64,000 nucleotides of DNA from Stylophora pistillata (lineage: Eukaryota). Made by a program: the position numbers and the translations under genes. The notes beneath the pieces were generated by a model. The model searched no databases. It was not told the DNA's origin and saw nothing but the letters and a program-made list of their open reading frames with translations. Shown in pieces: positions 1 through 64,000 of the stretch; position 1 is the first letter of the stretch, and every line of letters begins with the position of its first letter. The DNA lies in contig NW_019218098.1 of NCBI RefSeq assembly GCF_002571385.2, positions 286,137 through 350,136 of the forward strand, read 5' to 3'.

Positions 1-32
1 TGCATCCCTACAGACCTGTTTCGTGGTTGCCC

Positions 33-83
33 ATGCATCCCCTGATGAGTGGGCAACCACGAAACAGGTCTGCAGGGATGCAT
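33..83 (+). ncRNA. Type I hammerhead ribozyme motif (cleavage-site variant, U16.1->C) in an intron of gene A
   Basis: Stem I ATGCATCCC (33-41) pairs with GGGATGCAT (75-83); core CTGATGA (42-48); stem II GTGG-GCAA-CCAC (49-60); GAAA (61-64); short stem III ACA-GGTC-TGC then A74. Positions 1-33 are an inverted copy of 50-82 that carries the canonical GTA triplet. Confidence 0.8.
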
Positions 84-110
84 ATGTAGTTGTTTTTTTC
101 CGACTACCAC

Positions 111-155
<45 letters not shown>
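111..155. repeat. (AT)n(GT)n compound microsatellite
   Basis: atatatat... followed by gtgtgtgt...; a second (AT)n run lies at about 256-282. Confidence 0.95.
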
Positions 156-156
<1 letters not shown>

Positions 157-447
157 GGAGGGGGGAGTAGTGTCTTCTTTTCAAACATTTATTCTATTTA
201 AGTATGCATATGATTACTTGGGGTGTACAGGGTCAGGGTTTCCCTCGTATACAGAATATATATATATATATATATGTATATATTTTAAAGTTTCTAACCA
301 CATTACACTGCACAATGATACTATGTACTAAAAAAGAACTCGCATCATTTTGTCTCGCAACAACGTTTCATCGAAGATATGACATTGTTCTGGTAATGTA
401 GACTGGATGTGGAAGTTATGAGGAAATACCTTCTTTTTCGGCCATAG

Positions 448-1188
448 ATATTGATGAATGTGCTCAGGAACTGGATGATTGTAATGACATGATAACAAAA
501 TGTGTAAACACTCCAGGATCATATAAGTGCCTCTGTCATCAGGAAAACTATGCTTGGGATGGAAACAGCTGCATTGGTAACTCATATGCTTGTAATTCTT
601 TTGTAATTCTCTCTGTATGTTTTGATCACATCACCATGTCAATCTTAAAAAATGGTCATGTTTCTTTATAAATAAACAATAAACTGGAGGAAAAATTTTA
701 AGAATCTTTTATTTTGAGGCCAATGAAAATAAAGAGTGAGATTTGGAACTAATTTTGAAACCTGCGGCCTGGTGACTCCTGGGATTCTGTGAACGAAAAT
801 TTAAATGCCCAAAGAGAAAGCTTCTCGTGTGAACGTGCAATTAATGCGCATTTTTTATTTCTACTACATAATAGCTTATTTCAACAATCTCGCTTTAATA
901 TGCATGTTAAAGTGTTGGAAATTCGTTGTTGTATTGAATTTCCTTCCCACCACAAGCAATTTACGTTGTAAAAAGTGCACATATACCTCGTTTACGAAAA
1001 AGTATTTTTTTACTAAATGTCATGTATCGAAACTAATATGATGTTGATATAACCACGTTTTTAACGTAAAATTGAAGACAAAGACGAGTGCGAGGACCCC
1101 GCCCGTTGCTCTGCCAATTCCAGTTGTACAAACTTAAATGGGTCTTACGAGTGCAATTGCTCAGCTAAAGAGTCTCATCTCTGCTATG
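448..1188 (+). CDS. Gene A calcium-binding EGF exons (448-576, 1078-1188)
   Basis: DIDECAQELDDCNDMITKCVNTPGSYKCLC... and DKDECEDPARCSANSSCTNLNGSYECNC...; symmetric phase 1-1 exons. Confidence 0.9.
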
Positions 1189-4100
1189 GTAAGTGAATAT
1201 TTTGTAAGACTGTATGTGAAAGTGGAGGTGAAACCAGAAGGCACTTTATCGATGAATATTTTTTTTGATCAAAGTTACTCAAGTTACTTCCGGTTCATAA
1301 ACTAAGAATCACGGTTTCCCCACTTACATAAACAGTTCATGATGCTCTGTGATTTGATTTTCCAGTGTCATGATAGCAGTTTTTTCTCAAAACATTGAGA
1401 TAAATAACTGTCTCTTTACTTTCTCTCTAAGGGACTTCATTGTGTGGTAGTCCACAAGTAAGAATAATTAATGTGGGGCGCACTGCTGACCAACCTATGG
1501 AATTTCAGCTCAGCTCATATTACACGTTTACAGCCAACGTTGAATTGCGATGCGCCACGATACGGACACAAAACATGTCTTGGATCATAGCAAATACGTC
1601 ATTGAACGATTTTGAAGCCCTCGCCAATGGGACTATACTGTCATCAGGATCCAAAAACTGGAAGCCTTCCAAGCAACATGCAGAATTCGCAAATGTGGTA
1701 CACACTTTGATCTTCTCTTTCACGGTGGTCCAACAGGAGGATAACGTAACAAGGACTGCATTTGACAAAGGCTTTATTCTCCTTCGTCTACCGCCATTGG
1801 TAGCGATAATCTCAGGTGAAACTGAAATAACGAAAGGAGATACGCAGATGATCGTTGTTAATGGAAGCGAGTCTTTCGACCCCATTGTTGGGCCAGGGCA
1901 TCTGGACTTGCTTACATTTTATTGGATTTGCGGACGGTCGAGCGAAAAATTCCCATCTGAGCATCCGCTTGTATTTCAAGTTGTACCAACTACTTTGAGT
2001 TCCCTTGAGCCATCACGTGGAGGCTGTTTTGGAACAGGTACTGGAAGATTGGACTCTAACGAACCATTAGTAATGCTGAACGCTTCATTATTAGAAAGTT
2101 CAAATGCAACGTATGTCTTCAAACTGTTTGTTACAAAAGACGTGAGATCTGCGAATGATGAGAAGCTGGTTGAAGTCGTGGAGGGAAACCCCCCTGAAGT
2201 GTCATTAAAGTCAGTATGTTATCAGTACATCGTATTAATTTAGCTGCTTTAGTTTAGAAGCGAGTTTTAAGGAGCACATCTCTTGAGCACGATATATCAA
2301 GCCCTATAGTAAACCGTTCTGTCAATTTTAAACATGCAAATTTGACAAAGAAGCCCTTAACTTGATCGTTGTAAGTTAGAAACACAAGCTTTATATCTAG
2401 CTCCTTTGTGCACACTGTCTATGAAGATCTGAGGTCTCGGACGCACCATCCGGGCCTTGAAAGATTGGTTGTGACCTGGAGAATCTCACCAATATGGAGT
2501 CTAAAAAAATTATATACCTTAAGTTAGATTAAAGCTTATAACTATTCCATCAACAGTTTTGTTTTAAATGACCGTTTAAATGTCATCTCAACTGCTCCAC
2601 TGACCATTTCGGCCGATTATATGGGTTACCAGTGCAACGATGATGTAGAGTATCAATGGATTCTTTACCAGGAAGACAATAATACAGGTTGGTTAAAAAC
2701 CTTTAATCAACCAGAGAGAACAAAAGTATTTTCAATTGACCCAAAGATCCTGCAAGACAATACAAAATATCGACTCGAACTGACTGTGATACTTGGAAAC
2801 GAGACTCCTTCCAAAAGCGTACAAGTTTTCAAGACTGCACTCCTTCCAAAAGAAGGCTCTTGCATTGTAACACCCAACACTGGCGAAGCAGTGTATACTT
2901 CATTTGAACTGCGTTGCTTCGGATGGTTTGCAGCTAATGAAACGTTCACATACGAAGTGCAAATCTCCGGTGAAGGCTCAATATACTATACCTATTATTA
3001 CGGTTATTCAGCCAAACAACAGTTAGTGTTACCTCAAGGAAATGCTTCTCATGGATATTGGTCGAATGTCAAAGTCTTCATCTCAAGAAGCAACGGGGCA
3101 ACTACTGAGTTGGATGTTCCTGTGAGGGTAAGGGACCTGAAGATATTTTGATTCACATTTCTACAGCTTATTTGGAATTCAATACATGCTCTACAACACG
3201 TAATTATTCTTACATGAATATTAAGAGCGATAAGTATGCGTGCGAGGGAGTGATTGGCGTAGAGACCATACGGACTGTAGCCCTATCACAAGTTTAAAGT
3301 CGTTTGATTTTTCCTGACATTTAAACTCTGCTTTTACTTCGTATGAGCCGTTCATCAGACATTCAACGCAAAGAAAGTAAGTTGGACTCAACAAAACAAC
3401 AAAAAGTAGTATGGAAATATTCTTGGTCACCTCTGGTGGAGAAGAGGTTGACTTAATATCACTACTTATTTCTAAAACAATAACTTGCTTGGATTGCTAG
3501 TGCAATATAAGTTTGTATATTTCGAAATCTTACCGACGTTGGCAATCTCGGATTAAGTGTTGATAAATATCGAGTCAGAATGCTATGTTTTGGGAACTAA
3601 ACATCGTTTCAACTCACATTAAGTTCAAATCAGACAAATAAGTATAAAACGCAAATTTTTCTCTTATAGGTCACTCCGCCCAAATCAAATGCTAGCACGG
3701 ATCTCTTTGAGCTTCTCGTTCAAAATACGAGTGCCTTTGAGGATTATCTCCTTTCAATGGATTCGCATAAGGCGTGGCAGCTAATGACAGCTATGTTGCT
3801 GACAACGGAGGCACAAGAGTTGATCGATGGTAGTAGCTCGGAAAAATCGCTTCAGCAAAGAATTGCTGTAAGTGCTCAAACCCAAAAAGTAATCTACGTG
3901 TCTTAAGATCGAAAAAGATAAGTATTTAAGATTTCGAAAGATCCAGCCAAAGACGACGTGGATAGTAGCATCGACTTTCTGTTTCACTTGGTGAATTAGA
4001 GATCCCATGTGGCTCAAATGATTTGAGTTGGGATGATGATCAATACTGAAACCATTGGACTATTTTCGTTGAAAATAAGTTGAATGCAGTCACATTTATA

Positions 4101-7100
4101 ATTTTGAAGCCTTGTAGGGTTTTTGTGCTCCTCTTGGGGAGAGGAATTTCCATTCCATTTAAGTCTAAACCAATTTCTTTTGCTTGCATCTGAAAGAAAA
4201 TACACGACAAAGAAAAGTACTCTTATGCTAAGTTGCACTTAATTGTAACTTAATCTTTAGCAAAGGGACGTTGCTCTTAGAAGACTTCAGATGAACGAGT
4301 TTAAGGATCTACCTGGTTTGGTATTCGTCTCGGCTTTCTTGGCCTCAGCGGGAAGGAATTTACCAAAGTTGTCCTACCTCAGTAAGGTAACATCATTGAG
4401 ATGATTAACATGAGTGCCTCTAGGTTTGGACTGAGTATGGAAATCGTTTCTTTTTAGTCTTCAGACAATTAATCTCGATGATCTTCAAGAAACGGATATT
4501 CTTAATGAGATCTTTGCAATACCAAAAGTAGTAACGTTGAAGTTCATGGGACGCCTAAAGTTAAGGTGAAATCGGTGTCAGTTCAGGCTTCGAAACTTTA
4601 CTGACTACATATACCACCAACTGAACTAGAAAGCTACATGTTAGCTAATCTTGTGGTCCTTGTCTAAGAATCTTATGAACAAAAGAAACTTCATGAGTTT
4701 ATTATGTCACATTCATTTACAGAGGTATCTGCCACAGATTTTTGGAAACATGAGTGATACTATACTTAACAAAGCCAGTAATTTGAACGCAAATGATGAA
4801 AGATATATTTCTCAAGGAGTATATAACATGTTGTTTGGGACAGTGGAACTGCTTATGGTTTCTGCAGAGGAAGCTAAAGTAACTAAGGAAAGTGGTCTCT
4901 CTGCCGCTAACCGTAGTCAGGTAGGTCAAAGTCCATCAGGTCATTTTTTCCAGAAAGAAGCAGCGCTGTTGTTGTACCGTAAACGAGAACTGAAAGTTAC
5001 ATCAGAAGCAATGTAATGAACTGTAGGGTTTCTTACCACACAGCCCTTCTTTTTATTACCATTTCCATCGCCACATCCATTACGACTCAATAAAATCTAG
5101 TCCTAGGTGGTATACTGTATGAGACTTCTCAACTTTGCTCGACTAGGAAATGGAAATCGTCCTGAAATCAATCCACATCATCAGGACCTTGCTCAGGACT
5201 CTGACGACAAGATTAGCGGTTTCGCAGTCTCCGAGAAGTATGCAGGTGATGGGTTTGGATTTCACGGCGGGTCGCGAAACCTCCTGTGGACTTGAGTCAA
5301 AAACTTTGAACGGGTCAGAAGGCGAGGGTTTTGTACTTCCACCCAACATGAGGAAGGCATTTGGGGAAATAGACTTAGATTCAATTGACTTTCAGGTGAG
5401 TTTTATAATGAGCTTGCGCTTTATTTCCCTCGCTTTCCAACAAATATCTTTTGTCTCCTAACTTTCGATTCCACTTTTCTTTTGTTCTCTTCTCACTCTC
5501 GTCTACCATTACGTTTCTTCTCCCTTATAAATTCCTCTATGCCTCTTTTCTGGTCACCTGTTTCATTTGAAATTTATATCTTTCTCTAACAGCTTATTCA
5601 TACCAAGTTCAATCCATATCTGTGGCATCAAACTCACCAAGAAGTGAGGTCAGAAATACTGAGCCTCGAGTTTAGTGACGATAACGGAAATGTATTCCCT
5701 GTTGGAGGAGATGACGTCGACATCGATATCGACATCAAAATACCCCTCCTTTCCGGCAACGCGTCTTCAAATAATTTTTTCATCAGACCACTCACCATGC
5801 GATACCATATCGTCGCGCTTGATGACATTTCTGATTCCATCATCCTCGAAGTTAAACCAATCAACAGAAGTCTAATGATGGTGGTGTATGTTAAACATGG
5901 AGGGCGACCAACTTTGAACGACTTTGATTTTTACGCTGTTATTCCTGATTACTCTTCCTGCCGTTATGATGCTCTCAATGGTAATTTGGTCCTTAAGTGT
6001 GTCACAAGTCCATACGAAGTCATGTCTACTAGAGATTTTAACCAGACGGGTCTATACTATGTCGGCGTGTTGTATATTGAAAAGAGTCAGCTAAATCACA
6101 CCCGAACTAGACGGTCATGCTTCGGAAGAAAGAGACAGAGAAGGGACTGTGTTGAGCCAAAGCCTCCTCCAGTGAGAGGGATTGAGTACAATAGAACATT
6201 AACCTATAATCCCGCTACTGATCAGAACTACAGTGTCAAAGTTCAGAAATACAGCTGTTATTATTTCTCTTTGACACAAAACAGGTGGAGTAAGGACGGC
6301 TGCAAGGTTAGAATGAGAATAAATAGAGCACTAAAACACCTCTGTACAGTCTAACAACATCCCGGTTATACGGTCACAACTTACAAAACATTTTAAGCAA
6401 TATTCACATTACTTGAATAAATTTCACAACATTAAATTTATAGTGAACACTCAGTCATGCCGATCTATTCCATGATGAATGCATACTTTAAGATACGACA
6501 CTACAACCTCTTCTACATTTAATCATCTATAATTTAGCCTTATTCTTATCCAGTCCAGTTAAGACCAATATAAGACCTTCAATCAGCGACAAAGTGGTTG
6601 ACAAATTGACCTTTTCAACCCCTTTTTACTTCTATTTATCACTTTTGCCCTCTTTAAGTTAACCTAATCGACCCCTCCCCCCCCTCCCCCCCGAAACAGT
6701 GTTGTATCGTGACTCCATGAACTTTTAGCCAACAGTGAATAGGAGAGGGATGGGGCTGTTAATGATTTATAGTGAGGTAGAAACAAGAATGTTATTCTTC
6801 ACATAAAAAGAACTCTCCCGACATGATGTGTCAACCAATTTGTACGCTGATTTTCGATATCATGGCATTTTGCTCCATGGGCTAGCTTCATCAATAGTGA
6901 TTGGACTAGATTGCTTTATGAATTAGCCATAACGGCACAGCTCTTAGAAGTGGATAAATTATAACACCGTGAGGTAATATGAAAATAGAATACTGAGCAT
7001 GATGCAGGAAAAATTTCTAAAATGTTTGAATTTCCAGGCTACTCGCTAGCCAAAGCTTTCCAAAATAATGAAGAGCATTGGACCCTGCCAAACCTACAAT

Positions 7101-10100
7101 TCGACACATTTAGTGGGGAGAACTAGGGTAATTTTAAAAATGTTTTTGTTTCTCTGGACATAAAACATAGAACGTTATTTCTTGTCCTATTTAGGTCGGT
7201 GATGAGACGAACGAACAACTACTTCACTGTAGGTGTAACCACCTTACTGCGTTCGCCGGTGGTTTCCTCATTGCACCAAATCCAATTGATTTCGACAAAG
7301 TCTTTGTAGAGTTTACTAGACTCGGTGAAACAGGAAATTATGTGGTGCTTTCAACTGTCTGCGCCATTTTTGGTGTGTATTTGTTGGTGATTATTTGGGC
7401 GAGAAAAGCAGATATGTTAGATGAAAGAAAGGTACGTTGACTATTTGCATTTATAAAATGACTCGAATGCTACAAACGCCCTGATTGCTGAGAATCCTAC
7501 CATTTAATGCCCTGGTAGACTCATAGGAAAAATTTTAACATACTTTGTTTCGTCTTAAATCTATATATTTAAAAAAACAATAGACCGGACTTTGTACTGG
7601 TTTACCAACGTAATAACCCACTTGGGGACGTTGAGAAAACACTAGAAAAGTTTAAAAAATTACTCACCTCTGGCCCGTAATTTACAAACTTTCTAGTGTT
7701 CTTCCAACATCCCGCGCGGAATGAGTTATTTCCCGGTTAACCGATGGAAACTGCGGATTATTGCTATAACGTGTTGATACTGACAACTTTCCTTCAAATT
7801 CGATGGACCTTGCACATTGGAAGTTGTGTAAGAATATTGGAAATCACAATAATTTGTTTTACAATTTTAATAACTAATTATTTTATAGATTTCTCTGGAA
7901 TTGCTTAGAGATACGTAATTGACCGTCGTCTAATAGCATAATGATAAATTTTTCTTGGCAGTTGGGTCCAACTGTGAATATAAAATCCAACGCGAACAGC
8001 GCACACAAATATGATGTGACCATAATTACCGGTGTGTGGAGACAAGCTGGCACATCCTCAAGCGTGTTTGCTAAATTCTACGGAACTGAAAATTGTACTA
8101 AGGATGTCAACTTGACTGGCAACGGTCCACCAGGAAGAAAACTGTTTGCAAGAGGCAGTATCGATAGGTTCGTCCTTCACTGTGACAGTCCGCTCGGAAG
8201 TGTGTTTAAAGTTGAAATGTGGCATGATAACAGTGGAAAAAATTCTTCTTGGTTCCTGGATCAAGTTCACATCGTTGAAAGAAGTACAGGAGAAAAGTGG
8301 GATTTCTTTCATCATAATTGGCTGGCACTTCACAAAGGTAATGGAACAACTACTGTGACTCTCATGTCCCATGATAATGGTCAGCACAGCCCAGGGTTTA
8401 AAAGTATGTTTCACTCATTGGCTGCAGCAGAGCTGGCCGATTATCACATCTGGGCTTCCGTCGTTGCCAGACCACCACGCAATTCCTTCACACGCGTTCA
8501 GCGTGCCTCTTGTTGCCTTTCTTTTCTGTATTTGGCAATGGTATGTAACGCTATGTTCTATCTTGTGGTTGGTGGTTCCGAGGAGTTGATCCAGATAGGA
8601 CCACTGCAAATGTCCCTCCGCCAGCTAGTTATTGGAATTGAAAGTACGTTGATAGTTACGCCAGTGAGTGTTCTTATAACTGCATTATTCCGCTTCAGGA
8701 AGGCAAAAACGAACGGAGAGAGTGAAGAAAGCGACTCAAATAACAATCCTTCTGAGATGTCCTATGTCAAAAACAAAAAGAAACAATTTTTACTTCCTCA
8801 TACCTTCGTATATCCCGCCTGGTTTCTCTGTATCGCAACAGCAGCCACGGCTGCCTCGTTTACAGTTTTTTACAGCCTTCAATGGGGTAAAGAAATTGCT
8901 GATCAATGGCTAGCTTCGGTCGTGGTATCCTGTGTTGAAGATGTTTTTATCTGGCAGCCTAGTAAAGTCCTGGTATTAGCTTTGTTACTGATTCTAATTT
9001 TTCAAAGACCTAAGCCGCCCGATGAAACTGGAAATTGCGATGGTACATCATTTTCAGAGGAGATACAGGAGCAACGTGCCTATGAATTACGGAAGGCGAA
9101 ATTTTTTAGATTTGCACGTCAATTTATGGCTTTTTTGGCCTTCTATCTCCTTTTGATGATGGTAGCTTATGGAGACAAGGGTCATCATAGGTACCTGATG
9201 ACAAAAGCCACCCGTGACGGTTTCGCTTATTTTTACAAGGTTTGTGAAAACTGCATTTTAACAGTAACGAATTTTCGGATACTTTCTTTGCAATCACCTT
9301 CCACCAGGCTGCATCAGAAAAGAAATTATTTGGTGATGCTTCAACCCATTGATAGCACCGATGACAGTCCAAACTGAGTTTATCGACAAAAACTGACATA
9401 TCAAATTCTGGAAGTTTTTCTATGCCAGTGAAATAAATTCGCGGGCTAACGTTTTTTCCGCTAAAAAATTGAAAATTTTAAGTTTACGGAAACTGTCGCT
9501 TTTCCTCCTTCTTTACTTGTACTTTTGATATGCTGTGAGAGCTGGATGAAAGAAAAAAAATGATAAACATCAACAATTTAATGCAATTCGTAATACATCA
9601 AATGCCACTGGTTATTTTTGTTGTTTGTAGGTAAATACGGGCGACAAAATGTGGGATTACATGTTGGGGAAGTTCATCCATGACTCTTACGCCGGTGATT
9701 GGTACAATGGCCAGTTTGAGCCGACGACAGAGTACATTGGCAACAAAGCTTCTATGCTCATTGGAATGCCTCGCCTTCGACAGTTAAGGATAGAAGAAGG
9801 TATCAGTCGATGTCATCTTTTTTTTTTTTTTCATGTTTGTAAAGAGAAGAATAGAACTATTTTTACACGAGGACTCTGTTAAAACGATCGAATAGTATAA
9901 CCTTGCCAAATAAACACAATGGCTGTAAGTTGTAAAGCGAGAAGAAGAGAAAAATATTTCCCTGGTACATTTATTTAGGACTAAGATAGAGCTCATTTAT
10001 ATTTGATTTATTTTGCTAAACGTCTTCCACTATGTTCATCTCCTGCAGTTGGTAACTAATATTTGGTCTCTAATTGATTTATTTTAACAAATAGAATCAT

Positions 10101-11335
10101 GCAGCGTTGTGAAAGAGCTTAGGGAGATGATTTACAAATGCTACGACTTTTACTCGATGTCAGAGGAGGATACAACTCGTCTTTATCTTCCTCACTGGGT
10201 TCATTTGTCAGATTCTCAGCTTAGCTGGAACAATCTATCACAACTTTGTCCCAGACCTTGGCGTTATTCAACCGCAGAGGAGCTCAATAATTTTCCATCG
10301 TGGGCTCAACATCACATATATGGCGGTGGGGGATATGTTCTCGATCTGGGATACGATAAACCGACTGCCATCCGTATGATGGAGGCTGTGAAAGAGAAGG
10401 ACTGGATTGATAGAAGAACAAGGGCGATTCTCCTTGAATTTCAAGTCTTAAACTTAAACACTAATTTAATGAGCATTATCACTTACCATTATGAAGTTCT
10501 TCCTCTCGGATTTGGGCTTACTTACGAAAGGATCGACACCATTAAATTGTTTAATTTTGAAAGTATATCCTATAGCTTTTACCTAATGTGCCAGCTGATA
10601 TTTATTTTTATGGTACTAGTGTATATCACGATACTTTTAATCAGACTTTGTCGCGAAGGGGGCGCATTTTTTAAGCGTATATCGAACTGGATAGATGTTG
10701 GTCAAATTGTGAGTGCCTTGCTTGCAGTTGTGTTTTACGTTATGAAAGCTAAGTTTATGCATGACAGTATTCAAGAAGTGCAAAGGAATCCATTTGTGAC
10801 TGTAAGCTTTCAGTTTGCAATTTTTTGGACTGAGATGGAGAATACTGCTCTTTCATTTGCTTTATTCATTGCTACTTTCAAAATTCTTCACTTCATTCGA
10901 CTTAATCCACAGGTTCAAATACTAGCGTGGACTTTGGCCATTGCGAAACATGACATTTACTCAATCAGCGTTCTCTTCGGAATACTCTTTATAGCACACG
11001 GGCATTTTGCTTACATAGTTTTTGGTAGTTCAGTGTTTTCATTTTCATCGTTCATTCGCGCATTCGCTTCTGAATTTGAACTAGCACTTGGGAACACCTT
11101 TCACGTTGTCCAACTCGATGATGTCAATAGAATCTTTGGTAATCTCTTCACAGCCAGTTTTATGGTCACCCTTGCAATTCTTCTGGTCAATATTTTTGTT
11201 TCTATTCTTGATATCAATTTACACGATGTAAAGGACGACGAAGAGAAGCTTGAAGAAGCATATGGTATGGCAGAATTTATCAAAACGCTTTTATTTGGCC
11301 TGGATCGTAAGAAAGAGGAAGATACTGGGTTGTAA
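448..11335 (+). CDS. Gene A: polycystin-1-like (PKD1L/REJ-type) 11-TM protein, 5'-incomplete; cbEGF x2 - REJ - GAIN/GPS - TM1 - PLAT - TOP - cation channel
   Basis: 13 GT-AG exons with consistent phases: 448-576, 1078-1188, 1432-2209, 2557-3127, 3670-3867, 4261-4386, 4723-4920, 5147-5395, 5593-6306, 7195-7431, 7962-9239, 9631-9799, 10095-11335 (5999 nt, about 2000 codons, no internal stop). Motifs: DIDEC/DKDEC EGF, GSESFDP (REJ), WSKDGC...CRCNHLTAF (GPS), WHDNSG..SWFLD (PLAT), FTRVQR, PRLRQLR, YGGGGY, WIDRRTRA, LLVNIFVSIL (S6). Confidence 0.93.
6581..6852. mobile_element. MITE-like element with imperfect terminal inverted repeats
   Basis: Left end AATCAGCGACAAAGTGGTTGACA; right end TGTCAACCAATTTGTACGCTGATT is its near reverse complement; non-coding interior. 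Confidence 0.65.
7195..7431 (+). CDS. Gene A GPS autoproteolysis site plus TM1 exon
   Basis: VGDETNEQLLHCRCNHL/TAFAGGFLIAPNPIDF...VVLSTVCAIFGVYLLVIIWARKAD; not in the ORF track; ttag/gtac splice sites. Confidence 0.92.
7570..7770. mobile_element. Palindromic MITE-like element
   Basis: Imperfect inverted arms (gttgagaaaacactagaaaagttt / aaactttctagtgttcttccaac; aacaatagaccg / cggattattgct) in gene A intron. Confidence 0.55.
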
Positions 11336-12419
11336 ATTTTCCATCAGAATTCAGGGACGGACGCTTTTCTGAGAAGGGAGGGGATGGGAAAAGGTTTTAA
11401 GAGCAGCATGGAAACCCTTCTTCCCCAGCGGTATCTTCCTGTAAACTTCTTATCTGAAGGCTGCCAAGTCGACTTCAGTTGAAAACGCTACTGAGGATCC
11501 CCTTTTTCTGAGTATGCTCCAGTAAGAAACTTACATATATCATTGAAAAGTGTTTGTGTGCGCCTACAAAGGAATTTATGTAGGATTTTATTTGTGGCAA
11601 GCACTATTAATTTTAAGGATTTAGCATTTCCAATCTTCTAAATGTATTAGCCCGTCCCTGACTGATCATGAGTGAGTTTATGACAGAGTTATAGAAAGTT
11701 TTTCCAGCTATTGGAGGTCCAAGCTCACACTATATTTTATGACATTTGTGTCCTCTGGCACAGTCATGTAACAGTCCATTTCGTCATATACCGTTAACAT
11801 ATGTTGGATTTCACAGTCAATTGCTGGCAAAAAATGTCAAAACGTCGTTGACTCATATTTAGAATTAATGAATGGATTTCATGAGAACACTGACAAAGTA
11901 AATTATTTGTTAAGCTTTTCTTGTTTATTGATATTAAAAAAGAATGTTAAGTTATAATGTCATTTCAACGTTATCATTTAACCAGTTATCAATCTTTAAT
12001 TCTTAGTTGTAGGATACATCAGCTGAATTATTACCCAAGAATTGAATCATAGTATTAAAATAAAGTCGTGATTTACAGAAGATATTTGTTACTAAAATCC
12101 GTTGTTTGGTTTTAGGAGATGAGATCGGTGAAAGCTAAATTTACTAACAAAAAGAGCTTCCACCGGGAGTGAAACGATGGTAATTTTACACTTTACTCGC
12201 ATCATCGCTGCCTATAGTCGAACCTCAATCTCCGTGACACACTTCCAAGGGATACTTCCAGCAAGTTGGCAAATTTCATCTACGAGTAGCCATATTGAAA
12301 GACGAGGAATGTTACCTGTTCCTAAGATTTCTTGCACAATGCGTCTCTATATTCCGCAAGCTTACTAAAAACATAAAATTGAAGCCTATCCTTATATACA
12401 ATAGAGTAGACTTTCTATT

Positions 12420-13906
12420 TTAGGGATCAAGCTCCGATCCTTCGTATAACGCATATTGAAAATGATCTGCCATCGAGAAAAGAAGATTCATAAAGTCATT
12501 TTCCTCCTTTAGAAGATCAGCTTCCATGTTTTCTGTTCGTTTAGTGAGAACAGGCAGTCTTTTCTCCACGTTTTCCATTCGTTCCTCTGTGCTCAGGATA
12601 ATACTTTCAGAATTCAAACAGAATGGCTCTGCTTCAGAAAGGCACATGTTTACGAAGGTCGTCTCATCACAAAACAACCTAAATTCCGTCCGATTACTCC
12701 CTTCATGGAACATTTCCTTTACACATTCGCCAATGAAGCGGGCCATTTCAAGCTCTTCTGCACTTTCCTCGGCGTTTGTTTTGGCGTCGCCGTAAGACTC
12801 ATTAAGAACAGAAACTAACATATTCATTAGGAATATAGTTGTAGATAAACAAAACAAAAATGCAAACGTCGGACCAATAAAGGGTTTGTCGCTCCGCAGA
12901 GCTTGTAATGGGACCGCCTTTCCTAGCAGGAATTCGAATTGCGACATGACAGCATTGAGGTAACTAGAATACTCAAGGACTATACCACCAAATAAATGCA
13001 TACCTGTAACGACAAATGCATGAAACACGATGAGAAAGAAGAACACGTACGAGAGTTGATAGCCTACGGATTGCCGGAAAGATGAAAACAAGTAAATCAC
13101 GTGTGGGTTAAAACGAATAAGATTCAGAAGCTTGATTGTCACCATAAAAACAGCGACAGCGATAGATGCATTTTCTAGGTTAAGCCAATCCAAGGCTGTG
13201 TGAAAATTCACGATTTCATAAGGATTGGCTTGAATAGCTTTGATAGTTTTCAAAACAGTTTTAGCTCTGATCATATAAAATACTACAGAGGCCACAGAGG
13301 AAATGATCATGAAAAAGTCGACTACGTTCCAAACAGACTTGAAGAACCCAAAACGTTGTCTATAAAGGTGAAATAACATAACTATGAAGTAAAAGAGGAC
13401 CATTGCCATAAACAGAAACTGGCCAATTAGGAAAAACATCAGAGCTCCCGACTCAGTGCTGTACAACTCGAGTGTTTCAATTTTCCTCGAAGGGTAGGCT
13501 GCACCAGTAGCTTTGGCCTCGTAAAAGTATGTAGCGATGCTAATCAGGTTTGTATTGACATTGAAAATAGCAAACTCTAGAATTACAGCCCGAGTTTGGC
13601 GATCGAGCCATCCGTGCCCAATAGTTTCGTCTAGGACACCCTGTGCAGTACTTTCGTCATAACCCATGACAGCTACATAACCACCTCCTTCATATGAATT
13701 GTATGCCGCCTGGATGGGATCGTTGCGAAGTTTTGCTGCTGATTGGTATCGCCAAGGTTTCGGGCACAATTGGAGGGCATTTGGCCACGACGTATTCGGG
13801 GGAAGGGGCTTCCAGCCCGGAAGACTTAGATAGGTAGTGTCCTCACTGTCTGAGGAATAGTCGTAGTAGCAAGATGAGAACATTTTAGAAAGGGATCTGC
13901 AGGTAT
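12420..13906 (-). CDS. Gene B last exon: TOP domain, polycystin cation-channel TMs, Cys motif and coiled-coil tail
   Basis: Open ORF with YEGGGY, WLDRQTRAV, SQFEFLLG pore, FLMNMLVSVLNESY, TEERMENVEKRL. Confidence 0.92.
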
Positions 13907-16900
13907 CTTGAGGGAAAAATACAAAGAAACAAAAAAATGCATCTTTTAAAATCTTTAACTTCTATAAAAGATAATGAAGTGAAACAGAGAAACAAACCAA
14001 TAGTACAAAAGCCATTTTATAAAAAGTATGTATAGTATAGTACTAAGCCGGATTATTAAGAATCTCGAATGACTGTGATATTATAGTTGCTGCTGATGAA
14101 TTAGAATGTATGCTTAACTGACGCTGTGCCAGTACTGCTCCCTCAGAGATTAATACTCTTTGTTCTAGAAGACTGATAACTAAATTTATTGTCATTGTGA
14201 AAAAGCAATTGATTGTTAGGGTGAATCTTTAAGCACATTAGAAACCAAGGAATAGTGTGGCCATTAGAGGTTATAATTACTACCATGGACATGCAGATAC
14301 TCTTATTTGAATTGGTTCACGACATTGTGAACCTCTGATAGTCCTTCAGTTCAAAATATGGAAAAAGATTAAAAACCAATGTTCTTTTATGACTTAGTTA
14401 ATCATTTCGTTGACCATTTCCAATACGATGGAGGATAGATTTTATACACATATCTACTAATTCAAGAATTGCATTTGTCTCCTCACTTTACAACATGAGG
14501 CTTCTTCGGATTATTGTGAACGTAAAAATGATCAATTTCAACTGAGTTTACCTTTTTTAATTCTGAGCTGTCGCAACCGGGGCATACCCACCAGCATCGA
14601 CATCTTGTTTGAGATGTACACGTAATTTTTTTCTTTAAGTCCGTTATACCACGCCTGATTATAAATGTTTGATAGGAATTCACTCCTTAACCATGTTTCA
14701 AATCTGTGTGAATCATATACCTAAAATAAAAAGATGGCTATGAATGGGGTTGACATTGTTGTCTGCTAAGGTTGATATCTTTGTCAAATAACAAATAAAC
14801 ACAAACAAGAACAAAACAAAAGGCAGATCCTACAACACTATTCTTTGTTACACCTGATTTAAATAGAGGATTTTTTTGTTAAATCGAATTATGAATTTAA
14901 TGAAATGTGTTCGGATTCATTCACGGAACGAAGCAGCAACCATAATTGGCCTTGCTCTTAATATATGGCCTCGTACTTCAGTTAATAGTAGCGCCCAGCT
15001 GGTACGTGAGAGGCACAGATTGGAGTTCTGTCGAAGCCAGGTCATTTGAAGGCCTCTATTTTGCAATTTCTCTACTCGCAGCTCACCTGCGGTAATTAAT
15101 ACTTTATTTCCAATTTTAATCTTTCTTTAAAAGGTAATTTTTTTCAAGTGTGGGAAGGCTTTTGCAGGTGTTATGTGACTGACTTTGATTCCCACTTTTC
15201 TGTCCAAAAATCCACAAATCTAAAACTCTTCAACAGCATTAGGATTGTCTTGCAAAAGGATAAAAACAACAAAAATACTTTTTACTTGTAAACTAGAAAG
15301 TGTGTTTTGCCAAAAAAGAGTCTTACCACATTGAATTTAGAGAACTGATTCCTCGTCTCCGTTGTCATCAGAAAACGATTTCCATTTTTGTTTCCATAAG
15401 ATACGATAGCCAGAAGAAACATAAATATCAGATGAAGAATAATCTCTCTTGTCATGCTTGTTAACTGAGCTTCTCTTTTTGATCTCTCCCTCATCTTTTC
15501 CCGCTGATGTCTCTTAAAGCGCTGTTTGGGATCATCCCTCAAAAAATCAATTTCAATTGCATGTGGATCGATTGAAATTTCCTCTTTTTCTTCTTCAGCG
15601 CATTGGCCTTTATTCTTTCTGGTCAGTAGAAAGGAAATAACGATGACCGCTATCATAACTTTCGTGGGCTGCACAACAAAAATATCTTGTCCATTAGAAA
15701 TCAAGATTGAAGCAAGCCACTGCTCAGAGGTTTCCTTTCCCCACATTAAACTGTAAAACAGAGTAAACGTTGCCGCTGCCATGGTGGTACAGAAGCAGAG
15801 AAACCAGCCTAGATAGACAAAGAAATGAGGAAGCATACAGCCGGTATCCGTTATTTCATCCAAAAGTCGATGGGCCTCGTCTGTCACTTGGTATTTTTCG
15901 TTCCTTTTCTGCCTTGGTTTGCTAGACTTTAACAGGAAGACAATAATTATGTTTATGGGAGCAATAATTATGCCACTTTGTGCTCCGATGACTATCTGTC
16001 TCCAAGAAAACTAAAATGGGCCAACCTGTATAGCACCGTCGGATTCACCACCACTGTTATAGAACATGGCATTAGCTATCATTGCGCTAAACAGAACTGA
16101 AAGGCAACAAGAAGCTCTTTGCACACGTGTGAAGGTACTGCTACATGCTTTTCCAAACACCGACATCCACAGGTGACTGTCGACAATTTTTCTGGCAAAG
16201 CGCGAACAAACCTGAGCCGAGAAGGCGGAGTAAGTTGTGCTGTCCATAGTAACCTCTATCTGACCGTCGTCTTTCTCCAAAGCAAGCCATCTATTAATGG
16301 GGAATACCCACCTTTCCTCTGTCTGCCGGTCTTTGATGACCACAGTCTCTACAAACCAGGACGGATTATCTCCCGAATTATCGTGATCCAGAGTAATTTC
16401 TTTTATTGTACCAATGGATTCAGCCATCGCTAGAACGAAGCCGTTGATACTACCTCGTTCGAAAAACTCGCTCGTGTCCCCTTCCTCTCGCAATGGAATT
16501 TGACTCCGCTCGTTATTCTCGCCCTTGATATTAATGGTTATATTTGCTGTTGTCGCTGAATGTTTCCAAACGCCAGTGCTTATAACCATATCGTAGTAAT
16601 ATGTTCCTTCCTTAACAACTGATATCAATTTAGGAGGACAAATCTGAAAAGAATGATTGATTCTGGTGTGAAAATAATCCAAAATACTCATCTGAGGGTT
16701 GACATCTATCGGTAAGAAAGTATAAAGTTTGACTGCTGTTTCATTAGTAAGTTAAAAATAAAACTGTGTCAATTTATAAAGCAATGTATGAAGGAATAAA
16801 GATATCAAGTTAGGCGTACTAGCAGCCATGAACATACCTTGTCTTCATCTCTCTTGTCGGCTCTCCTTGCAAAGATTAAGACGACGAAGTACAGAAGGAA

Positions 16901-18369
16901 ACAACAAAGAATTGTCACAAGTACTGAGATATTGCCACTTTCAGCAAGGTTTAAGAACTCAGTAAATACTTTGTCAAAGTCAATTGGGTTTGGCGCTTGG
17001 ATGAAGTTTCCGCCAAAGGATGTCAAATGATTGCAGAGGCATACAAGATGCGTGGCGTTTGAATCTTGGCCGACCTATGGAGATAAATGTCATTCAAAAT
17101 TTCAGCTACATTCAACGAAACGAATTTTGGGAAATCGGAAAGTGATATTGAATATGGCTAAGTTTTGACAGAAGTTTAAAAAGCCGCCTCTGTCTAGGAG
17201 TGGCTTCTCGACTGTGAAATCCCGCAATTTCGTTATCAAAAATTTTTTTTGCAATTGATATATTTTTAATACAGAGTTAATAGGTTTCCTCGTTGTGGAA
17301 AAACAAGAATGATGCTTGAAGGACTTCATAATGCACATATTTCTCAGGGGTTAAAAAACGTTGCAATTATTTATTTTACCCTGCAACCTTCCGTAGCCCA
17401 CTTTTCTGTTTTCTCTGACCAGTACAGACAGCTTGATTGGGTGATGGTTAAAGTGTAGTTAACGTCTGTTTTTGGGTCATATTGCGGAAACATAGTTTTA
17501 AGGAATCCTGTCGGTGGTGGATCTTTAACGCCAACGCATGACCGTCTTTCGCGACGATGATCGAAGCATGATCTTCTTTGCCTTGAATGTGGACTTTCAT
17601 TCTCAGAGCCTTTGAACAACAGGCCCACGTAAAGGAAACCCGGCTTAGAAGGCGTCACTGTGACTGACCCATCTCTGGTAAAGCAGGTTGTATTAACAAC
17701 TGTTTGGTTGTTACATGAAGACTTGAACGCAAACGTAAATTTGTGGTCGAAGTCGTTCATCGTTGGTCGTTGTCCAAATTTAATCCGCAGTTCAATTTGT
17801 ATTCCTGCTATGGCTAAATCCAACTTCAGAGAGACAGGGACGTGGGCTAAGTCTGCGTAGTAGCTTCGAACTGATATCTCGTTAGGCTTAAGGAAATAAT
17901 GTTGTGTCCCGTTGCTGGAGTTTTTGGGTGGGTTAGAAATCGGAATGACGATCTGAATGTCGTTATCAAGATTTGACACATTTATCTTTTCCGCGCTGGT
18001 ACTTTTAAGCTCGAGACTTGTGACGCTTGATTTGATTTTCTTGCTACTATTGTCCCAGGTAAAAGGGTTAAAATCAACAGCCTGCATCTGAAATAGAACA
18101 CACTATCTTAGACTCTGACTCTTCAACTCTAACACCTAACTCTTGTGATGACTTCATCTAAGGTTGTTGAGACGTCAGTTGCGATTACTGGGACTTCATA
18201 CATGCAAACAGTCGAATACATGATAAGAAGTTATATGATAGGTTAAGTTGTTTGAAAGTATGGCAAATGAAATTACGGTATTCCTGGGATCCTTTTTAGT
18301 CAATTAAATAAGATTCAGTAAAGGAATCATGAATTTTTTATTGTCGATGAAATTATGTCCTCAAAAAAA

Positions 18370-18795
18370 AAAACAATTTACGTGATACGACTTTACTGCA
18401 TCTTCCTAAGGTCAAAACGAAAACTGGCCAAACAATTTTGCAGTATTCTGTAGCAGCTGATTGGGACAGCTTTCCTAAGTACATTAAAAACATAACCACT
18501 TTTTTAGAGATTTAGATGTTAAATCACATCGTTGCTCACTAACTAAGTTTTAGAGTTGATTTTTCTCTAGTTGTCAATATTTTAGATTTTTATATTTATA
18601 TTTGAATATAAGTATCCGATTTTTATATTTTAAGTTTGTATTTTAAGGTTTTTTAGTATATATTTTTAGAATTATTTATAGAGATAGAAGTTCTAGAGAG
18701 CATTTAATTATAGCTACACGTGGGTTGATACCAGCTTTTACTACGGTAATAGCTGATCCATTTTGTAGGGTAAATAAAGTTTCTTTCTTTTTTTT
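18370..18795 (+). mobile_element. 3' fragment of an L2/CR1-clade LINE
   Basis: Degenerate LHLPKVKTKTGQTILQYSVAADWDSFP resembles the ORF2 C-terminal WNxLP region; followed by a T-rich UTR ending taaataaagtttctttc. Confidence 0.5.
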
Positions 18796-21700
18796 CACTT
18801 TCTAAAACTCAGATAATATCAATAAAGATTGCTCTAACATTTTATCACACGAATAAAGTGCATGCAGTTTAATGCCTTAACGAACAACAAAACGTCATTA
18901 TCACCGAGCGATTACTTATGTCTTTCGTCTTCTATCATATTTGATAAGGTGAACTGAAATTAAGATAAGAACAGAATGTTACCTTTGCATTTATGTCACC
19001 ACCGCCTATATTTCCGAGGCTGCTCGGGAGTTTGAATTTACTTGGTCCATCTCCCATGCTGAGTCCTTTTGCATCATTAGCTGTGACCTTCTTCAGAGAT
19101 ATTGCCAAGTTTGGAGTTTGTAGGACCAGATCTTCTGATGGAACTAAGCGGCCAAAGAAAGCATCACTCATGCTGTTAAGTTTTTCAGAGGCCTTTTTAA
19201 CAAACTGGAAAGAAAGAAAGATCATTGTAAGCCATCACGTGTTTGTATAAAGACCTTTCGATTTCTTAGACTCGTAGTTTTCCTGGGCTGCTCTCACAAC
19301 ACCATCAACCAAATCGTCTAAAATTGTGGTAAGAAAAAAAAAATTCCAGTAACGGAATATGTGGGGAAAGAAATTTTCAATGTGGAAGTGGTGTTTCCGA
19401 TTCTACCTCTTGAGAAGGTGGCGTAACTAGCGATCTTGTGTCATCTTGCCCCGAGCCTGCAGCTGTCTTTAGAACATTTGTGAGACAGCCTGTAACACTT
19501 GTAGCTGTTTGTTCCAACGCCGGTGTAAAGGGCTCTTCTGGATCGTTGAGGGTGGAGATCATTATATTTGCCGTACTTTCAGTCAGTCGCATTGTCAATT
19601 CCTGACGAAAAAAGAACAACACCCATTTATTATTTTACTCTTTAGGCTATTGATAATTGCAGGTAAACGGACCACAGTGCTGGAAAATAAAAAACCGGCC
19701 GTTCATAAAATATCTACTTTAACCCAAGCTTCTTAATTAGGTTTACTTGTGAGTTTAAGTTCGTTACTTATCTTGTTATTATCTACAGGTCAAAATGTTT
19801 CATTAGTTTGTAAACAGGGGGAAAGAAAGAGCCCATTTTTGTCCATCGCAGCATGTGGCTTCATTGGTCGGTCGGCAGTCGAGTTTATCTACTATTAGGG
19901 AGGCACTAGTTATTAAACACCGTCAATATTTCAAATTTGTAAGCTGTAGCCTTCCAAAACGCATTCAATCTCAGGTTAATAGACTTGCAGCGGGGAATCA
20001 GTACGTTTCGCAGTACCATGCACAGGCCACAACTGATTTATCGTATCTGTTTGCGATAAAAAGTGTAGAAAAAAGGGGAAAAAAACTATACTTCTATGGC
20101 GCACCATGTTGTTGCTGCTACCGTCGACGTCAACCTCAGCCCCCATGGCTAAACTCACCACGGACATAACCATTCGAGACATTTCAAGACTCTCTGGTGT
20201 TATGGCTGTAAACTTCGTAATTAATGCGCTGGATATCTACCAACAAAAAGAAATGTGTCGAACATATTCAACGCTCACCCACCACATAAGATGAAAAGAA
20301 TCGCAATAAAAATGTGTAGTACTACAGCAAATAAGAACTTTGAAAAAGCAAAACAATTGATTGAACTTTAGCAGGGTATTTTTAACATACCAAGGCTTTG
20401 TCTTTGGGGTCTAGTTGTAGTCCACACTCGTTTTTCTCATTGGCAGACTTAAGGACGGATATGCCAAGTTGAACAGCTTGACTGAGTTCCCCTTTGTTGA
20501 GAAATCCATCAAGCTTATTACCTTCCAAGACTACAAAACCTTTTAACTTGATTGCAACGTCCTCGGGTGATGAAACACATAGATCGAGGCTAGATGATGG
20601 CTTTACCTGCAAAGAAAAAGTTTCAGAGAAGAAAATCAAAGTTTTGTTTCGGCGAAAAATAGTTCGTGGGCGTTTGAATTAATATTACATATATGCGATG
20701 GATCTTAGCCACGATGCTGTAGAACTGAGGGATCTTGGGAGTTATAAACTAGGAAAACTTAAGCGGTTAGCAGGCACAAAAAAGAGTCAAACATAATGTT
20801 TTATATAGATCAAAATAGGGAAACATGAAAATTCGCTGCTGAGTAACAACTCTCCTTCGCAAAAAAACATTTATCGATAGTCTCAATTACTACACCTTGA
20901 TAGATAATTTCTGTTCAACAGCTACTCCAACTGAATTCTTGATAACAATAGTAACTTGCAGTTGGAAATCATTTTCCGGCGATCCTGCTGGTAAAACTGT
21001 TGATACAGACGAGGGTGATGTGCCATAGGATATTGGCTCCTCTCCAAGTGAGAATTCATATGTTAGCGGTAAGCTCGTATCCTGCCAATCGAAGCACTTG
21101 AAAGTAAACTCGGTCTCCAATGAAACACCTTCAGATGCAGACGGCATGCAATAGCCATTATGTGGCTCTCCAGCCGTTTCAAAGAGTAGCACAGAAAAAC
21201 CGTATGTCCCCTCCCAAGATGTTACAAATAATGTGAGATTGTATTTTGATCTGGATGACAATGAATTCTTCTTGATGATCATATTGGTCGCATTTACAGC
21301 AGTTGAAGTCATATTGGGTAAAATGGGTATGTTTACCCAATTGTCTGAGCCATTGAATTTGGACAGGCGCCATTCATATTTGGATCCATTACAGGGAGAA
21401 TTAAGACATTCTGATGTCACACGGAACTTGTTTGAAGCAGACACCACTGGGCCGCAATCCACGAAGCATCTAAGAAAAAGGAAGGAAAAATAAACAAGTA
21501 AACCACTAAAGAAAAACATAGGCCCAAAATAGTAAATAATTTTGTTTCAAATTGGACAACGCGCTCGAATAATGTGTTTCAGCTGCAAAGTCATAGGACT
21601 CTTTTAAACCAGTACCTGCCCGTCATTAATGAGCAATTCTCTGATAGCTGCGCATCACGTTAGCCAAATTTTGACAAACCTAATGAAGCTCTGAATCCCA

Positions 21701-22887
21701 TTTGTTGCAAGGTTTCAAAGGTCTTGCAAGATTTTGATTTTACCTTTTGAAAAGGCAAAATACCAATATCATTGCTTATTACCGCTTCTTCTTTCCACAA
21801 GTAAAAATAATCTTATCTTTATAATTGATCGCCAAGTTTTAAAAAAAATCCAGTTTTACATGCATACGCGCGCTTGTTTTGAGCTACTCATGCAATTCAT
21901 CGAACTTAAGAAAAATTCCTAAGCTATGAATTATTTGCTTGTGAACACTGATTGTTTATACTTCGAAAAACTACCTGAGAGTAACCTGAGGTACCTCTCC
22001 AGCAGCTATCGCAAAGGACATTTCAGTAAAGGAACTTCTCACATCCTTGGACACACTCAGTCGCAGAAAGTAAGTCTTATCTATTTCAAGTTTACTAGGT
22101 TCAATTCTTATCACTGTGGAGTTTATATTTCTCTCGCCACGAAAAGAATCGAAACAAGTGTTGCTGACAGAGGTATCATTCCGACAAGACCAGGTGAAAT
22201 TTAGCCCAGTGTGTATTCCAGGGCCAATATCAGCATCGTAACTCAAGGAACCATCCACAGTTGCAATGTTTTTGTATCCCCACCGTACACTGCTTCCTCC
22301 ATCGATGATGGCTCGCACTGGAGCTGCAATAACCTCGATGAAGCCATAATCAAAAGCATTGAGTACCTGTGGGGATACTGGATCCCCAACTGTAATTGTT
22401 GCATTGAATTTGACTTGATAGATGCCAGCTGGTACGGATCGTCTTTTTATTGTCCACTCTGTCGTCCCTTGACTAACTATAGTTTCTAAAGCCGACTCGG
22501 AGACAGCTAGCTCCATTTCAGAAACCACACTCCATTCAAAGGTGCTTTTCAGTACAATTAAATCGTTATGCAGACCCTGTATCAGGGCTTCAAGGACACT
22601 TTTGACTGAACGCTGCACTGGTGTGGCGTGATACTTATCCTTTGAAATGCTTCTGATGGTCACTGAGAAATCTCCTAAGAATGTTAATGGAAAATACGTT
22701 TGCATGTATTTTTCAACCTTAAAGAAACAACAATTTCCTTCTATGATTTCTGAGGCTCAGCTTACTTGGTTATCAAACCTAGACACAAATGCCTCAAAGT
22801 ATTCGTACTTACTTGTTCGGCCGTAGGAATGCCTAAAACTTGAAATCAGCCACGTCCTCTAACATTGAAGTTTGAATTGAGTCTTAC

Positions 22888-25788
22888 CGTCAGCCTCACA
22901 TGATATCCCATCTCCAATGTAGTTTTTCCGGCACTCGCAGCTAAAGGATCCCGGATTGTTGAAGCAGTAAGCAACTCCATGACAGTTATGAGTCGATATT
23001 GCACATTCATCGATTTCTGCAGATTTGTAAAAATGTTGTTTAAAGCTTTAACACTGATCAATATGTAACAGATATTGATAACAAGAAAGGATACATTTGG
23101 AACAGGCAAATATTTCTACCGAGGCAAGTTGTGCCATTTCCTTCATATCCTTTAATACATGTGCAGTCAAAAGATCCAATTGTGTTGTTACAAACCGACC
23201 ATGGGTCGCAGTTGTGCACATTTGTGGTACATTCGTCAATATCTACATGAAAAAATGAAACATGCATTTGTTCCTGACAGAACCAGAGATTACTATCAAA
23301 CTTAATTTAAAAAAACGAAAGATTAATTGTTAAAAAAGGGACATGGGTAATAGAAATAGTAATAATAGTAATAGTAATAGTGATAGTAATCAAAGTTTAA
23401 TTTCTTTACGTGGGACATGGTTACCCATATTGCCTGAGCCAGAGGCTCATGTATGAAACGCAAGACAACAACTCGCCCATCCCACCCCAGGGGAGGACAT
23501 CCATCACACAGTAATCTCGTGCGTGAGAAATTAACGTCTCCTACCCCTAATCCTGCAGGAGACGGGACCTCCATTTATTCGTCCCTATCCGAGAAGAGAA
23601 ATGTAAACCATTTCTTGATGTTATAGAAAGGCAGCATATTCTTCTCAATTATTTTAAGAACTTGAGTGCTGGTCCGTCCGGGGCTCGAACCCTCGACCTC
23701 CCGCACATCAGGCCAGCGCTCTATCCATTGAGCTAACTGGGAGGCGGTTGACACCTCAACTACCGTTGAGGTGTCAGACAGACAGTGTATCCAGTCTTAT
23801 GAGTATCTAAATTCTGTTGAAACCGTTTCATCGACGTAATTTAGAAGTTTACAGGGAGGCTTAGCTATTAATTCTTTCAGAATGTAAACAATATACTCCG
23901 TAGCGGTAAGCCACGTACCATTGCAAAATCGTCCATCTCCAGAGTATCCAGGTAGGCATCTACAGATGAATGATCCATATCTATTAGAGCACTTTGCTTC
24001 AGGAGCGCAGTCATCTAGTTCATTCTTACACTCGTTTACATCTGTAGTTTAAAGATCATCAAGAAAGGGAATAAAAGCTTGCATTCATAAAGTGAAAAAT
24101 GAAGTTTTCTTCTATCAAATTGGGAAAATGGCCATTGTCTGTAACCATAAACAAAGTGTTGTATTTTATTTCAAGTTGAGGCGAGGAGGCAGGGATTTTA
24201 CAGAAAACAGAAACAGAAACTTCAATTCTTTAACGCGCTTACTTGTTGAGGCATGTGTACAAGTTCTCTATATGGTGATTAGTGAACTCTTCCATTTCTT
24301 GAAACAATTTTAAAATTGCAAATCTCCATACCGAGTTAAAAAACAAAAGGTAATCGTTTGTCTCACGATGTGGTCACATAGGATGTGGATCGATGTGATC
24401 TTCTTCAGACTCCATACTGAGTCTTGAAAATCCAGCAAAGAATAATTAGTACGCATTTATTAATATTAGCACGCACTATCTTTCTGCATGCGAGACGAAA
24501 TTAATTCAAGAGTTGTATTAAGAGCAACACTTTCTCTCTCAAAATAGCGGTAGTTATTCATATGCTGGTTTTATAGAGCCAAACTCAAACAAATCTTAAG
24601 TGTGCGAGGTGTCTTTGATGCCAATCTAGTTTTCCCCGTGCCACTTATACCAGCCATCTCTACCCGTTGGATCGTTACTGATAGAACGATCTCGTCGGCG
24701 TTAGAGACATTGTTTCGCATAAAGGCTGATAGTTTCGAAAGAAACTGTTTGGGGCTGCGTCGGTGGGAGTAACGAAATAATTTGGATATATCAACAAAGT
24801 TGAAATGGTAATTTGGCCACCGTAATTTATTCTTGTTTTTCTTGTTGCCATGTTCCCACCAATAACGTAGCTCCATTTTCTGCCTTTAAAACCACACACA
24901 ACCCACAATTCCTCTATTCGCTCCGACGAAGGGCTAACGCTCGAAACGTCAGCTTTTGAAATCGTTACGGTGGCCAATTTACCATTTCAACTTTGTTGAT
25001 ATATCCAAATTGTTTCGCATACCCTATTTAAATTCAGAGATAAAAGGTTTTCGACGGTTTTGTAAAAAATGATCATCATTCAAAGTTATCTATAATATAC
25101 CCCATTTGAGAAACTGGGAACGATGTCAAGGTATCCTTTGATGTCACAAGAAATGAGGGCTACATAAAGAGATAAAGTCGCGCTGAGCTGTATAAATATA
25201 AATGTATCAGTTCGGCTTAAAAGAATTCATGCACATGTTTCTTTGAAGTCATCTTCATCAATTTTACATGTGCGGATGTTTGACTATGGACTACGGACCT
25301 CTTCCGAGAAGAGAGCCAGTTTTCGAGAGATAGGCTCGCTGAAAACTGGGAGCTTCGGGATACACATACTTTCCAAGAAAACATAGTGGAGCATATTTCT
25401 GTGCTAGTGAGGAGGTAATGAGTTGGCGATCTTCAAATAGTTATCTTTTTTTGGCACAAAATTTTCTCGTCCATAACTCTTTGGTACGTCGGAAGAAGAA
25501 TTCCATTTTCCTAAAGATCAAAACAACGCAATCATATCTTGACATAAACATTACGTCTGATACGTCATAATTAATGATTACGGGATATCACTTTTCTATA
25601 GAGCCGGATATTACCGGTTTTAGCTGAGACAGATTTGATCACATAGAGTCAATCGTATATCATACCAAAGCAATCAAAACCGTCTCCTGTAAATCCTTGA
25701 AGACAAATACAATTGAATGAACCCACTGTGTTGTTACAATGCGCCATCCCGTGACAATTATGTGTCTGCTCTTGACATTCATCAACAT
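22888..25788 (-). CDS. Gene B four calcium-binding EGF exons (25788-25666, 24041-23919, 23242-23120, 23016-22888)
   Basis: [48 protein letters not shown]; 123/129-nt phase 1-1 exons. Confidence 0.9.
23347..23749 (-). mobile_element. tRNA-derived SINE, full length with (ATTACT)n-like tail
   Basis: Head with A box TAGCTCAATGG and B box GGTTCGAGCCC; core shared with the 26.1, 27.1 and 41.3 kb copies; simple-repeat 3' tail. Confidence 0.85.
24709..25021. mobile_element. Penelope-like element end (partially inverted pLTR) with 12-13 bp target-site duplication
   Basis: Direct repeat ATTGTTTCGCATA at 24709-24721 and 25009-25021; 24722-24825 is an inverted copy of the element end; sequence shared with the GIY-YIG-bearing copy at 60.5 kb. 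Confidence 0.85.
24920..24953 (+). ncRNA. Minimal type I hammerhead ribozyme motif of the Penelope-like element
   Basis: GCT-CCGACGA-A-GGGC-TAAC-GCTC-GAAA-C-GTC-AGC: 3-bp stem I, variant core, stem II, palindromic ACGT stem III, GTC cleavage triplet ending at 24950. Confidence 0.75.
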
Positions 25789-25974
25789 CTGCAGAAATCG
25801 TTCAAGATCACGTAAGTCCCTGTGTTTATCTACCCTGCCTATCCTATCTAACCTTATGTCTTTCTGTCTGTCTGCTTGTGTGTCTGCCGACCTGTGCTTC
25901 TTTTATTTCCGTCAGAGAGAGTATAGAGATCGTACTTCTTCCTAAATTTCTAATGGCCTGTGCGTGTTTCCTTA

Positions 25975-37113: not shown

Positions 37114-40100
37114 CTAACGACGAGAAGGATTAGTTATCAGATAAAATAGTTCCATAAAGTCATTTTCCTCCTTTAAATGATCACTTTCAAAGTTTTCTGT
37201 ACGTCGAGAAAGCAAAAGCAGCCTTTTCTCCACTTTTAGCATTCGTTCCTCAGTACACTGGATAATAGTTTCAGAATTCAAACAGAAAGGCTCTGCATCA
37301 GAAAGACACATGTTGGAGAATGTCGTCTCATCACAAAACAACTTAAACTCAGTCCGATTACTTCCCTTATCGAAAATGTCCGTTAAACGCTCCTCGATAA
37401 AACGTGCCATTTCAAGCTCTTTTGCGCATTCTTCTGCGTTTGTTTTAGCATCACCGTATGATTCGTTGAGTACAGAAACAAGCATATTCATGAGAAACAC
37501 AGTTGTGGATATACAAAACAAAAATGCAAACGTCGGACCAATAAAGGGTTTGTCGCTTCGAAGAGCTTGCATTGGGACTGCTTTTCCCAACACAAATTCG
37601 AATTGTGACATAACTGCGTTGAGGTAACTAGAATACTCTAATACTACACAACCGAAAAACTGCATACCTGTGACGACAAATGCATAAAACACGATCAGAA
37701 AGAAGAACACGTACGATAGTTGATAGCCTATAGATTGCCGAAAAGATGAAAACAAGTATATTACGTGTGGATTAAAACGAATTAAATTTAGGAGCTTGAT
37801 CGTCACCATAAAAACAGCAACGGCAATAGATGCATTTTCTAAGTTAAGCCAATCCAAGGCTGTGTGAAAATGTGCGATTTCATAAGGATTGGCTTGAATA
37901 GCCTTGATAGTGTTTAAAACACTTTTAGCTCTGATCATGTAGAATGCTACAGAAGCTACAGAGAAAGTTATCATGAAGAAATCGACCATGTTCCAAACAG
38001 ACTTAAAGAATCCTAGGCGTTGTTGATATAGGTGAACTAACATAACTATGAAGTAAAAGAACACCATTGCCATGAACAGAAACTGGCAAATTAGGAAAAA
38101 CACCAGAGCTCCCGACTCAGTGCTGTACAACTCGAGTGTCTCAATTCTTCTTGAAGTATAGGCTGCACCAGTAGCTATGGCCTCGTAAAAATATGTGGCA
38201 ATACTGATCAAGTTTGTATTGACATTGAAAACAGCAAACTCTAGAATTACAGCTCGAGTTTGGCGATCGAACCATCCCTGGCCAATAGTTTCGTCGAGGA
38301 CACCTTTTGCGGTGCTTTCGTCATAGCCCATGACTGCCGCATAACCACCTCCTTCATATGAATTGTACGTAGCCTGGATGGGATTAATACGAAGTTCTGC
38401 TGCTGATTGGTATCGCCAAGGATTAGGGCAACTTTGGAGAGCATTTGGCCACGATGCGTTGAGTGGGAGAGGTATCCATCCTGGAAGGCTTAGTAAAGTC
38501 GTGTCCTCGTTGTCTGAAGAATAGTGGTAATAGCAGTTGGAAATGATTTTAGAGAGCGATCTGCAGGAGCCTTCATTGAAAATGTAGAGGAAAAAGAGGA
38601 AAAACAGTTTGTGACTTTTAGTTGCATAACTGATAACAAGGAGGAACTAAGAAGTTACTACCTAGAACAACACGTCTATAAGATTCCTCATTGTATCGGT
38701 TTGAAGATTGTGGTTCCTAAATTACTATCGAAGCTTAATTAAATTCACTGTTTTAGCCAGAAGACCTCAATTTCTGTTTTTCCTTCTTTAGAGATGTAAA
38801 TAACTGGTCGTTTTCATTGGAGTTATTGGTGTGATAGGCTGCCAACCATCATGATTTCGATGGAAGGGAAAATGTTTCATGGGTACGCGTAATTACGGCT
38901 ATTCAAACTATTTAAGGTCCATTAAGTAGCCTCAATTAGAAATATGAAAGAAAAGGAGCGCTGGTCAATAAAATATTAATGATATTTTTCTCTTATGAAA
39001 GCTTCTTGGAGTATAAGACCACTGATTTATAAGTTTCACTTTTTTATCCAGTTTCAAGCAAAGCCTCCTGCAAAAAGATGTATCCCTATAAAATGATCGA
39101 TGTAAATTGTAGTTTACTTTTTTTGATTCTGAGCTGTCGCAACCAAGGCATCCCCACCAAGATCGACATCTTGTTCTCGATGAACACGTTGTTTTTCTCT
39201 TCGTCTCCATTGTACCAGGCCTGGTTATAAATGTTTAATATGAATTCATTCTTTAACCACGCCTCTAATCGATGTGCATCGTTTACCGAGAGGGAAAAAG
39301 AAGAACTGAGAGAGAGCGTATGCATTAAGTTCGTTGCACCATTCATAAACAAGTTCGGCGATGAACATGGTTATAAAAAAAAAACAAGTAAATAAAAAGT
39401 AATGAAATGACTGACCACTGCAACAAAGTGCAAGGAAAACATAAACCAGTAGGCCATCTTAAATCCAAAACTCGTGATAACATCGGAAAAATTTGAGCAG
39501 TTAAAAGTTCAGTGCAATCGAGAGCAAAGGCTGATTTAAAATCTCTAGTTCTACCAGCTATTTTTCTTTGAGAGGTCATTTTTAAACTATATCAAAAAAA
39601 CTGTTCAAGTGTAGGTTTTAAAATAGCTCGAATGTATTACTTTGTCTGGTGCTGGGATGTGATTGACGTTGGTTACCAAAAAACTTTGTGTTAAGCATCC
39701 CGAGTCTGTAATTTTGCAATTATGGTGTTATGCATATGCCTAGCAAATCCTTTAAACATAAACAAGTCTAACTACTAAGAAGGAGTCTTTTAGCAGACAG
39801 GATAATCTTACCAGGTTAAACTTAGTAAATCGATTTCCTATCTCTGCTGTCATCAGAAAACGATTTCCATTATTGTTTCCATAGGATACGATAGCCAGAA
39901 GAAACATGAATATTAAATGAAGAATGATGTCTCTTGTCATGCGTGTTAAAGCAGCCTCCCTTTGGGATCTCTCCCTCATCTTTTCCCGCTGATATCGCTT
40001 AAAGTACTGTTTGGGATCATCACTCAAAATATCTATCTCGATTGCAGATGAATCGATTCCAATTTCTTTCTCTTTTTCTTCTCCTTTTTCACATTTTCCT

Positions 40101-41502
40101 TTATTCTTTTTCGTTAGCAGAAAGGAAACAACGATGACTGCTATCATAACCTTGGTCGGCTGTACAACGAAAATGTCTTGTCCGCTGGAAATTAAAGTAG
40201 AAGCAAGCCACTGCTCAGAGGTTTCCTTGCCCCACATTAGACTGTAAAACAGTGTAAAGGTTGCTGCTAACATAGTCGTACAAAAGCAGAAAAACCAGCC
40301 GATATAAACAAAAAAATGAGGAAGCATACAACCGGCGTCTGTTATTTCATCCAAAAGTCGTTGGGCCTCGTCTGTCGCTTTGCAGCTTTCTCTCCTTTCT
40401 TCTTTTGGTCTACTAGACTTAAAGAGGAAGGCAATTATTATGTTTATAGGTGCAATAATTATGCTGCTTTGTACACCGATGACTATCTGTCTCCAAGAAA
40501 ACTTAAATGGTCCGACCTGTATAGCACCGTCAGATTCACTATCAATGTTATAGAACATGGCATTTGCTATCATTGCACTAAACAGAAATGAAAGGCAACA
40601 TGAAGCTCTTTGCACACGTGTGAAGGTACTGCTACATGCTTTTCCAAGCACTGACATCCACAGGTGACTGTCGGCAATTTGCCTAGCAAAGCGCGAACGA
40701 ACATGAGCAGAAAAGGCAGCATGCGTTCTGCTGTCCACAGTAACCTCTATTTGTCCGTCGTCTTTCTCTAAGGCAAGCCATCTATTTAAGGGGAACACCC
40801 ACATTTCTTCAGTCTGTCGGTCCTTAATCGTTACTGTCTCTACGAACCAAGACGGATTTTCTCCCGAGTTATCGTGCTCCAAAGTAATTTCTTTTAATGT
40901 ACCAAAGGATTTTGCCATCACGAGTACAAAGACATTAATACTCCCACGCCCAAATAATTCACTCGTTTCCCCTTTCTCTCGTAATACAATTTGACTATGT
41001 TCGTAAATTTCGCTCTTGATACTAATGCTTATTTTAGCTTTTGTTGCTGACTGTTTCCAAATACCGGTGCTTACAACCATATCGTAGCAATAGGCTCCTT
41101 CATCAACAAGTGGTATCACTTTGGGAGGGCAAATCTGAAAAGAAGAATACATACTGAGTTAAAAATGCTCATCTGAATGTCAAAATACGATACTTAGAAT
41201 CTTTCAATTTTCAGTTGCAAAAGAAACCTTAAAATGAAAAAATGGCAATTATGAAAGTTGTCTTGGCGGGAGGTCGAGAGTTCAATACCGGCCGGACCAA
41301 CACTCAGGGTCTTAAAATTAACTGAGAAGAATATGCTTCCTTTCTTTAACATCAAGAAATGGTTAGATATTCTAGTCTTCTCGGATAGGGACGAATAAAT
41401 GGAGGTCCCGTCTCCTGCAGGGTTGGGGTAGGAGACGTTAATTTCCCACGCACGAGATTACTGTGTGATGGATGTCCTCCCTGGGGTGGGTTGGGTGGGT
41501 AG

Positions 41503-41586
<84 letters not shown>

Positions 41587-44500
41587 GTTTGGGCAGCAGA
41601 ACTGTTTGATTGGATGCATTTAACGAGATGAACACACCTTGTCTTCATCTCCCTTGTCGGCTCTCCTTGCAAAGACCAAGACAACGAAGTACGAAAGGAA
41701 ACAACAAGAAATTGTTACAAGTACTGAGATATTGCCACTCTCAGCAAGATTTAAAAACTCGTTAAAGACTTTGTCGAAGTCAATTGGATTTGGTGCCTGA
41801 ATGAAGCTTCCACCAAACGATGTCAAATGATTGCAGAGGCATACAAGATGCGTGGTGTTTGAATCTGGGCTTACCTTTCAAAACATGAATAGATAAATAG
41901 ATCAATAACAAATGTCAATTTTAGCCATAAAAACAATAGATAATATAGAAATCGAGAAATGCGATATTTTAAGAAGAATAGCCGATTGGTGGTTTTAGCA
42001 TTATATCCGCCGCTTTATCACTAAATCTGTACTTTCGAAATCAGTATTTTTCGCATATAATTTTTAGGATGAATAAGTCATTGCTTTCCTTAACCTAAGA
42101 AACAGCTTGTAATGGTAAATTTTTACCTTGCAACCTTCCGTAGTCCACTCTTCTGTTTCCTCTGACCAATGCAAACAACTTGACTGGGTGATAGTTAAAG
42201 TGTAGTTAATGTCTGTGTTTGGGTCATACTTTGGAACTGCAACTTTGAGAACTCCTTTGGGCGGAGGATCCTTGACCCCAACACAGGACCGTCTTTCGCG
42301 ACGCTGACCGAAACACGATCGTCGTTGCCTAGAATGTTGACTTTCACTCTCAGAGGGTTTAAACAATAAACCTACGTAGAGGGAGGCTGGCTTAGATGGC
42401 ATCACTGTAACTGATCCACCTCTGATAAAGCAAGTTGAATTGACATCTGTTTGGTTGTCACATGTAAAGTTAGACACTAATGTAACGTTGTGGTCAAAGT
42501 CTTCCACAGTTGGCCTTCCTCCAAACTTTATAAAGAGTTTGATTTGAATTCCTGCTTTAGCCACCTCCATATTAAGAGATACAGGAACATTAGCGAGTTC
42601 TGCGTAATAACTACGGACTGACATACGGTTAGGCTTAAGGAAATAATGTTCTGTCCCGTTTCTGGAGTTCTGAGGTGGATTGGAAATCGGAATGACGATC
42701 TCGATGTCATTATCGAGATTTGAGATATTAATTTTTTCCTCGCTGTTACCTTTAAGCTCGAGACTAATGACTTTTGATTTGATTTTCTTGCTGCTATTGC
42801 TCCAGGTAAAAGGATTAAAATCAATAGCCTGCATCTGAAAGAAAACGAACTATATGTGTTTCTTGATACTGAGGTAAGTGAAATTACAGGAGTTTTTCTT
42901 CACTTCTTCTGTCAATCAAACCTATAAATCTATTCAGCTTGACAGAGAAATTATGAATTTTCCATGCCATTTGTTAATATGAGCTAAAATAAAATATTAT
43001 ATGAACAAGCGGGTTACCCCACCTAGGCAAGATACCTCACTCATCTGGGGTCCCCCACCTCCATGTAGACAGGCCCTAAATGAATACACCCTTTTTTCTG
43101 GATTCTGTATTATAGGCATGCAATACTCAGTAGTTAGTCAAGTGAAAAGCAAGCAAAATGCCAGAAAAATTAAAGCAAGGATTTCTTTATAACATCCTTC
43201 CCCATCATTAGATTGGACAGAATCTGAAAGCTGGATTGAGAATAGCAATCTTACTTTTGCATTTATGTCTACACTGCCGAAATTTCCAAGATTGCTTGGG
43301 AGCTTGAATTTGCTTGGTCCATCTCCCATGCTGAGTCCCTTTGCATCGTTAGCTGTGACCTTTTTCACAAATATTACCAACTTTGGAGTTTGAAGGACCA
43401 GATCTTCTGATGGAACTAAGCGGCCAAAAAGTGCATCGCACATATTGCTCAGTTTTTCGAAGGCCTCTTTAACTATCTAAAAAGAGGATCAAATAATGTC
43501 AGTTGTTGAGAAAATAACGTAGTTATTCTTATAAATTAAGATATTTTTTGGTCTCAATTTATTTTGGTAACTACCGTAACATAGAATGCGGTTAAATGTT
43601 AGCAGCTTGTTAGAAATTTAATCCAGAAGGGGAATATACGCAGGAAGGTTCATATTTCTGGTAACTGTGCGTGTGATTTTTACCTCTGGAGATCGCGGAG
43701 ATGCTATGGAGTCTGTGTCGCCTTGACTCGAGCCTACACCAGACTTCAGAACATTCGTAAGACAGCCTGTAACACTCGTCGCTGTTTGTTCCAACACTGG
43801 TGTGAAAGGCTCCTCTGGATCGTTTAGGGTAGAGATCATGATATTTGCCGTATTATCGATCAATTGCATTGTTAATTCCTTGGAAAAAATAGTACTGGCA
43901 CATCATTTATCAGAATCATTAGAATGCGAAGATTTGGCAGATCAAATACTCTTGAAAATCCGAAATTTACCATTGTCGTAGCCTTCTTTTTAGGTACAAG
44001 TAAAATGTTTTAATCGTTTCCGGTCAGATACCTTCGCGAGGAACAGGGAGCCCAGCAATATTTACATCACTTGCAAGACGAGTCCAGATGAGTACTGAGC
44101 TGGCACGGACTCCAACCGTATTGGAACCGAACCATTTCAGGTTTATTTTCCTCCTTTATTTTTAATCTTATTTTGTTGAAGAGGAATTGTTTGACTGTTA
44201 TTGTTATTAAGTAAAAAACCGATTTGACATTTATATATGCGATCCAAACAGAATAGAAGAGCAAAAGAAAAAATAAAATCAATACGGCGTACCGCGCTGT
44301 CAGTGTTGCTGTCACTGTCACCGTCACTACAGCTGTCGCATTTTAGTTCAGCCTTCGTCCCCATGGCCAAGCTTACCACTGACATCACCAAGCGAGACAT
44401 TTCAAGATTATCTGGTGTTATAGCTGTAAATTTGTTAATCAATGTGTCGATAATCTAATAACAAAGAGAAATGACATGCTTCGAATGAACGATCGCACAG

Positions 44501-47500
44501 ATTCTGTGCACGCCTTATCACTTTCTATAAAAAAAATATGGCTACAATTACCTGTAGCTAAAATTAAACTGTTATTTCCGATTGCATTTGAGCATTCGTT
44601 TTTAGCATACCAACGCTTTGTCCTTGGGTTCCAGTGCTTTTCCACATTCAGTTCTTTCATTAGCAGACTTCAAGACAGATATACCAAGTTGAACAGCTTG
44701 GCTGAGTTCACCTCTGTCGAGAAATTCACTAAGCTTGCTACCCTCCCCGACTACAAAACTTTTTAATTTGATTGTAACTTCTTCTGGTGATGAAAGACAT
44801 GGATCAAGGCTAGACGATGGTCTTACCTGCAGAAAGAAAAGGAAGAAAGATCAAAACATTTTACTTATTGATAAGAGTCTTTTGACCTTTTCACTAAAGT
44901 TACGAGTTATCACGGGATCCTAGCCAAGCTGAGATAGAAATCGAGAACAATGGAAGGCTGGAAGGCACATAGAGTGAATTATATAGTTTTGAAACAGTTT
45001 GAACACAGCGTTAGTGACTAAAATTGGACAGTGCCTAAGTCATGAGTAGAGTAACAATTGTTTCGTCAAAAAGGTATCGCGTATATCATTTATCTCAGTA
45101 CCTTGATAAGTAATTTCTGTACAACAGATACTCCAACAGCGTTCCTAATCACGATAGTGATTCTTAATTGAAAATTTTCGTCCGGAAATCCTGCAGGTAA
45201 TACTGTCGATACAGATGTGGGTGATATGCCGTAAGATATTGGATTCTCTCCGAGTGACAACTCATAATTTAGTGGTAAGCTCGTATCCCGCCAGTCGAAG
45301 CACTTAAAAACAAACTCAGTCTCTAATGAAACGCCTTCAGAGGTTGAAGACGTGCAGTAACCACTATGCGGCTCCCCAGCGGTTTCAAAGATGATGGAAG
45401 AAAAACCGTATGCCCCTTCTGAAGATGTTACAAATAATGTTAGATTATATTTGCAATTTGATTGCAATGAGTTCTTTTTGATGATCACATTAGTTGCATG
45501 TGCAGCAGTTGATGTCATATTGGGTAAAATGGGTACATTCACCCAATTTCCTGATTCACTGAATTTGGACAAGTGCCATTCATAGGTGGATCCGTTGCAA
45601 CGAGCATTAGAGCATGCGGATGTCACCCGGAGCTTGTTCGAAGCAGACACTCTTTCGCCGCAATCTATAAGGCATCTAGACAAAATAAAAATTACGTGAA
45701 CTGTTAAAATGGGATTTCAGTGAGAGTGGGCTTGCCCACATTGATCGTTCATAATTAAAAAATGAGTTACCTGAGGGCCACTTGAGGTACCTCTTTTGCA
45801 GCTATCAAAAAGGACGTTTCAGTAAAGGAACTTCTCACATCCTTGGAAACAGTCAGTTGTAGGAAGTAGGTCTTTTCGACTTCCAGTTTACTAGGGTCCA
45901 CTCTAATGACTGTGGAGCTAAAGTTTGGCATGCCAAGAAAAGAACCAAAGCAAGTGTTGTTTACAGAGCTGTCCTTCCGGCAGGACCATGTAAAATTGAG
46001 TCCAGTGTGCATCCCAGGGCCAATATCAACATCATAACTCAAGGAACCATCCACAGTCACAATGGTTTTAGATCCCCATCGTACACTGCTTCCTCCATCG
46101 ATGATAGCTCGCACTGGAGCTGCAATAACCTCAATGAAGCCATAATCAAAGGCATTGAGTGTCCTTGGGGACTCTGGATACTCAACAGTAATTGTTGCTT
46201 TGAATATTACTTGGTAAATTCCAGCTGATAGGGATCGTCTTTTTATCGTCCATTCCGTTGTTCCTTGACTGACAATAGTTCCTGATGCTGACTCTGAGGC
46301 ATCCAGCTCCTTTTCACTAATTAAACTCCATTCGAAGGTGCTCTGAAGTACGGTTAAATCTTTATTTAGACCCTGTATCACAGCTTGTTGGACGCTTTGG
46401 ACTGAACGCTGAATAGGCGTAGCGTGATACTTGTTCTTTGAAATATTTCTGATGGTCACAGAGAAATCTCCTAATAATTAGAGTGGAAAAACGTTTTTCA
46501 GTCATTTTCAACCTTTAAGATATAACTTTTCCCCTACATGTTTTCTATAATCATGTATTCTATGGCTTGGCTTACTTAAGTATCAAAATGTCCCATTTTA
46601 CTCAGACCAACTTGTTTAGCTACAAAATGGGAAAAACAAAAAAACCAAACTAAATGAAGCTAGCGATAGCTTTTTAGCTGTCTTGTTTCACCTAAATCTA
46701 AACGGAATCTTACCGTCGGGCTCACATGATATCCCATCTCCAATGTAGCTTTTCCGGCACTCACAGCTAAAGGATCCAGGATTGTTAAAGCAGTGAGCGA
46801 CTCCGTGGCAGTTATGAGCGGAGGTTGCACATTCATCAATCTCTGTAGAATTACAAAGATGCGGATTACGTTTTTAACAGGGGTCAGTGCCCCATGAAAA
46901 ACACACACACAAAAAAGGAATGGATAATGAACATACAACTATTTCCCACCTACACAACTTGCGCCATTGCCCTCATATCCTTTGACGCATGTAAAGTTAA
47001 AGGATAAAGGCTGATAGTTTCTAAAGAAACTGTTTGGGGCTGCGTCGGTGGGGGTAACAAAATAATTTTGATATATCAACAAAGTTGAAATGGTAAATTG
47101 GCCACCGTAACGATTACAAAAGCTGACGTTTCGAGCGTTAGCCCTTCGTCGGAGCGAAGGGCTCCGACGAAGGGCTAACGCTCGAAACGTCAGCTTTTGT
47201 AATCGTTACGGTGGCCAATTTACCACTTCAACTTTGTTGATATATCCAAATTATTGCAGTTAAAGGATCCGATCGCGTTGGTACAAGCCACCCGTGGGTC
47301 GCAGTTGCGCACAGTTGTAGTGCATTCATCAATATCTATACGTAATAATATACATGAAAAAATTGTGCGCGTCTGATTGGTTAAAAACGAGTGCATTTTT
47401 AATGAAACAGGAGTGCAAGGTTGTAACACGAGTGCAAAGTTGTAACACGAGTGCAAATTACAAATAACGTACGCGCGCTGTCAAAATGTTTCCTGTCTTG

Positions 47501-50500
47501 ACTTTCTTTCATGCTTCTCTTCATCATATTATCAGTAAGTAACAACATGATGCCTTGTGCAGTTTCAATGACTACAAATTGCAATTATTTTGTCTCTAAA
47601 AAATTTACTCGTGTTTATCAACACCAATTTGACACGAGAAATCATCGTATCCTCCGATACGAAAAATGAAATGCACGATTGAGACTGACGACCAGAGATC
47701 ATTGTGAAATCCTTTTTTAAAAATTTGAACAACAGAGGTCGTAACGCTGGGGCTTAGATTGGAACGTGTTAGACCTACCAACGCAAAATCGCCCATCCCA
47801 AGAGTAACCAGGTGAGCATTGACATGTGAAAGATCCATCGGAGCACATTGCTTTAGGAGCGCAGTCATCCAGGCCGTCCTTACACTCGTTTATATCTATT
47901 ATTTATAGAAAGGAATGTAAATAAGATTAAAGTTGTAATGATGGTTAAAGCTATCACTACCTGCCTCGACCTTTTTTTCTGTAATATTTACCCGTAGAGA
48001 GCTAAAGTAAGTAAAAGGTAATGAAAACGTTCCTCTACTTAATCTTCTAATGCAGCTGACAACATCATCCTTAACAAATGTATCTTTGAGGACATTTTTG
48101 TCGATTTGGGAGCCACAAAGCGCTAAGATACTTATGTACAAACAATATCTGTTCTGAGAAGAAAACAAGTGTTCGAGCGGGACTCGAAGAAAAATAAGGG
48201 CTCTGGGAAACAAATAAAGTCCAAGTAAAGATCAACGAGTTTGCAAACTACTTAAATGGTATTAAGTCGACTATCTTTCAGAAACAAATCTTTTTTTCAG
48301 CGAAGAAGTATCATCCCATCTTGACCTGGGCTTCACTTATACATCGTACACAAATTGTGGGTAAAATCGACCGTTATAGGCGGATAGCCAAGTCAAGTCA
48401 GTCATATATCATACCAGAGCAATGAACGCCATCTCCTGAGAATCCCTGAAGACAAGTACAATTGAATGAACCCATAGTGTTGTTGCATTGTGCCATTTCG
48501 TGACAATTATGTGTCCGCTTTTGACATTCGTCTACATCTGTGGAAATCGTATAAATTCATATTAGTTCCTGTGTGTGTCTGACTACATAGCGTATTTAAC
48601 TCTCTGTCTGTCTGTCTGTCTGACTGACTATCTGTTGCAGCTGGTCAACGTGCGACCGTCGATTGGGTTCCCATACGGGGCATCTAAGTTTTCGTGCATG
48701 CACAGTGGCGGCATCTTCGAATGGTGCCACGAGCCCGCCAAGTTAAAACCTCTCAGTCTATCTCGTTCAGTTTTTCTCGAATTTTGGTCCTAATTTTGCG
48801 TTAAACACTGTAAAATAAAGTGAGAGTTTTTTCGAAGCCTTTGTGAAGGATTATGAATTAAAGGTTTTGATTTGAAATAGTTAGTCACCGTTTGCGGCAA
48901 CACTTTCCATGGATCTTTTCGTCTTTTCATGAACGTTTTACGGAGTTTAGAGACTGCACTTCTTTATCTCTTTCTATCGGCCCATTGCTTATGAGAATAA
49001 GGAACTGTTCGTAACTGTCTGGCATTTGTTGCACCATTTATGTTTTCCTGAGTAACCGTGGCAATGACAGCCCATGAATCTATGTCTTCAACCTGTTATC
49101 GTGCTTCAGCAGTTTAATGCTTCATTTAAGGTTACCTGAACAACCGAACAGCTCCACCCTCATTGCAATTCCCTCGTGCCAGTTCACTGGACGAAATCGG
49201 ATGTAACGTCCTACGATAAAGGGGCTCAGGTCATGATAAACGATCGTCTTCTGGTCATAATTTCCAGCAAAGGCCTTGATAAGTGAAAAAACAAAACAAA
49301 ACAAAACAAACAGAAAATAAAAAAAATCTTCACTTTCTTTCCGTGATAAATTTGTGATAATTAGATTGATGGATGAATCGAATGCAACATTTCCTCATCC
49401 AATGGACAGCACAACTCTGATATGTCTGCCTCATATAAACAGTTTTTTTTTGTATGTTTTCTAGAGATTTTCCATGGCATTAAATGACTTAAAACAATAG
49501 AAAAAATATGAGTAAAGGTCTTCCTAGCGCAATCTAAAGGTATTTTTTAATGCTAGTTTCCTTTACGGAAAGGCAGCCTCGTTAATATTCTTATGGACCT
49601 TTTTTATTGTCTTCCCTTGATCCATGTAATATTGCAAAGTAGTTTCTTCATCGCCATGCTGTAAATTGTAGCTGGTAACCCACTTGGACGAAGCACTCAT
49701 TCCTTGTGTTGCAATTCGTTTCACGATGGTATCGTTATTTCGCAAATCAATCTGAAGCCACTGGTCGACATTGTCTTCGAGAGGCAACCAAGCTCCCTCG
49801 CTTAATATCAGTCTGCCCCTAGTTGACGCATAATCTGCACTCAATTGTGAAGAGGCACTAATTTGTCCGTCAGAAATAGCACCGTTTTCCATACCAAGGG
49901 CGTCTTGACATTCTTTGCATTTCAAGAAGATAAACAGAAAGTTGAAATCTAAATCATTCCCGTACCTATCCTCCCGACTATAACACAGTTTTGACCGGAA
50001 ACGAAAAAGAAAGACACAGATTTCTAGGGCGTGGCATCAATTTCGGCTGGGGCTATTAGATCAGGGAAGAAGGTAAGATTATTCCACCAAGAATCTGAAC
50101 ATCTTGTAGGAGTAAGGGAGGCTAGTGGTATGCCAAATGTAGATTTCTTAGCTAAAGGCTCATTAATTGAAGGAGAGCTTACCGCTTTACGATAACAAGA
50201 CCATGAGCGTAAAATTGAAACTGCCAGAGACTACTTGTTAGGCTTGCATGTTCAATATAAGACATGAAAGAATGAAAAAATCATACATGACATTTTTCAC
50301 ATGAAGGACACATGATAAGGGACTTGGAAGTCGCTTGTCGAACAACCCAAGAGTTCTTATCAGCAAGTTAAAATTTGATTTTACCTAGACAGCCGTACAA
50401 CTCCACCCGCATTGTTATCCATCTATACCAGCCTGTAGGTCGGAAACGGATGAATCTCGCCCTGATTGGTGGGAAAAGGTCATGGTACACAATGGTGTCT

Positions 50501-53500
50501 CTGTCTGTATTTCCAACAAAATTCTAGAACGAGAAGTCAAAATAAAGTTTTAAGAAACGAGAAGTTACTGCCACACGCGTTTTGTTTAATATCCGCCTTT
50601 ATCAGAATATTTACGCAATTTTTTTCGATAAGTTTTCATACAGTTTTCCTACATACAGTTTGTCGTTGCTTGATCAGCTTTTCCACCATCCCCTTGTAAT
50701 GATAACCAACCTAAACCTAATAGTGGATCAGTTTGCATTTCCATGTTAAAATGATTAAGGACAACTTTTGCTAGACAAAAATACGCCCCTAACCATATCT
50801 CTCAAGTTGGAGTACCCCAATTGGCTCATGACACCAAATTGGACTTTAATTAATCATGGGGGTCCCAGCCAGCTCACTCCTCTCCTCTGTCTAAAGATAG
50901 GAATTTTCTCAAATCATGTGTTAAATCATCCACTGTGATTTATATCATACCCACTTAAACTTTTTACCTCACCAACAACAGGCTTTGGGCTATATATGAA
51001 TAAAAAAAGTTTTGAGGGCTTATTCCTCCACGAATTGCAGCGTTTTTGCCTAATGTTGGTTGAATTTAGTATCCTAAAAATTGGTCGCTTCACGAACTGG
51101 TTTGCCTCCCACAAGAAATTTTTCAACAATATCCCCAGTTTATACGAATGAAAACTTAAAATGAAAGTTTCTTTGGACATTTTTCAAACCTTGGGCTCCT
51201 TTTGTCCACGCTCCTTATAAAATTGGAACTTTATTCCGTCGTTGCTGTAAGTCAGGTTGTAGTGGGTTACGTATTGCACATGATAATTGTTTCGTCCTTG
51301 TGTTGCAATCCTTGTTGTTTTAATGTATCGATTAATTAGATCTATCTGGAGCCACTGGTTCTCATCGTTTGTGCGGGCTACCCAACCCCCTGCGTAGTTC
51401 TGTGTTCCTTTAAGGTGAAGTCTACCATAATGAGCAGCTTCTTTGTTATTCCATTGAGAAGAGGCGCTCATTTGATTGTCGGAGATATCACCGCTTTCTA
51501 TTCCTTGAGCCTCCGCACACTCTAAGTGGTATAAATGCTTTGCATCAAAGAGAACTTGCATTGTTGCTTTTCAATAGCCAATCCACATCAAACAAGCACA
51601 TGCAGTAATACGGGTTTGGGTTGTCAAGTATACATACCGTCCACGGGTTTTTTTTTCAATTTTTTTTCCTTAGTATACATAAACTGCGATGTTTTACTAG
51701 GATTTTCGTACCAGAGAAAGTTGTAACTACACATGTATAGAATTACGATATTTTTTTGCGTGTGTTTGATGTCGCCAATCAGCTGCTGACAAGTTATTTG
51801 CCTTTCGCACCTCTCTGTCAGGTTAATGAAAGAATGGCAAAGCTTTCCTCATCAGAAAGGTCGAATTTTTCTATCAGTAAAGGCTTATGGTGTTAATATA
51901 ATAAGAACAAAAAAATGTTACACGACTGCTCGTAAATATGGAGTTTTCCTCTTCGAAAATTTGAAGAGAAATTCCATACGTGCGCTCACTTACATGAATT
52001 CTTTATTCTCTATACGTATAAAGTTCTGAATGCTGCAAACTATTTGATGTAGAATGATGATACAATCAGTTCATGAGAGGCAGAAGAGCCACAAGATCGA
52101 GGAATGAAACAGTTATGAAAAACAGAGATCTCAGGAGAGTTTTGAAATTATTTTACGAGGAAATGTATTTGATAACTTTGGTTTACTCCAAGAACAACTC
52201 CTCCTGAAAAATGTAGCATTCTCCAACAAGGCTACCATTTATTTCTTTTGGCAGATTTTGACATGGAAACATGGTCGTAATCTGCTGATAATCTAGGGAG
52301 AGAGAGGGGTCGAAATCCCTATTCAATAGAAGCAAACTCACCAGTGGTTCCGTAAACCTCAACTCTAAGGCAAATATTTCGTTTCCAAGTAACTGGTAGA
52401 AAACGAATGTATCTTGCATAGACGGGAACTTCTAGTGGATGTTGGCAAATTGTGTGGGATCCACCTTCCCTGTGAAATGTCTATAATACTATGAAAAAAT
52501 ATAACGAAGTCACAAGTTTTTGAAAATAAAATTTACTTAAAAGGAGGATTCAATAACGATGAAAAAGGAACAATTACGGAGTTGGTTATTCCCAAGTTGT
52601 CGCATAAACTGAGATGGAGAATATTGACGAACGCACCCTTTCGACCTGCTGACAAACAATAGCGTTTAATTATGTTACATTGGCGATATAGCTACTGGAA
52701 ATGGTGTCAACAATTGCAAATCTTAACATCATCAACTTGGGAATCACACTATCTAATGTGACTCTGTGCGATGGATAGCTGGCTCCTACTGTAACTAAGA
52801 ACAGAAATGTCGGTAAGTACTACCTTCAACGATTCTAGTCAGGACTTCTCTCACCCAGACGATCAAACTGTACAATCAAATCTCGTTCCTGAGCTCAAAC
52901 CGTTTACTAACAGAACATCATTAAATAATATATGTTCCGGGTTTAAAACTACATTTTGGCCCAAATCTTACCACTTCCGAGCCGTTAGCATCCCTATAAG
53001 TTGGCCACCCGTCCTCATAGGATTTAGAGTGCGCTAGTTTAAAGTCTATCACCCACTCGTTGCCATTGACGTCTCCCTGGGTTGCAACAGCGCACACTTC
53101 AATAACTTTCCCCAGATCGACTTGAAGCCACTGATCTTTCTCATCTTTTCCAGCGCACCATCCAGTACCTCTAGTATCATTCAGACGTCCATAAGCTGGT
53201 CTGTAACTGGAGCTGTTGTAATGACTTTTTGCCGTCATGAAGCTGTCAAGAATGATATTTGGATCGGAAACTCTAACAACATTACTGTAGCAGTTATCAA
53301 GGGTTTCTGCGTTCAAAAAATTGGAGTATTCAGTTAATCACAATATTCACTTACCTTATCGCTGTTTATTGTTCACTTATAATCTAAGATTGACAGGGTC
53401 ATTCCTTTTCACGTGATATGCCAAGGGAAAGAATCCACCAGCAAATGAAAATAAGGCTACAAAATCAAAAATGTAATCTTTTTCCGCACTGATGTTTCCT

Positions 53501-56500
53501 TCGATTTCCTTAAACCTGTTAGAAAAAGGTTTTCACAACGGAAAAAAAAGTTGCTTTCAACAAAGGTTTTGAAGTCATCTGCACACTAAATGAGTTTTAC
53601 TACTTTTTCTATGTCTAGTATTCCATCTATTAAATTATTTGTCCTTTTACTTCTTACAATACGACGATAGTTGTGATGCTTACGTAGATGCAAAGCAATA
53701 TTACTTTGCCTCATTTTCAGCTCGCAATTCCATGCTAAATAACTCGCTCCAATCAGAATGTGAGTTTTATTCAATGATGCCATTCTACCGTGTATAAGGG
53801 CTTTATCCACGCCTAAGTGGCAAACAATTGAAGGTGGGATAGTCTTCTAAACACGGTTTGCATTTTTCCGCACTCTTTCCAGTTACGAACATTGATATGG
53901 CTCTGACTAAAATAAAGCACTATAAATAAGAGCAATAATACAGGTGAGGCAAATAAGTCTGACATAATTACTTTCAATATGTGACTGGAGTTCTGTCCTT
54001 CCAATTGAGTCCCAAGTTTCATCAGTAGTTTTTCTTAGGAATGGCGCTATATCTTGAATAACCAAGAGGTTTTTTCCCTTTCTGACATTTTTGTTCTATT
54101 ATTATATTGATCTCACACAAAGAATCACAATACTTTGATTGGTTTCTATGTTAGACATAAAATGCCCCTTAAAAAAGCACAATCTGATTGGTGTCTTTTC
54201 CTTTTTCACAATTATCTCCCATGTAGGCACCTTGACACTCACAGATATAACTATTATCACGCTTTTCCACATTGTGCTGCTCGGCGAAATTTTCATCAGA
54301 CTGATGCTTTCTGAGTGTGTAGTATACAAAACCTAGAGTATCACTTTATTCGAAGTATGAAACGAAAGAATTCTCTACCCTGGATCGCACGAAGACTGCA
54401 GCTATAAAAGGCATGCTAGTATGACAGTTTGTTATTTGCTTCGATGAAATGTACAATGTTCTCCAACAGAACTGTTTTGTATTGTTTTGTTATGTTTTGT
54501 TTTTATGATTTGTATGTTGTACTAGTAAGCACCACCTTTCGCCCCTCCCCCTTAAGTCGCCACAATTAACACTGCTTTTCTAAGGTCTTTTTCTGTTTTT
54601 CTTTTCTTCAGCTGAGGTGACCAAGGTCTTATCTTATCAGTGCCGCAGCGCACTGACAAAACGAGCAGCATGTGGGATACGTGCAAAGTTAGCATTGGAA
54701 AACGCTGGCAGCATTTTCGAAAAAATGAAAAACAGAAGTGCCAAAATGAAACTAATCTTGATTTACCAATTTTACCATAAGAAGTGGTGAACAGTACTTT
54801 AATAAAATCATTTGTTTTAAAAAATAACGTCGCCTGCCTCCTTTCATAATGCTGCGACGAACTTCAAATAAAGCACGTATTGGACTGGTGCATTTAGCAT
54901 AATTGCGTGTATCTTATGACTACGCTGTCATCGAATGTTAGTCTTGCTGACACACTAAATTTAACAACTTACATATACCACAAAATTGTGGGAGAAGGAA
55001 TCTGAATAATGTATAATTATTTCGCTTGAACAAGATATAGTAGACGAACATTTCTCGCCGTAAGAAAACTCGCCAAGGCAATACATCGCTGGAACGATAT
55101 ATCACAATGGGTCATTCCTGATTCAGCGATAAATCGCTGGAGCGATATTTCACTGAAGCAATATATCGTGATAATGTCCCCCACACACTACGAATATCTT
55201 TGTGGCGACTTGTCGTCGAATCGAGATATCGCAGGAAAGCTCCGATATCTCGTCCATTTGTCGTTCTAAGTTGTCACAAAATGAACGATATATCTCTGGT
55301 ATAACGCAAGAAGAAAGCGCGCCATCGTTTGCATTACTTTTGCACAGTACTGCTGTATTACATACAAAAACAGTGGATAGGGTCGAAGGCAGGCTCTGAA
55401 TGCTATTCAGAATGAAAATATTATTCTCACTGCAGGTCTAAATGAATTATGATCACCATTTTGTGCAGTATTACAGCTGTATCTCACTGTTTGGTGTGTA
55501 CTAAAACAAGGATTCACTTCAGTATCGCTGGCTAGTGGTGGACAGTTTGAATTGCGAGTAAATATCCATTACCAGCCACCTCCATTTCGGTATATAACTA
55601 TTAAATATTACTTGGATCCGTTCCCTGAAATCTGTGCCAAAGTTCAACGACTCCATATTCCTCAACAGAAAAGCTCATAAACTGTCAAAGGCGTTTTCAA
55701 AATCGAGAATAGCGGTTATATCCTCGATAATCTGTTTAGCAGTAAAGCTTGTGTATCCATCATTTTACTAACATTTTCTGCGATAAATCCACCTTCAATG
55801 TAACCAGCTTGTGCGTCGCTAATAGAATGGGGGATCACCTTCATTCTCGAAACTAGCGCTCGTGTTGTTATCTTGTAGTTTACACTAGGTAAAGATAAAG
55901 GACTTTAATTTTCAAGTGAGGCAGATCTTTGTCTTTCTTATGACTCATTAGAACGATACGTTGCCTTTGTGAGTTTTGAAAGATTGCCTTTTATGAACTT
56001 GTAACTGAAAGTTTCTTCCTTTGCCTTATTAAAATCTTCCTAGAGGCACTAAGGACCTCAGGACCTAAGGACTTGTTTTTTAAAACAATTTTCAGGCCAC
56101 TGGACATTAAATTATCTTTAATATTCCTACACACTTTGTTTAAATTTTTCTTCGATGTTTAATTTCACGATACATCGCTGAAGAAAAAGTAGTTGAATTC
56201 TTAGAAGATTCACCAAAAAGTTTTGTGAGCCAAACAGAGTTTGTTTCCGTTGTATCTTTAATGGGCTTCTATTGTACTACCGTCGTTTATTTCGAGTTTC
56301 TCAGTTTTTAACTAATTCTGATAATTGTTTCTTCTAAGTTTAGAAAATACTTAGGAATTCAATCACCTCGTCCAAACCACTCTGTTTTAGACCTTAGCAT
56401 GCAGTTCGCCTACGCTGGATGAGATGCTTTTTATTTCTCCCGGCCAAGTAAGAATTTTTCATGTTCCTCGAGGATGTCTATGGATTTTTCAGTTCTCTGA

Positions 56501-57051
56501 AAAGTTAAGTGTTAAGTTCTTTTCTTCACTGATTGCTAAGCGGCATCTTTTTCAGCAACGTCTTGGTATTGCTTTATAAAGCCTGAAAACCTTGCAAACA
56601 TTTGTTGGACCATTGTTCCGTTAAAACACAATATTAAACGGAAAATGCTCGCGATATAAGTTTGTAATACCATAAAACTTCCCTTGGAAAAAGGCGATAG
56701 ACAACAAACAAAATAAATGCATTTACATGGGCTTTACCAACGTGAGTTACCCAAATTATGCCGCGTTTATATATTTCAAATTTCTTAATCTCGATAAAAC
56801 CCTGTGAATTGACTTCTCCATTTTAATATTAAAATGTCCTTTAGTACAAAATTATGCGAGAAAAACATACCTCCACTCGCCAAGCCTTTGCTAGTTAGCA
56901 CTATTAAGATTTGAACCTATAAAAGGAGGAGTTCTTTATATTGAAAGTGAATAAAAACGTTTATCACTTCAGTGTACCAGTCTAAAAAGAAGACTTATTC
57001 AAGGGTCAGCCAGCTCACCTTTAGTAAAATTAAGGGCCTTTGAACATTCAT
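37114..57051 (-). CDS. Gene C: polycystin-1-like paralogue of gene B with the same 23-exon architecture; reading frames open except for a TE-disrupted EGF exon and one non-canonical acceptor (possibly a pseudogene)
   Basis: Exons: 57051-57019, 56916-56871, 53306-52972, 52480-52342, 51521-51190, 50523-50385, 49912-49599, 49274-49136, 48537-48415, 47895-47779, 47335-46950 (interrupted), 46842-46714, 46470-45771, 45675-45102, 44826-44611, 44454-44293, 43878-43684, 43476-43255, 42834-42127, 41874-41638, 41134-39812, 39286-39118 (acceptor CG), 38570-37114. Signal peptide MNVQRPLILLKVQILIVLTSKGLAS; GPS CLCNHL/TSF. Confidence 0.87.
41266..41586 (+). mobile_element. tRNA-derived SINE, 5'-truncated (tail variant 3, (TATC)n end)
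   Basis: B-box remnant GAGTTCAATACC, shared core ccggaccaacactcagggtcttaa...ctggggtggg, unique tail ending in (tatc)n. Confidence 0.82.
47122..47155 (-). ncRNA. Minimal type I hammerhead ribozyme motif (sense to gene C)
   Basis: Full 34-nt motif on the minus strand. Confidence 0.75.
47161..47194 (+). ncRNA. Minimal type I hammerhead ribozyme motif (divergent partner)
   Basis: Full 34-nt motif, 5 nt from the minus-strand copy. Confidence 0.75.
47342..47660. mobile_element. MITE-like insertion between the acceptor and pyrimidine tract of gene C exon 11
   Basis: Internal gtaacacgagtgcaaa repeats; absent from the equivalent gene B intron, whose gaaaaaatgaaa tract is matched in C only after 47660. 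Confidence 0.55.
49136..53306 (-). CDS. Gene C three discoidin (F5/8 type C) domains over six exons
   Basis: WLQVDL/WLQIDL, V/IATQG and RY/FIRFxP..RVE motifs; all six exons open. Confidence 0.9.
55615..56640 (-). mobile_element. Degraded Tx1/L1-clade LINE ORF2 fragment in gene C intron 2
   Basis: Frameshifted remnants MLRSKTEW...KYFLNLE, KNKSLGPE, KKDKD...PLSLPSVNYKI, QAGYIEGGFIAENV, LDFENAFDSL..NFG, in the order expected for L1/Tx1 RT. Confidence 0.78.
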
Positions 57052-60000
57052 CTTGTCACTTCGTCAACCCAAACCGAGCCGAAGCATTTTTGTTACTTGG
57101 GCATTGTTTACCTAATCCCACCGTGGTTAGATTTCATTGAAGGAAAACCAACATTAATTTTTTATCAGTTTCGCATTGGCCATGAAACCGCACATTCTAG
57201 AAGTACTAAGCAATCGACGAAGGGAAATGAAGCAAGTTTCCTATCAACTGCAGCGATGCTTTTTGCACATGGATATTTCAGTCTTCGTTCAAAGGATGTG
57301 TTGTTACGTACAAAGGAATGAAAAAGTATAATGTATTTGGTTGGAATATGGGCGATTGGAAAATACAAAGTATTTAGATTGAAGGTAGCAGGAAATTTAA
57401 TTGTTTTCTTTTGACTTAATTGGTGTTATCAAACAAATCACCTCCTTAAATCGTCTCTTTCTTTACCTCTTCATGGAGTTTTGATTTTTGTATTCATTAA
57501 AATAGCCTGTTTCAGGCCATTGGTCATGGAAAACAAGTGAAATAGCAGGCGAGCGACTCTTAGCGACTTCCCTAAAAAACACACTTTCGTACATTCACTT
57601 TTTGATTGTCTCTATTGACAGGATGTTAATGAATATGATCGCACATATCAGAGTACTTAAGTATCCTTAGGCTTTCCATCGGTTCCACAAGCTTTTCCAT
57701 ATTTATCTCTGAGTTTCGACGGATTTTTTCTTGGAACCGTAAAATTAAGTATTAAAATAGTCCACAGCTGGCATACATATTGTATTGTGTTAGTGTACGA
57801 GTTTGTAAATGTGAACGATAACCTACAATTGTGATGTTATTGTGCTAAAAAACCAAGGCTAAAAACGTGATCTCTACAATGGTTATTAAATTATTAATAA
57901 CAAGGCACGGTCAGTTTGGATATTCTGACAAAAATGAAAGCAGGGGTTCATTAAGACAGTTTTCAATCGACACAGTTTCCCACAAACAATTTATTCGTTA
58001 TGACTAAAACGACCTCATGTATCAAAACAGGACTTCCTTAGAAAAAGAATATTTAATTTTGATCCAAAATCTGACTTTGTGTATCCATGAATCTAAATTC
58101 CCGCAAAGCTTGATTGAGTCTTTAACAAATTGACATGTTGGTGGTTATTGAAATGGACTGGATGAGAAGATGCAAATAACCCAATACACACTTTTTTGTA
58201 CCCTATCCTTCGATACCGCTCAATATCGCTAAAAAAATCGTTCCAACGTTGGTTTCTAAATCTTCCCAAGGGTATCAATGGACGAATCTTCTTTTAAGCG
58301 CTCGATGAAGGAGAGCGCTTACTAAGTGTGTCATTTACGAGGCCCTTCTTAAAGTTTCTCTGAGCTTATTAACTCCTAGTACATTCGATTACACGCCAGT
58401 GTCACAATATCTTTGACACGCGCGTTGATCGATTTCACGGATTGTCCCCATCTCTTGTTATGTTTAGTTGCCCTGCTGGCTCCTCGTTTGAAGTTTTGGA
58501 CTTTTAAAGTGCCGTGTTTTCAAAATGAAAGAAAAAAAATAGAAAAAAGTAGATTATGTAAGAAGAAATCACAGGGTGAAATACTTTTTGTAAATGAATG
58601 GCCACACCAGACAATTAGAATTGCCGAAAATTACTTGGTTACAACAGATGTGAAAACACCAAAAGCTTTGTAAGGATAGTTAATTAAGAAAGAGGAAAGC
58701 CAAAGATGCGTTGCTATTCAAAGCTATACCATAACTTGCAAGTCGTAAGTGGACCAAGGAGTGATTCAAACGGCGGCGGGTAAATGTGAAAAAATCCGTG
58801 CAAATCCCAGCTTGGGAGTTGCAATAATCGTATGCTATTTTTTAACCAAGGACAGGCTGGTGAAGCCTATCAGAGGTCCTATAAGATGGCATCGGAGTAA
58901 ATCGATTCTAGAAGACCTTCATCTCGAATATGCAATTGTGAGGATTTTAAAGAAGGCAAATGAAACTGCTGACGACAGGCACTGGAAAAAAAAAGTCGAG
59001 AAAATACGAAAATACCGACTGCGTTTGAACGATGTCTTAAGAAATCTGAACTTGTAGCCAGACTGCTAAACGGAAGTGGGACGGAAGGCTACTGCCGAAC
59101 AAATTTTATCTTTATCCATACAATGCCGATGAAGCGTAAACTAGTTATATTTTAATTATTTAAGGAGATACACTTAAACAATATCGTCAAAGGAAAATAT
59201 GAATAAGTTACGTATATCATGGAGTTGATTTGGGTTAGGTACTCACAAACCTTGCACTAGAGGTATCTTTATTTCTCTTCTTACAAAACAGCACAAGCGA
59301 AACTAAACCATTATCAGTACCTTACGAGAAAAACTCTCCATTCAGGGATCACCTCAGGATAGTCTATATGAGTATCAGCTAGAGGGATTTGCCATTGAAT
59401 AAAGTATTTCCATAAAGTCATTTTCCTCCTTAAAATGATCAGCTTCTATGTTTTCTGCTCGTCGATAAAGAACAAGTAGTTTCTTCTCCACTTTTTGCAT
59501 TCGTTCCTCTGTACACTGTATTATACTTTTAGAATTCAAACAGAAAGGCTCTGCTTCAGAAAGACACATGTTGGCGAACGTTGCCTCATCGCAAAACAAC
59601 TTTAACTCAGTCCGATTACTTCCATCATGGAACATTTCCTTCATTCGCTCTTCAATGAAATGTGCCATTTCAAGCTCTTGTGTATTTTCCTCGGGGTTCA
59701 TTTCGGCGTCAGCGTATGACTCATATAGTACAGAAACAAACATATTCATCAGAAATACTGTCGTAGATAGACAAAACAAAAATGCAAACGAGGGACCAAT
59801 AAAGGGTTTGTCGCTTCGAAGAGCTTGTTGTAATGTGACCGCTTTTCCTAACAAGAATACGAATTGTGACATGACAGCCCTGAGCTAACTAGAATACTCA
59901 AGGACTATACCACCAAATAACTGCATGCCTGTAACGATAAATGCATTAAACACGATCAGAAAGAACACGTACGAGAGTTGATAACCTATAGATTGCCGAA

Positions 60001-60454
60001 AATATGAAAACAAGTATAGTACGTTTGGATTAAAACGAATTAAATTTAGACGCTTGACTGTCACCATAAAAACAGCTACAGCAATAGACGCATTTTCTAC
60101 ATTGAGCCAATCCAAGGCTTTGTGAAAATGCACTATTTCGTAAGGATTGGCTTTAATGTCTTTGCTGGTGTTTAAAACGCTATTAGCTCTAATCATGTAA
60201 AATGCTACAGAGGCTACAGAGAAAATGATCATGAAGAATTCAACCACGTTCCAAACAGACTTAAAAAACCCTAAGCGTTGTCGATAAAGGTGAACTAACA
60301 TGACTATGAAGTAAAAGAGAACCATTTCCATGAACAGAAACTGGCCGACGAGGAAAAACACCAGAGCTCCCGACTCAGTGCTGTACAACTCGAGTGTCTC
60401 GATTCTTCTTGATGTGTACGCTGCACCAGTAGCTATGGCCTCGTAAAGGTACAG

Positions 60455-60815
60455 AATAATTTGGATATATCTACGAAGTTGAAATGGTAAATTGGCCACC
60501 GTAACGATTACAAAAGCTGACGTTTCGAGCGTTAGCCCTTCGTCGGAGCGAATAGAGGAGTTGTGGTTGTGTGCTTTTAAAGGCAGAAAATGGAGCTACG
60601 TTATTGGTGGGAACATGGCAACGAGAAAAACACGAATAAATTAGTGGAATGAAAAGCGTTCGTTGATCCCTGTGGGATTTAGACTGCCGGTCTGAAAGAT
60701 GAGCTTTTGTTCAAGAGCTTTACGGCTTTCCGTGCTACCTAAGTGCGAGGAAAGACCGCAGATTACCATATGTTGCTTAGAATGATTAGGTAATTATAAA
60801 TTAAAATGTCTAGGG
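60455..60815 (-). mobile_element. Penelope-like element 3' fragment: GIY-YIG endonuclease C-terminus, 3' UTR and hammerhead
   Basis: RHFNL..PNHSKQHMVICGL....ESRKALEQKLIFQTGSLNPTGINERFSFH* (stop at 60643-60641), typical of PLE endonuclease C-termini, followed by the shared element end. Confidence 0.88.
60516..60549 (-). ncRNA. Minimal type I hammerhead ribozyme motif (Penelope-like)
   Basis: Full 34-nt motif about 90 nt downstream of the endonuclease stop codon, same strand. Confidence 0.75.
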
Positions 60816-63800
60816 ACAAGCCAGTCGTTTCCATGCCATCGTGAACAAAGACTGAACTTAAAACTTTACTGAGTTGCGCCAACTCTTACATGTTGTTTTC
60901 TTTCATAGGTCACTTGTTAATTTTTCCAACATGCGTTTTCAAATAGTACGAATGCTTGAGTTTCATAATGTTAATGTAATGCAAAGGACTTTGACCAATG
61001 TAGTTCGCTGTTAAACGTCAACGAGTTTAAAATTTTGCAATTTTAGCAGTTTTGTAAAAGGGTTGCCTTGAAAAAAAGGCTTTTGGACAGGAAAAAATTA
61101 ATTACAATCACCAATAAAAAGGCATGGTTTCGGAAAAAGAGAGATCTTAGCAGATTAAATTTGTTAAATGGATTTATTATCTCAGTTGTCATCAGAAAAC
61201 GATCTCCATTCTTGTTTCCATACGATGAGATGGCCAGAAGAAAAACGAATATTAAATGAAGAATAATGCCTCTCGTCATGTTTGTTAAGTGAGCTTCATT
61301 TTTCGATCTCTCCCTCATCTTCTCTTGCTGATATCGCTTATGGCGCTGTTTGAGATCCTCATCCAAAAAATCTATTTCAACTGCAAATGGATTGATGTCA
61401 ATCATTTTATTTTATTCAAATTTGCTTTTGCTCCCTTTGGTCAAGAGGAAAGACATAATGATTACTAGCATCATAACCTTCATAGGTTGTACAACGAAAA
61501 TATCTTGTGTAATGGAAATTAAAATAGAAGCAAGCCACTGCTCAGAGGTTTCCTTTCCCCACATTAAACTGTAAAACAGCGTAAAAGTTGCCGCTGTCAT
61601 GGTCGCACTGACGCAAAGAAACCAGCCTATATATACAAAGAAATGAGGAAGCACAGCCGGTATTTGTTATCTCATCCAAAAGCCTTTGGGCCTCGTCTGT
61701 TACTTGGCATTTTTCGCTCCCTTTCTTTCTTGGTCTGCTAGACTTAAACAAGAAGACAATAATGATGTTTATAGGTGCCGCTTTGTACTCCGATGAATAT
61801 CTGTCTCCAAGAGAACTTAAATGGCCCGACCTGTATAGCACCGTTGGATTCACCACCAATGTTATAGAACATGGCATTAGCTATTATTGCACTAAAGAGA
61901 ACTAAAAGGCATCATGAGGCTCTTTGCACACGTGTGAAGGTACTACTACACTCTTTTCCAAACACTGACATCCACAAGTGACTGTCGACAGTTTTTCGCG
62001 CAAAGCGTGAACGAATCTGATCAGAGAAGGCTGTAGGTATTTTGCTGTCCACAGTAACCTTTATCTGTCCGTCATCTTTTTCTAATGCAAGTTATCTATT
62101 TAAGGGGAACACCCACCTTTCCTCTGTCTGTCAATCTTTGACCATTACCTCCTACACAAACCAAAACGGATTTTTTCCAAAATTATCGTGCTCCAAAGTA
62201 ATCTCTTTTAATGTACTAAATGATTCTGCCATTACGAGAACAAAGCCATTGATACTCCCTCGTCCAAACAACTTACTCGTGTCCATTTTCTCTCCCAATA
62301 GAATTTGTCTCTGCTCATTATTTTCGCCCTTGATGCTAATGCTTATGCTGGCGGTTGTTGCAGAATGTTTCCAAACGCCGGTGCTTATAACCATATCGTA
62401 GCAATACGCTCCTTCCTCATCAAGTGGTATCACTTGAGGAGAACAAATCTGAAAACAATAATACATCCGATTCTGCGGTGAGAGCAATGCAAAATACTTG
62501 TCTGAGGGTTTAAGAGGTTGTCAATTCTCAGGTGGAATAGCAATCTCAAAATGAAAACATGCGAAATATGAAAGAAATCCTTTGGAAGCAATAAAAATCA
62601 TAAACGTACCTTGTCTTCATCTCGCTTGTCAGCCCTCCTTGCAAAACTCAAGATAACGAGGTACATAAGGAAACAGCAGGCAAATGTGTTATGATGTAAT
62701 GTAGAAAATGTAGAAAAAGCAACGTAAAAATTTACCACCTGAACCAGAGATATCCAAATTCCTGTCTTGTATCATGTGGACATACAATCTGACTGATGGT
62801 CTGATGCATAAAACGCATAGTCGCACAGCTTTATTTTCCGCGTGGTAAGACAGGTGTTATTTAACAGTACGTACCCGAACAGATCACACCATCTCCTGAC
62901 TAGCCATAGAGGCAAGTGCAGTTAAATGAGCCAAAAGTATTGTTACACTGAGCATTAACGTTGCAGTTGTGATTCTGGTCCTAACATTTGTCTTCATCTG
63001 AGAAAATTAGAATTCAAGGCCATGAATTCTGACAACAAGCTCGTGCAGATTTAAATTCTGTTATCGAAATTTGATTCACACTAAAATGTTTGCATGAAAT
63101 ATTTAAGTGACGAAATAGAAATAGCAGCTAAGCTTAACCATTACAGATGCCTTTGTATACTTGCAGATATGCGCGGAGCTTTATAAGGAATTAATGGATA
63201 AATCATCAGTAACAGGTTCGTGGGAAAACTAACCCACCAGTTCGAATACACTGAACACATACAAGTAGAAGTAAATGCCATCGGAAGCTTTCCTTATTAT
63301 AACTAATTCTTCATAGTTACCTAGGCCAAAATATTTTACTCTATCAATTTGCTCTGCTGTATGTATATATGATTTAAATGTGAATAGGTACCATAGGTTT
63401 CTACTTTGATTCGGAATTGTTTGTTCACCTTGGATCTCGGTCCGGTTATTTTGCATTTGTTGCACGGAAGCTTTGTGTACATGAACAAAATCCTTTATTC
63501 TTAATATATAACTTTCTGAGGAACATCCTTTTTTCCTTCTTTCAAAAGCACATCATTAAACATTGATTGTTAATGCTTAAAAGAAAACTTACCTGAGTGT
63601 CACCTGCGGGCTTCTCCAGCAGCTATCACAAACGGTATTTCAGTGAAAGAACTTCTCACATTCTTAGACACATTTAGCCGTAGGAAGTAAATCTGATCAA
63701 TTTCAAGTTTACTTGGATCAATAGAATCGTGAGTGGAGTTATAAGTTTCTCTTGCCGTGAAACGAACCGAAATGAGTGTTGTCAGTGTAAGAGTCAGTGC

Positions 63801-64000
63801 GACAGGTCCAAGTAAAATTGAGTCCATTGTGTATTCCAGGACCAATATCAGCATTGTAACTCAAGGATCCATCCACAATTATAATGTTTTTGGATCCCTA
63901 TGGTACACTGCTTCCTCCATCGATGATGGCTCGCACTGGCGCTGCTATAACCTCGATGAAACCATAATCAAAAGCATTTAATTTAATTTAATTTACTAGA

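What the first reader, a model, noticed from the sequence alone, without database searches (positions are those of the whole stretch)
6103..6150. Conserved tandem furin-site/cysteine cassette inside the GAIN domain of all three full genes
Seen: A has RTRR/SCFGRKRQRR/DC; B (17583-17536) has RQRR/SCFDHRRERR/SC; C (42330-42283) has RQRR/SCFGQRRERR/SC. Two RxRR sites 10 residues apart, each followed by x-Cys, then a Pro-rich stretch, about 70 aa before an intact HL/T GPS site. The cassette is conserved between A and B/C although flanking sequence is very divergent. Known: RxRR is the furin consensus; polycystin-1 family proteins are cleaved by GAIN autoproteolysis; a PKD1-related protein has been reported in coral skeletal matrix proteomes. 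Inference: a second, convertase-dependent processing layer that excises a 10-aa Cys peptide and leaves the ectodomain disulfide-tethered or sheddable, a possible redox or protease switch for receptor activation. In A, SCFG-RKR also resembles an amidation signal (speculative).
Basis: partly seen in the sequence, partly recalled or inferred. Interest (0 to 1): 0.7.

Follow-up and report, generated by a model that had tools for sequence, protein, structure and literature searches.

The report
Furin-cut disulfide staple in coral polycystins
A large coral and sea-anemone family of polycystin-1-like membrane receptors carries a conserved, predicted surface loop with two likely furin cut sites and two cysteines, and the second cysteine goes together with an extra cysteine on the channel's outer cap, so the cut outer part is likely re-attached to the channel by a disulfide staple.

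Summary
The motif is real in all three genes and is not special to this window. Of 144 related sequences that keep the second cysteine (Cys2), 91 have the full RxR/KR-x-C...RxR/KR-x-C cassette. It occurs in stony corals, anemones and an octocoral, and not in ten bilaterian relatives. It sits in a predicted exposed loop of a jelly-roll domain inserted in GAIN, 71 residues before the GPS cut. New here: Cys2 co-occurs with an otherwise unpaired cysteine (CPxxW) in the channel's TOP domain (38 both, 11 neither, 0 mismatched among 49 paralog pairs). That is only 1-2 evolutionary events, but both cysteines survive at least three separate losses of Cys1. Best reading: convertase cleavage plus a GAIN-to-TOP disulfide across the GPS break, with Cys1 as a temporary cap. 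No model showed this bond, and nothing here shows cleavage. Corrections: gene B has an in-frame stop; the amidation-like signal is not conserved (7 of 115); WSC-type polycystins, the type reported in coral skeleton, lack the cassette in this genome. The scan's earlier notes held nothing on it, and nine paper searches found no description.

The parts
5593..6306 (+). Gene A exon encoding most of GAIN subdomain B, the inserted jelly roll and the first half of the GPS motif
   Evidence: ORF; GT..AG joints on both sides in RNA contigs
5761..6252 (+). Predicted GOLD/PPC/SIDT-ectodomain-like beta-sandwich inserted in GAIN-B (model residues 58-221)
   Evidence: AF2 mean pLDDT 87; VIA-align best Z 8.2, rmsd 3.2, 106 aligned; Foldseek only weak, best E 0.004
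5959..6000 (+). Hairpin cysteine pair (C-x12-C) of the insert, likely a local disulfide and not a partner of the cassette cysteines
   Evidence: Cross-strand hairpin E124-129/E132-137 in the model; a pair persists in Cys1-less paralogs
6103..6114 (+). Gene A convertase-type site 1 (RTRR)
6115..6144 (+). Gene A decapeptide SCFGRKRQRR with Cys1 (6118-6120) and site 2 (RQRR, 6133-6144); would be excised by two cuts
   Evidence: unstructured, pLDDT 61-66
6145..6171 (+). Gene A predicted new N-terminus D-C-V-E-P-K-P-P-P with Cys2 (6148-6150), the most conserved part of the cassette
7240..7248 (+). Gene A GPS autoproteolysis site HL|T
   Evidence: exon joined to the cassette exon in an RNA contig
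10247..10249 (+). Gene A extra TOP-domain cysteine (Cys3, LCPRPW), likely partner of Cys2
17536..17583 (-). Gene B cassette RQRR/SCFDHRRERR/SC
17021..17029 (-). Gene B GPS HL|T
16011..16013 (-). Gene B in-frame TAG inside the PLAT/TM exon (pseudogene, null allele or assembly error)
13764..13766 (-). Gene B TOP Cys3 (LCPKPW)
42283..42330 (-). Gene C cassette RQRR/SCFGQRRERR/SC
41821..41829 (-). Gene C GPS HL|T
38428..38430 (-). Gene C TOP Cys3 (SCPNPW)

Best explanation
The cassette is a conserved, predicted surface loop of anthozoan polycystin-1-like receptors that is likely cut twice by a furin-type convertase, and its second cysteine likely forms a disulfide with an extra cysteine on the channel's TOP domain, which would staple a 71-residue GAIN piece to the channel across the GPS break. 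Shown: motif, position, conservation, splicing and co-occurrence of Cys2 with Cys3. Predicted: loop exposure and the jelly-roll insert. Inferred sequence of events: (1) GAIN is made about 660 residues before TOP, so Cys2 is first capped by Cys1 in a 10-11-residue loop; (2) in the Golgi a convertase cuts inside that loop (site 2) and before it (site 1); (3) Cys3 exchanges onto Cys2 and the decapeptide leaves. Lineages that lost Cys1 would form Cys2-Cys3 directly and mostly lost site 2. The result would be that the large REJ/EGF/discoidin ectodomain hangs on only by strand pairing at the furin break, while the GPS-proximal piece stays covalently on TOP. The shedding or pulling point would move from the GPS to the furin loop, and ectodomain load would be coupled to TOP. 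My odds: convertase cleavage about 0.75; Cys2-Cys3 bond about 0.55-0.6; the cap-and-exchange order about 0.3.
For: Convertase signature: in 68 complete 10-spaced cassettes, site 2 has P4 R 68, P2 K/R 68, P1 R 68, P1' S 56 and a free P3 (rows chosen for having both sites). One strict site in 8,324 aa outside the loop. The loop is unstructured between two strands of the insert and lies N-terminal of TM1, so it is lumenal. Cys2/Cys3: 38 both, 11 neither, 0 mismatched among 49 hand-paired G000 genes. L097 was predicted in a note before its GAIN exon was read: it kept Cys2 and lost both sites and Cys1. For L098-L106, TOP was read first (no Cys3) and GAIN afterwards (no cassette). 12 of 13 full-length anthozoan proteins from other species have both cysteines. 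Cys1 was lost at least 3 times on the tree while Cys2 and Cys3 stayed. No other conserved unpaired ectodomain cysteine tracks Cys1. Cys1 lies 10 or 11 residues before Cys2 in 105 of 118 rows even when site 1 drifts, and a strict site 2 is present in 111 of 118 rows with Cys1 but 6 of 26 without. In human PC1 the stalk acts on TOP (PMC11458180, abstract and passages), so TOP lies within reach of the GAIN end.
Against: The 38/0/0/11 table is phylogenetically only 1-2 events, so its Fisher p-value means little. The 1,196-residue AF2 model (43 sequences, pTM 0.54) left the whole loop at pLDDT below 50, and the tool gives no coordinates, so no contact with TOP was seen. P0185 (Montipora) has Cys2 changed to Gly while keeping Cys1 and Cys3; P0071 lost both loop cysteines, and its TOP is unknown. 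Lancelet P0153 has a spare TOP cysteine nearby and no loop cysteine. The fixed Cys1-Cys2 spacing fits a permanent Cys1-Cys2 bond equally well. One of the Cys1-less genes (L038/L079) has a stop in its exon and joins L083 on long branches. No proteomic or biochemical data exist here.
Confidence: 0.45

Rival explanations
1. Permanent furin loop, closest to the first reader's view: Cys1-Cys2 close a loop around site 2, the decapeptide stays disulfide-tethered after cutting, and Cys3 is free or binds another subunit or ligand.
For: Cys1-Cys2 spacing is 10-11 in 105 of 118 rows and Cys1 tracks site 2 (111 of 118 against 6 of 26). Shortened versions keep both cysteines (C-x4-C in L019, L035, L036, L041).
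Against: Cys2 and Cys3 both persist after at least 3 losses of Cys1. Cys3 appears only with the cassette. The one PKD2 gene found in G000 has no extra cysteine at that TOP position (L141).
Confidence: 0.25
2. Release switch, like gamma-retroviral Env: Cys2-Cys3 forms first and Cys1 is a resolving thiol. A trigger lets Cys1 attack the bond, freeing GAIN from TOP and exposing the stalk agonist; furin cutting primes or disables this.
For: The same odd three-cysteine set; precedent in SU-TM isomerisation (PMC9967133, passages); P0185 keeps Cys1 and Cys3.
Against: A double cut in the Golgi would remove Cys1 before any surface trigger. The spacing is C-x9/10-C, not CXXC. Cys1 is dispensable in several lineages.
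Confidence: 0.13
3. The loop is not cleaved: it is a polybasic patch that binds polyanions (glycosaminoglycans, acidic matrix proteins), and the cysteines only fix its shape.
For: No cleavage data. The loop is Arg/Lys-rich beyond the consensus positions. L097 and a few others lack both sites, so cleavage is not universal.
Against: Conservation is position-specific (P4, P2, P1, small P1'), not a matter of overall charge; P3 is mostly Q, E, S or G.
Confidence: 0.12
4. The decapeptide, or an amidated S-C-F tetrapeptide, is released as a signalling or inhibitory peptide, as with the ENaC GRIP tract.
For: Two sites flank a short peptide in a channel ectodomain, as in alpha-ENaC (PMC13488063, passages).
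Against: The middle residues vary widely, the length runs from about 5 to over 30 residues, and C-x-G-[KR][KR] occurs in only 7 of 115 rows.
Confidence: 0.05

Closest known systems
Polycystin-1 family (PKD1, PKD1L1-3, PKDREJ, sea-urchin REJ)
   Same: REJ, GAIN/GPS with HL|T, PLAT, TOP and polycystin channel; the long model matches PC1/PC2 structures at E about 1e-25.
   Different: NTF and CTF of PC1 are described as non-covalently held (PMC9672506, passages; 'furin' and 'convertase' do not occur in its main text). Here there are convertase-type sites inside GAIN and a likely covalent link across the GPS. Ten bilaterian homologues also have a loop at this place, but without the sites.
GPR126/ADGRG6 and Notch SEA-domain furin cleavage
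   Same: A furin cut in a loop between strands, upstream of a GAIN or juxtamembrane switch, leaving halves held by strand pairing until pulled (PMC6954182, passages).
   Different: One site in a separate SEA domain there; here two sites in a jelly roll inserted within GAIN, plus a cysteine triad.
Alpha-ENaC GRIP domain
   Same: Two furin sites flank a removable tract in an ion-channel ectodomain (PMC13488063, passages).
   Different: The ENaC tract is a 26-residue sequence-specific inhibitor; here the 10-residue tract conserves little beyond a cysteine and the cut sites.
Gamma-type retroviral Env SU-TM disulfide isomerisation
   Same: A cleaved two-chain protein joined by a labile disulfide with a spare nearby thiol (PMC9967133, passages).
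   Different: Unrelated proteins; CXXC there, C-x9/10-C with an internal cut site here. Analogy only.
Acropora skeletal PKD1-related protein (B8UU59) and Nematostella hair-cell polycystin-1
   Same: Anthozoan PKD1-like proteins with REJ, GPS, PLAT and channel (PMC3748352, PMC4890752; the Nematostella protein is described with REJ, PLAT, TOP and 11 TM in PMC8846589).
   Different: Both are WSC-type. In G000 the WSC-type genes lack cassette and Cys3. Their own GAIN loops could not be read (the supplement cell is cut), so this is inference from domain architecture.

Membership tests
Polycystin-1-like (PKD1 family) | REJ module upstream of GAIN | tested here: met
   PF02010 on exons of A and B; matching exons in C
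Polycystin-1-like (PKD1 family) | GPS motif with HL|T before TM1 | tested here: met
Polycystin-1-like (PKD1 family) | PLAT, TOP and six-TM polycystin channel | tested here: met
   PF01477, PF20519, PF08016; fold match to PC1/PC2 for paralog P0002; B is interrupted by a stop
Polycystin-1-like (PKD1 family) | Actual GPS autoproteolysis and assembly with PKD2 | not testable with these tools
   a PKD2-like gene exists in G000 (L141)
Furin/proprotein-convertase substrate | R-X-K/R-R consensus with small P1' | tested here: met
   consensus as cited in PMC6954182 and in the reference list of PMC4890752
Furin/proprotein-convertase substrate | Site in a flexible, exposed, lumenal loop | tested here: met
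   predicted only: no secondary structure, pLDDT 61-66 and below 50; N-terminal of TM1
Furin/proprotein-convertase substrate | Demonstrated cleavage | not testable with these tools
   needs expression or N-terminomics
SEA-domain cleavage module (GPR126, Notch, MUC1) | Ferredoxin-like SEA fold around the cut loop | tested here: inconclusive
   the best fold matches are jelly rolls (SIDT, GOLD, PPC; Z 7-8)
ENaC GRIP-type inhibitory tract | Two convertase sites flanking a short tract | tested here: met
   91 of 144 rows
ENaC GRIP-type inhibitory tract | Sequence-specific inhibitory peptide whose release activates the channel | not testable with these tools
   poor conservation of the tract's middle argues against it
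Gamma-Env-type disulfide isomerase switch | CXXC motif next to the inter-chain cysteine | tested here: not met
   spacing is 10-11 in 105 of 118 rows
WSC-type anthozoan PKD1 (skeletal and hair-cell type) | N-terminal WSC domain | tested here: not met
   no WSC match on the window's contig; 0 of 38 cassette genes have one within 25 kb upstream; B and C begin with F5/8C and EGF repeats

The most novel reading that the evidence does not exclude
A polycystin clade expanded to about 40 or more genes per coral genome uses a three-cysteine relay set off by furin. A removable 10-residue cap peptide is cut out so that the GAIN domain becomes covalently stapled to the TOP gate of the channel across its own autoproteolysis site: a built-in covalent tether for force or ligand transmission, not found in any description of a GAIN protein that I could search.
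Probability: 0.25. Interest if true: 0.8.

Novelty: new variant of a known kind. Interest (0 to 1): 0.58.

Why it matters
How the huge polycystin-1 ectodomain talks to the channel is an open question, and the GAIN region is absent from the solved structures that the PDB searches matched. A natural disulfide between a GAIN loop and a defined TOP residue would fix where GAIN sits on the channel, give a native cross-link for structure work, and make the 'shedding versus tethered pulling' models testable with point mutants. It also marks out the largest polycystin clade in this coral as processed differently from the WSC-type genes studied so far.

Tried and rejected
Complex prediction of GAIN (P0001 780-1140) with TOP (1592-1800): no answer, score 0.00, alignment not used; no evidence either way. 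PDB sequence search with the exon profile: nothing better than E 0.19. No GAIN or SEA structure was listed by the fold searches of the exon model, which holds only part of GAIN-B; the absence is not informative. The ESM Atlas held neither query. Pfam has no family for the exon (one SprB hit below its cut-off was ignored). A partner for Cys1 was sought elsewhere in the chain and in the PKD2 TOP: none found. A chance or low-complexity origin was rejected. Amidation was rejected as a general feature. The Fisher test was set aside as non-independent. The automatic motif counts had wrong anchors and were replaced. The GPS family search of G000 returned 109 matches, mostly away from the PKD1-like loci, and was not used. 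TOP exons of L021, L022 and L030 and GAIN exons of L107 and L109 were not recovered. Medusozoans, sponges and placozoans did not appear among named hits, so their state is unknown. Four RNA runs listed with next to none of the words are no evidence. Two look-ups in earlier scan notes gave nothing relevant.

Full report
1. Observation. The three cassettes translate as stated, and they are the only R-x-[RK]-R-x-C motifs in six frames of the window. The genes are polycystin-1-like: REJ, GPS, PLAT, TOP and channel domains. Gene A is spliced in RNA contigs: one contig of run X6 joins the cassette exon by GT..AG to the GPS exon and on to the PLAT exon, and all four runs laid (four studies) cover the cassette (contigs show presence, not level). 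The piece from site 2 to the GPS leucine is 71 aa. Gene B has an in-frame TAG at 16013-16011, and a fourth, decayed copy lies at about 59.4-64 kb. Several G000 paralogs are identical, over the channel segment, to proteins that NCBI labels Stylophora pistillata, so this is a stony coral.

2. How widespread. The exon has 51 matches in G000, a lower bound. A profile search found 862 relatives at E up to 0.001; I saw the best 150. In the final count, 224 sequences were examined and 144 had a Cys2 anchor (C-V-x-x-K-x-P-like). The other 80 are fragments that stop short, cassette-less relatives, two rows with Cys2 changed (P0071, P0185) and about eight true cassettes that the pattern missed (e.g. P0053, P0061, P0097). 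Two included rows (P0106, P0116) are doubtful; one N-gapped row and four proteins identical to G000 paralogs were left out. Of the 144, 118 have Cys1, 117 a strict site 2, 112 a strict site 1, 91 all three, and 136 at least one strict site. Rows are related and are not independent trials. Named carriers are Oculina, Montipora, Stylophora, Nematostella, Actinostola and the octocoral Dendronephthya. Named bilaterian relatives (lancelet, hemichordate, crinoid, bivalve, annelid, crustacean) have a loop at the same place without convertase sites.

3. Where it sits. AlphaFold2 on A's exon (125 sequences, mean pLDDT 87) gives a beta-sandwich at residues 58-221. The cassette (172-187) and the proline-rich run are unstructured at pLDDT 61-66, between the last two strands. 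Fold searches match this sandwich to SIDT1/2 ectodomain, GOLD and pre-peptidase C-terminal domains, best Z 8.2, rmsd 3.2, 106 residues. That is a middling score for a common fold and shows no function. Cutting this loop would leave the last strand in the sandwich, like SEA-domain cleavage (PMC6954182, passages). The conservation pattern is that of a convertase site and not of a basic patch: P4, P2 and P1 are fixed, P3 is free and P1' is mostly Ser; one strict site occurs in 8,324 aa outside the loop.

4. The third cysteine. Cassette proteins have three cysteines in TOP: the usual pair plus one in xCPxxW. I paired GAIN and TOP exons by contig position for 49 G000 genes: 38 have Cys2 and Cys3, 11 have neither, none has one alone. 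About eleven GAIN exons and several TOP exons had no recovered mate and were left out, as was a broken pair (L138/L110) in which Cys2 reads Arg and TOP is disrupted. L097 was a written prediction that held: it has Cys3 and keeps Cys2 though both sites and Cys1 are gone. In other species 12 of 13 full-length anthozoan proteins have both; P0185, a near copy of P0184, lost Cys2 only. Seven of eight readable bilaterian TOPs have no cysteine there; P0153 has one six residues upstream with no loop partner. A tree of the channel segment, which excludes both cysteines, needs 2 changes for the joint trait and does not exclude 1, so the table is one or two events. The informative part is that Cys1 was lost at least 3 times with Cys2 and Cys3 kept, leaving them as the spare pair. 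I found no conserved partner for Cys1 in the chain or in the TOP of the PKD2 gene found. Cys1 is instead tied to site 2: spacing to Cys2 is 10-11 in 105 of 118, and a strict site 2 is present in 111 of 118 with Cys1 against 6 of 26 without.

5. Results against. A 1,196-residue AF2 model of paralog P0002 holding GAIN-B and TOP left the loop at pLDDT below 50 (pTM 0.54, shallow alignment), and the tool gives no distances. It neither shows nor excludes the bond. P0185, P0071 and P0153 are exceptions or unknowns. No experiment shows cleavage.

6. Mechanism. Two covariations need explaining: Cys1 with site 2 at fixed spacing, and Cys2 with Cys3. A permanent Cys1-Cys2 bond explains only the first; a plain Cys2-Cys3 bond explains only the second. 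A cap-and-exchange order explains both (inference): Cys1 caps Cys2 while TOP, about 660 residues downstream, is still unmade; convertase cuts open and free the cap; Cys3 takes over. The receptor would then be cut at two levels, with the 71-aa piece covalently on TOP. In human PC1 the post-GPS stalk acts on TOP and raises calcium permeability (PMC11458180, abstract and passages; PMC12513491, abstract and outline), so a staple there would plausibly set how the ectodomain gates the channel. That thiol exchange can occur after the ER without an isomerase is my own knowledge and was not tested.

7. Known systems. It is a member of the PKD1 family. It works like a mix of SEA-type furin priming (PMC6954182), ENaC double-cut tract removal (PMC13488063) and Env-type disulfide exchange (PMC9967133), all seen as passages, but is a member of none. 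The coral skeletal PKD1-related protein (PMC3748352: passages and supplement table rows, sequence cell cut, file 1 unavailable; PMC4890752: passages and S6 Fig text, files 13-27 not searched) and the Nematostella touch receptor (PMC8846589: passages and section 14; PMC11811123: passages) are WSC-type. In G000, WSC lies upstream of 7 of 11 cassette-less genes and 0 of 38 cassette genes, so they probably belong to the other class; unseen supplement text could change this.

8. Novelty. Nine full-text searches listed no paper describing furin sites in a polycystin GAIN domain or a GAIN-TOP disulfide; two of them (polycystin + GAIN domain + furin; PKD1L + GPS + furin + cleavage) returned zero papers. 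PMC9672506 (passages) and the held part of PMC13197933 (passages) have no occurrence of 'furin'. The library lacks most subscription journals. Verdict: a real, selected, apparently undescribed processing module in an expanded anthozoan polycystin clade; a new variant of a known kind; the mechanism is inferred from sequence evolution; interest 0.58.

Noticed in passing
window 16011-16013 (-): In-frame TAG in gene B where gene C has Lys; B may be a pseudogene, a null allele or an assembly error.
   Followed up: partly
window 59375-64000 (-): Fourth, decayed copy of the B/C type with many stops and frameshifts; no GAIN cassette exon or TOP exon was matched.
   Followed up: partly
window 26817-27044 and 27850-28077 (-): Two F5/8C exon matches in gene B with identical scores, about 1 kb apart: a recent exon duplication or an assembly repeat.
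   Followed up: no
window 8335-8697 (+): One low-depth RNA contig (run X7) skips 361 bases with GT..AG ends inside gene A's PLAT/TM exon; possible out-of-frame alternative splice.
   Followed up: no
L084:3887-5500; P0011, P0013, P0014, P0178: The PKD-repeat subclade has a long insert in TOP, just before Cys3, with two or more further R-x-R/K-R sites, so its TOP may be convertase-processed as well.
   Followed up: partly
L043:1004-2506 (+): A paralog whose jelly-roll insert is expanded to about 500 aa with many cysteines and an Asp-rich run before RRRKGR; it keeps Cys2 and Cys3.
   Followed up: partly
P0186 (lobster, partial model), residue 2124: A lone loop cysteine in PCFEDPP resembles Cys2, without convertase sites; the TOP segment that would hold Cys3 seems missing from the model. 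Could mean an older or convergent tether.
   Followed up: partly
P0081: The cassette unit is triplicated (three R-x-R/K-R-S-C units), suggesting that the two sites arose by tandem duplication of one unit.
   Followed up: no
G000 C314, beyond the window: The cluster goes on: a further cassette gene (L012/L061) and a fragment (L120) lie downstream, and a Cys1-less paralog (L037) about 135 kb upstream.
   Followed up: partly
L141 (G000 C5): Only one PKD2-like gene was recognised, against 49 or more PKD1-like genes; the search gives lower bounds.
   Followed up: partly
window 35337-35815: Assembly gap of Ns between genes B and C.
   Followed up: no
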